NCBI GenBank assembly: GCA_950097015.1
Contig: CATNEN010000039.1
Coordinates: forward strand, 16,554,001-16,618,000
DNA from: Macrostomum hystrix
Taxonomy: Eukaryota > Animalia > Platyhelminthes
Reading direction: 5' to 3'
DNA length: 64,000 bases
Shown here: one piece after another, positions 1 through 64,000 of the stretch
Numbering within the stretch: position 1 is the first letter of the stretch
Layout: every line of letters starts with the position of its first letter
The notes under the pieces: generated by a model
What the model was told of the DNA's origin: nothing
The model's database searches: none
The model's input: only the letters and a program-made list of their open reading frames with translations
Translations under genes and position numbers: made by a program

Positions 1-200
1 ATTTGACAAGAAAAAAATGACACTCGAATCAAGTAGAAATTAACAAATGAGACTTAGCAAAGGGAGGCAGGAAATGATAATTAAAAATAGTAAAAAAACA
101 CAAAACACACATTAACACTCGCGCCATCTACTATTTACTCCGAACGTAAAATAGACAAGAGTCACTAATTGTCAATAAAAGTAAGACAGGCTGTTTGATT

Positions 201-866
201 TTAGCAAGCATCGCTAGCTGGCAGAGCTTGAATTGGTGTTTCTACTTTCTTCTCAACTAGGGCAGCGGCCAGCTCAGCGGCGTGATTGTCGCCGTTAGAA
301 TTGGCGCTGTCTCCGTTCAGCCTGCTGGATTTCTCCTCGGCTGAGTCGGCTGGCGGCTGAGCAGCGGGACGATCGGTGGAGTCCTTGCCGGCGTCGCCAT
401 TCGACTCTGACTTCTCGTCGCTGCTAGCAGGTTTAGCTTCCGTCTCTGGCTTATCACCATCGGCCTTCTTTTCTTCAACTACTGGCACCGGTTTCTCTTG
501 TTTGTCCGTGTCTTCTTTCTTAGCCTCCTCTGCCGTCCCCTCCTCCTCCTTCTTCTGTTCCTTAACAGATTCCTCTTTGTCCTCAGTCTTCTCGGCGCAA
601 TCTTCCTCTGCAGAAGCATTGGCCTTCTGTACAGCAGATTCAATCTCCATTTTCTCTTCAGCCTCCGGTTGAGCGGTTTCTGATTCCGGTTCCTTCTTGG
701 CGGCGGCTTTCTTTGTTGGCGAGGCGCGCGACTTCTTTGGCGACGGCTCAGCTGAAACTGGGGCAGATGTCGTTGCGGGCGGCGCCTCGTCCTCTTTGGC
801 GGCTAGACGCGACGAACGACGACGTGGCTCGGCAGCCTCGCCAACTGAGCGCTTTCCACGGGGCAT
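201..866 (-). CDS. HMGN-like basic-head/acidic-tail chromatin protein (221 aa, single coding exon)
   Basis: ATG at 866, stop at 201-203, GC-rich ORF in AT-rich flanks, with a splice-acceptor-like TTTTTTAAG about 15 nt upstream. The N-terminus MPRGKR...EPRRRSSRLAAK and later KKAAAK resemble HMGN1 (PKRK...EPKRRSARLSAK...PKKAAAK). The rest is E/K/D/A-rich and disordered. The ORF is well supported; the family call is tentative. Confidence 0.75.
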   Translation of the reverse strand: MPRGKRSVGEAAEPRRRSSRLAAKEDEAPPATTSAPVSAEPSPKKSRASPTKKAAAKKEPESETAQPEAEEKMEIESAVQKANASAEEDCAEKTEDKEESVKEQKKEEEGTAEEAKKEDTDKQEKPVPVVEEKKADGDKPETEAKPASSDEKSESNGDAGKDSTDRPAAQPPADSAEEKSSRLNGDSANSNGDNHAAELAAALVEKKVETPIQALPASDAC

Positions 867-2878
867 TGTTTTGTAGATTATCTTAAAAAACGGAAAAAAA
901 GGTGCAGTGATATTTATCTGATTTGGCTGTCTGTATGTCAGGTTGTGTCAATAGAAGTTTCCAGACCTAACAGAGCTGTTGAATATCGTGACAATTAGTC
1001 TGCAAAAAAATTAAGTTGTTGTACAGAAAATCGTTGATTATATTTAATATCTCTTTAAGGCTTTTAAATTGTGTTAATAACTAGATAATATATAATATAA
1101 TAACTAAATAACTAAACATTCTATATATGTATATAAACATTCTAAACATTCTACATTCATTCTAAATATTTGATAGTCACAAAATATGTATAACACAAAA
1201 ATATTTTACCAGCTACATTGTACAAGCCATGGCACATCTTCAATTTCAATATTGAATATACGCTTCAAGATACTGAATAGTTTGGTAAGAAACTTACATT
1301 ATTTACATTTCAACATTGTATTATTAACACCCTCAACAATATATTTAATCTAATAAGTCATTTAAAATAATTCAAAATCTAGCTTTAACACAAATACACT
1401 TTTTTTGAAATAGCACAAGGTGCATCAACAACAAATCCAGATAGGTTTTGTATCAGAACACATGCTACACTTTCCTGACTATGGACCATATTTGAAATGG
1501 TGGCCTGTATGCTGGAATATTCTGGAGTGCCGAAGCATCCACACAGCAATTTGGCATATATATTTTAGGCATATGAAAAGGAAAGAAAGACTCATTGGTG
1601 TGTCACAGCAAACATTTTAAGCCTTTAAAAAGGAAAAAATATACTGTGTGCAGCTTGCAAAATAAATGACAATTTATACATGAATGTATGTAGGCCTAAT
1701 CATTGGACATATAGATATAGCATGCATGTCATTCTATATCATGTCAAACTAAACTATAGACAAAAATACATTTGTTTAAGGTTTAATTATAATTTATTTG
1801 AATTTAAATTTCTCAATATTTTATTTACATTATTTGATGCAAACCCATTGATTTGTCACATTTTTGAGGTTTTATATTTGGTTGTTTAACATGCAATTTT
1901 AAATGCTGCAAAAGTCATGTACATGTATTAGTGGTTAGGCCTATTGCTTAGAAACTAAGCACAAAACATAGGGGCCTAAATGTTTTCCTGAATAAACACT
2001 ATTTAAATGATTGTCACTTTAATATTCTTCTTAATGCAAACACTTTTGGCTTCAATAACCTTAAGACCTGGGTTTTTGTGCCATTCTGGTGTACAGCACA
2101 CACTAAGTTGAAACCTGTACAATAAAATCGGACCTACTGTGAGCAATCGCACACTTTCTTCAGGCTTCAGCCAAAAACAGTTTAAAACTTCAATTGTTAT
2201 GACAGACCTATAAGTGATGACTGATGTTCATAGTAGCTGTTGCATAGCTACATTAATCGAATTAAATAGATAAAAATATCAGTACATGTTTTAAAAAACA
2301 TAGTAATAAAATGTGAAGGTGAACACAGATTCATGGCTGCCTACGCGTGTGGACATAGATTAATAATATTAATCTATATATACATAGTGACATACAGAGA
2401 GGAAATCTAAAATATGTTAGTTGTAGCCGTAATTCAGACGTAACTTGAGGACTGAACATTACGCTGCCAAATTTTTAGATAAGACGACACTTGCCACAGT
2501 CATAAGTAACATTTCTTTCTTATACAAACGCTAGGGCAGGGCCACGCTTTAAACCCAAAACAGAAATGGCGGACACCTGAAATTTACATTTTAAATAAAG
2601 AAATAAATAGCAATATTTGGTACTTGAAAATTGCAGTTTGGCTCAATGATTTATTTTTACAACATTTGCACTTGTAAACTAATAGATCAGAAATATTAAT
2701 ATATGTTGGTGTGTTGTTTTGTTTTAATCGGTTTACAATAGCAACGAGCATATTTGAATGAAACTATTTAGCGAGTTTCAGAACATATAAGTAAGAATTA
2801 CATCCGAATACATTTTTCTGTGGTGCAAATCTGATTCGAAGCTTCTAGTCTTTACCTGACTACGTTTATCTAAACGAC

Positions 2879-4126
2879 ATGACTTCATACAAGGTAGATA
2901 TTCTATTAGTTTGTTGTCTTATAAACATCATTTAATTCTATAAGTACACATTTTATATATAAAAAATGTATGGGCGTAAAATGCGCTATTGAAAGCTTTT
3001 TTGTTTAAGAAGTTATAAAAAATTCAAGCAAAAGTCGCAATAAAGAGTCGTGATGATATTTCGAAAATATTCCTGTTAAAACCACTGATGCATGTATATT
3101 TATTGGCAGTTTATTGTTACTGCGGTTAATTCATGAGTAATTAATCTGAGTATTTTATTGAAATTATTGTTTTTAGGCTGCTGATTCAAAGAGGGAGGAG
3201 TTTCGCAAGTACCTAGAAAAGGCTGGTGTGCTTGATGCATTGACAAAAGGTGAGTTGCTTTCTATTTTCGTGTTTTTATAAAATTATACCCTTTAGCTGC
3301 TTGATTAAAGTGTTTCTGCTAAGTTATCACTTAATTAGTTGTATTTGATGCTGGAAGCAATAAAAATCTAGCTGAATAAATAAAATAATTTTCTTGTGAT
3401 CCTTCACTCTGCCAATGAACATGCATAGCGATTTTTTAAGTCGTGACTATCTTATATCCAAATGGCAGTAAAATGCTAAAAAGTCCTAGGACTACCAAAG
3501 TGGTATTTTTAACAATTTTTTGCCTAAAATCTTTTAATTTCTTTCTAAAACAAATAGATTACCTATAAATAAAACAATCATACTTGGTACTCCGCTAACA
3601 AAGTCAAATTTATGCCAAAATATTTTTTATCTAGTCCTTGTTGGCCTGTATGAGGAGCCTGAGAAGCCGAACAATGCATTGGAGTTCCTGAAACTGCACC
3701 TCGGCACAGCCGGGCCGGACGCGCCCGATGTTGAGGCCATGAAAGTTGAGATCACCGAGCTGAGAACTCGAGTCGAACAGTTAGAAGCTCAGAATCAGGA
3801 ACTTAGGGGACGGGTAAATTATATCCCATGTTTTCTTTGATAAATTGAATTAACTGTTTCCAAGCCGTCTAAACATTGAATGACGTTCCTGGAATCCTGC
3901 AATACAACTCTTAGACGCATTGTATCTAACTAAATATAGTTTTCACTTTCATACACCAACCAAGTTTTCAGCCAATCAAAACGCAGGCATCCAAACCTCA
4001 ACTAATCAAGCACCAGTCAAATTATTTAAAATAATAGTGCGTCAGATATGCATGTGGCTCTCACCCTTCACTCTTTTGCAGCTGCAGCAATTTGAATCTG
4101 CCCAAGCGGAGGGTGCTGATGAATAA
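2879..4126 (+). CDS. MYCBP: c-Myc-binding protein (AMY-1); exons 2879-2893, 3177-3249, 3635-3813, 4082-4126
   Basis: The spliced translation MTSYK/AADSKREEFRKYLEKAGVLDALTK/VLVGLYEEPEKPNNALEFLKLHLG...ELRGR/LQQFESAQAEGADE* matches MYCBP. All introns are GT-AG with compatible phases; AATAAA near 4384. Confidence 0.95.
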
Positions 4127-4499
4127 CTACAGTTCGAGCTCAAAGTTTTCCAGCAACTGGGGAGACAGCTTCTAGCGTCAAATAGTAGCACTGTTTGTAC
4201 TTTTCTGAATAATGAACCTGGAACATTACATTTCAAGTTAGACTTTAAGGTTTAATTTCGTGATAAATGGGATCACAGTTATTTACGCATAGTGTCTCAC
4301 AAAATTAACTATTTCCTGTCTCTGTCCCGTCTGTGATTTTTTTATACTTCTGGCCTGGCTAATTTTGTGAGAAATTTTGTTAAAATAAAAAGCAACATAG
4401 ACCCCTGACTTGTTGATTTTTACATCTAAAACCATGCCCTTTAAATGAATTGCGTCTAAGTAATGTTTAAAGTTTAGTAGGACGAAATTGCAAAAAAAT

Positions 4500-6675
4500 G
4501 AGATGGGGAGATGTGAGGAGATAAGATGCAGTGTCGGAAGATGAGATCCAGTGTGGGAAGATGAGATGCAGTGTGGGAAGAGAAGATGCTGTGCGGGGAG
4601 AGAAGATGCAAGTGTGGGAAGATGAGATGCAGTGTGGGAAGAGAAGATGCAGTGTGGGAAGATGAGATGCAGTGTGGGAAGAGAAGATGCTGTGCGGGGA
4701 GAGAAGATGCAAGTGTGGGAAGATGAGATGCAGTGTGGGAAGAGAAGATGCAGTGTGGGAAGAGAAGATGCAGTATAGGAAGAGAAGATGCAGTGTGGGA
4801 AGAGAAGATCCAGTGTGGGAAGAGAAGATGCAGTGTGGGAAAAGAAGATGCAGTGTGGGAAGAGAAGATGCAGTGTGGGAAGATGCAGTGTGGGAAAAGA
4901 AGATGCAGTATGGGAAGAGAAGATGCAGTGTGGGAAGAGAAGATGCAGTGTGAGGAGATGTGATGCAGTGTGGGAAGATGCAGTGTGAGGAGATGTGATG
5001 CAGTGTGGGAAGATGAGATGCAGTGTGGGAAAAGAAGATGCAAGTGTGGGAAGATGAGATGCAGTGTGGGAAGAGAAGATGCAAGTGAGTGTGGGAAGAG
5101 AAGATGCAGTGTGGGAAGAGAAGATGCAGTGTGGGAAGAGAAGATGCAGTGTGAGGAGATGTGATCCAGTGTGGGAAGATGAGATGCAGTGTAGGACGAG
5201 AAGATGGAGTGTGGGAAGATGAGATGCAGTGTGGGAAGAGAAGATGCAAGTGAGTGTGGGAAGAGAAGATGTAGTGTGGGAAGAGAAGATGCAGTGTGGG
5301 AAGAGAAGATGCAGTGTGGGAAAAGAAGATGCAAGTTAGTGTGGGAAGAGAAGATGCAATGTGGGAAGATGCAGTGTGGGAAGAGAAGATGCAGTATGGG
5401 AAGAGAAGATGCAGTATGGGAAGAGAAGATGCAGTGTGGGAAGAGAAGATGCAGTGTGGGAAGAGAAGATGCAGTGTGGGAAGAGAAGATGCAGTGTGGG
5501 AAGAGAAGATGCAGTGTGGGAAGAGAAGATGCAGTATGGGAAGAGAAGATGCAGTGTGGGAAGAGAAGATGCAGTGTGGGAAGAGAAGATGCAGTGTGGG
5601 AAGAGAAGATGCAGTATGGGAAGAGAAGATGCAGTGTGGGAAGAGAAGATGCAGTGTGGGAAGATGCAGTGTGGGAAAAGAAGATGCAGTATGGGAAGAG
5701 AAGATGCAGTGTGGGAAGAGAAGATGCAGTGTGAGGAGATGTGATGCAGTGTGGGAAGATGCAGTGTGAGGAGATGTGATGCAGTGTGGGAAGATGAGAT
5801 GCAGTGTGGGAAAAGAAGATGCAAGTGTGGGAAGAGAAGATGCAGTGTGAGGAGATGTGATGCAGTGTGGGAAGATGAGATGCAGTGTGGGAAGAGAAGA
5901 TGCAAGTGTGGGAAGAGAAGATGCAGTGTGAGGAGATGTGATCCAGTGTGGGAAGATGAGATGCAGTGTGGGAAGAGAAGATGCAAGTGAGTGTGGGAAG
6001 AGAAGATGCAAGTGAGTGTGGGAAGAGAAGATGCAAGTGAGTGTGGGAAGAGAAGATGCAAGTGAGTGTGGGAAAAGAAGATGCAGTATGGGAAGAGAAG
6101 ATGCAGTGTGGGAAGAGAAGATGCAGTGTGAGGAGATGTGATGCAGTGTGGGAAGATGCAGTGTGAGGAGATGTGATGCAGTGTGGGAAGATGAGATGCA
6201 GTGTGGGAAAAGAAGATGCAAGTGTGGGAAGAGAAGATGCAGTGTGAGGAGATGTGATGCAGTGTGGGAAGAGAAGATGCAAGTGTGGGAAGAGAAGATG
6301 CAGTGTGAGGAGATGTGATCCAGTGTGGGAAGATGAGATGCAGTGTGGGAAGAGAAGATGCAAGTGAGTGTGGGAAGAGAAGATGCAAGTGAGTGTGGGA
6401 AGAGAAGATGCAGTGTGGGAAGAGAAGATGCAGTGTGGGAAGAGAAGATGCAGTGTGGGAAGAGAAGATGCAGTGTGGGAAGAGAAGATGCAGTGTGGGA
6501 AGAGAAGATGCAGTGTGGGAAGTGAAGATGCAGTGTAGGGAGATGAGATGCAGTGTAGGGAGATGAGATGCAGTGTTAGGGAGATGAGATGCAGTGTAGG
6601 GAGATGAGATGCAGTGTAGGGAGATGAGATGCAGGGTAGGGAGATGAGATGCAGTGTAGGGAGATGTGATGGGAG
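4500..6675. repeat. Minisatellite, about 20-bp unit AAGAGAAGATGCAGTGTGGG
   Basis: Direct tandem periodicity; it accounts for the repetitive ORFs at 4467-6525. Confidence 0.97.
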
Positions 6676-7175
6676 AGAGTTTGCGAAGCTAGTGCAGACA
6701 CCTTTTATTTTGCTGCAACGAAGATCGACTTGTCAAGTAAAATACTAAATTTTGTTTTGAATATATTTTCATCAGAGGGGCACTTACTACACCAATGTAA
6801 AAGTATTGCTTAAGTCTCTATAGCTCTATGACATTTGTGCTTTTGCGATTAAACAAAATTTATTTGCGAAAATCACGCTCGACATGCTAATTTAAAACGC
6901 CCCCAGAATTTAATTGTTAAGATGTACTTTAGATTTCGCTTTGCTTTAGTTCAAGTACCGGCTAGCAGTCTATGGCAATTTACAGCAACCTGCATGAAAT
7001 CGCACTTCTGTACCATCGACGGCTCAAATCGAAGTCTAGGGGCGAACCTTCTCCTATTCCACTTTAGTTTCGCTTAAGAATTGGAGAGAGAATTTGAGCA
7101 GTCGCAGAAAGGACTAAAAATTTACTAGAGGAGTTCTGCTTGCATCCAAGCTTTACTGCTGTCGACAGTGTCACT

Positions 7176-8006
7176 ATGGCCAGCAATATCGCACCTACTG
7201 CTTTGGCACCGCTCAGCCACAAGAAGAATTTGAACAAGAAGCGTCGGCAGCACAAAAAACCGGAGCAAGTACAAACTGGGGAGACAGTCCAGCAGACGAC
7301 GACAGACAACCCGGTGGGCCGGCTGCAGCAGCTGAGTCAGCATCGATTCTGGCCGCTGCCCTTCTACACTTTCGAGTGCCAAAACGAAGACGATCCAAGC
7401 CGGCGACGATTCACCTGCTCCGTTCAACTGCAAGGCCAGAAGGCCAAAGGCTCCGGAAATTCTAAGAAGCTGGCGAAGCGAACAGCCGCCCTGGCAATGC
7501 TGAAGCTGACTGAAGACTCTCCAGACAGATTCCAGACGGTGTCTCAAGACCAAGCAAAGCAGCCATCGGCTGTGGTCCCTCTGGACGAGAGCAGATTCCA
7601 GGGGCTTAAATCGTCGAAGCGGTTACAATCGGCAGCTCGATGCGGCGGCGAGGTTGGAGGTCTTTTTCGCGGCGTACGAAACCGCAAAGCCGGAGCGATC
7701 CTGCCGCCGATCGAGGCGCCGACGGAGAACGCCAGCTCGGGCAGCGCCAGCGACCAGCTGCTTGAACTCAGTCGTCAGCACCGATTCAGCTTGTCCTTCC
7801 TTGACTCCATCTCCAGTTCTGATGCTCCTGGCTCTATTCAACGTCGCGCAGTCGTTAAACTGTCCACCATGCCGACAATCGTTGCTGTTGGCAGCGGAGC
7901 AAACGTCGGGATGGCGCGCGAGCAGGCGTGCCGAGCGGCAATGGAATACCTGTGCTTGCTCACGCGGGAATCCACCGGCTTACCGGCTGCGGGCAAGAAA
8001 GCCTGA
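7176..8006 (+). CDS. PACT/TRBP/Loquacious-family dsRNA-binding protein, intronless, two dsRBDs
   Basis: First ATG at 7176. Canonical dsRBD NPVGRLQQLSQHRFWPLPFYTF...GSGNSKKLAKRTAALAML, and a C-terminal type-B dsRBD LLELSRQHRFSLSFLD...KLSTMPTIVAVGSG...AREQACRAAMEYL resembling PACT/TRBP dsRBD3. AATAAA near 8031. Confidence 0.88.
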   Translation: MASNIAPTALAPLSHKKNLNKKRRQHKKPEQVQTGETVQQTTTDNPVGRLQQLSQHRFWPLPFYTFECQNEDDPSRRRFTCSVQLQGQKAKGSGNSKKLAKRTAALAMLKLTEDSPDRFQTVSQDQAKQPSAVVPLDESRFQGLKSSKRLQSAARCGGEVGGLFRGVRNRKAGAILPPIEAPTENASSGSASDQLLELSRQHRFSLSFLDSISSSDAPGSIQRRAVVKLSTMPTIVAVGSGANVGMAREQACRAAMEYLCLLTRESTGLPAAGKKA

Positions 8007-10236
8007 GCGATCGAGTCTAAAGATGTCTAAAAATAAAAGAACTCAACATGACTAAGCGGAGCATTGAGATCATGAGCGCAGTATTTTAGTTTTCTCAATC
8101 TTTCCCTGCTATGCGCCAAATACGATTCGTGCTCAATCGCAAACTGAAATGAAACAACCATGTTTCATAGAAATGTTCATATAAACGTAGAACAAAAATG
8201 AAGCGAAGCCAAATGTGCCAAAGCTATATACAAATGTGGAGCATGCTTCAATTTAAGTTTGTGAAAGCTTTAAAAAAGATACTGGTTTCATATTTTTTTC
8301 AGCATTTCATAATTTAAGCTAATTTATAGCTTGGTAATACATTATTGAGCAGTGTAATTTGCAGTGTGGTAGTTTACTATCAAGGCGAAGATCATAGCAT
8401 GGAAATCAACAGAATTGGTTATTTTAGGTGTTATGTCCCGTGACTGATGTGACTGATATCGCCCCTTTTGATCGCGTCTCGCTTAAGAAGCGTTGCCGGC
8501 TCCATGCGATGGAGAACCGAGCCTCATCCCTCCATTCCCTAACTACCCCACCTTGTTATTGGTAGCTTGGGTGTGATTGAGTGACCCCGATCCCATGGAC
8601 CAAGGGGAAAGACCAGGGTTGTGAGAAGTTAGGACCTGCTAGACAAGGCTGCCACCGGCAGCCACCTATACGGTACAGCACAACTGGCTGAACCTAACGA
8701 AATGTGGCTTCAGCTCTAAAAGAGAGGATTTGCTTAAGCTCATCTCCAAGGGGCCATGGCCAAAGATTGGGCCTCTATGCGAGGTATTCTTAAGGAGTAG
8801 ACGGTTCAGCAACACAGAGGACTTTTGCATAGGGGATTCTTGGGATGCAGCTAAGACATAAACGGAAAGCCCAATCCAATGTCGAGAGTTTCCAAAAAGA
8901 GACAGCTAGCCGACGTGTACGTTCTGTTGTGAAAATTAATAACACGGAACACGGAGATTTTTGTCTATAAGCCAAGCGCGTGAGTCGCGCGGAAAGTTTT
9001 GTTTTGGCCAATAAAGCTGGGGATCGAGCTCGTTCATTTATACGCCGAGAGAAGGGTGACGAAAGTTCTAGAAAACAAGTAAACAATTGTCATGATCGAA
9101 CTTTCTAGAATCCTATAACCTTAGTGCGCTGTTTCAATATGCACAACAACAGAGAGTACCATGAAGTCTAACCGATGGACTCAGCGATCCGGTGGAGACT
9201 GTGCTTAGAGGGCGCCGAAAAGGTTTTATAGGAACTGTACACAGGTTAGAGTCCTGACCTGGTCCTGAACGTCAAATGAACGGAAGGTTCTGATAAGGAC
9301 CAAACAGCATTCGAAGATAGGAGACGGGACGAATGGTCGGAGACGAAGATAAGATATCGGTAGGGGTCCACCGAATGGTCTGATCGAATCCACGCGCCGC
9401 ACCACTTGCTTAAATAGAGCCCAGAGTCACGCTCGCTCACGCCGTGATCGCGTGATCAGCCCGAGCCTGACCTTCTTGTCAAGCAGCCAATTACAAGCAA
9501 ATCACATGCTTCGCCAGCCGATCGGTGATTGGTTAGAAGGTTAATGGTCAATACATATTAAGGTCACGACAAAGCCTACTAAATATACCACTGCTCCTTG
9601 AAAACATTGTGGGTATACGCGTAAGTATACGCACATTTTGAATATCTGCTGCCGAAAAATACTAGTGGTGATATAAAATTTTGGTTTTATCTAATCTAAA
9701 ATAATATGATAATTTAATATAATTTTAATATTTAAAGGGTCATTTACAAAGTCAATATTTGAATTTTTATACTTCGTACCAATTGTACCATTTATAGTGT
9801 GTCCGGAAATTTAGCATTGAAAATTGTTTTATTTTTTTTTCGCTTTTTCAACAAGGTATTAAGTTATTTATTTATAAGATAGAGAAAAAACTTTTTTTCT
9901 GAATTAATGACCTAAAATGTGTACGTTATAAGTAACCACCAGGAACAAATTATTACTTGTTACTTTGTTACTTTTTCGTAGAAAATCGTGCTACCAGATT
10001 TTATGCTATAAACTATAAACTTTTCAGCTTTTCTGCTATAAATTATAAACTTTTTGCCTAAAATTTATCTGCTTAATACTATTTTCTCTTAAATCTCGCA
10101 CAAACTTCTGCTTGTATTTTTCTACTGGCTGCTTAAAGTATCAGCTATCTAGATACTAGAAGGTTCATTCAACTTTATTACACTCTGATTTTTTCTAGGG
10201 TAGTCTAGCAAGCTAATTAATTAGTAGGCCCCTACC

Positions 10237-13200
10237 ATGCAGTTGCAGACTATTTTTGTAGGACAACTCCTCGCTTCACTTATTGTTTGCTTCAGTTGTG
10301 TAGAAGTGACATCTAACAAAGGAAATAAATACTACACTAGACTGCAGATTGATGATAAATCTGTTGTAAAAAATGCTGCTTCGATGTTTTATGGTATTGG
10401 AGCTATTAGTGGTGGAGGTGTAAGTCAAGTCAATTTTTTTAAGTTGCTTTCATTTATAAACTGTGTATTTTGGCCAATGACTATATTATGGAGGCATTGC
10501 ATATTAATAATATTAGCTTTTGTTCCTATAGAGCAAAATATAGTACATTAATTCTTAATCATTTATCCTCAATTTTTTAATTATTGGATAGTGGACACTT
10601 TGTTAAATCACATGGATACAGAATTTCAAATTTTATATATAATCATAAAAGTTAAAACATACTTAACAGCTGTGCATATAATTTAGCAATTCAAAACTTT
10701 TGTATTTACACATAAACTAGGCCTACTTTTTTAATAACTTGTCAAATTCAGATGTATAGAAAATATGTATTTATAAGATTTATAATATATATAGCATCTG
10801 CTGTTGTTTTGCAAGTGGACTGAATCTGTTTGATGCCAAAAGGGTTATGGCAATACATAATAAAGGCTGAAATGACTAGCTACCAACTTTCAGTACATTA
10901 GAAAGTATTTTTTTCTGCTTAGGAAATGCCTAATTATTGTAACTAATTATAATAATCTTGCTAGGGTCTTTGATAACACCCTAATCTGATGTAATTGGGC
11001 TATCTTTATTTTATATACCTAACTTAACTGAGACAAACTTGATCTAGGCATTTTTAAGAAACATACACTTCTCTTTTATTTTGATTACTTCTAACAGGCA
11101 ACATCGAAACTGCTACAAAACTATCTGCCAAGTCAGAGAGCTGAAATATTAGATTACTTGTTTCTGGTAAGTATTTAAGAGTTTGGTCATATGCTAAATA
11201 AGCAGAAAGCAATTTTTTTACCTAAAAAGGAAACTAATGTAAGCAATTTTACCTTATTGGATTCAAAATTAAACTACAACCTCTCTTTTCTAACAGCCAA
11301 ACTTTGGAGCCTCGCTTCATATGCTCAAAGTGGAGATTGGAGGCGACTCTCAGAGCACAGAGGGTACCGAAGCATCGCACATGCATCACAGCTGGGATTT
11401 GAATTACAATCGCGGCTACGAGTGGTGGCTAATGAAGGAGGCTAAGAAGGTTAAATACATGTTCCTAAATCGATAACATTTTACTGAATTAGTGCTTGAC
11501 TCTTGCTATAGTAAAGCTTAGTTAGCAGCAGTTCCACCCTAGCTGTAATAAAGCTATGCCCCAAAAAGGAAAAGTTATACTTATAGCTATTTAGCTAGTC
11601 TAATCTTCAGCATGTTTACTTATTTTCGTTTTTTTAAGTTTTACTAATTTGATCACCATTTTTTCAGAGGAATCCCAACATCACACTCTATGGCCTGCCC
11701 TGGGCTTTTCCCGGCTGGGTTGGAAACGGTACGTTGAGTCCATACAATTATCCGAGCTTAACGGCAGATTACGTGCTCAAATGGGTACAGGGAGCCAAGG
11801 ACTATTACAATCTTACCATCGACTACCTGGGTGTAAGTTCCTCAGTGATTGCTATTTAGACGTGAAACTCGGTGAAGCTCAGTCTTGGTGTAACCTTCAA
11901 AATAACAAAATAAACTCGTCAGATCTGGAACGAGCGAGCTTACGATGTGAAATACGTTCGCATACTTCGCGCCGTACTCGACCACGCCGGCTTTACAAAC
12001 ACTCGCCTAGTAGTTGGCGACGGCGACTGGAGCCCGGCTAACGATGTCCTGACTGATCCGCAGTTCGCCGCGGCAACTTTCGCTCTTGGCGCCCATTATC
12101 CCGGCACTTTGTCATCGGACGAAGCTAAGCGTTCTGGCAAGCCGTTGTGGGCGTCGGAAGATTTCAGCACATTTAATGACGACATTGGAAGCGGATGCTG
12201 GGCTAGGATATTAAATAGGAACTACGTTGACGGCGGCATGACTAGTAGCATTGCGTGGAATCTGGTGGCAGCTTATTATGATAACCTTCCATTTCCTCGC
12301 TGCTCTCTGATGACCGCTAATGAGCCCTGGTCTGGTCACTACGAGGTTACTGGGCCGCTTTGGATGACCGCTCATACAACTCAGTTTGCATGGCCTGGCT
12401 GGTATTATCTACCAGTTGGCGGCGGCTCCGGACGACTTAACAATGGCGGCAGCTACGTGGCCCTGACCGATCCTGGAGTTAAAGAATTGACACTGATTTT
12501 CGAAACTATGGTAAGGTTAAGAAGGCCAGAGCTTTGATTTTCATAAGAGATCGAGTATCACTTACTAGCTTTATCTAGGAAATTTCCACCGAAGGAGGAG
12601 TTCCACTCTCTTGCTACATTGAAATCTCCGCCTAAGGAGGAGTTCCACTCTCTTGCTACATTGAAATTTCCGCCTAAGGAGGAGTTCCACTCTCTAGCTA
12701 ATACTGCTAATATCCCATGCCTAGTTTATTTTTTACTATTTTTAGAGCCACGATCATTCAGAGTGCATCAGGCCGGCACTGCCGCCGTATAACGTGACGC
12801 CACAGAATGTGACCATCAGTTTATCTGGCGCCTTTGCTTCCATAACTCAACTATACTATTGGAAATCTGTGCTCAGTTACAAGCAGGGTGTTCCATCCAC
12901 CTATTTTGTTAAGCAGGCACCTTTGAAGGTAAGAATTAAATAGTAATATTAATTTCTCAGTCTTTTAGACGAAGCATTGTCTCCCCAAAAGTTGCAGCGT
13001 TTGTTTACCCAAGTCAATCAGACTGTTACTCTTCTGTACTCAAATTTCCAGGTTAACTCCGGTAAATTCACGCTATTCCTAGACGTCGACGTTGTAGTTA
13101 CATTGTCAACTGTTGCCACGGCCAACAAAGGACAGAGATCTCAGCCGCCGCCATCGAAGCCGTTCCCACTGCCGTACAGTGACAATTTCCAGAGTGCGTG

Positions 13201-16200
13201 TCATTTTTTAAATTACACTTTTCGATTTTTCGGCTGTCGCTCTGATCGTGTCTAGAAAGATTATAACAGCTTTTGTCCTATAATTACGCACGTTTTTTTC
13301 GTAAATCACTTATTTTCCATTAGTTATTAATCGCACACAAACTCTAGAACGTTTTTATTGTACCTACCCACCCCAATCAATGTACACTCGCCCGGCCAAA
13401 CATTTCAACCATCCCACCCCAATCAATGTACACTCGCCCAGCCAAACATTTCAACCACCCACCCCAATCAATGTACACTATTCCCGCCAAATCTTCTCTC
13501 AACCACCCATCCCAATCAATGTACACTCGCCCAGCCAAACATTTGAACGACCCACCCCAATCAATGTACACTAGTCCCGCCAAAGCTTCTCTCAACCACC
13601 CACCCCAATCAATGTACACTCGCACCGCCAAAGCTTCTCTCAACCACCCACCCCAATCAATGTTCTCTCGCCCAGCCAATCAAATTACTATTGACCAACC
13701 AAGTTCTTGCATGTCGCCCCAGATTACCAGCCTGGCTCGCATCCGTTAAATCTGGTGCCTCAGGTTGGCAGCTTTGAAATTTCGTCTGTCAATAGTGTTT
13801 CAAAGTCAAAGCAGCAGCAGCAGCAGCTCTGCTTGTTGCAGACTGTTCTGCAACAGCCGGTCGACTGGTGTCAACAATCTCAGCCTGTGGCAGTTATTGG
13901 CAATTATAATTGGTGAGATATTTTAGTAGAGATTTGGTATCGTCTTCGCAATGATTTTCTGTGTATTTTTATCTAACAGACAAACCAGTTGATCAATAGC
14001 ACGGTCAGAGCGCAGCCAATAATAAAATACTTGCCATACTATTATTAGTAGTACAGTCAGATTCGCAAATAACTGATTTATTTTAGACCTAAGCTTGGGC
14101 CAGTCGCCAAATTATCTAACGCCACAGGTTGGCTTCTTTGAAGCTGCTTACATTGGCCCTTTTAAATCATCAGCATCGGCCGATAAAAGTTTGTCACTTT
14201 GTCAAGTTGTGCAAAAGATTACATTGCACTGGTGCCCAATCTATCTAACTAGTCCGTTCACCGTTATGGGCAACTGGTTTGTTCTGCGCTTGCGTTCCTA
14301 GTGTTGCCTGTTGTTTCAAACTTAACTTCTCTTCTCTACCTCTTTCCTCATATTCCATACATGAACAAAACTTCTAAAATATAATAATTAACTCAAAATA
14401 TCTGCCTTTCCTCTCTCCTCTCCACTCTCCTCCCTTCCTCTCTTCTCACCCTCACTCCCTCACTCTCACTCCCTCTCCTCCCTTCCTCTCTTCTCACCCT
14501 CACTCCCTCACTCTCACTCCCTCTCTCCTCCCTTCCTCTCCCTTCTATTCCTCTGCATCTTCCATCTCTCCTCTGGTCTATCTCCCTCTGCCCTGTCCCC
14601 TTTCTTCCTTTTATTTTTCCTCTTCCATCTCTTACTTGTTCTTGTATAATCATTCACTATGCACAGCTTATCTGCATATCTAACCGAATATAAACAAACT
14701 AGGATCCGAATTTTCACTAATCCATCAAATCGTCGCATTGAACTCTTCTTTGGCAGGTCAGACGTCACAGTGTCCGCGTCCGTATTGGTACCTTCCGTTA
14801 ATTCAACAACCGGCATCTTTATCGCCGCCCGCATCGACCAAGGCGGTTGCGGCGCCTTCCAGTCCAAAGGCCTCTTCTTGTGGCTTTTCCCTGGTAGCAA
14901 CCAGTACTCTGTAACTAACGACCTGGGTGAGTGCAGACTTGCTTAAATCTATAACAGAAATCTACCGACTAGACAGACGTCTACAGACTAGACAGAAATC
15001 TACAGACTAGACAGAAATCTACAGACTAGACAGAAATCTACAGACTAGACAGACATCTACAGACTAGACAGACATCTACAGACTAGACAGACATCTACAG
15101 ACTAGACAGACATCTACAGACTAGACAGAAATCTACAGACTAAACAGACATCTACAGACTAGACAGAAATCTACAGACTAGACAGACATCTACAGACTAG
15201 ACAGAAATCTACAGACTAGACAGAAATCTACAGACTAAACAGACATCTACAGACTAGACAGACATCTACAGACTAGACAGACATCTACAGACTAGACAGA
15301 CATCTACAGACTAGACAGAAATCTACAGACTAAACAGACATCTACAGACTAGACAGAAATCTACAGACTAGACAGACATCTACAGACTAGACAGACATCT
15401 ACAGACTAGACAGAAATCTACAGACTAAACAGACATCTACAGACTAGACAGAAATCTACAGACTAGACAGACATCTACAGACTAGACAGAAATCTACAGA
15501 CTAGACAGACATCTACAGAATAGACAGAAATCTACAGACTAGACAGACATCTACAGACTAGACAGACATCTACAGACTAGACAGACATCTACAGACTAGA
15601 CAGACGTCTACAGACTAGACAGACATCTACAGACTAGACAGACGTCTACAGACTGGACAGACATCTACAGACTAGACAGACGTCTACAGACTGGACAGAC
15701 ATCTACAGACTAGATAGATATCTACAGACTAGACAGACATCTACAGACTAGACAGAAATCTACAGACTAGACAGACATCTACAGACTAGACAGACATCTA
15801 CAGACTAGATAGATATCTGCAGACTAGACAGACAGACTGTGCTGTTAGCTCTAGAAATGTGAGTCGTTAAATGTTATGTATCATTTTTCAGCTCAAACTA
15901 AGAAGATAAAAGGAGGCAGTTACACGTTCGGCTACGATACCTGGGTACAGCTGACGCTATCTATTCAGGTCAGCGCTCTGTGCTTTCTCTGCTTTCTTAA
16001 AATGCATGATTCTCAGATTCGAACCCCCGACCAATTTGTAATGATGGTCGGATCTTCAATCACAGACTATTAAACAAGCGATATTAAAATAAAAGCTTAA
16101 CAATCATTTGAATTTGCCTTTGCAGAACGGCAAATACACAGCCCAGATAGCCAACCAGACGGTTGCGAACAGTGAAACTTTGCCTAGCAACACCCCAAGC

Positions 16201-16380
16201 ACTGGCTTCGTCGGCTTGGGCTCCGAAAATTTCGGTCTGGCCTGCTATACCAACTTGACCATCGGTGCCAATGGTCCAGATGTCCCACTGAACAATGACG
16301 ATAGCCTGGAGTACAGATCGGACTCAGTGCCGATGATAAAGCTCGTTGAAGCTCAACCGATCGATCAGGATCATCTTTGA
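10237..16380 (+). CDS. GALC: Galactocerebrosidase (GH59); exons 10237-10419, 11098-11166, 11297-11449, 11668-11832, 11923-12510, 12746-12928, 13052-13193, [13723-13912 OR 14087-14276], 14757-14926, 15892-15968, 16126-16380
   Basis: Signal peptide, then [50 protein letters not shown], catalytic WNE and LWASEDFST motifs, and FPLPYSDNF. All junctions are GT-AG and phase-consistent. Confidence 0.96.
12579..12698. repeat. About 3 copies of a 42-bp tandem unit in a GALC intron
   Basis: GAAATTTCCGCCTAAGGAGGAGTTCCACTCTCTTGCTACATT repeated. Confidence 0.85.
13362..13682. repeat. Intronic minisatellite, about 40-45 bp (CCACCCACCCCAATCAATGTACACTCGCCC...)
   Basis: About 7 degenerate tandem copies. Confidence 0.9.
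13723..13912 (+). CDS. GALC: GALC alternative exon 8A (190 nt, phase 1 to 2)
   Basis: CAG acceptor and GTGAGA donor; encodes [20 protein letters not shown]...[27 protein letters not shown]. Confidence 0.9.
14087..14276 (+). CDS. GALC: GALC alternative exon 8B (190 nt, phase 1 to 2)
   Basis: TTTATTTTAG acceptor and GTTTGT donor; encodes [20 protein letters not shown]...[27 protein letters not shown], paralogous to 8A. Confidence 0.82.
14955..15836. repeat. Intronic minisatellite, 19-bp unit AGACATCTACAGACTAGAC
   Basis: Direct tandem periodicity. Confidence 0.97.
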
Positions 16381-16635
16381 ATCCAACAACCAACTTGTCT
16401 GATTTCAACTTCAACTTAGATCAGTAATCACTTTTCTACGATTTTATATTCTTTTAAACAGATTTTCTACGACTTAACGGTAGAACAACCAACTCATTTT
16501 GCTGACCGTTTTTTATACCAAGGGGAGGGAATCCCGATGGTGTACTTGGCGATGGTGTACTTGGCGATGGTGTCCTGTGGTTGAGCTGCGCCTAATATTT
16601 AAAATGCTTGATCAGTGAAATTGGAGAAATTCGCG

Positions 16636-16860
16636 TCAGGGTGTCCATAGTGGCCTAGTTCCACCTGTTGTAGTCCTTGAAGGTCCAGCAAATCCGTCTA
16701 GATAAAGGTAGGTGACCACCGAAGACGGAGATGATGCAGGCACATTCGGGTGACATGCTGATGATTTTGAAGGCCTGGCAAGGCCGCACTGAGGCGCAGT
16801 GCTAATTTGTGTATTGGGGTGTATGAAATACACTTTTGGAAAAAATCAGACCTTCGGCCA
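16636..16860 (-). pseudogene. Possible frameshifted fragment of a TcmP-like (three-Cys-motif partner, SAM-binding-fold) gene
   Basis: YLYLDGFAGP motif, preceded across different frames by HPNTQI and QAFKIISM. This resembles the TcmP N-terminus pattern HT..KH.IL..YL.AW..I...YIDGFAGPG as recalled from memory. No intact ORF. Confidence 0.3.
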
Positions 16861-17117
16861 GAAACATTGAATATCTCGACGGTCCGAAGAGCTGGTGACT
16901 CTTGGCCCGTGTTCTTGAGTTTCGTGTGCTTGCGTTGCTCCTTTCGGGTGCAGCAAAAATTGTTGGAGAACATTCCTCCCCTATTGGTAGTTCTACTGTT
17001 AACAGCGCAAAAAATGTACTCGTACTTTTTAAAGCAAGTCTCCCTTAATTCATTAATTGTTTTCTTGGAATTCCCAGGAATCTAGATTCTGATTATGATC
17101 TTAGTTTTTGATTAAAA

Positions 17118-18518
17118 ACTTCAGTATCTGATTCCTATGCTTCAGGATCTGATTCCTATACTTCAGTATCTGATTCCTATACTTCAGGATCTGATTCCTA
17201 AACTTCAGGATCTGATTCCTATGCTTCAGGATCTGATTCCTATACTTCAGTATCTGATTCCTATACTTCAGGATCTGATTCCTATACTTCAGGATCTGAT
17301 TCCTAAACTTCAGGATCTGATTCCTATACTTCAGTATCTGATTCCTATACTTCAGGATCTGATTCCTAAACTTCAGGATCTGATTCCTAAACTTCAGGAT
17401 CTGATTCCTATGCTTCAGGATCTGATTCCTAAACTTCAGGATCTGATTCCTAAACTTCAGTATCTGATTCCTAAACTTCAGGATCTGATTCCTAAACTTC
17501 AGGATCTGATTCCTATGCTTCAGGATCTGATTCCTATGCTTCAGGATCTGATTCCTATGCTTCAGGATCTGATTCCTATGCTTCAGGATCTGATTCCTAT
17601 GCTTCAGGATCTGATTCCTATGCTTCAGGATCTGATTCCTATGCTTCAGGATCTGATTCCTAAACTTCAGGATCTGATTCCTATGCTTCAGGATCTGATT
17701 CCTTTACTTCAGGATCTGATTCCTAAACTTCAGGATCTGATTCCTAAACTTCAGGATCTGATTCCTAAACTTCAGGATCTGATTCCTAAACTTCAGGATC
17801 TGATTCCTATGCTTCAGGATCTGATTCCTATGCTTCAGGATCTGATTCCTAAACTTCAGGATCTAATTCCTAAACTTCATGATCTGATTCCTAAACTTCA
17901 GGATCTGATTCCTAAACTTCAGGATCTGATTCCTAAACTTCAGGATCTGATTCCTATGCTTCAGGATCTGATTCCTATGCTTCAGGATTTGATTCCTTTA
18001 CTTCAGGATCTGATTCCTAAACTTCATGATCTGATTCCTAAACTTCAGGATCTGATTCCTATGCTTCAGGATCTGATTCCTAAACTTCAGGATCTGATTC
18101 CTAAACTTCAGGATCTGATTCCTAAACTTCAGGATCTGATTCCTATGCTTCAGGATCTGATTCCTAAACTTCAGGATCTGATTCCTAAACTTCAGGATCT
18201 GATTCCTAAACTTCAGGATCTGATTCCTATGCTTCAGGATCTGATTCCTTTACTTCAGGATCTGATTCCTTTACTTCAGGATCTGATTCCTAAACTTCAG
18301 GATCTGATTCCTAAACTTCAGGATCTGATTCCTAAACTTCAGGATCTGATTCCTATGCTTCAGGATCTGATTCCTAAACTTCAGGATCTGATTCCTATGC
18401 TTCAGGATCTGATTCCTATGCTTCAGGATCTGATTCCTTTACTTCAGGATCTGATTCCTAAACTTCAGGATCTGATTCCTATGCTTCAGGATCTGATTCC
18501 TAAACTTCAGGATCTGAT
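17118..18518. repeat. Minisatellite, 21-bp unit CTTCAGGATCTGATTCCTAAA
   Basis: About 66 tandem copies; source of the LQDLIPK ORF. Confidence 0.97.
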
Positions 18519-19344
18519 CGCAATTTTTGCAGACAAATTTTTGTTTATCAAATTTTAATTCGGCAATTGTTCATCGCTTTTTTGCAAATTTATTTTGGAA
18601 AAATAATCAAATGTTTCACATGATTAGCCATGCTATTTTAGAACTTACTTATTCTACAGTAATATTCTGAGTAACACTCGATCTTCATGTATTTGAAAAT
18701 CTCTGATTGTGCCAACCTCAGTAAATTGTATTTTATCTCAAAATTTTCTAATTCTCTACTGTGAGTAGGGTAGTGCGAATTTTTTTGCCAAAATGGTTAC
18801 CACAAATTTCTTTTACTTTAGCATAAAAAAATTAAAGAAAATTGACAACGACGATTGTAAAATGTAGCAAAAACTAGCTATTTAATCATCTCTTTGACTT
18901 ATTCATTTTTCCTAACTGAATTGGAAAACCAAGTTTTGCTAAGTAAAGGTACAAAAATACATGACCTTATTAGGTTTGAGTTTCAATCAGGAAAACATGT
19001 TTATATTATCTAGATTGTGTATAACTGGCCAATTAGGGCGGACAATGCAAGTTTCATCAGCGCCGTTTCTTTTTGTAAAGTAAAACCTGCTTTTACCTAT
19101 TCCATCTACCTTCCTCCCTCGTCACACGTGAGTATTCTGTGCATTTTTTCATCCTAAATCTCTTGCTTTTCTTGTAAACAGAAGTGGAAAAGTTCGTCTT
19201 ATTTTCGCGTGTTGATTGTAGTTCTGAGCATTTTGTTGTCAATATTCTTTTTGTGATTTGATGTTTAAAGGTGCACTTGCAAAGAGAGATCAGCAAACGA
19301 GGCTATGAGAAATTGGGTTGATAAGACAGTAGTGGATCTAGAGG

Positions 19345-22300
19345 AGACAGTGGATAGGGAAGATTGGTCGGGAGAGAGACAGCTGATGGGGAAGATTGAT
19401 CGGGAGAGAGACAGCTGATGGGGAAGATTGATCGGGAAAGAGACAGCTGATGGGGAAGATTGATCGGGAAAGAGACAGCTGATGGGGAAGATTGATCGGG
19501 AGAGAGACAGCTGATGGGGAAGATTGATCGGGAGAGAGACAGCTGATGGGGAAGATTGATCGGGAAAGAGACAGCTGATGGGGAAGATTGATCGGGAGAG
19601 AGACAGCTGATGGGGAAGATTGATCGGGAGAGAGACAGCTGATGGGAAAGATTGATCGGGAAAGAGACAGCTGATGGGAAAGATTGATCGGGAAAGAGAC
19701 AGCTGATGGGGAAGATTGATCGGGAAAGAGACAGCTGATGGGGAAGATTGATCGGGAAAGAGACAGCTGATGAGGAAGATTGATCGGGAAAGAGACAGCT
19801 GATGGGGAAGATCGATCCGGAGAGAGACAGCTGATGGGGAAGATTGATCGGGAGAGAGCTGATGGGGAAGATTGATCGGGAAAGAGACAGCTGATGGGGA
19901 AGATTGATCGGGAAAGAGACAGCTGATGGGGAAGATTGATCGGGAAAGAGACAGCTGATGAGGAAGATTGATCGGGAAAGAGACAGCTGATGGGGAAGAT
20001 TGATCGGGAGAGAGACAGCTGATGGGGAAGATTGGTCGGGAGAGAGACAGCTGATGGGGAAGATTGATCGGGAGAGAGACAGCTGATGGGGAAGATTGAT
20101 CGGGAAAGAGACAGCTGATGAGGAAGATTGATCGGGAAAGAGACAGCTGATGGGGAAGATTGGTCGGGAGAGAGACACCTGATGGGGAAGATTGATCGGG
20201 AGAGAGACAGCTGATGGGGAAGATTGGTCGGGAGAGAGACAGCTGATGGGGAAGATTGATCGGGAGAGAGACAGCTGATGGGGAAGATTGATCGGGAGAG
20301 AGACAGCTGATGGGGAAGATTGATCGGGAAAGAGACAGCTGATGGGGAAGATTGATCGGCAAAGAGACAGCTGATGAGGAAGATTGATCGGGAAAGAGAC
20401 AGCTGATGGGGAAGATTGGTCGGGAGAGAGACAGCTGATGGGGAAGATTGATCGGGAGAGAGACAGCTGATGGGGAAGATTGATCGGGAAAGAGACAGCT
20501 GATGGGGAAGATTGGTCTGGAGAGAGACAGCTGATGGGGAAGATTGATCGGGAGAGAGACAGCTGATGGGGAAGATCGATCGGGAGAGAGACAGCTGATG
20601 AGGAAGATTGATCGGGAGAGAGACACCTGATGGGGAAGATTGATCGGGAGAGAGACAGCTGATGGGGAAGATTGGTCGGGAGAGAGACACCTGATGGGGA
20701 AGATTGATCGGGAGAGAGACAGCTGATGGGGAAGATTGGTCGGGAGAGAGACAGCTGATGGGGAAGATTGATCGGGAGAGAGACAGCTGATGGGGAAGAT
20801 TGGTCGGGAGAGAGACAGCTGATGGGGAAGATTGATCGGGAAAGAGACAGCTGATGGGGAAGATCGATCCGGAGAGAGACAGCTGATGGGGAAGATTGAT
20901 CGGGAGAGAGCTGATGGGGAAGATTGATCGGGAAAGAGACAGCTGATGGGGAAGATCGATCGGGAGAGAGACAGCTGATGGGGAAGATCGATCGGGAGAG
21001 AGACAGCTGATGGGGAAGATTGGTCGGGAGAGAGACACCTGATGGGGAAGATTGATCGGGAGAGAGACAGCTGATGGGGAAGATTGGTCGGGAGAGAGAC
21101 ACCTGATGGGGAAGATTGATCGGGAGAGAGACAGCTGATGGGGAAGATTGGTCGGGAGAGAGACAGCTGATGGGGAAGATTGATCGGGAAAGAGACAGCT
21201 GATGGGGAAGATTGATCGGGAAAGAGACAGCTGATGGGGAAGATCGATCCGGAGAGAGACAGCTGATGGGGAAGATTGATCGGGAGAGAGCTGATGGGGA
21301 AGATTGATCGGGAAAGAGACAGCTGATGGGAAAGATTGATCGGGAAAGAGACAGCTGATGGGGAAGATTGATCGGGAAAGAGACAGCTGATGGGAAAGAT
21401 TGATCGGGAAAGAGACAGCTGATGGGGAAGATTGGTCGGGAGAGAGACACCTGATGGGGAAGATTGATCGGGAGAGAGACAGCTGATGGGGAAGATTGGT
21501 CGGGAGAGAGACAGCTGATGGGGAAGATTGATCGGGAGAGAGACAGCTGATGGGGAAGATTGGTCGGGAGAGAGACAGCTGATGGGGAAGATTGATCGGG
21601 AAAGAGACAGCTGATGGGGAAGATCGATCCGGAGAGAGACAGCTGATGGGGAAGATTGATCGGGAGAGAGCTGATGGGGAAGATTGATCGGGAAAGAGAC
21701 AGCTGATGGGGAAGATTGATCGGGAAAGAGACAGCTGATGGGGAAGATCGATCGGGAAAGAGACAGCTGATGGGGAAGATCGATCGGGAGAGAGACAGCT
21801 GATGGGGAAGATTGATCGGGAAAGAGACAGCTGATGGGGAAGATTGATCGGGAAAGAGACAGCTGATGGGGAAGATTGATCGGGAAAGAGACAGCTGATG
21901 GGGAAGATTGATCGGGAAAGAGACAGCTGATGGGGAAGATTGATCGGGAAAGAGACAGCTGATGGGGAAGATCGATCGAGAGAGAGACAGCTGATGGGGA
22001 AGATCGATCGGGAGAGAGACAGCTGATGGGGAAGATTGATCGGGAAAGAGACAGCTGATGGGGAAGATCGATCGAGAGAGAGACAGCTGATGGGGAAGAT
22101 TGATCGGGAAAGAGACAGCTGATGGGGAAGATCGTTCGGGAAAGAGACAGCTGATGGGGAAGATCGATCGGGAGAGAGACAGCTGATGGGGAAGATCGAT
22201 CGGGAGAGAGACAGCTGATAGGGAAGATTGATCGGGAGAGAGCTGATGGGGAAGATTGATCGGGAAAGAGACAGCTGATGGGGAAGATCGATCGGGAGAG

Positions 22301-22460
22301 AGACAGCTGATGGGGAAGATCGATCGGGAGAGAGACAGCTGATGGGGAAGATTGATCGGGAAAGAGACAGCTGATGGGGAAGATTGGTTGGGAGAGAGAC
22401 AGTCTGGATTGGGAAGACAGACAATCTGGATTGGGAAGACAGACAATCTGGTTTGGGAAG
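19345..22460. repeat. Minisatellite, 32-bp unit AGCTGATGGGGAAGATTGATCGGGAGAGAGAC
   Basis: About 95 tandem copies; source of the ORFs longer than 1000 aa. Confidence 0.97.
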
Positions 22461-23404
22461 ACGGACAGTATATTGGGAAGATCGATTTAGAAATTGTTTT
22501 TGTGAGACGGGTTAACAAAAAAATTAGTTTATTGTTTAATAATTTAAGCAAAAACATGGATTTTTAATGAAGCGGTTCTTTTGTCACGAATAGCGAATGA
22601 ATTAATTCAGGAAGGAAAATCTCATGGATAACAATAGAAATGGCAGTCAAGTTAGTTTATTAAAACACTGGCAATATTTCCAAACATTCGAGTGTCGTTA
22701 GAAAAGCCAATTTTCCCGGCCTCGAGGTGTGAAATTTCTGCCTCTAATTTCGGTGTTGAGTTTTCACGAGCGGAAATGAGATTTTCCTAAAATGAAAACT
22801 TTGGGGGGAGTAAAATATATTTTTTTCTATTAAATCCTCTTTTTAGGATATGGAAGAAATTTAATAAAAATCCTTGTGGAATTATTTGGCGCAGTCGTGA
22901 TTTATTATTCTATGCTAGTAGCCAGTTTTTCAATTAGTCTTTGGCGGAAGAAAGGTGTCACTTTTCAACAGTTTTTTATATAAAATGATAAAATAGTAAT
23001 ATGAAACTGCTAAAATTACTATTTTTATTAACCTCAAGTCAATGCCTTAGTTTGCGATCCGCATGAATGAGCCAATAGGGATTAGCTTTTTTTCGCATGA
23101 AAATATGTTAGTAACTTTTATGGCTTATAACTAGCAGAGCGCTAATCCTATTGACTTGTTGTACAACATTTCGAGATTGAAGAATAGTGTATTTTTGTTT
23201 TTACTCTTGTATTTTATGTTTTGTCATGCATAGGCTGCATGCATGATCTATAATCAGCAATGGAATATTGAAAGGTGGCAATTCTACGCAAGCCTTCTTT
23301 TGTCTATTTCTGTTCCTTTTCTGGGAATTCAGAAATCCTTTTATTTTACTTAACAATGTGCGCTTAGTTCTTCAACTCTAATTAGTGCTAGAGGGTGAAA
23401 CAAG

Positions 23405-24200
23405 AAGGAGATAATGTGGGAGAAGGATGAGATTATGTGGGAGAAGGATGAGATTATGTGAGAGAAGGATGAGATTATGTGAGAGAAGGATGAGATAATG
23501 TGAGAGAAGGATGAGATTATGTGAGAGAAGGATGAGATAATGTGAGAGAAGGATGAGATTATGTGAGAGAAGGATGAGATTATGTGGGAGAAGGATGAGA
23601 TAATGTGGGAGAAGGATGAGATTATGTGAGAGAAGGATGAGATTATGTGAGAGAAGGATGAGATTATGGGAGAGAAGGATGAGATTATGGGAGAGAAGGA
23701 TGAGATTATGGGAGAGAAGGATGAGATTATGTGAGAGAAGGATGAGATTATGTGAGAGAAGGATGAGATTATGTGAGAGAAGGATGAGATTATGTGAGAG
23801 AAGGATGAGATTATGTGAGAGAAGGATGATATCATGGGAGAGAAGGATAAGATTATGGGAGAGAAAGGGTGTGAGATGGTGTGAGAAAGGGATGAGATTG
23901 TGTGGGAAAAGTATGAGATGGTGTCAGAAATGGATGAGATGGTGTGAGAAAAGGATGAGATGGTGTCAGAAAGGGATGAGATGGTGTGAGAAAAGGATGA
24001 GATGGTGTGAGAAAGGGATGAGATGGTGTGGGAAAAGTATGAGATGGTGTCAGAAAGGGATGAGATGGTGTGAGAAAAGAATGAGATGGTGTGAGAAAAG
24101 GATGAGATGGTGTGAGAAAAGTATGAGATGGTGTTATAAAAGGATGAGATGGTGTGAGAAAATGATTATATTATGTGTAGAGAAGGATGAGATTGTCTGA
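23405..24200. repeat. Minisatellite, 21-bp unit GAGAAGGATGAGATTATGTGA, shifting to a variant unit after about 23830
   Basis: Direct tandem periodicity. Confidence 0.95.
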
Positions 24201-25499
24201 GAGAATAATATGCTGCATATTTCTGAGCCCTGTGATCATCGCACAAATCAGAATTGAGTGCACATGAGATTAGACTCAATATTTATTTCGTCGTTGCTGA
24301 TATACTTTTGTATTGTATAGTCTGTCCACTAAATTAACTCTGTATTGATAATAAATATTATCAATGAGTTTGAGAACAGTGAGTTGGGAAAACAAGATCA
24401 GCTCAGCTTTATGGGAAAGTTTGTTGACATTGTCGAACGAACCTCGTGGACTGGGCAAACATGGCTGGGGCGGGTTAGTTTTCGCCGCGATGATCATCCG
24501 TCCTGACGGACAAAACTGAGACTTGAGTTGTGTTGACTCAAGGCAACCCAAGTGGGTCGAACGATGAGTTTGGCCGGCGAATGCGTGACTGTGCTTGCTG
24601 AGTGAATTGTTTAACCAAGAACTGGGGATCTGTGTTGGTGAAAGACGCATTGGGAAGATCCCTGTAGTGCGGTTCAGTATGGGGACAGGAAGGTTTTGGT
24701 AACTATGGGAGAGGAGTAGTTAGGGGTGGAGAGAATAGAGAAGAGGATTAGTGTGTTAACGTTGAGGATGAGAGGAGAGAGCAGTGGATAGGCGGTATGT
24801 GGGGATAGGAGATAAGATGAGAATAGTAATAAAATAAATAATTGTAATAAAAACAGGATTTATGTCAGATTTTCCGTGTTTCTTTGAAGCCTCTGACCTT
24901 TTGGATTCAAGTTAGATTTCTGTGTCCTGTTCTCATTTTTATTTAGGTAAGGAAATTAGTTCTCTTTCGAAGCAAAACCTAGCTTCCTCATTAAAATGTG
25001 AAAGTCTCGCGGCAAGGTCAGATGCTGTGATTCTACGAGTATAATTTATTTGTTATGCCCTAATTTAGCTGTTGTCGTGCGTTTTAACGAACACAATGCA
25101 TAAAGTGCTTTAGATCATTTCTTAGGGTCTTGAAGGGTGAAAAACAACTTTTTTTCCTGTCTTTGAGCGCCAGTTCTCAATCAGATTTTATTGACTATAT
25201 GTTTACATTTCTTCCCCATCTTTACAGCCTGAGAAGCTGTCTTGAAGCAGGTGTTTGTTGAGCAGCAGATAAATTGCACCTATAAAAGAAGGAAGCAGAC
25301 AGGTGCGTAATTTAATTGCTCTTCTAGTTGCTGCTTGATTGCATAAATTTTGCTCCTAATAAACTTCTACTTAGTTATTTTGTCTCGAACTATAAAATGC
25401 AAAGTTGCACTTCTTAGCCCGACTAATACATCATTTTCTAACTCGAGATTTATAGATGCAGTATAGAATGATTTGACAAATTCACTTTCTGGTCTCCCC

Positions 25500-25740
25500 A
25501 AATGTACACTCTTTGAAAAACCAAGCACCCACCTCACTCCTTTTGAATTGTACACTCTGACAAGCCAAACACCCACCTCACTCCTTCCGAAATGTACACT
25601 GACAAACCAAACAGCCACCTCACTCCTTCCGAAATGTACACTGACAAACCAAACAACCTCCTCACTCCTTCCGAAATGTACACTGACAAACCAAACACCC
25701 ACCTCACTCCTTCCGTAATGTACACCCACCTCACTCCTCC
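25500..25740. repeat. Minisatellite, about 42-bp unit (CACCTCACTCCTTCCGAAATGTACACTGACAAACCAAAC...)
   Basis: About 5 tandem copies. Confidence 0.88.
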
Positions 25741-26639
25741 TGACACAAGGCCAACGCTTATCTTTATCACACATTTACGTTCTTAAAGTAAAGGTGATTG
25801 AATTTATGTACATATTGAAAATGCTCAGATGTTTAGTAAAGCTTGTAACAAAAGCTTAGCTTTCCGTTCAACGATTTTTTTCTAAAATGTACATTCACTG
25901 TACGTCCTCAATGATTAATTTAGTACCTCTCATTCTGCCACCTTGCTAGTAAATCTACATAACTTCTAAGCGGCAGTCACTAAATCGATGAAAGTTCTTG
26001 TCGGTTTCCAACTAATTTTCGATTTTCTGCTAGCAGCAGAACATTTTCTTCCAGGAAAGATGAAGCATCAACTAGATAGAACTCAACGGATGGGAATCTG
26101 GTTTCCTTTTTTGTTATAACGCGATAATCAATGAAGGATCGTTTCTTGAAGTTGCATGGACTGCAAAAAATGTCTTAGGCAGTGAGAGCTCACGAACTCT
26201 TAAACGGAAGGAAAGATATTTCAATCAAGTCCGATAAAACAGCTGTAGAAAGGAAAAGAAATTTGGTTCGGTCTCGTTGGATTTAGAATTTCGAGCACTT
26301 CAAATATTGGGTTTTCAAACGATTTCGGTTTCTGAACCCTAGTTCTTGCTGTACTGACTTTATAGTACACGCGGAATAAGTTGCAAAAGTTTTTCAGTAT
26401 AAATAGTTATGCTCCTATTAACTAGTACGAGTACACTGTGTCAGCATGAGGCTTTGGACTAGCTGAAAACTAATTTAATTATTAATGTCAAAGTAACGAA
26501 TAGATTGCGAGCGCCGTTGTAAGAGATGGAGCTGCTTTTCCAGAAACTTTGCACCGGATGAAACAGGCTTTTGGTGCACGAAACAGATTTTAGCGGCAAG
26601 ATGTAAGATGTGGGATTTGTTTATTACTACAGACGCATT

Positions 26640-27008
26640 AGTGAGATTACAGAATCTGTAATCTGAATCTGAGATTACAGACTTAGTAAGATTACAGATT
26701 CAGTGAGATTACAGATTCAGTAAGATTACAGACTCAGTGACATTACAGATTCAGTGACATTACAGACTCAGTGAGATTACAGACTCAGTGACATTACAGA
26801 TTCAGTGAGATTACAGATTCAGTGAGATTACAGATTCAGTGAGATTACAGACTCAGTGAGATTACAGACTCAGTGACATTACAGATTCAGTGAGATTACA
26901 GACTCAGTGACATTACAGACTCAGTGAGATTACAGATTCAGTGAGATTACAGATTCAGTGACATTACAAACTCAGTGACATTACAGACTCAGTGAGATTA
27001 CAGACTCA
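26640..27008. repeat. Minisatellite, 17-bp unit GTGAGATTACAGATTCA
   Basis: Direct tandem periodicity. Confidence 0.93.
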
Positions 27009-27579
27009 TACATGCGTTGTGATTAGAAATTAGATCCAAATTTTAGAGCCGTGAAGAATGAAATACAGGCGTATGATATTGTTGAAATTAGCATCGAAAG
27101 CTTCAAACAAAAATGTTTTTTTACTGTAATTTATTTTTCTAACAGACAGTGATAAGCTACGGCGCTGAAGACCAAAATACAAGATGGATTGATTGATTGA
27201 CTGATTGACGAAAACATGGCACATGACAGGTTAAACACAGACTAGACTGACGCGTCTATAGAAGAACGATCTACATGTAGTTTGAATTAGTCTAACAAAA
27301 TGCTTTGTGTAAACATCTCGACAACAGTTGAGCATACCTGCTACAGGGTATGCTCAGCTTGTCGGTGAGACGGAATTAAGGGCGGAGGATGGGGTGGGGT
27401 AAGCAAGGTAGCCAGACAAAAATCTAAGAAACTCAATACCTTTGACTCAAGGAAGAATGAAAATGTGAAATAAATTGCTACTTATTAATGACGAGAAGTT
27501 TCTTTTTTCGCAATTTATTTTGCGTTCGAGAAAGGTGACACCTTATCAGCTGGCAGTGTGCAAGATAATAATTCCTTCA

Positions 27580-28478
27580 AGATTGAAGGAGAGAAGAAGG
27601 GAGATTGAAGGAGAGAAGAAGGGAGATTGAAGGAGAGAAGTAGGTAGATCGAAGGAGAGAAGTAGGGAGATCGAAGGAGAGGAAGGGAGATTGAAGGAGA
27701 GGAAAGGAGATTGAAGGAGAGAAGAAGGGATATTGTAGGAGAGAAGAAGGGAGATTGAAGGAGAGAAGTAGGTAGATCGAAGGAGAGAAGTAGGGAGATC
27801 GAAGGAGAGAAGTAGGGAGATCGAAGGAGAGGAAGGGAGATTGAAGGAGAGAAGAAGGGATATTGTAGGAGAGAAGAAGGAAGATTGAAGGAGAGAAGTA
27901 GTGAGATCGAAGGAGAGGAAGGGAGATTGAAGGAGAGAAGTAGGGATGTTGTAGGAGAGAAGTAGGGAGGTTGTAGGAGAGAAGTAGGTAGATTTTATGG
28001 AGAGAAGTAGGGAGATTGAAGGAGAGAAGAAGGGAGATTGAAGGAGAGAAGAAGGGAGATTGAAGGAGAGAAGAAGGGAGATTGAAGGAGAGAAGTATGG
28101 AGATTGAAGGAGAGAAGTAGGGAGGTTGTAGGAGAGAAGTAGGGAGATTGAAGGAGAGAAGAAGGGAGATTGAAGGAGAGAAGAAGGGAGATTGAAGGAG
28201 AGAAGAAGGGAGATTGAAGGAGAGAAGTATGGAGATTGAAGGAGAGAAGTAGGGAGGTTGTAGGAGAGAAGTAGGGAGGTTATAGGAGAGAAGTAGGTAG
28301 ATTTGATGGAGAGAAGTAGGGAGATTGAAAGAGAGAAGTAGGGAGGTTATAGGAGAGAAGTAGGTAGATTTGATGGAGAGAAGTAGGGAGATTGAAAGAG
28401 AGAAGTAGGGAGGTTGTAGGAGAGAAGTAGAGAGATTAAAGGGCAGAAGTAGGTAGATTGATGGAGAGAAGTAGGGAA
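27580..28478. repeat. Purine-rich minisatellite, about 22-bp unit GAAGGAGAGAAGTAGGGAGATT
   Basis: Direct tandem periodicity. Confidence 0.93.
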
Positions 28479-28894
28479 TTAGGGAGTTGTGCCAAAAGTA
28501 CCATTGATTTGTTCTGCGCTCGAAATTAAAACAAGCCTTTGAATTTTTCCCTACAAACGTAGAAACTTTCTGTGAAAAAAGTTAGTTTGGCTTTCTTGTC
28601 ATTTTTTTCTTTGAGAAAAAAGGTTTCACTAGCACTTCAGTTGCCTAATCATCTGAACATAGTGCTTCAACCTAGTGCTCCTGGCATAACTCAAGGTAGA
28701 CTCTTAAAGTGGACAAGAGATGCCTAATTATTTTGAACATTTAGGCGAATAACATGTCTGAGAAAGTGATCCACTTATTAGCACATCGAGCCTCTGTTTA
28801 GCAGTAGGAGATTTTCATTTACTTTTTCATAATTCTTCTCCTAAAAGTTCAACTTTCAATTATCCTCAGTTTTAGAGACTTCAGGAACTGGCTA

Positions 28895-30072
28895 ATCCCA
28901 GATTCTTCAGGATCTGACACAATCCCAGATTCTTCAGGATCTGACACAATCCCAGATTCTTCAGGATCTGACACAATCCCAGATTCTTCATTATCTGACA
29001 CAATCCCAGATTCTTCATTATCTGACACAATCCCAGATTCTTCATTATCTGACACAATCCCAGATTCTTCATTATCTGACACAATCCCAGATTCTTCAGG
29101 ATCTGACACAATCCCAGATTCTTCAGGATCTGACACAATCCCAGATTCTTCAGGATCTGACACAATCCCAGATTCTTCATTATCTGACACAATCCCAGAT
29201 TCTTCATTATCTGACACAATCCCAGATTCTTCATTATCTGACACAATCCCAGATTCTTCATTATCTGACACAATCCCAGATTCTTCATTATCTGACACAA
29301 TCCCAGATTCTTCATTATCTGACACAATCCCAGATTCTTCATTATCTGACACAATCCCAGATTCTTCATTATCTGACACAATCCCAAATTATTCATTATT
29401 TTACACAACCCAGATTCTTCATTATCTGACACAATCCCAGATTATTCATTATCTGACACAATCCCAGATTCTTCATTATTTGACACAATCCCAGATTCTT
29501 CATTATCTGACACAATCCCAGATTCTTCATTATCTGACACAATCCCAGATTCTTCATTATCTGACACAATCCCAGATTCTTCATTATCTGACACAATCCC
29601 AGATTCTTCATTATCTGACACAATCCCAGATTCTTCATTATCTGACACAATCCCAGATTCTTCATTATCTGACACAATCCCAGATTCTTCATTATCTGAC
29701 ACAATCCCAGATTCTTCATTATCTGACACAATCCCAGATTCTTCATTATCTGACACAATCCCAGATTATTCATTATTTGACACAATCCCAGATTCTTCAT
29801 TATCTGACACAATCCCAGATTCTTCATTATCTGACACAATCCCAGATTCTTCATTATCTGACACAATCCCAAATTCTTCATTATCTGACACAATCCCAGA
29901 TTCTTCATTATCTGACACAATCCCAGATTATTAAGGATCTGACACAATCCCAGATTCTTCATTATCTGACACAATCCCAGATTATTAAGGATCTGACACA
30001 ATCCCAGATTCTTCATTATCTGACACAATCCCAGATTCTTCATTATCTGACACAATCCCAGATTATTCTGGA
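28895..30072. repeat. Minisatellite, 27-bp unit ATCCCAGATTCTTCATTATCTGACACA
   Basis: About 43 tandem copies. Confidence 0.97.
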
Positions 30073-30459
30073 TCTAGAACTGACTAGAACAGCTCATATT
30101 GACTCACGTGATATTGATTCTCGTGTTTTTCATATCCTTTTTTCAGTCCTTGCCTTTTCCGCATTTTAATATGTTCCTTGCCTCTCAATTTGTTCCGAAT
30201 CCCAAGTGGTAACGCGTTGTCCCGTAATGCGACCAAGACTAGCGATCATGATCTGGGACAGCTGCAGTGGAAACGATGACATTCTAAAATAAAAAACTGT
30301 TAATTTTATTCTGTTGTCATATGGCTTCTACTATCGTGCTAGTCTTGTCTTTGTTTTTTTCAATAATTGATTGTGCCGAATACTGACAAAGATAAATTGA
30401 TTTTATATTATTGCAGAGTAAAGGAGATGGATGGTGTGGCAGGTAGAGAGGGGGGTGGG

Positions 30460-31765
30460 TTGAGAGATAGAGAGAGATAGAGGGAGAGGTGGAGAGGGAT
30501 AGGGTGAGGGGTAGAGAGAGGGATAGGATGAGAGGGAGACAGAGGGATAGGGTGAGAGGTAGAGAGAGGAATAGGGTGAGAGGTAGAGAGAGGGATAGGG
30601 TGAGAGGTTGAGAGAGGGATAGGGTGAGAGGTAGAGAGAGGGATAGGGTGAGAGGTTGAGAGAGGGATAGGGTGAGAGGTAGAGAGAGGAATAGGGTGAG
30701 AGGTAGAGAGAGGGATAGGGTGAGAGGTTGAGAGAGAGATAGGGTGAGAGGTAGAGAGAGGGATAGGGTGAGGGGTAGAGAGAGGGATAGGATGAGAGAG
30801 ACAGAGGGATAGGGTGAGAGGTTGAGAGAGAGATAGGGTGAGAGGTAGAGAGAGGGATAGGGTGAGGGGTAGAGAGAGGGATAGGATGAGAGGGAGACAG
30901 AGGGATAGGATGAGAGGTAGAGAGAGGGATAGGGTGAGAGGTAGAGAGAGGGATAGGGTGAGAGGGAGAGAGAGGGATAGGGTGAGAGGTAGAGAGAGGG
31001 ATAGGGTGAGAGGGAGAGAGGGATAGGGTGAGAGGTAGAGAGACGGATATGGTGAGAGGAAGAGAGAGGGATAGGGTGAGAGGTAGAGAGAGGGATAGGA
31101 TGAGAGGGAGACAGAGGGATAGGGTGAGAGTTAGAGAGAGGGATAGGGTGAGAGGTAGAGAGAGGGATAGGGTGAGGGGTAGAGAGAGGGATAGGATGAG
31201 AGGGAGACAGAGGGATAGGGTGAGAGTTAGAGGGAGGGATAGGGTGAGAGGGAGACAGAGGGATAGGGTGAGAGGGAGAGAGGGATAGGGTGAGAGGGAG
31301 AGAGGGATAGGGTGAGAGGGAGAGAGAGGGATAGGGTGAGAGGGAGAGAGAGGGATAGGGTGAGAGGGAGAGAGGGATAGGGTGAGAGGGAGACAGAGGG
31401 ATAGGGTGAGAGGGAGACAGAGGGATAGGGTGAGAGGGAGAGAGAGGGATAGGGTGAGAGGGAGAGAGAGGGATAGGGTGAGAGGGAGAGAGGGATAGGG
31501 TGAGAGGGAGACAGAGGGATAGGGTGAGAGGGAGAGAGGGATAGGGTGAGAGGGAGAGAGAGGGATAGGGTGAGAGGGAGAGAGAGGGATAGGGTGAGGG
31601 GTAGAGAGAGGGATAGGGTGAGAGGTAGAGAGAGGGATAGGGTGAGAGGTAGAGAGAGGGATAGGATGAGAGGGAGACAGAGGGATAGGGTGAGAGGGAG
31701 ACAGAGGGATAGGGTGAGAGGGAGAGAGGGATAGGGTGAGAGGGAGAGAGAGGGATAGGGTGGGA
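30460..31765. repeat. Purine-rich minisatellite, about 24-bp unit GGGATAGGGTGAGAGGTAGAGAGA
   Basis: Direct tandem periodicity. Confidence 0.95.
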
Positions 31766-32771
31766 GATAGAAATAGAGTGACAATGGAATGATTATGTAA
31801 TACTTTCTGACACTTTGACTTATAAGCGCATTTTGAGTCGAAAGATCAATGCTTGAAACTCTAATGAGCTACTAAACAATGTTATTTGACTCGTTCTCAA
31901 TATCGATTTATCGTCATCTTCAGGTCGAGTTTTGTTCCACCTGAAGCTGCTTTTTAACTTCTTTGAAAACGCGATATTGTTGATCAAATTTTATTAGGTA
32001 TATAGATTACTGCCAATCGTAAATCTTGACTAATCTAAGTTAATTTTAAATTTCAACTTTTATGTCAAAAATAAAATTTCAATCAGATTTCGTCTCTATG
32101 CCTTCCAACAAGCACATTCCTTCCCTCCTTTCTGAATTTATAAAAATCTTTGGCCCAGTTTAATGATATAAAGGTGCATCGAGATCCACTTGATTTTGTG
32201 TGTAACTGGATAAGGCTGAAAAAATCTCAGCTTTCCACAATATTGCTGCTGCTGCTGCTGCTTGTGGTGTTATTGTCGACTCTCCTCTTGTTTGTCGTTT
32301 CATAAATTTGATAATTTATTAAGCTTGTGGCTTGTCAGTGAGGCAAGGTGTGTGTGTGTGCCTACTAGTGTACCAAAATGCTAATCAATATGTTTAGACA
32401 GAAAGAGAGACTGGGTAGAGAAGAAGGCTATACTCATATTTTCACTCAATAACGCATTTAAGCGTGAAGCATGTTACACACATGCTTTTTATGCTCTTTA
32501 TCTAATTAAGTGTAGACATCCAGATACAACACTATTTAACAGAATGTTTTTTTCAGGTATAGCATAGTAGTTAAAGCGGTTTGTCGAATCGCAAAAAACA
32601 CAATTTTACGTTATCAATGTGGGAATTAACGATAAGATGAAAGGTTAATAATGCTTCAAGCTCTTGAGGGATTTATAATCTGCTATGCAACGTTAAGGAC
32701 TGTTAAAATTGTATTCAGAAGGTCGGCACTACAGCCCGAGGGACAGATACGACCACGACCTGTTCCTACCA

Positions 32772-33188
32772 TTTCATCTCTCCCTGTCTCATCTCTCCCT
32801 GTCTCATCTCTCCCTGTCTCATCTCTCCCTGTCTTATCTCTCCCTGTCTCATCTCTCCCTATCTCATCTCTCCCTGTCTCATCTCTCCCTGTCTCATCTC
32901 TCCCTGTCTCATCTCTCCCTGTCTCATCTCTCCCTGTCTCATCTCTCCCTGTCTCATCTCTCCCTGTCTTATCTCTCCCTGTCTCATCTCTCCCTGTCTC
33001 ATCTCTCCCTGTATTATCTCTGGTGTCTCATCTCTCCCTGTCTCATCTCTCCCTGTCTTATCTCTCCCTGTCTTATCTCTGGTGTCTTATCTCCCGTGTC
33101 TCATCTCTCCCTGTCTCATCTCTCTCTGTCTCATCTCTCCCTGTATTATCTCTGGTGTCTCATCTCTCCCCTGTCTCATCTCTCCCCT
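32772..33188. repeat. Minisatellite, 15-bp unit CTGTCTCATCTCTCC
   Basis: Direct tandem periodicity. Confidence 0.93.
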
Positions 33189-33343
33189 TTCTTTTGTCTT
33201 TCGTCCTCGAAGCTCGTTAGTTTCACTATTTTCCGCATACACACACATTCTAAGGTAAACATTTACGAATTTTCACGGAATTAAAGACAGCAAAATTGTC
33301 TTATCGCAAAAAATTGAACAAAAAAAATCTACTGATTAGAAAA

Positions 33344-34552
33344 TCACACTGCCTCCTGGACCATCTGCTCCTCGGAATTCGGCCCACTGAATGCGTCCGG
33401 CAACAGCGGCACCTGGTTAGATTCGCGGATCTCAGCGGCGGCTTTGGCTGTGTGGCCTTCAACTGCTCCGCCAACAATGGCCTCGTCGTTATAACGTCTT
33501 CGCGTGCTGCGCTTGACCTGCATTCGGGCCTTGTTGTTATTGGCATTGGAACACTCTGGCGTTACCATGGTGTTAAAACTGGTCCTGAATCTGCCATCGA
33601 TTGGCAAATAGATGAGAAAATTGATGGCACTGTTCGTATAGGACAGCATCAGCAGGATGTTGTTAACTAAAAAGCCGGCCCCGCTGTAGCTGATGAACGA
33701 ATGCGACAGTAGGTAGACTGCGCTAGGCATTGTCGTCAGGAGGTGAATGGTGCCGCTGACTAAAGCGACCCTTGCCACCGACATCTGTCTGTGCCGATTG
33801 TCCTGCTGACTGCGCTTCCGTCCAGTTCCGGCTGGACCGGCTGTTGAAGCCAACGAAGCGCTCCGATTTCCGTTGGACGCCTGTGCCCGAGACATCAGCC
33901 TGGCGTGCTTCCTGATGCTGAAGAATATTGTCAGATTGAAGATTAACAGCAGCGAGTCTGGGACAAAGAAGTTCAACAGACTGTCCGCCACCAGGTAGTA
34001 TTTGAAGAATCTCTCCCTGTACATGCAGCGTCGGTTGTCCTTCAAGTGCCACTCGTGCGACAGCAGCAGCGGCAGATCCTTGGCGCACAGCACCGCTAGA
34101 ATAGCCAGTAGAAACTTGACAGCGTTTGCTTTGGTCATAATCAGCTTGGCTCTGGTGGGATAAGTCACAGCTAGGAAGCGGTCAAGCACGATGAGCACTA
34201 GAACCCAAGTAGCAAAGTCGACGCACAGGTAGGTTAGTACCACGTGGCTGATGCACACTGGATAGCCCAGGTCGCGAATGTCGAATAGGAAGGCCTGCTG
34301 GATCCAGTAGCGAGACACGACCAGTAGCAGTACGCAACTGTCCGCCATCTGCAGAATGATGAGCAGAAAGTGCGTACTTTCTTTAAATAGGTCGCTGTTC
34401 CAGAAGATCTTCAGGCTAAGCATATTTCCGATTGTGCCGAAGACAATAATAAACGCGCCGTAGATGGAAGCGATAGCTCGCATTACTGGAGCACCAAATG
34501 GTGGGCTCATCAGCGCCTCCATGGTGATGTTTGCTGCACCACTGCTGTTCAT
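33344..34552 (-). CDS. Class A (rhodopsin-like) GPCR, peptide/FMRFamide-receptor-like, intronless CDS, 402 aa
   Basis: Seven hydrophobic segments: TM1 GTIGN, TM2 LQMAD, TM3 LDRFLAVTYP, TM5 FFVP, TM6 TTMP, TM7 NSAINFLIY. N-terminal N-glycosylation sequons and ECL cysteines. Confidence 0.93.
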   Translation of the reverse strand: MNSSGAANITMEALMSPPFGAPVMRAIASIYGAFIIVFGTIGNMLSLKIFWNSDLFKESTHFLLIILQMADSCVLLLVVSRYWIQQAFLFDIRDLGYPVCISHVVLTYLCVDFATWVLVLIVLDRFLAVTYPTRAKLIMTKANAVKFLLAILAVLCAKDLPLLLSHEWHLKDNRRCMYRERFFKYYLVADSLLNFFVPDSLLLIFNLTIFFSIRKHARLMSRAQASNGNRSASLASTAGPAGTGRKRSQQDNRHRQMSVARVALVSGTIHLLTTMPSAVYLLSHSFISYSGAGFLVNNILLMLSYTNSAINFLIYLPIDGRFRTSFNTMVTPECSNANNNKARMQVKRSTRRRYNDEAIVGGAVEGHTAKAAAEIRESNQVPLLPDAFSGPNSEEQMVQEAV

Positions 34553-34585
34553 CTATTCGGTTCTGAGTTGAATGAACAGCTGACT

Positions 34586-35420
34586 GCAGACTCTCTGTAG
34601 TAGGATTGACAGACTCTCTGTAGTAGGATTGACAGACTCTCTGTAGTAGGATTGACAGACTCTCTGTAGTAGGATTGACAGACTCTCTGTAGTAGGATTG
34701 ACAGACTCTCTGTAGTAGGATTGACAGACTCTCTGTAGTAGGATTGACAGACTCTCTGTAGTAGGATTGACAGACTCTCTGTAGTAGGATTGACAGACTC
34801 TCTGTAGTAGGATTGACAGACTCTCTGTAGTAGGATTGACAGACTCTCTGTAGTAGGATTGACAGACTCTCTGTAGTAGGATTGACAGACTCTCTGTAGT
34901 AGGATTGACAGACTCTCTGTAGTAGGATTGACAGACTCTCTGTAGTAGGATTGACAGACTCTCTGTAGTAGGATTGACAGACTCTCTGTAGTAGGATTGA
35001 CAGACTCTCTGTAGTAGGATTGACAGACTCTGTAGTAGGATTGACAGACTCTGTAGTAGGATTGACAGACTCTGCAGTAGATTTGACAGACTCTGTAGTA
35101 GGATTGACAGACTCTGTAGTAGGATTGACAGACTCTCTGTTGAAGGATTGACAGACTCTCTGTAGTAGGATTGACAGACTCTCTGTAGTAGGATTGACAG
35201 ACTCTGTAGTAGATTTGACAGACTCTGTAGTAGGATTGACAGACTCTCTGTAGTAGGATTGACAGACTCTCTGTAGTAGGATTGACAGACTCTCTGTAGT
35301 AGGATTGACAGACTCTCTGTAGTAGGATTGACAGACTCTCTGTAGTAGGATTGACAGACTCTGCAGTAGATTTGACAGACTCTGTAGTAGATTTGACAGA
35401 CTCTGTAGTAGGATTGACTG
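34586..35420. repeat. Minisatellite, 23-bp unit GACTCTCTGTAGTAGGATTGACA, probably inside the GPCR 5'UTR intron
   Basis: Tandem periodicity, with a minus-strand GTGAGT donor near 35537-35542 and a CTGCAG acceptor near 34583-34588. Confidence 0.93.
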
Positions 35421-35800
35421 ATTCTCTCTTGGCTTTATGCACCTCAGAATGTTTTTATCTAATTGGACGAAGTGGGCGTCAACCAATGAAATCTCATTAT
35501 TTTATCTTGTTATATAGTACCCGTACTTGAGAAATTACTCACCTCTTATAACTAGTGTTTCTTTGAAGTAAAAATAGAAAAATACTAGTTATATGTTAGA
35601 AATCGACAATATAAGACAGTAAATATTTTTTACCGTATTTCGGTTTTTACTGCTTAAAAACATATTACTTTTCTTACATTTTTACCTATTTCTCTAAATA
35701 ATTTTCTGCGAATGTTCAAACAACTCTACTGATAGTAGGGCAATATGATTTTCATATTATTGCAGGTCAACTATAAATCAAGAAAGTCAAGAAAGTGAAA

Positions 35801-38800
35801 ATGGCCGCTGAGCTAAGCTCCGTCAGGGGACTGCTGTGCGACATCTGCGGTGTGCTGTACAATCCCGACAACAGCGGAGGCGGCAGTCCCATCGAGGGAT
35901 CCATTGAAGCTGTGAAACAGTTGAGTGCAAAATGTGTCAATCTGTACCACTAAGGAAATGGATATCTAACACGGTCGATTTCGATATCTAACAGTGTCGG
36001 AATCGATATCTAACAGTGTCGAACTCGATATCTAACAGTGTCAAAATGGATAGCTAAGAGTGTCGAAATGGATAGCTAAGAGTGTCGAAATGGATAGCTA
36101 ACAGTGTCAAACTCGATATCTAACAGTGTCGAACTCGATATCTAACAGTGTCAAACTCGATATCTAACAGTGTCGAACTCGATATCTAACAGTGTCGAAC
36201 TCGATATCTAACAGTGTCGAACTCGATATCTAACAGTGTCGAAATGGATATCTAACATTGTCGAACTCGATATCTAACAGTATCGGAATCGATATCTAAC
36301 AGTATCGGAATCAATATCTAACAGTTGTCGAAATGGATATCTAACAGTGTCGAACTCGATATCTAACAGTATCGGAATCGATATCTAACAGTATCGGAAT
36401 CGATATCTAACAGTGTCGAAATGGATATCTAAAAGTGTCGAACTCGATATCTAACAGTATCGGAATCGATATCTAACAGTATCGGAATCGATATCTAACA
36501 GTGTCGAAATGGATATCTAACAGTATCGGAATCGAAATCTAACAGTATCGGAATCGATATCTAACAGTGTCGAAATGGATATCTAACAGTGTCGGAATCG
36601 ATATCTAACAGTATCGGAATCGATATCTAACAGTATCGGAATCGATATCTAACAGTGTCGAAATGGATATCTAACAGTATCGGAATCGATATCTAACAGT
36701 ATCGGAATCGATATCTAACAGTGTCGAAACGGATATCTAACAGTGTCGGAATCGATATCTAACAGTGTCGGAATCGATATCTAACAGTGTCGGAATCGAT
36801 ATCTAACAGTATCGGAATCGATATCTAACAGTATCGGAATCGATATCTAACAGTGTCGAAATGGATATCTAACAGTATCGGAATCGATATCTAACAGTGT
36901 CGAAATGGATATCTAACAGTGTCGAAATGGATATCTAACAATGTCGAAATTGATATCTAACAGTGTCGAAATGGATATCTAACAGTGTCGAAATGGATAT
37001 CTAACAGTTGTCGAAATAGATATCTAACAGTGTCGAACTCGATATCTAACAGTGTCGAAGTCGATATCTAACAGTTGTCGAAATGGATATCTAACAGTGT
37101 CGAACTCGATATCTAACAGTGTCGAACTCGATATCTAACAGTATCGGAATCGATATCTAACAGTATCGGAATTAATATCTAACAGTGTCGAAATGGATAT
37201 CTAACAGTATCGGAATCAATATCTAACAGTATCGGAATCGATATCTAACAGTATCGGAATCGATATCTAACAGTGTCGAAATGGATATCTAAAAGTGTCG
37301 AACTCGATATCTAACAGTATCGGAATCGATATCTAACAGTATCGGAATCGATATCTAACAGTGTCGAAATGGATATCTAACAGTATCGGAATCGAAATCT
37401 AACAGTATCGGAATCGATATCTAACAGTGTCGAAATGGATATCTAACAGTGTCGGAATCGATATCTAACAGTATCGGAATCGATATCTAACAGTATCGGA
37501 ATCGATATCTAACAGTGTCGAAATGGATATCTAACAGTATCGGAATCGATATCTAACAGTATCGGAATCGATATCTAACAGTGTCGAAACGGATATCTAA
37601 CAGTGTCGGAATCGATATCTAACAGTGTCGGAATCGATATCTAACAGTGTCGGAATCGATATCTAACAGTATCGGAATCGATATCTAACAGTATCGGAAT
37701 CGATATCTAACAGTGTCGAAATGGATATCTAACAGTATCGGAATCGATATCTAACAGTGTCGAAATGGATATCTAACAGTGTCGAAATGGATATCTAACA
37801 ATGTCGAAATTGATATCTAACAGTGTCGAAATGGATATCTAACAGTGTCGAAATGGATATCTAACAGTTGTCGAAATAGATATCTAACAGTGTCGAACTC
37901 GATATCTAACAGTGTCGAAGTCGATATCTAACAGTTGTCGAAATGGATATCTAACAGTGTCGAACTCGATATCTAACAGTGTCGAACTCGATATCTAACA
38001 GTATCGGAATCGATATCTAACAGTATCGGAATTAATATCTAACAGTGTCGAAATGGATATCTAACAGTATCGGAATCAATATCTAACAGTATCGGAATCG
38101 ATATCTAACAGTGTCGAAATGGATATCTAACAGTATCGGAATCGATATCTAACAGTATCGGAATCGATATCTAACAGTGTCGAAATGGATATCTAACAGT
38201 GTCGGAATCGATATCTAACAGTATCGGAATCGATATCTAACAGTATCGGAATCGATATCTAACAGTGTCGAAATGGATATCTAACAGTATCGGAATCGAT
38301 ATCTAACAGTATCGGAATCGATATCTAACAGTGTCGAAACGGATATCTAACAGTGTCGGAATCGATATCTAACAGTGTCGGAATCGATATCTAACAGTGT
38401 CGGAATCGATATCTAACAGTATCGGAATCGATATCTAACAGTATCGGAATCGATATCTAACAGTATCGGAATCGATATCTAACAGTATCGGAATCGATAT
38501 CTAACAGTGTCGAAATGGATATCTAACAGTATCGGAATCTATATCTAACAGTGTCGAAACACAGAATCTTTATCGGCCAGAGTGCTATAACCAAAATCTG
38601 GTTCCACTTCCATTATTTTAGACTGAAGGCCGTAAATTTCCCACTAAAATTTGTCACCAACGAGAGCCAGAACACGCGAGCCGGCCTCACAGCTAAACTG
38701 CAGCGTATCGGTTTCCCTATTGTCGAAGAGGACATTGTGTCGCCTGTGACAGTGGTTCGCGCTCTACTGAAAGAGCGCAATTGGAAGGCGCATCTACTGT

Positions 38801-41769
38801 TGCACAATGGTGAGTGTATAATTATTTAGATATACAATTATTTAGTCATTACTAACAAGTGGTGTCACATTTTTCCTGTAGTGCAGTATTTAGTGTAAAT
38901 CATTCTGCTTAAATAAATCTGAAATCCTCTGTCTAACACCTGAAATCCTCTGTCTAACACCTGAAATCCTCTGTCTAACAAAACACTTGAAATCCTCTGT
39001 CTAACACCTGAAATCCTCTGTCTAACACCTGAAATCCTCTGTCTAACACCTGAAATCCTCTGTCTAACAAAACACTTGAAATCCTCTGTCTAACACCTGA
39101 AATCCTCTGTCTAACACCTGAAATCCTCTGTCTAACACCTGAAATCCTCTGTCTAACAAAACACTTGAAATCCTCTGTCTAACACCTGAAATCCTCTGTC
39201 TAACACATGAAATCCTGTCTAACAAAACACTTGAAATCCTCTGTCTAACAAAACACTTGAAATCCTCTGTCTAACACCTGAAATCCTCTGTCTAACACAT
39301 GAAATCCTGTCTAACAAAACACTTGAAATCCTCTGTCTAACACCTGAAATCCTCTGTCTTACGAACATCTGAAATCCACTGTCTAACACCTGAAATCCCC
39401 TGTCTAACAAACATCTGAAATCCACTATCTAATGAGCATCTGAAATCGGGTAGGAAAAAATATGAAAATTTTGTTATTGTTTAACAATAATTGTCTAATG
39501 AAAGCGGTGCAATGTCTGTAAATTAGCCTCAGATAAGCCTTATCTGAGTGCTTATAATAACATGCTTAAAAGCAATTTACTAAACGTCATTCGATTACTT
39601 TCAGTATATTTATTATAAAGAACTAAATTCCTTTCAAGCAGTTGTTTTTGGAATTTCCGTTCTATTTGACAGCGGCAGTATTTGCAGTCCAGAGCACGTC
39701 TGGGAGAAAAAACAAAAAAATATATGCTTCCGGTGTTACTACAGATTAAAACAAGCACAAGTGAAACAGTAAAACTATTTTAAATGAAAGCGCGCATTTT
39801 GTGCATATAATGGAGATTACACAAAGGGTTTGCACGAAAATTGCACATTAACTGTTTTAACAAAAAAATCTAGTTTTTGGACCAACGGACATCGTGTTGC
39901 ATGAAATTTTACACCTTGTGTACATAATGGATTCAACTACTTATTAGTAGTATTAGCAAAAGTTGTTGTAGTAAAAGCCGGCAAGTGATAAAAAAATTCA
40001 GCACGTAAAAAAGTTAATTCGATTTCAATTTTTAAATTAAATGTTTTTAAATGAGAAAGCTTTTGTTTTGTTATAATTTATTGTCAAGTCTAATTTGTTA
40101 TATTCATATATTTATACAAAAGTTAAAAGCAACAACTGGATGTGGTCAGTTGTAAAATGTACAAAAACTTACAAAGCAGTAAAATATGAAGAGGTAATTA
40201 TAAATTATATTGCATCATCCAGTGTCAGACAGATGACAAAAAGGTGAGCATTTTTTAAGTTTGCACTAATTTAGTAAAAAATGAAGTTTTTTCAAAGATA
40301 AGCATGCAACCCGGATTAAATACACAAAAACTATTGAGTCAAGTGTTTAGTAGCTCTTATAAGCAAATAACAGTGCTAATTTGTTGTGTAAAATTAACAT
40401 TCTAGATTTAGAAGTGCGACGAGTTGGGATACAATAACTTTAGATATTTGAGTTAAGAGAGTAAATGACAGATTAGAGAAGATAGGAGAATTTATTTCAG
40501 ATAAAATATTAGCGATAAAAAATGAGAGATTATAGATTAGCGATGAGATCTTAAAATATTAGTAAATAAATAAAGTAAGGATTGACGACACAAAACACAT
40601 ATTTTATTAAATGACGGGGTCCAGCAGAAGACAAAAAGTAATTTGAATCTAAACAGATTCGATGGCCAATACATACCAATTTAAACAAAATATTCTTTGT
40701 GGAATTAGCAGAGTCTCAGGCAAATCACAGTCACAGCTTCTTTCATAATTTTTTTCGCCTAAATTGTCTTTTTTTCCTTAAGAAACAGATTATTAAAAGT
40801 ACATATTCACTCGCCATCGGACACTGGCTGTGGGCGAACGCCGCAATGCTGAAAGTATTCCTGCGGACCGCAGCGAACCACCTCCTCCATATTCATGGCG
40901 AATCTGTACACATATCTCTTGCCGGTAGTCTTCTCAATGATGCGCTTATCGTAGTAATACCGGAGTCCACGACTCAGCTTCTCGTAGTTCATCTTTGGCT
41001 TGTTCTTGCGTTGACCCTGTGTAAAGAAATTGTGCTTATTTATGATAGGAAAACATTGGTATCTTTCACAGTCAGGCTGTAATCCAGTTTTTTATAGTTG
41101 TGTAACACTAACATCGAATTAGACAGACATTAGAAAGGTAAAAAACTGTTAAAGAGTTAAAAAAAACTGCCGTTAGACTGGTATAAATACCTGTTAGACA
41201 GGTAGAAACACCTGCTAGAGAGGTAGAAACACCCGTTAGACAGGTAGAAACACCTGTTAGACAGGTAGAAACACCCTATAGACTTGTAGAAACACCTGTT
41301 AGACAGGTAAAAACACCCTTTAAACTGGTATAAATGCCTGTTAGACAGGTAGAAACACCCTTTAGACTGGTAAAAACACCTGTTAGACCGGTAGAAATAC
41401 CAGTTAGACCCGTAGAAACACCCGTTAGACTGGGAACACGCCTGTTATTTACTGGATAATGTTGCAACTGAGCTGCCAATTCTTACCCATCGCCGAGCCA
41501 CCTCGTCCGGGTTCTTGAGCTTGAACTCCCATTGGCCCTGGCCAGTCCAGCAGATGTGCCTATCAGAAGCCGGATTAGAAAGCTCTTCTAGTAGGAATTG
41601 CCACAGGTGCACTTGCCCGCCGCCGCCGCCGCCGCCGCCGCCGCCCCCGCCGCCGCTGGCGCTGGCGTTGGCGCCGACACTGACGTCGGCGAAATCTTCT
41701 ACGACATTGGCAACGGTAGAGGAGCTTCGATGCCCGAAAGCGCGTTGAGAATGCTGATGCTGAGATCTC

Positions 41770-41808
<39 letters not shown>

Positions 41809-43053
41809 AGTGGCACCTCGGTGTTGCTTTGAGCAAAGCAATCGTTAGCAAGTAGCTGCTCACAATGGCTTCCGCTTGCTGAAAGTTCCATCGCCAAGAT
41901 AATCTCGACTTCAGAAAGTTAAAAACAAATCAACTATAATAATTGCAGGAGGGCAGGGGGCATTGGCACATCATTTGGTGACACTGGACCCGCAGCCAGG
42001 GAGGAGGCAATTCTGCCCATTTCGCTGACTCCTGAGCACACACGCACTCACTCACACGTGTGTACATCTGCCCTGACTTTCTCATCGTCAAGCTGTGGAC
42101 ACTGTCACTGTGCCTTGGAGGTTGGCCTTCAGGGGCGTAAATTGCACGACAAGCCACCAAGCCTTCTCTCCGCGACTGCGCCCCAAATGAATGTGGCCTC
42201 ACCGCGGAATCGAGCTCAGGGACCTTTTTGGTTCCAGCTTCAGACTTGTCAAAAATGTCAAGTAGTTAATTCCGTAAGTCAGGACTAAAGCAAACATACC
42301 GTTTGCAGTTCCGATTAAGGCATCATCCTCATTCAGGGAACCCAATAGCTGATGTGCATGACCCTGTTCTGTGGACATGGTCGAGTAGCAGCAGTACTGT
42401 TGCTGCTGCTGCTGCTGCTGCTGCTGATGTTGCAGCGAAGTTCCAGGAAAATTGTTGGCTAAAAACAGATCGTTACAGAGCTGAGCTTCGGTTGGCATTT
42501 GGCAGTCGAACTGGTATTGCTGATGAGAATGATTGTAGCTCTGATAGCAGCCAGTGTAGTCGAATAGTTCGTCCATACTTGGATTCTGAGCTGGCCACAT
42601 CTGTTGTTGCTGCTGTTGCTGGGGATATTGCTGCATCTGCAGCTGGGAGCTATACGGATCTGCATCTGAAATATTGCGATAGCGTGGAAGAAAAATGGTT
42701 GTAGAAATGGGAAGCTAATGGTTAATGGGAAGAGCGGAGGGGAGACTAGAGGGAGGAGAGCGATGGTGGAGAGCGGAGGGGAGACTAGAGGGAGGAGAGC
42801 GATGGTGGAGAGCGGAGGGGAGACTAGAGGGAGGAGAGCAGAGGGAAGACTAGAGGGGGAACAGCGGAGGGGAGACTAGAGGAGAAAGAGCGGAGGGTAG
42901 ACTAGAGGGGGAGAGCAGAGGGGCAGAAGGGAGGGGAAGGGCGGAGGGCAGAGGGGAAGTGGAGGAGAGTAGAATGCGGATTGGTACAGACCTGGCATCA
43001 TGAGTCCTGTAGCGTGATTGCTATTCCACCAGGCCTCGCTGCTAAAGTCTGAG

Positions 43054-43094
<41 letters not shown>

Positions 43095-46000
43095 ATACAT
43101 GGCTTTCTCCTCTGCTGAGTCAGTCACCATTAGCAGATGATGGCAGGCAGCATCGTCGATTATTTGCCGCTCGTCGGCAGTCAAATCTGTCGCCTTTGTC
43201 ACTTCTGTGATCGCGGTTTGAAAAAGAATTGATGTTGCTATTGTTAACTCGAATAGATGTGTGATAAACAGACGGTCTGTTTATGGGCCTAAAAGCGAGT
43301 GAAATCTCGGGTGGGTTGTGTCTTATTACCCGAGGCCTAGAATGAAATCTCTCGAATTTCCTTGTTGGCGAGGTTCAGAGGTGTCTGTTAAGGTGTGTGT
43401 GCGTGCGTGCGTGTTTGGTGAGGCCTCCGACCAGTTGCCTTGCCGTCAGAACCAACCAACCCCATGCCTTTTATTTGTTTAACTTTTGTTGTTGTATTCG
43501 AATGGAGTAATATTAAAAAGAAAGTCCTACCTTCTAGTTCTACCTTACTAAGTTTCTAATTTAGTTTTTAGTTTTCCACTTTGTTGCCAAAAATCGTTAA
43601 CTTAATGTCTTTCTGGGAAAATTCAGAGAACGAATCATAGGATCTCTAAGAGAAACCTAGTTTAAGTCATTGCCTTAGCTAAGATCCATTTTCTACATAT
43701 GCAAATGCTATGCTAATATGTGTGCGCTCTGTTGCATGGAATATGCTAAAGGCAATAAGGCTAATGAATGGCTTGGCATTTTCTTTATTTGGTCTAGTCG
43801 GCGTTTCTTACTGATTATAAAGTTGGCCTGTTCTGTTTTAACGCAATCATTATGAAAGCTGACGCTCGATCTGACCAAATGACTGGTAGGCTATTTAGTA
43901 TTCTTGTGCAGGTGTATGACACTGGACTGCAATCTAGCTGAGAAATTGACAACGAATAGGTTTAGAGATCTAATTGATGAGAAAATAGGAGAACGGAAAG
44001 GAGGTAAGAGAGATTAGAAAGAAGAGAGGAGAGGAGAGAGAAGAGAGAAGAGAGGAGAGGATAGAGAAGAGAGTAGATGAGATGAGATAGAAGAAAGGAG
44101 AGGAGATGAGAGAGAAGAGAGAAAAGAGAGAGATAAGAGATATGAGAGAGATAAGAGATATGATAAATCAAAGATGAGAGAGAAGAGAGGAGATAAGAAG
44201 AGAGGAGATGAGAGAAAATAGAGCAGGGGAGAGAGAAGAGAGGAGATGAGAGAGGAGAGAGGAGACAGAAGAGCGAGAGGAGAGAGAAGAGAGGAGATGA
44301 GAGAGGAGAGAGGAGACAGAAGAGCGAGAGGAGAGAGAAGAGAGGAGATGAGAGAGGAGAGAGGAGACAGAAGAGCAAGAGGAGAGAGAAGAGAGGAGAT
44401 TATAAAGAAGAGAGGAGATTATGGAAAAGATAGAGTGAAGAGAAAAGAGAGGAGATAAGAGGAGAGGAGAGGAGAGGAGAGAGGTGAGAGGACACTGCCC
44501 ATTGAATTACAAAAATCTAATGTTGGAATCGATATGTATCGAAAAAATTGAAAGCCGGATTCGGACCAAGGCAACTCCAGACGTGAGTCGGGAGTCGGGA
44601 ATCGAACCCCAGACCTGTCGGTGGAAATTGCAAAACTAGAGGCTACGAGTGCCCATGCTATAGGAGACAGCGAAACTCAAAGACATGGGTGTCGGCACCT
44701 CGGAGCAGAACATTTTGAGCCATTTCTCAACGCAAAACAGCCAACTCACCGGCTGTGAGCTGACATTGAAGCGATCCGGAGCCAGTCAGCTGATCCACAG
44801 CTGGCACAGGCAGGTAGCCACAAGGCTGCTGCTGCTGCTGCGCATCGTCGAGCGCTGCGCAGAATGCCGCCCCGATCGTGGCTCCATTGCTGGCTGCGTC
44901 CTGATCTGTTGATGGTTTTGTTGGGCGGTAGGGTCACGGCCTGGGAATAAGGAGAGAATGGGAAGAAGGAGAGAAGGGGAAAAAGAAAAGAGAAGGGAAG
45001 AAGAACAGAAGGGGAAAAAGAAAAGAGAAGGGGAAGAAAAAGAGAAGGGGAAGAAGAAAAGAGAAGGGGAAGAAGGAGAGAATGGGAAGGATAAGATATC
45101 GGGAAGAAGAAGAGAAGGGGAAGAATGAGTGAAGGGGAAAAGGAGAGTAGGGGAAGAAGAAAAGAGAAGGGGAAGAAGGAGAGAAGGGGAAGAAGAAGAG
45201 AAGGGGGAAGAAGAAGAGAAGGGGAAGAAGGAGAGAAGGGGAAGAAGAAGAGAAGGGGGAAGAAGAAGAGAAGGGGAAGAAGAAGAGAAGGGGAATAAGG
45301 AGAGAGCGGTAGAATGAGAGGAAAATGGGAGATCATTAGTCGAGAAGCGAAGCTAGAACAGCGCGGGAGGAAATGAGCAGAAAGGCAAATAAAGTTTTCA
45401 AAAAAGTCAACACTAGCGGCGCGGTTTCTGACTGTGTAATAACAGTAGTCAGTTGCGCAACAAACTACAATCACTCCCGAGCACAAGTTGTAAAACCTGT
45501 GAATTTGTTGCCCAATTTATAACACCTCTTGACTGATTGTGTTAGCCAACAATTTTCCAAACAGTCCGACCGCAGTCGCCTTTGAAACTTACAGTTTAAT
45601 CTGCGTCAAAACTGTTACAGAATACTTATGCAAACAAACTGTAAACTGCTCGAGTATACCCTGCTAGATTTCGATAATTAAGTAAGAAAGCAGCTTATTA
45701 AAGTGAAATCGAGATTCTGTATGCAGATGGCTTCACTTGCATCGTCACTTTAGCATCCTTATTTAGCAATTCAAATCATCTGGTAATTTGAGGACCGCGA
45801 GTGCCATAATATGGCAGTTTCTTGACAATTGCTTCACACAGATTAAGTTTGTCATAGCAACCAGCGAAACACACGCGCGCACACACACACACACACACCT
45901 GTGCCGCGAGGCAAAGTCAAACGCTGCAGATGTGACCTGAATATTCGCCCAAACAAATGATTAGTTCTTGGATATAGTTTTTTGTAGTTTTTTTACTCGT

Positions 46001-49000
46001 CTAGTTTGGCAGCCTATCAGCTATTGTTTTGTTAAATTGGTCTAATCATTACTTTTCAGCTGAACCAAATAATTGACCAGTTTAATTCGTTTCGTTAATG
46101 CTTGCCCAGCAACCGTTTCTACCCTCTCTACCCCTCCCTCTCTAACGACACCTCTCTTCCCTGTCTACCTCTCTTTACCTACCTCTCTATCTACCTACCT
46201 CTCTATCTGCCTACCTCCCTATCTACCTACCTCTCTTTACCTACCTCTCTATCTGCCTACCTCTCTATCTACCCACCTACCTATCTACCTACCTCTCTAT
46301 CTACCCACCTCCCTATCTACCTACCTCTCTATCTGCCTACCTCCCTATCTACCTACCTCTCTATCTGTCTACCTCTCTATCTACCTACCTCTCTATCTGC
46401 CTACCTCTCTATCTACCTACCTCTCTATCTACCTACCTCTCTATCTACCCACCTCCCTATCTACCTACCTCTCTATCTGCCTACCTCCCTATCTACCTAC
46501 CTCTCTATCTGTCTACCTCTCTATCTACCTATCTCTCTATCTGCCTACCTCTCTATCTACCTACCTCTCTATCTACCTACCTCTCTACCTACCTACCTCT
46601 CTATCTACCTACCTCTCTATCTACCTACCTCCCTATCTGCCTACCTCTCTATCTACCTACCTCTCTATCTATCTACCTCTCTATCTACCTACCTCTCTAT
46701 CTACCCACCTCTCTATCTGCCTCAATCGAATCAAATTTTCTGTTTCCCATTTCCCATCGCAATTTGTCTCCCATCTATGTCTGCTCCTTTGTAGCCATAA
46801 ACTTCAAAATCTCAAACTGAAACAAATTAAAATTTTATTGTCTAAAAGACGACTGATAAACGCATTAAATCGCTTTTGTAGGGGATAAATTTCCGCTATT
46901 AGTGACTATATTGTAGACAAGACGACTCATAAAGTTGAGTAGATTTCCAGCCTCACTAAACTGCTACATGAACTGCTTTAATTATTATACAACTAACCCT
47001 ACTCATACCTGTTCAGGACCTCCCAGCTTCCATCAGAATTATATAATCTTTTATAGTCTATGGAAGAAGTCTGTTTTATAGGCGGACATCACGCAAAGAA
47101 GAAAAAGTGCAAAAAAAGAGCTTCATCCGATACCAACATCCTCATGCAGGCAATCGCTCCTCTTCTTTACTGATCCGCGTGTTCGAAAGTTCCCTCCCCC
47201 GACCTAATTGGAGTCCTTTCCTTGGCGGAGTGATAAAGACATTTAAAATAACCCCCCCCCACACAGATGCCTGTCTGCACTGTAGAACCACTTCCCACAT
47301 CCGCCTGTAATCTTGCATTGTCATCTGCGAACTAAAACAGAAAACCTTCCCCATTTGCAATGTCTGGGATAAAAAAAATTTCTAAAAAGTCAAACAAAAA
47401 ACTAATCGGGAGCACGCACAGCAGCAATTGTGTGTTCCTAGAACCGCTGGGAAAACTTACAGGGGGTAATTGTGTTCTACAGCAGACGCGCTTTTAAAAA
47501 AAGCAGACTTCATTGCGTCCATCAAAAATAAAAAAATCCCAACTAACTTCCGCCGCCACCGGGTCCGGAAAAATCCACTTCCGGGTGTGTTTGAATCCCT
47601 TGTTCCGTCCAGGTATATTCCCAGCCCCATTTTGTTTAAGGCGATTTTATTGCTCTTCTACAAGCGCGTGCAAATCTTTGTTTTCTTTGACGCCAAAATC
47701 TACTTCCGGGTCGGATTGCGATCCTTATTGTGTAAGGGAAGAGCTTGTTTTCCAGCTTGTAATACTCGTATTATGTTTAATCGAGGTCCGTCTATTCCCC
47801 CCCCCTAATTATGATTACTGGCCTGGGCGTGTGGTTGGACTGTTTTTTTATCATGTTTTATTCTATTTTCATTTTAATTTACTCACCAGAGAAAAAAGAA
47901 CACTCGGGACTTGTCCTGTGGCCTGGGGAAAACTCGGCTGAGCCCTGATGCTGCTGCTGCTGCTGCTGCTGTTGCTGCTGTTGAAATAAATTCTCGTCCG
48001 TGATTGAATTGTAGTTATAGCCTGAAACTGTTAGATTTAGTTCAACTGTTACACTTTTCTGGGATTTAAATATTGTAACGGCGGATTCTATGGGCGGATG
48101 AGCTTGAAGGGCAGCGGATTCTATGGGCGGATGAGCTTGAAGGGCAGCGGATTCTATGGGCGGATGAGCTTGAAGGGCAGCGGATTCTATGGGCGGATGA
48201 GCTTGAAGGGCAGCGGATTCTATGGGCGGATGAGCTTGAAGGGCAGCGGATTCTATGGGCGGATGAGCTTGAAGGGCAGCGGATTCTATGGGCGGATGAG
48301 CTTGAAGGGCAGCGGATTCTATGGGCGGATGAGCTTGAAGGGAGCGGATTCTATGGGCGGATGAGCGGCGGGGCAGAGTTTATGAGATTTCATGGTAACG
48401 GGTAGCGGATTCCATGTTAACGGGGAGCAGATTCCATGATAACGGGGAGCGGATTCCATGGTAACGGGGAGCGGATTCCATGGTAACGGGGAGCGGATTC
48501 CATGGTAACGGGGAGCGGATTCCATGGTAACGGGTAGCGGATTCCATGGTAACGGGGAGCGGATTCCATGGTAACGGGTAGCGGATTCCATGGTATCGGG
48601 GAGCGGATTCCATGGTAACGGGTAGCGGATTCCATGGTATCGGGGAGCGGATTCCATGGTAACGGGTAGCGGATTCCATGTTAACGGATAGCGGATGAAA
48701 AGCATTTAAACAGACTTACTAGCAAATATCTGCTCGACCGTTTCTTCAATATCTTTAGCAGATGGTTGAGCTTCAGCCGCGGAAAGTTCTTGCACTGCCT
48801 GCTGTTGCTGCTGCTGCTGCTGTTGCTGGTCAATGAGGGCCAGAAACTCAAGCTCTGTTGTCTCCAGTGTAGGCGCCTGCCACCTCATCTCAGCAGTGTT
48901 TAACATTTTGTTGAATTTTCGGATAATTCTGATAATAGTCTGCTTTGACAAGATTTCAATTGAAGCTGCTAGTCAATTTGTGCACTAGAACGAGCTATTT

Positions 49001-52000
49001 GGCGTCTCTCAGCTGCTCCATGGATGGGGTGGGTGCGCAGGGGCGACGGTTCCTATTGGCTGCAGAAATCTCCGCACAGTTATGTATAGCTGTGATCTGT
49101 TTTCTGTGCAGCATTTAACTTCTGCACCAATTGTGTTCGAAGCACATATTTAAAAAACACACATGTTCCAGTTTTATGAATGAATTGGACTAGTTGAAGC
49201 ACACTTCCTCTTGACAACTGCAAATTGAATTTGAACCTTGGAAACAATATTGAATGCAGATTTTTTAGCCTTTAAAAGAATCAATGAGAAACTTTGTGTT
49301 TTATTTTATATATTAAAGCTGAATTTCAAATGCTTAATCAAGTGAACATCCGAATTTAAAATCTGCACAATTAGTTTTTGGTTGCCAACAATATACAAGT
49401 ATTTTAGTGTTTCTGGTTGTTATGCATTTTTGAAACAATTTTTTTGGATTGATTCAGTGTCAGGACGAGTTTAGTTGCAACTGAGTGTGGTGCGTTTGAT
49501 AACTACAACTATTTAGCCTGCCGAGTCTACAACTCCGGTATTGGTACTCCAAGATCGAAGACAATAAAGAGCACAAAAGGGATAATAGATTTGGAGTAAA
49601 GGGTAGAAGGGGTAAGGAATGAAGGGAGAGGAGTGTAGGGAATGAAGGGAGATAAGTGTAGGGAATAAAGAGAGATAAGTGTAGGGAATGAAGGGAGAGA
49701 AGTGTAGGGAATGAAGGGAGAGAAGTGTAGGGAATGAAGGAGAGAAATGTAGGGAATGAAGGGAGAAAAGTTTGAGGAATTAAGCAATGAAGTATAGGGA
49801 ATTAAGGCAGATAAATGAAGGGAATGAAGGGAGGATAGTGTAGGGAGTGAAGGGAGAGAAATGAAGGGAATGAAGGAATGAAGTGTAGGGACCGAAGGAA
49901 GGGAATTAAAGTGAATGAAGGCAGAAAAGTTTGAGGAATGAAGGAATGAAGTATAGGGCATTAGGGGAGAGAAATGAAGGGAATGAAGGGAGGGGAGTGT
50001 TGGGAATGAAGGGAGAGAAGTGAAGGGAATGATGGGAGAGAAGTTTAGGAGATGAAAGGAGATAAATTAAGAGAATGAAGTAATGAAATATAGGGAATTA
50101 GGGTAGAGAAATGAAGGGAGAGAAGTGAAGGGAATGAAGGGATGGCAGAGAATGGAATGAATGAAGGCTAGAAAATATTGTGAGTTAAGGCTAAGAAACA
50201 CAATTCTTATAAATATTTTCATATTGTCCCCAGCTAAACAAATGCTCGGTGATGAATATAGTACTTTCTGTAAAAGTACAAAACAGTTAACCATATTTCA
50301 ATGCCAGTCAAGTGGACTTGTATATGGCGCTCTAAAACGATAAAATCTCTATTTAGCTAATTGTGACAAGTTAATAAACCAATCAGCAACCAATGCGCCC
50401 TGCTATCTAGATTTCTTCTATAATTTCAATTGATCAAATTAATCAAGTATTATAAATTATAAATTTTCTGGCTGACAGCCGCAGTCTGCGATTTGCTGAC
50501 TCTATTTTTCTAAGTAAAAATTGCATGAATTTTGTTTACAGTGACACACTTATGTTACCAAGGTGCTTATTTTCCAGCGATTACTTCTACAAAGAGAATC
50601 ACGCATGCGGCAGACAGGAAAATTTTAGTGATTATCATCTTCCTAAAGACGTCTTGCCTGACAGGAAGTGAATCAGGGCAAACAAAAGCGAATTGCAGCA
50701 ATGAACAAGAATTTGTTGATTAATATTTTTGCCTAGTTACAATGGTTTTGCTGCAGTTCTGGAAAATTTCACCTTCAAGTCTTTCTTTGTAAAGGCTTGA
50801 CCTGTCATTGTGAAGGCGGGGTTAAAAAATAGCTTTCTCTTGCAGTTGGAGCTGCTTAATAGGTTTGGAAACACTCCGATTTCACAACAACCGCCTGTGA
50901 TTGTAATCTCTTCCCTGTCTCATCTCTTCCCTGTCTCATCTCTCTCCTGTCTCATCTCTCTCCTGTCTCATCTCTCTCCTGTCTCATCTCTCTCCTGTCT
51001 CATCTCTCCCCTGTCTCATCTCTTTCCTGTCTCATCTCTCTTCTGTCTCATCTCTCTCCTGTCTCATCTCTCCCCTGTCTCATCTCTTTCCTGTCTCATC
51101 TCTCTTCTGTCTCATCTCTCTCCTGTCTCATCTCTCTCCTGTCCCATCTCTCTTCTGTCCCATCTCTCTCCTGTCTCATCTCTTTCCTGTCTCATCTCTC
51201 TTCTGTCTCATCTCTCTCCTGTCTCATCTCTCTCCTGTCCCATCTCTCTTCTGTCTCATCTCTCTCCTGTCTCATCTCTTCCTTGTCTCATCTCTCTTCT
51301 GTCTCATCTCTCCCCTGTCTCATCTCTATCCTGTCTCATCTCTCCCCTGTCTCATCTCTCCTCAGTCTCATCTCTCTTCTGTCTCATCTCTTCCCTGTCT
51401 CATCTCTCTCCTGTCTCATCCCTTCCTTGTCTCATCTCTTCTCATCTCTTCCGTGTTTCATATCTTTCCTGTACAAATTCTCAATTATGTCCATGCGACG
51501 CCATTGTTGACTTTTTTTATTAAATATTCTTCCCTGGAAGTGACATAGAGTTTCCGACCGCAATAATATAGTGCTTGTCAACTGGAATAGAATTTCCGCG
51601 TTTGTAATATGAAAAAAAGAAATATATTTTTCTTTAGGGGCCTGTCTTCAATGTGCAATCAAAATTTCAGTTGCATGTAGTTCTTGGCGTCTAACGAGGC
51701 TTGGTTACAATCGCAGGGATTGTCATTTTCGGGCCTGGAGCGGAAGAACAGAATTCTGGGATCCATATAGCGCAGACCATCAGATACATCCGTTTTCAGC
51801 AGCCAATCCAGAGCTAGGGTACCGTGCAATTGGTCCAGACCAAACCATTAGTGTTTGTTTGAAATGGTGCCTAGAATATTTTACCATTTGCTATCTGCAC
51901 ACTTTACCAGAGAATGCTTTTTTTATATTTCCAGGAATTTTTATGGGAAATTTTTTTCGCTTGAATACTTTTGTCGCGAAGAACCGGATGTAGGCATTTT

Positions 52001-55000
52001 TTTTAATTTACCGGAAGAACCGAATAACATATGTTGTAGTTTAAGTCCATTGTGAATTGTTTGTCATATACGTTTTCTGTAAGCCACTGGGATTTCAAGG
52101 CAAGCAGCCTGAAGGTCATGCTGAATGGGGCCTGAAGGTCATGCTGAATAGGGCCTGAAGGTCATGCTGAATAGGGCCTGAAGGACATGCTGAATAGGGC
52201 CTGAAGGACATGCTGAATAGGGCCTGAAGGACATGCTGAATAGGGCCTGAAGGACATGCTGAATAGGGCCTGAAGGACATGCTGAATAGGGCCTGAAGGA
52301 CATGCTGAATAGGGCCTGAAGGACATGCTGAATGGGGCCTGAAGGACATGCTGAATAGGGCCTGAAGGACATGCTGAATAGGGCCTGAAGGACATGCTGA
52401 ATAGGGCCTGAAGGTCATGCTGAATGGGGCCTGAAGGACATGCTGAATAGGGCCTGAAGGACATGCTGAATAGGGCCTGAAGGACATGCTGAATAGGGCC
52501 TGAAGGACATGCTGAATAGGGCCTGAAGGACATGCTGAATAGGGCCTGAAGGACATGCTGAATGATATACTTGCAATTAAAGTTGATAGACAGTTTTCTC
52601 CCTATATCAAAAGAGCATAATGCCCCAGCTACCTGGTCAAGGTGTTAGGATTCCTGCTATTTATGATCAATGGGAATCAGATTAGCGGAATTGACATTAT
52701 TAAACAAAGCCCATGTTAGGAGAATGTGATCCAAATTAAAAATTATACAATCTGTTAAAATTATAAACAAATTTTCTTAGGTTAAACTTTGAAGTGTCAC
52801 GCTTGAGACCTAGTTTCATTGTTAGCATAAACTATATCTTATGGTTAGGGTCAAACAAGTTTCTCTTTGTTTTGATTTACAGATTTAAAGACAATGGGGA
52901 AAAAATTTTCCGTGGTCTTTCTTTCTACCGTTTAGTCAAACTAACGACTAACAAGTCTCTTAATTAATTTTTTGTATTACATTGCTATTCGTATAAATTC
53001 AAACATTACTACTGACTACCCTACTTATAGTAATACTGTCAGCAGTTTTCTGCTATAAAAACATTCACCGATTTGTTTTTCCCTGCAGACTGTCTGCCCG
53101 AACTGCAAGACGTCGCCGCATCGCCGAACGAGCCGGCCGACTGCGTTGTCATCGGCGACGCTGCCGAGCATTTCAGCTACACCGCAGTCAACGCTGCCTT
53201 TCAACGCCTAATGGCTGATGACGCATCGTCTGCATCAAAGTCAGCTGGTCGGGTCGGCCTAATTAGTCTGGGCATGGGCCGTTATTATAGGCAGGCCGGC
53301 CAGCTACACCTGGACGTCGGTGCCTATGCCAAGGCGTTGGAATTTGCCTCCGGCGCCTCCATCGAGGTGGTCGGCAAGCCGACCGAGGCTTTCTTTCGCG
53401 CCGGCGTCAACGCTCTGGCTCTGCCAGCTGACGTCAGCGGCAGGCAATCCACTGTAGCCATGGTTGGCGACGATATTGTTAGCGACGTCGGCGGAGCTAT
53501 AGCCGCCGGACTGCTGGGCGTCCAGGTGCGGACGGGCAAGTTCAGGTGAGCCGCCTACATGTCAACCGTGCTTCTGAGCGGGGGTCTGGGGGTGAGTTGG
53601 CTGTCCGGTGTAGGGATATGAGGGAGTGAGGTGGCTGTCTAGTTGGGGCATTAGGGAGTGAGGGGGCTGTCTAGTTTGAGTATTAGGGAGTGAGTTGGGT
53701 GTCAATTTAGGGTGAGGCAGTGGGGTGGCTGTCTCGTTGGGGTATGAGGGATTGAGGTAGTTAAAACTAGGATGTCTAGTTGGAGTCTGACGGAGTGAGG
53801 TGGGTGTCAAGTTGGTGTCTGATGGACTGATGTTGGTGTCTAGTTGAGGTATGAGGGTGTGAGGTGGCTGTCAATTAAGGATGAGGAAGTGAGTTGGCTG
53901 TAAATCTAGAGTGAGGAAATGAGGTGGCTGTCTACACTGTAAAGGAAAAGTGGCCGAAAAAGTGGCCCATTGGTGGCCGAATGCACGTGGCCGAATGGTG
54001 GCCGAAAGAGTTCAAACCGGGGCTACTAGTGTCCACTTAAGTGGCTAAAAAAGTTGACCATAAGTGGCCGAGTGTAGGTCAAGGCATTCCGGGGCCACTA
54101 AAGGCAATTTATCTGTATATGGTCCATGACTGAATGAATTTCCCGACGCGTGTTAAAAAAAACAAAATAATAAAGGAACGGAGACAGTTTCCAAGATATA
54201 GCTATTAGGCTTTTGTATACAGTTATATATGTATACTAATGAGTTTAAGTTGCAATTATTATTAATAAACTAATTAACGTTCATTTTCAATTATATTTTT
54301 TAAACACAGATGTTTATAATGCTTATTGTAGAAAAACAGTAATTACATATTGGTACATAAAACCGCACAAGATGCATACATACAAGAAACAATTGAACAA
54401 AATGTAGAAGCAAAACTAAGTTAGGCATGCAAATATGAGTTATGAAAAGCATAATCATTGAAAAGGAAAATTATGAGTTTTATAAGTACATCCAATTATG
54501 GTTTACTTGGATGGTTTATGGTTTATCAACACAAACTTATTTAATTACATTGGTAAAACACAGATGTTTACAATGCTTATCGGAGAAAAACTGTAATTAC
54601 AGTATACACTGGGATACACTGGGAGAGCATTACAAAACTTTTAAATGTCAATTATAATGCGTGGACAGTCTTAACAGACAGGCAGTAACAAGGCAATTAA
54701 GCCAACGGCAGTATTTTGCTTACTCCTCGAATGGACTGATTTGAGCCTTTGCTTACTTTTCGAAATCCGAATATTATTTCCAAAACTTCGAGAAGGTTTT
54801 CAGTTGCCTTATCATGGCGAAGATTTAGGGCAAGGTAGACCATAATCAATGTCTGAATAGCATGCAGACTCGATTCCGTGCAGCTGACACGTAGACCGGC
54901 AACTTGCACAAACCACATGCCATCGTTCACGACGAGGTGCACAAGCTTTGATGGCTTAAAAAAAGCAGTCAGCTTTTTTACCTGGCACTTTATGCACAAG

Positions 55001-57719
55001 ATCATGAAGCCTCTCTGGGCAATTTCGTCACCGCTTGGTGTGGCAGGCTTGAGGTACTGCTGTGCTCTTGCGCAACGGCGAAATAGCTCCCGGTTGCCGC
55101 ACAGCCATTGAAAAATTCTTGCAAGCTTGTTGCGCTGCAGAATGTCCTGCTCCTTGAAGTCGCAACTCTTTAGAGAGTTGTAGTCAGAATTTTTCGTCTG
55201 GGCATAGTACTGTCCATACATCACTACGCTGCAAAAAAGAATGATAACGTAGACAGAAATCGGAATCTTCTGCTTTGGCTTTGCAAAATCTGCAAACATA
55301 GCCTGATTTAAAATTACAACCTAATCCAACTAAAGTATTCATAGACAAATTGTCACCTACACAAAAACAGGCAATAACAGGAATTCTACTACTATTAGAT
55401 CCCATTTCATTTGAAACTTCAAATGAAATGTCATATAAATCATATTACCAATATCATATAAATCATTCAGCTCCTTAATCAAAGGCAAATAAGATTCATA
55501 AAGAGAAACACCATTAGGATTACTATTTTTGTTATAAATACTTTTCCACTTTACTAAGCTAGCCAAAAAAGTCAAACTTTGTTTAGATTGAAATTCAGAA
55601 GGTAGATTCAACACTTTATAGTATATAGCAGAAATCTTATGCTTGGTTCGTGCTTTTCCAATTGGGTTACAAACCTCAAACTCCTCTGTATATAGAGAAA
55701 TATAAATTGCCTTTGCATAGTCAACTGCTTGCTCTTCAGAGTCTAACAAAGGAATAATGTAGTTTTTTAAATATGGACTTCTAAAAAAAGGCCCTTTTTT
55801 CTCTAGATTACTATTAAAAATCAAATTATTAAACTTGCTACTTTGAACTAATGATTTAAGACTTGCACCTATTGGAACATAGTAAATACAAGACCCATGT
55901 AGAGAAGATGTAACTTTCTGTGGCTCAATATAAGAAAAGTTTTGTCTAATATATTGTAATAATTGGCTTTCACTAAGGAGAATATCAAGGCAACCATCAA
56001 AATACATATCAAAATCAAGTTTTTGCTTGATATCTGCAATTTGTTCAGTGTTCATTCCTTGTTCCTTAAGAACTTGTTCCATAATATTACTAAATGAATT
56101 AGAAAATGATGCCATGATATCATGAAGTTGACAACTTAGATTTTTAGCTACAGAATTAGGCAAGCCATGACAATCACGACTATTGATAAAAAACATGACT
56201 ATCTTATGAGCAATATCATCTTGCAATTGTCCTTTTAATTCAAATGCACTGAGCTTACTAGATACAATAGCAAATGGAGGTTGGATGGGTTCAGAGTCAA
56301 ATAGGCCAATATGTTTGATAGTTTGATTGCTAACATTGTCAGTGTCAATTTCACTTGTAACTGTAGGCCTCTTAGTAGTAGAATTAGGCATACTGTCATC
56401 AGGATCAGCCAAAGATTCATCCAAAATAGGATCATTTAGTTGGTCACTAGGTATAGGATTTCGAGGAGTAGCAGTGGTGGATGTTTTCTTAGTCAATTGA
56501 CTCAATATCTTCAAGTGGACTTTCTTAAGATGACGAGAAACCAAGGACTTGGTTTTTGGAAGAGAGCATGCAGCCTTTCGAAGGACATTGATGTCGGCGA
56601 TTCCTAATAAAATTGTTAGCACAAAAGTACTTGTAATGGTAATTAAATGTAGCACCATCATTTGATGAGAAGTTACACTTGCAACAGAATACAAACATCA
56701 AAGCTAGTTGCAGCAGAATGAATCGAGACATTATAATAAATATGAAATGTAGACAATAATAGTAAGGCACAAATATTAGTTTAGATAATAGGCAAATAAT
56801 TCAATAGATGTCGATGATTCGGCTAGGCTAGATACTTGTCAAAGGTTTAGAGGTTACTTGGACTGGCAGCGGGCACTCACAAGAGGAAGATTACTTGGCA
56901 ATAGGTCAATTTGTAATCGCAAAACTCGGAGAAGCTATAGAGGAGATTATTGTAATAGCCAGGCCCGCATGGCGGCCATCTTCTTTTAGTTTGTAAAGGT
57001 GCTTAAATTTAAAGTATTAACAAACACTTTAATATAAACACTAAGTCACATTGAAAAAAACGTTTTAAAGTTAAGGATATGCTGCAAATATTTTTTACAC
57101 TTTGTCCCAGGCCATAACGTTCAAAGCTGAATTCATAGGTTTGTCGTTAAAACTTTTTCTTTTAGTACGAAAGAAGCTGATTAAGACAGGCCACTTTTAT
57201 TCTATGAAATGCAGGGCCACATGTGACGAAACATTGTTTTTGCACCCTTTACATGGCTCTGTATTTAGCAACGCAAACCATGAGGTCGATTTATTCAGAA
57301 TATTTCGGCCACCCTTCGGCCACCCTTCGGCCACCACCAACGTTCGGCCACTGATCGGCCACTGTTTGCCCACTTCACGGCCACTTTTCCTTTACAGTGT
57401 AGTGTGGGTATCAGGGTGTGAGGTGGCTGTCAATTTTGGGTGAGGGAGTGAGGTTCCTGTCTAGTTGGGGTCTGAGAGAGTGATGCGGGTGTCATCTTGG
57501 GATTCGAGTGAGTGAGGCGTATGTCAGTAGGGGTGTGTGGAGTGAGTTAGCTGCTATGTAATCCTAACGATTTGTTGGCAATCCAAAGTTTCTGTTTTCA
57601 TTTAAAAAGATATAAAAAGAATATTTTCTTGCAGGCCATGCGACGAACCGCACCCCACAGTGAAGCCAACTGCCTACGTTGACAATCTGAAGCAGTTTGT
57701 TGACGCCTTGCTAAACTGA
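35801..57719 (+). CDS. LHPP: Phospholysine phosphohistidine inorganic pyrophosphate phosphatase (HAD IIA); exons 35801-35919, 38622-38809, 53089-53545, 57635-57719
   Basis: [13 protein letters not shown]...GSIEAVK / FVTNESQ / [61 protein letters not shown] / [18 protein letters not shown] all match LHPP. Phases are consistent; AATAAA near 57743. Confidence 0.95.
35955..38560. repeat. Minisatellite, 22-bp unit GATATCTAACAGTGTCGGAATC, filling LHPP intron 1, with an 860-bp higher-order duplication
   Basis: About 118 copies; rare variants recur 860 bp apart. Confidence 0.97.
38918..39430. repeat. Minisatellite, 21-bp unit CTGAAATCCTCTGTCTAACAC
   Basis: Direct tandem periodicity. Confidence 0.93.
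40807..48906 (-). CDS. ETS-domain transcription factor (ETS1/2/pointed class), nested antisense in LHPP intron 2; exons 48906-48720, 48021-47887, 44905-44750, 43204-42992, 42665-42300, 41908-41487, 41016-40807 (about 562 aa)
   Basis: ETS domain [12 protein letters not shown]...[54 protein letters not shown]. The upstream poly-Q exons join in frame through GT-AG phase-1 introns (total 1689 nt). The last three exons are well supported; the upstream exons are inferred from splice sites and frame. Confidence 0.88.
41170..41445. repeat. Minisatellite, 21-bp unit ACACCTGTTAGACAGGTAGAA, in the last ETS intron
   Basis: Tandem periodicity. Confidence 0.88.
41933..42232 (-). mobile_element. 5'-truncated tRNA-derived SINE (family A)
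   Basis: Reverse-complement homologue of 59465-59820. It keeps the B-box-like GCTCGATTCC and the ATTATTAT tail. Confidence 0.78.
43990..44490. repeat. GA-rich low-complexity/tandem repeat
   Basis: Polypurine tract. Confidence 0.9.
44565..44665 (-). mobile_element. Degenerate tRNA-derived SINE head (family B-like)
   Basis: Shares GGAGTCGGGAATCGAACCCC (reverse-strand B-box GGTTCGATTCC) with 61138-61158. Confidence 0.5.
44950..45310. repeat. GA-rich tandem repeat (GAGAAGGGGAAGAAGAA)
   Basis: Polypurine tandem tract. Confidence 0.9.
46120..46722. repeat. CT-rich minisatellite (CTACCTACCTCTCTAT)
   Basis: Tandem periodicity. Confidence 0.92.
48080..48695. repeat. Two adjacent minisatellites: 33-bp unit (48080-48365) and 22-bp unit GCGGATTCCATGGTAACGGGGA (48390-48695)
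   Basis: Both share a GCGGATTCYATGG core; located in ETS intron 1. Confidence 0.93.
49600..50165. repeat. Degenerate purine-rich minisatellite (GGGAATGAAGGGAGAGAAGTGTA)
   Basis: Tandem periodicity. Confidence 0.85.
50905..51455. repeat. Minisatellite, about 16-bp unit CCTGTCTCATCTCTCT
   Basis: Tandem periodicity; related to 32772-33188. Confidence 0.92.
52107..52563. repeat. Minisatellite, 23-bp unit GGCCTGAAGGACATGCTGAATAG
   Basis: About 20 tandem copies. Confidence 0.96.
53935..57399 (-). mobile_element. CACTA/EnSpm (CMC) DNA transposon, 3465 bp, degenerate and internally deleted, in LHPP intron 3
   Basis: Perfect 22-bp TIR CACTGTAAAGGAAAAGTGGCCG...CGGCCACTTTTCCTTTACAGTG, flanked by a TA duplication, with subterminal GTGGCCGAA repeats at both ends. 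Removing it rejoins the host degenerate repeat (GTGGCTGTCTA|GTGTGGGTA). Confidence 0.92.
54697..56730 (-). pseudogene. Disrupted EnSpm-type transposase plus the tail of a probable second ORF
   Basis: [34 protein letters not shown] and, after a frameshift, [13 protein letters not shown]...YVCRFCKAK match animal EnSpm transposase motifs (LYxDDFExxNPLG; DNL...CRFC). A Cys/His zinc-finger-like N-terminus lies in another frame. Confidence 0.8.
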
Positions 57720-58555
57720 ACTTTTATGACAATCGATGCGGCAATAAACAAATTACTCGTAAATGTAATTCTGAAGCCGAATTTTCACCTAATTGGTGAT
57801 TTTGGTCCTGTCTTTGGATTTTTTTCGGTTAAGTTTGAAACAGTAGAGGCTTAGTATTAAAGTAGCTAATAAAAAAGAGAAAAATCGGTACTTGTTAGTG
57901 GCGTGGCCTTAAAATTATTGTTACTATTGTTATTGTAACACTGTAAAACTACCAGTAATACTGTAGAACTAGCAGTATCACAAATAATTTCATATTAATC
58001 ATCAAAACTTTTTAACTACACAAAATATTTAGCGGAAATATTGAATTAAATTGTAATTCAGGGTGGGTGTGGCGTCCATGGACAGTCCATGGACAGAATT
58101 ACAACCGTACGCAGCGTAAAAAGACCCAAAAATGTTTTGCCCTACATGTCATCATATCAATCAACTATCAACTATATAACTATATCTATTCAACATGTCA
58201 TCATTGTCTCGTATCAATCCAATACTATTTATTATATTGTAATTGGTCTATTATCAGTACATTCGCCATAATAAATTTTTATATAAAAAATTAGGCATCA
58301 ATTCCCGTTAAAAATGTTATGATTTCTGTCAATGCACTTTAACAGTTTCAATTAGTTCAAACCTAAGCAGTAAGTAAACGATTTGTGTTTGCTACATAAA
58401 TAAAAATGATTTTTATTAAAAAAACAATCTAAATACAAAAAATATAATACTGTCTTCTAGGCAAGATTATGACCATACTGGTTAAAAACAAATAAATAAA
58501 TGACAACGTATACTCGTATAAGCTGTTCTTAATTTACGGTTTCGTTCGCGTAATA

Positions 58556-59358
58556 CAGGGGTCGGCAAACTCCGGCCCGCGGGCCAGATGCGGCCCTCGA
58601 AGCTCCCAAATCCGGCCCGTTGCCCCTTCTGACATCTACAGTGTCCTGTTTCATCTCTCCCGTGTCTCATCTCTCTCGTGTCTCATCTCTCCCGTGTCTA
58701 GTCTCTCCCGTGTCTAATCTCTATCGTGTCTCATCTCTCTCGTGTCTCATCTCTCCCGTGTCTAGTCTCTCCCGTGTCTAGTCTCTCCCGTGTCTAATTT
58801 CTCCCGTGTCTAATCTCTCCCATGTCTAATCTCTCCCGTGTCTCATCTCTCCCGTGTCTAATCTCTCCCGTGTCTAATTTCTCCCGTGTCTCATCTCTCT
58901 CGTGTCTAGTCTCTTCCGTGTCTAATTTCTCTCGTGTCTAGTCTCTCCCGTGTCTAATTTCTCCCGTGTCTAATCTCTCCCGTGTCTAATCTCTCCCGTG
59001 TCTCATCTCTCCCGTGTCTAATCTCTCCCGTGTCTAATTTCTCCCGTGTCTCATCTCTCTCGTGTCTAGTCTCTTCCGTGTCTAATTTCTCTCGTGTCTA
59101 GTCTCTCCCGTGTCTAATTTCTCCCGTGTCTAATCTCTCCCGTGTCTAATCTCTCCCGTGTCTAATTTCTCCCGTGTCTCATCTCTCTCGTGTCTAGTCT
59201 CTTCCGTGTCTAATTTCTCCCGTGTCTAATCTCTCCCGTGTCTAATCTCTCCCGTGTCTCATCTCTCCCCTATCTCATATTTATACAGTCAATGCGGCCC
59301 GCTGTCGTCTTTTAGGCTCTCTCTTTGGCCCGCCAGCAAATAAGTTTGCTCACCCCTG
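58556..59358. mobile_element. Non-autonomous hAT (Charlie-like) element carrying an internal 16-bp minisatellite
   Basis: Termini CAGGGGTCGGCAAACT and AGTTTGCTCACCCCTG; exact 8-bp TSD GCGTAATA at 58548-58555 and 59359-59366; subterminal GGCCCGC motifs. Confidence 0.92.
58648..59275. repeat. Minisatellite, 16-bp unit CTCCCGTGTCTAATCT, inside the hAT element
   Basis: About 39 tandem copies. Confidence 0.95.
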
Positions 59359-59464
59359 GCGTAATACATAGAATTCTAGATTATAATTCTAGATCTAGAT
59401 TCAACATCTAATCTCTTCCATATCTTATCTATGCCATGTCGCATCTCACTACTGTCTTATCTCT

Positions 59465-59820
59465 TTGTTCGTGGCAGAGTGGTCCACTCACGTTTGCCTC
59501 TCGCACCAAGGTTCCTAAGCTCGATTCCGCGGCGAGGCCGCATTTATTTTGGGGCGCAGCCGCGGAGAGAAGGCTTGGGGGCTTGTCGTGCAATTGACGC
59601 TTTTGAGGACAAACCTTTAAGGCACAGTGAGTGTACACTGCATGGCGATGAGAAAGTCAGGGCAGATGTACACACCCATGTGAGCGTGTGCCTGCGTACA
59701 GTATCTGTGTGCGTGTGTGCTCAGGAGTCAGCGAAATGGGCAGAATTGCCTCCTCGCTGGCTGCGGGTCTAATGTCACCAAATGATGTGTACCATTGCCT
59801 GCAATTATCTTTATTATTAT
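59465..59820 (+). mobile_element. tRNA-derived SINE (family A), near full length
   Basis: A-box-like TGGCAGAGTGG near 59472, B-box-like GCTCGATTCC near 59519, TTATTATTAT tail; a second copy lies inverted at 41933-42232. Confidence 0.78.
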
Positions 59821-61054
59821 CCCTTCCGTCTTAGCTCTCTCCAATCTTATCTATGCCCAGCTTTCACCTGTTTGGTATCTAGGCGCACTCGGTAAGCCTC
59901 ATCGTGTTTCCTATCTAGCTATGAATAGCAAGATTGCCTAGATTTGCCTCAGGAATCTGTATAACAATGTCATGATTGGCTCAATTTTGCCAATCGCATT
60001 GTTTAGAACAGCGATTAGATTTAGAACCGCTGGATACAAACACCGACCAGGAGCTACCACCGAAGCTGTTCCAAATTAACTTCGCTAGTTAACCGATAAT
60101 TTTTTAAAACTAATCCTAAATCGAAATGCGCTGTCACTGCGACATCTTTCAAATTTGGCAGCACCAGCTTCCGCATTAGCCGCCGTTACACCTGCCACAA
60201 TTGGGCCAGATGTGCAGCCGACAGCACAGCCGCAGCTATTGCGCGGCGAATCTGAAGGCTGCGCACGGCTGTTCAGTCCATGGACTGGGTCATGAGTCCG
60301 ACGATGTAAAACACAAGATTACAACCTCTGACAGACATAATCCTTCATAGACACCAAAATTTTTGCAAGAAATAAACAAATAACTAAATAAAATAGACTC
60401 TAGGTGAATATATTCATCCTAAAACATTCCAAACAGCAACTTCAATTAAAACGCATTTATTTCTGTTCTTTTCAACCGATGACCAATTTATTCAAAATGA
60501 TGGCTAATTGCAATTTAATTGTTTAAACAATTATCGATTGATATAATATTACTATCTTGAGTCGCAGGACAGGCGCGAAATGAAACGCAAAATGAAAACA
60601 CAGACACCGAGCGAAGCAAAGGTGCAGTTAGGAACAAAATTGAGTTGTTGTAAATTATAAGTTTTCTTTCTTTTTTTGTTTATCAATTAATTGGCTTGGA
60701 TAAAATTGGTCAAAATTATTTGATTTAACTGTACGAGTAAATAACTAGCTTTCAGAAGGCAGTAAATACATACTTAGTTAGCAATGACCCATTTATCTTT
60801 TCTTCTGCATCTACCAAAATGTTTGCTAAATCGCTATGATAATTCAGAACCGGGACAAAAATTTTACGCTCTATATGCGATAAATAAAAGTAGAGATAAT
60901 TGTATATTATTTGGACGAGACGTGCAGCACAGCCGCAGCTAGGAATTTTCAGACTGCGTACGGCTGTTCAGTCCATGGACTGGACACTCACCCTCAATTA
61001 CGCCTCAGCAACCATTAAACAGCTGGATAAAGTGAAGTTTATTTAAAGCTTTTA

Positions 61055-61222
61055 AAGTGCAAAGTCAAGTTTAAAGTTTATTAAACTGAAGCAATCCAAA
61101 GTTAAGTGCCTTGCTAAAGTACACAAATTGTTCCAGTGGAGTCGGGAATCGAACCCCCGAACTTCAAGTCCGACGAACTTGTGAGTCCGACGCTCTAGCC
61201 ACAAGGCTATACAACCTCCGCA
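61055..61222 (-). mobile_element. tRNA-derived SINE (family B) with a CORE/V-SINE-like central box
   Basis: Minus strand reads TAGCCTTGTGGCTAGAGCG...GGGGTTCGATTCCCG, then TGTGTACTTTAGCAAGGCACTTAAC, similar to the conserved SINE motif TGTGTCCTTGGGCAAGxCACTTAAC. Confidence 0.65.
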
Positions 61223-61496
61223 TTTGAAACTCCGCATCACAAAACATCGTCATCGTCGATCAACGATTCTAGTCGAGGTGTCAGGTCATTCGGTTCATCA
61301 TAAGACACTGAAGTGCGCGTGTCCATGGACTGTACAGCAGTACAACATTTAACTACTGTTGCTAAATTACGCACTAAATTGATGCTTAATTTGAATACTT
61401 ACTGAAAGCTAGCATATTCAATAAAAACACACGGCAAACTAGATAATAAATGTAAACAATAAATCATTAGTTCGAACAAAACAACATTATCATAAG

Positions 61497-64000
61497 CTAA
61501 GCTATCGGCTCTCGATGCACCAGCAGGTCCAGATAACGCCGAGCGTTGATAAAATTGTCCAACGCCGAAGCTGGAAGGCGACGTAGCAGACAACCGACGA
61601 CGACATCAGCCAGTCCCAAGCTCTCGCCAGTTAAGAAAGTCCTCGTAGACAGATAACCATCCAATAGGCGTAGAAAATCGATTAGTTGATCGCGACCAGT
61701 TGGCCTAGTACTAGATAAAATGGCCGGCAGTAGACGGTTAACAGCTAGTGACAGCCATTGGTCTCGGCTGCAGCGAAGTCCCGGCTCCAGGAGATGGCAG
61801 ACGCCGATAAGATCAAACAATGGCAAGCTGGAATCTTCAAAGCTATTGGGCTGATCAAATATTAGAACGAACTCAGCATTTCCAGGCAGTCTAGACCGAA
61901 CATCCTGACCAATGCTATCAGCTGACTGTTCAACAATGCTAGCATCGGGTCTGATTAGTTTGACAGCCAGACTGACAGCTTCAGCGAGTAGATTGACAGT
62001 TGGATTATTTGTTAAACGGACAAGCTTAGCTGAGCAGCCACGACTGCCGCAGACAACAGTCAAAGACTCGGATAGTTTAGCTCGCTCTACTGTGACCTTG
62101 TCCAGTTTGTCCTGGGTGGCTAAACGGACAGCCTCCGGCATGCCGGCACCAGGAGCGTCGAGTTGTTCGCGCAGTTTAGCAGCCTGCTTGTCCAATGCTT
62201 CAATGCGAGAGGCAAGCCTAGCGGCCTCCTTAGTTAAGTCGATAGCACCGGCAAGAACCAAGTGCAATTCCGCCCTATCATTCAAAGTGTTGACGGCGCA
62301 GATCTCAGTTGGCCTATTAGTTGAGCATTCAACAATGGACGAGTTGGACAGGCTGCACAATGGCTTCTGTTCGCGTTGGACCAGCGCGGCCAAGTCTTTA
62401 TCGGCGGTGACCAGGACAGCTCGTGTGCGCTGCTTGCCAGTTAGTTGGTAATCTCCGCGAAGACTGCGCACCGCCTGCGGATTACAGCGAGTAGTGTGGG
62501 CATGCGGCATGACAATAGTCAGTAGATGTACTAATGGACTAGTCTGTAAATGTACTAATTGACTAGTCTGTAGATTTACTAATTGACTAGTCTGTAGATG
62601 TACTAATTAATTTGTCTGTAGATCGACAAAGTGACTAGTCCGTAGATTTACTAATTGAGTAGTCTGTAGATTTACTACTGGACTAATCTGTAGATGTACT
62701 AAATAACTAGTCTGTAGATGTACTAAATAACTAGTCTGTAGATGTACTAACTAACTAGTCTGTAGATTTACTAATTGACTAGTCTGTAGATTTAATAAAT
62801 AACTAGTCTGTAGATTTACTAATGGACTAGTCTGTAAATTTATCTATAAATTAACCTGTGGATATATCCACAAACAAGTCTGTGGATATCTGTTCAAATT
62901 AGTCTGTAGATTAGTTATACAATGCCAACCTTAATAATCTTGATGAGCTGGTCCACCTCAGCCTCGCACTGGTCCTTTCTGTACCAGTGAAATTCTCCAA
63001 TGATAGGAAACTCGGCAACGCACAGGCTAGGCTCGGAGAACTGCGGCGTTGGCGGATGACGCGGCAGGCGCTGCCAGAGCTCCTCGGTGATGAATGGCAT
63101 GAACGGGTGAGCCAGACGAAGGCCCGTATCGCAGCAGACGTAGAGGATGTGCCGGATTAGGTCGGCGTCGTAATCTGGATCTCGCAGAGCCAGCTTAGAG
63201 TATTCCAGGTAGACATCGCAGAAGTCGTACAGCCAGAAGTTGTAGCAGGCTGTGGTGGCCGACTGCAGGGGGGGGCGAAATGTTGATGGGTGAGATAATT
63301 GTGGGGTAGATATTGGGTAGTGGGTCAGAACATTGTGGGGTAGATATAGGATAGTGGATCAGACAATTGTGGGGTAGATATTGGATAGTGGGTCAGATAA
63401 TTGTGGGGTAGATATTGGGTAGTGGGTCAGATAATTGTGGGGTAGATATAGGGTAGTGGATCAGACAATTGTGGGGTAGATATTGGATAGTGGGTCAGAT
63501 AATTGTGGGGTAGATATTGGGTAGTGGATCAGACAATTGTGGGGTAGATATTGGGTAGTGGATCAGACAATTGTGGGGTAGATATTGGATAGTGGGTCAG
63601 ATAATTGTGGGGTAGATATAGGATAGTGGGTCAGATAATTGTGAGGTAGATGTAGGATAGTGGGTCAGATCATTGTGGGGTAGATATTGGGTAGTGGGAC
63701 AGATAATTGTGGGGTAGATAGGGTAGTTGCGGGGTAGATTAAGCAGTGGCACAGGTGATCACACACAAACCTGGAGGTCGTAGGCCTCCAGTCCGCCGTG
63801 TACAGTGCGCACAGTGTAGGCCAGTCGGGACAGAATCCACTGATCCAGAGTGCTGCCAATCCGATGAGGCAGATGAGTGTCGGGCAGCTGGAATAAGTCG
63901 CCGAGGCACATCAACACGTAGCGCACTGCCTGCCAGATTTTGTTGCAGAAGAATCTGTAGCCTTGAACACGGAGCACGTCTAGATTGATGTCGCGACCCT
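61497..64000 (-). CDS. VARS1: Valyl-tRNA synthetase, 3' part (exons >64000-63771, 63262-62930, 62474-61497), with a C-terminal GST-like extension
   Basis: GRDINLDVLRVQGYRFFCNKIWQA, DQWILSRL, ATTACYNFWLYDFCDVYLE, LAHPFMPFITEELWQRLP and the coiled-coil arm IDLTKEAARL...KL. Phase-0 GT-AG introns. The 5' end lies outside the window, so cytosolic versus mitochondrial assignment is not certain. Confidence 0.93.
62515..62915. repeat. Intronic minisatellite, 24-bp unit ACTAGTCTGTAGATGTACTAATTG
   Basis: Tandem periodicity. Confidence 0.9.
63290..63740. repeat. Intronic minisatellite, 34-bp unit GTGGGTCAGATAATTGTGGGGTAGATATTGGGTA
   Basis: Tandem periodicity. Confidence 0.93.

What the first reader, a model, noticed from the sequence alone, without database searches (positions are those of the whole stretch)
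13723..14276. Mutually exclusive tandem exons in galactocerebrosidase that swap a lectin-domain segment near the active site
Seen: two paralogous exons of exactly 190 nt, both phase 1 to 2, both stop-free with GT-AG sites, 174 nt apart. They share P.....PQVG.FE, L.Q.V.Q....WC and V.GN..W but are otherwise very divergent. Including both or neither frameshifts the gene, so a full-length protein needs exactly one. Known: the matching segment of mammalian GALC (APNFADQTGVFE...LRQVLNQRPITW...IGDYNW) starts the lectin domain and, as I recall, carries a Trp loop that reaches the substrate pocket. Inference: one gene makes two enzymes with different glycolipid preference or tissue use. I know of no description of this for GALC.
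Basis: partly seen in the sequence, partly recalled or inferred. Interest (0 to 1): 0.85.

Follow-up and report, generated by a model that had tools for sequence, protein, structure and literature searches.

The report
Swappable exon pair in flatworm galactocerebrosidase
An invertebrate (reportedly Macrostomum flatworm) gene for the lysosomal lipid-sugar enzyme galactocerebrosidase has two alternative versions of one exon, used one at a time, that swap the part of the enzyme touching its substrate pocket and its saposin helper protein.

Summary
Exons 13723-13912 (8A) and 14087-14276 (8B) are both 190 nt, 174 nt apart, with AG/GT sites. Each is open only in the phase-1 frame, and the peptides are 34% identical (E 5e-10).

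Both fit positions 2-47 of Pfam's GALC C-terminal lectin domain. Both also fit a profile I built from 35 homologues: 8A 51 bits, 8B 36 bits, shuffles at most 12.

Transcript contigs show exon 7>8A>exon 9 in one run and 8B>exon 9 in two other runs. None joins 8A to 8B. The 7>8B joint was not seen.

Including both exons gives an immediate TGA, and skipping both shifts the frame. This is very probably a genuine mutually exclusive pair.

By alignment, the swapped piece equals mouse GALC residues 480-540. That stretch holds pocket Trp524, kept in both exons, and the saposin-A contacts R520 and T523, which read Q..D in 8A and I..H in 8B.

I also found a 43-nt element in the 8A-8B intron. It pairs very strongly with intron 7 (z about -10), which would loop out 8A. 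Alternatively it pairs with the 8B donor site. That suggests a competing-RNA-structure switch.

I found no published description for GALC. Earlier notes of this scan flag many exclusive-exon arrays in this genome, none at this gene. Any functional difference between the isoforms is untested.

The parts
10237..16380 (+). GALC-like (GH59) gene: signal-peptide exon to stop codon (approximate outer limits)
   Evidence: ORFs. Pfam GH59 catalytic, central and C-terminal lectin domains found exon by exon. Introns 11832>11923, 12509>12745 and 12926>13050 confirmed by GT..AG joints.
13050..13193 (+). Constitutive exon 7 (ends in phase 1; ...[13 protein letters not shown])
   Evidence: Aligns to mouse SKPFPTNYKDDFN.
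13231..13278 (+). 'Dock': intron-7 element complementary to the hub in the 8A-8B intron
   Evidence: Duplex -46.5 kcal/mol against shuffles of -22.8 +/- 2.4 (z -9.8, 0/60). Pair probability 0.996 in the fold of 13150-14800. Present in both MFE and centroid of 13194-14086, fragment z -4.74. Not a genomic repeat.
13366..13679 (+). C/A-rich 48-nt tandem repeat (6.8 copies) just upstream of the 8A acceptor; role unknown
13723..13912 (+). Alternative exon 8A, closer to the family consensus; loop reads QQPVDWCQQ
   Evidence: Pfam PF21708 positions 2-47, 31.8 bits. 51.3 bits to the homologue-segment profile. A contig in run X3 carries the exon-7 end + 8A + exon 9 + next exon.
13976..14018 (+). 'Hub': element in the 8A-8B intron with two alternative partners, the dock and the 8B donor
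14087..14276 (+). Alternative exon 8B, more diverged; loop reads [11 protein letters not shown]
   Evidence: PF21708 positions 2-45, 14.4 bits. 35.9 bits to the segment profile, shuffles at most 11.9. Contigs in runs X1 and X2 join 14275/6 to 14756/7.
14262..14287 (+). 8B 5' splice-site region, complementary to the 5' half of the hub (perfect 12-mer across the exon/intron border)
   Evidence: I7, 12/12. Duplex -26.8 kcal/mol, reached by 9/1000 shuffles. Helix present in MFE and centroid of 13913-14300.
14757..14926 (+). Constitutive exon 9 (enters in phase 2)
   Evidence: Matches mouse GALC chain 4ccc positions 529-580. PF21708 positions 49-102, 55.3 bits. Joints.

Best explanation
**Origin and splicing.** A tandem exon duplication inside a GH59 galactocerebrosidase gene produced two 190-nt alternative exons, and each mRNA includes one of them. 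Each exon enters in phase 1 and leaves in phase 2. Using both gives TGA at the 8A/8B joint, and using neither shifts exon 9 into a frame with a stop. Only single-exon mRNAs therefore encode the full enzyme. The rest would be truncated and probably removed by nonsense-mediated decay.

**What differs between the two enzymes.** They share the catalytic TIM barrel and beta-sandwich. They differ in about 63 residues at the start of the lectin domain, equivalent to mouse residues 480-540. That stretch holds the loop that puts Trp524 into the substrate pocket. In mouse it also bonds saposin A through R520 and T523. Both exons keep the Trp. 8A reads Q-P-V-D-W there and 8B reads I-T-L-H-W.

**Inferred consequence.** The isoforms probably differ at the rim of the substrate or lipid channel and in how they dock a saposin-type activator. 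The catalytic chemistry is probably unchanged.

**Inferred choice mechanism.** A 43-nt hub in the 8A-8B intron either pairs with a dock in intron 7 or pairs with the 8B donor site. The first pairing loops out 8A and brings exon 7 close to 8B. The second masks 8B, so that 8A is used. The two pairings overlap on the hub and so cannot coexist.

**Shown:** exon anatomy, homology, frame logic, three of the four expected junctions, location in the protein, and the complementarity statistics.

**Inferred:** the 7>8B junction, strict exclusivity, the RNA switch, and any functional difference.
For: - **Anatomy and frames:**
- **Gene identity:** one search gives PF02057 at 160 bits, PF17387 at 59.7 bits and PF21708 at 55.3 bits. 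Searches match mouse GALC.
- **Catalytic residues:** the big exon contains WNE and SEDF. These align with mouse index 170 (E182) and index 246 (E258). The E182 numbering is confirmed in PMC5764952.
- **Both exons still fit the family:** one search gives 51.3 and 35.9 bits against shuffle maxima of 7.0 and 11.9.
- **RNA:** run X3 has a 633-nt contig made of the exon-7 end, 8A, exon 9 and the next exon. Runs X1 and X2 have contigs joining 8B to exon 9. Contig depths are similar to those of constitutive exons in the same runs. No 8A>8B joint was seen. The one listed 8B variant (14196 A>G) is synonymous by my codon count.
- **Structural mapping:** the chain index plus 12 gives R520, T523 and W524, exactly the residue identities named in PMC5764952. 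PMC13187500 lists Trp540 in human precursor numbering, which is +16.
- **RNA structure:**. The dock is unique in the genome.
- **Gene specificity:** the only other GALC-like gene in the genome has a single fused exon for this region, so the pair is specific to this gene.
Against: - The 7>8B junction was not observed. Both 8B contigs start inside 8B.
- All reads evidence comes from assembled contigs of runs whose RNA nature is partly a guess. Such contigs can show presence only.
- 8B scores below Pfam's threshold on its own (14.4 bits), has a weaker donor, lacks the conserved Pro before the Trp, and sits on a branch twice as long as 8A's. This would also fit relaxed constraint.
- No relative's genome could be examined, so neither the exon pair nor the dock/hub pairing has comparative support.
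- The 13913-14300 fragment as a whole folds no better than shuffles (z -0.26). The hub/8B-donor pairing is only moderately unusual (p about 0.009), and I found it after looking.
Confidence: 0.75

Rival explanations
1. 8B is a decaying or regulatory ('poison' or unproductive) duplicate. It is sometimes spliced in but does not yield a functional second enzyme. 8A is the only working version.
For: 8B is the more diverged copy. It scores 14.4 bits to Pfam against 31.8 for 8A. Its branch length is 1.83 against 0.97. Its donor (GTTTGT) is weaker. Its upstream junction is unobserved.
Against: All 63 codons are open only in the correct phase. 8B scores 35.9 bits to a family-segment profile against at most 11.9 for shuffles, and keeps PQVG.FE, L.Q.V, WC and V.GN-W. 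The 8B>9 contigs are as deep as constitutive-exon contigs in two runs in which no 8A contig was reported.
Confidence: 0.1
2. Both isoforms are made, but the swap is functionally neutral. It would be a fixed duplication maintained only because the frame logic forces a choice of one, with no difference in substrate, activator or tissue use.
For: The pocket Trp and the structural core motifs are kept in both exons. No data here address function. This genome seems unusually rich in exclusive-exon arrays according to the scan's own unchecked notes.
Against: Divergence is concentrated in a loop that contacts substrate and saposin in the mouse enzyme, with a D/H charge change at the T523 position. 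A strong, specific intronic pairing (z -9.8) suggests regulated choice. Runs differ in which exon their contigs carry.
Confidence: 0.15
3. 8B belongs to a different transcript: either an alternative start inside the 8A-8B intron, or inclusion after 8A. It would then not be an exclusive alternative to 8A.
For: The 8B contigs begin at 14156 and 14211, so what lies upstream of 8B in the mRNA was not seen.
Against: 8A followed by 8B gives an immediate TGA. 8B has a good AG acceptor with a T-rich tract and the same phase as 8A. No contig covers intron sequence upstream of 8B (depth 0 at 13952-14063 in all runs).
Confidence: 0.05

Closest known systems
Mutually exclusive exons made by tandem exon duplication (for example human tandem-duplicated exon substitutions, PMC9741552 and PMC8373072; human MXE landscape, PMC5740500)
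   Same: Adjacent homologous exons of identical length and phase. One is used per mRNA. The isoforms are identical except for one homologous segment. Frame incompatibility penalises double inclusion or double skipping.
   Different: GALC is absent from the supplementary lists of those human catalogues as far as they are held as text, and I found no paper reporting it for GALC in any organism. Here the host is an invertebrate, and the swapped segment lies in a lysosomal glycosidase's accessory domain.
Competing-RNA-structure control of exclusive exons (Dscam1 docking site and selectors; ATE1 exons 7a/7b, PMC7797038; the evolutionary model in PMC6071210)
   Same: Long-range intronic complementarity in which one element has alternative, mutually exclusive partners. 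Pairing loops out or masks one exon.
   Different: Here the shared element lies between the two exons. Its partners are an upstream intronic site and the 5' splice site of the downstream exon, not one docking site with a duplicated selector before each exon. There is no conservation or experimental support yet.
Mouse and human galactocerebrosidase (PDB 3ZR5, 4CCC; GALC-SapA complex, PMC5764952)
   Same: The same three-domain GH59 architecture. Catalytic WNE and SEDF glutamates are present. The lectin-domain loop with the pocket Trp is present in both isoforms.
   Different: Mammals have one version of this exon. The flatworm versions replace the saposin-contacting R520 and T523 by Q and D (8A) or by I and H (8B).

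Membership tests
GH59 galactocerebrosidase | GH59 catalytic TIM-barrel domain (PF02057) | tested here: met
   Exon 11923-12507 scores 160.1 bits, cut-off 27. It is 54-59% identical to animal GALCs.
GH59 galactocerebrosidase | Catalytic acid/base and nucleophile glutamates (mouse E182, E258) | tested here: met
   WNE and SEDF align with mouse chain index 170 and 246, which are residues 182 and 258. Numbering checked against PMC5764952.
GH59 galactocerebrosidase | Central beta-sandwich (PF17387) and C-terminal lectin domain (PF21708) | tested here: met
   PF17387 at 59.7 bits (exon 6). PF21708 at 55.3 bits (exon 9), 31.8 bits (8A), 14.4 bits (8B, below cut-off on its own) and 17.8 bits (last exon).
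GH59 galactocerebrosidase | Beta-galactosylceramidase activity | not testable with these tools
   Needs an enzyme assay.
Mutually exclusive tandem-duplicated exons | Adjacent homologous exons with the same length and phase | tested here: met
Mutually exclusive tandem-duplicated exons | Each exon spliced alone between the flanking constitutive exons | tested here: inconclusive
   8A: both junctions seen. 8B: only 8B>9 seen, in two runs; 7>8B not covered.
Mutually exclusive tandem-duplicated exons | No, or only unproductive, transcripts with both or neither exon | tested here: inconclusive
   No 13912>14087 or 13193>14757 joint in 4 runs, but contigs cannot show absence. Both events create premature stops.
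Mutually exclusive tandem-duplicated exons | Both exons conserved in related species | not testable with these tools
Only a near-identical 'organism B' run shows 8B>9.
Competing-RNA-structure (docking/selector-type) splice switch | Intronic complementarity far above chance, positioned to loop out one exon | tested here: met
   Dock 13231-13278 with hub 13978-14018 gives -46.5 kcal/mol, z -9.8. Pair probability is 0.996. Fragment z is -4.74.
Competing-RNA-structure (docking/selector-type) splice switch | A second, mutually exclusive pairing that favours the other exon | tested here: inconclusive
   Hub 13976-14001 with the 8B donor 14262-14287 gives -26.8 kcal/mol, reached by 9/1000 shuffles. 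The helix is in the MFE and centroid structures. It was found post hoc, and the fragment z is -0.26.
Competing-RNA-structure (docking/selector-type) splice switch | Covariation across species, or an effect of disrupting and compensatory mutations | not testable with these tools
   No relatives' intron sequences were available.

The most novel reading that the evidence does not exclude
A lysosomal glycolipid hydrolase is retargeted by exon choice. A bistable intronic RNA switch (hub with dock, or hub with the 8B donor) selects one of two lectin-domain loops. The two GALC isoforms then pair with different saposin-type activators, of which the genome has at least three saposin loci, or work on different glycolipids or at different pH. 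This would be a splice-encoded enzyme/activator specificity code not described for any GH59 enzyme.
Probability: 0.25. Interest if true: 0.7.

Novelty: new member of a known kind. Interest (0 to 1): 0.5.

Why it matters
GALC is the Krabbe-disease enzyme. How its lectin domain and the Trp524 loop contribute to substrate delivery by saposin A is known from only one complex structure.

A natural pair of isoforms that differ only in that loop region is a ready-made experiment. It can show what the loop decides: activator choice, lipid access, or pH dependence.

It also adds a clean two-exon case, with a statistically strong long-range RNA pairing, to the few examples of structure-guided exclusive splicing outside arthropods and vertebrates. 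It remains one instance of a well-known mechanism, in a genome that seems rich in such events.

Tried and rejected
- **PDB search with the exon peptides.** phmmer of the 62-aa peptides against PDB found no GALC match. Only antibody light chains came up, at E about 1, which is chance. Mapping had to go through exon 9 and the Owenia homologue.
- **The search for homologous proteins.** Searches with 8A and with 8B shared no words with anything. Given the tool's length window, this says little. A third search, with a 337-aa ORF meant to check the organism's identity, found nothing. The 'Macrostomum' label therefore comes only from earlier scan notes and I did not verify it.
- **The look-up of encoding contigs was closed.** I could not inspect the GALC loci of Owenia, Candidula or Mya for a duplicated exon.
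- **Two segment copies in one protein.** None of the 150 best homologues carries two tandem copies of the segment. This is uninformative, because gene models would not include both.
- **Other ways to enforce exclusivity.** Steric hindrance is unlikely because the 8A-8B intron is 174 nt. U2/U12 incompatibility is unlikely because all donors are GT with no U12-type consensus.
- **Haplotype or assembly-artefact origin.** Rejected: the copies are 34% identical and lie in tandem on one contig.
- **Dock as a repeat element.** Rejected: it is unique in the genome.
- **Other inverted repeats (I1, I3, I4, I19).** These are AT-rich or weak, with pair probability of about 0-0.17. Not pursued.
- **Papers.** Deane 2011 and Hill 2013 (PNAS) are not held.
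- **Joined isoforms not built.** No full-length isoform was folded or compared with structures, and all searches were exon by exon.

Full report
**1. What is in the sequence**

The + strand between about 10.2 and 16.4 kb carries a compact, multi-exon gene. Its exons match the three Pfam domains of galactocerebrosidase:
- GH59 catalytic domain, PF02057, 160 bits, in exon 11923-12509.
- Central domain, PF17387, 59.7 bits, in exon 12745-12926.
- C-terminal lectin domain, PF21708, 55.3 bits, in exon 14757-14926.

Exon 9 matches mouse GALC crystal-structure chains directly. The large exon contains WNE and SEDF. These align with the mouse acid/base E182 and nucleophile E258 (numbering confirmed by PMC5764952).

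Transcript contigs confirm introns 11832>11923, 12509>12745 and 12926>13050.

**2. The two exons**

- 8A is 13723-13912 and 8B is 14087-14276. Each is exactly 190 nt, with AG acceptors and GT donors, and they lie 174 nt apart.
- Each is open in one frame only, the frame that continues exon 7 (phase 1) and feeds exon 9 (phase 2).
- The peptides are 34% identical (E 5e-10).
- The genome holds no further copy of either exon.
- Both map to positions 2-47 of the lectin-domain profile. 8A scores 31.8 bits, above the cut-off; 8B scores 14.4 bits.
- Against a profile I built from this segment in 35 homologues, 8A scores 51.3 bits and 8B 35.9 bits. 500 shuffles of each peptide reach at most 7.0 and 11.9 bits.
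- 8A is closer to the consensus. In a poorly resolved tree both fall with annelid and mollusc sequences, and 8B's branch is about twice as long.
- Double inclusion creates TGA at the joint (TG + A). Skipping both puts exon 9 in a frame that stops at 14914.

**3. RNA evidence**

I laid 3,351 letters, all from assembled contigs.

- **Run X3 (organism A):** a 633-nt contig reads the last 13 nt of exon 7, then 8A, exon 9 and the next exon.
- **Runs X1 (organism A) and X2 (organism B):** contigs join 8B at 14276 to exon 9 at 14757 with GT..AG ends.
- **Depth:** these contigs are about as deep as constitutive-exon contigs of the same runs.
- **Not seen:** no contig joins 8A to 8B or exon 7 to exon 9, and none covers the 8A-8B intron.
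- **Gap:** no contig reaches the 8B acceptor, so 7>8B is inferred from frame and homology.
- **Variant:** the single listed variant in 8B (14196 A>G) is a third-position, synonymous change by my count.

Three of the runs are RNA only by guess, although intron-less GT..AG joints argue for cDNA. Contigs cannot prove absence.

**4. Where the swapped piece sits**

The Owenia homologue P0010 aligns end to end with mouse GALC chain 3zr5_A. Chain index plus 12 gives the published numbering. Index 170 is E182. Indices 508, 511 and 512 are R, T and W, which are R520, T523 and W524.

- The alternative region equals mouse residues about 480-540.
- PMC13187500 lists Trp540 (human precursor numbering, +16, so W524) among the residues forming the active site and substrate pocket.
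- PMC5764952 reports that SapA Q24 hydrogen-bonds GALC R520 and T523, that Q24K blocks binding, and that the interface is electrostatic and pH-dependent.
- At these positions 8A reads Q-P-V-D-W-C-Q-Q and 8B reads I-T-L-H-W-C-P-I-Y.

The Trp is therefore kept, and its surroundings, including both saposin-contact positions, are exchanged, with an Asp/His difference next to the Trp. That this changes activator docking or lipid access is inference.

The genome has saposin-B domains at three or more loci, so partner diversity exists.

**5. How one exon may be chosen**

Steric hindrance and U2/U12 incompatibility do not fit. The 8A-8B intron is 174 nt and all donors are ordinary GT.

A screen for complementarity found a 43-nt hub (13976-14018) in the 8A-8B intron, with two possible partners.

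*Hub with the intron-7 dock (13231-13278):*
- The duplex energy is -46.5 kcal/mol. Dinucleotide shuffles of the intron give -22.8 +/- 2.4, with none of 60 as good (z -9.8).
- The helix has pair probability 0.996 in a fold of 13150-14800.
- It appears in both the MFE and centroid structures of 13194-14086, whose z-score is -4.74.
- The dock is unique in the genome.
- This pairing loops out 8A and brings exon 7's donor near 8B.

*Hub 5' half with the 8B donor region (14262-14287):*
- The pairing includes a perfect 12-mer spanning the exon/intron border.
- The energy is -26.8 kcal/mol, reached by 9 of 1000 shuffles.
- It appears in the MFE and centroid of 13913-14300, although that fragment as a whole is not unusually stable (z -0.26).

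Across the whole region, the dock and the 8B donor are the two best partners of the 8A-8B intron. The two pairings overlap on the hub. This suggests a bistable switch: hub with dock gives 8B, and hub with the 8B donor gives 8A.

This is a model. No comparative or experimental test was possible.

**6. Context**

- A second, diverged GALC-like gene lies on contig C2. It encodes this region and exon 9 in one fused exon, has no duplicate, and has Thr in place of the pocket Trp.
- No protein more than 59% identical to the large exon exists in the 1.8-billion-protein library. The nearest named homologues are molluscs, an annelid, fish and Physarum.
- Earlier notes of this scan call the genome a Macrostomum flatworm and report many exclusive-exon arrays with Dscam-like pairing elsewhere in it. 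I did not verify the taxon; my one attempt found nothing. None of those notes concerns this gene.

**7. Literature**

- No paper held in the library links GALC with mutually exclusive exons. A fish 'galcb' hit is an ordinary skipped exon.
- GALC is absent from the held supplements of two human MXE/tandem-exon catalogues.
- Nothing was found on Macrostomum and exclusive exons.

**8. Limits**

No full-length isoform was searched, folded or docked.

**Verdict**

This is a real and well-formed pair of mutually exclusive exons in GALC. RNA evidence supports both exons. The pair sits exactly on the loop that touches the substrate pocket and saposin, and a statistically strong candidate RNA switch lies beside it.

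It is a new instance of a known mechanism. The functional claim is open.

Noticed in passing
window 201-866 (-): A 221-aa ORF starting MPRGKRS...RRRSSRLAAK, followed by an acidic and lysine-rich tail. It resembles the HMGN nucleosome-binding motif. An earlier first-reader note (s1-845672) already flags it.
   Followed up: no
G000:C2:6829700-6833400 (-), locus L011 about 7840-8180: A second, diverged GALC-like gene, 42-48% identical in the catalytic exon. The exon-8 and exon-9 equivalents are fused into one exon, there is no duplicate, and the pocket Trp is replaced (PPIDTC).
   Followed up: partly
window 13366-13679 and 14954-15834: The GALC introns carry long tandem repeats: a C/A-rich 48-mer in 6.8 copies ending 43 nt before the 8A acceptor, and a 19-mer in 46 copies in intron 9. 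A CT-rich tract at 14413-14540 follows 8B. Possible splicing-regulator binding platforms; untested.
   Followed up: no
window 4467-6566, 17137-18558, 19265-22557, 23350-24200, 28849-30169 and others: The window is packed with long minisatellite arrays that stay open in several frames on both strands (ORFs up to 1084 aa). They look like repeats rather than genes.
   Followed up: no
window 33344-34552 (-) and 41445-41897 (-): A 402-aa intronless ORF with the look of a rhodopsin-type GPCR, and an exon with an ETS DNA-binding motif (LWQFLLE...ICWTG...EFKL). Judged by eye only.
   Followed up: no
G000:C39:661955-664326 (-): A prosaposin-like locus with at least eight tandem SapB_2 domains, five of them with identical scores, on the same chromosome-scale contig. 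Further saposin loci lie at C39:11.40 Mb and C33:0.58 Mb.
   Followed up: no
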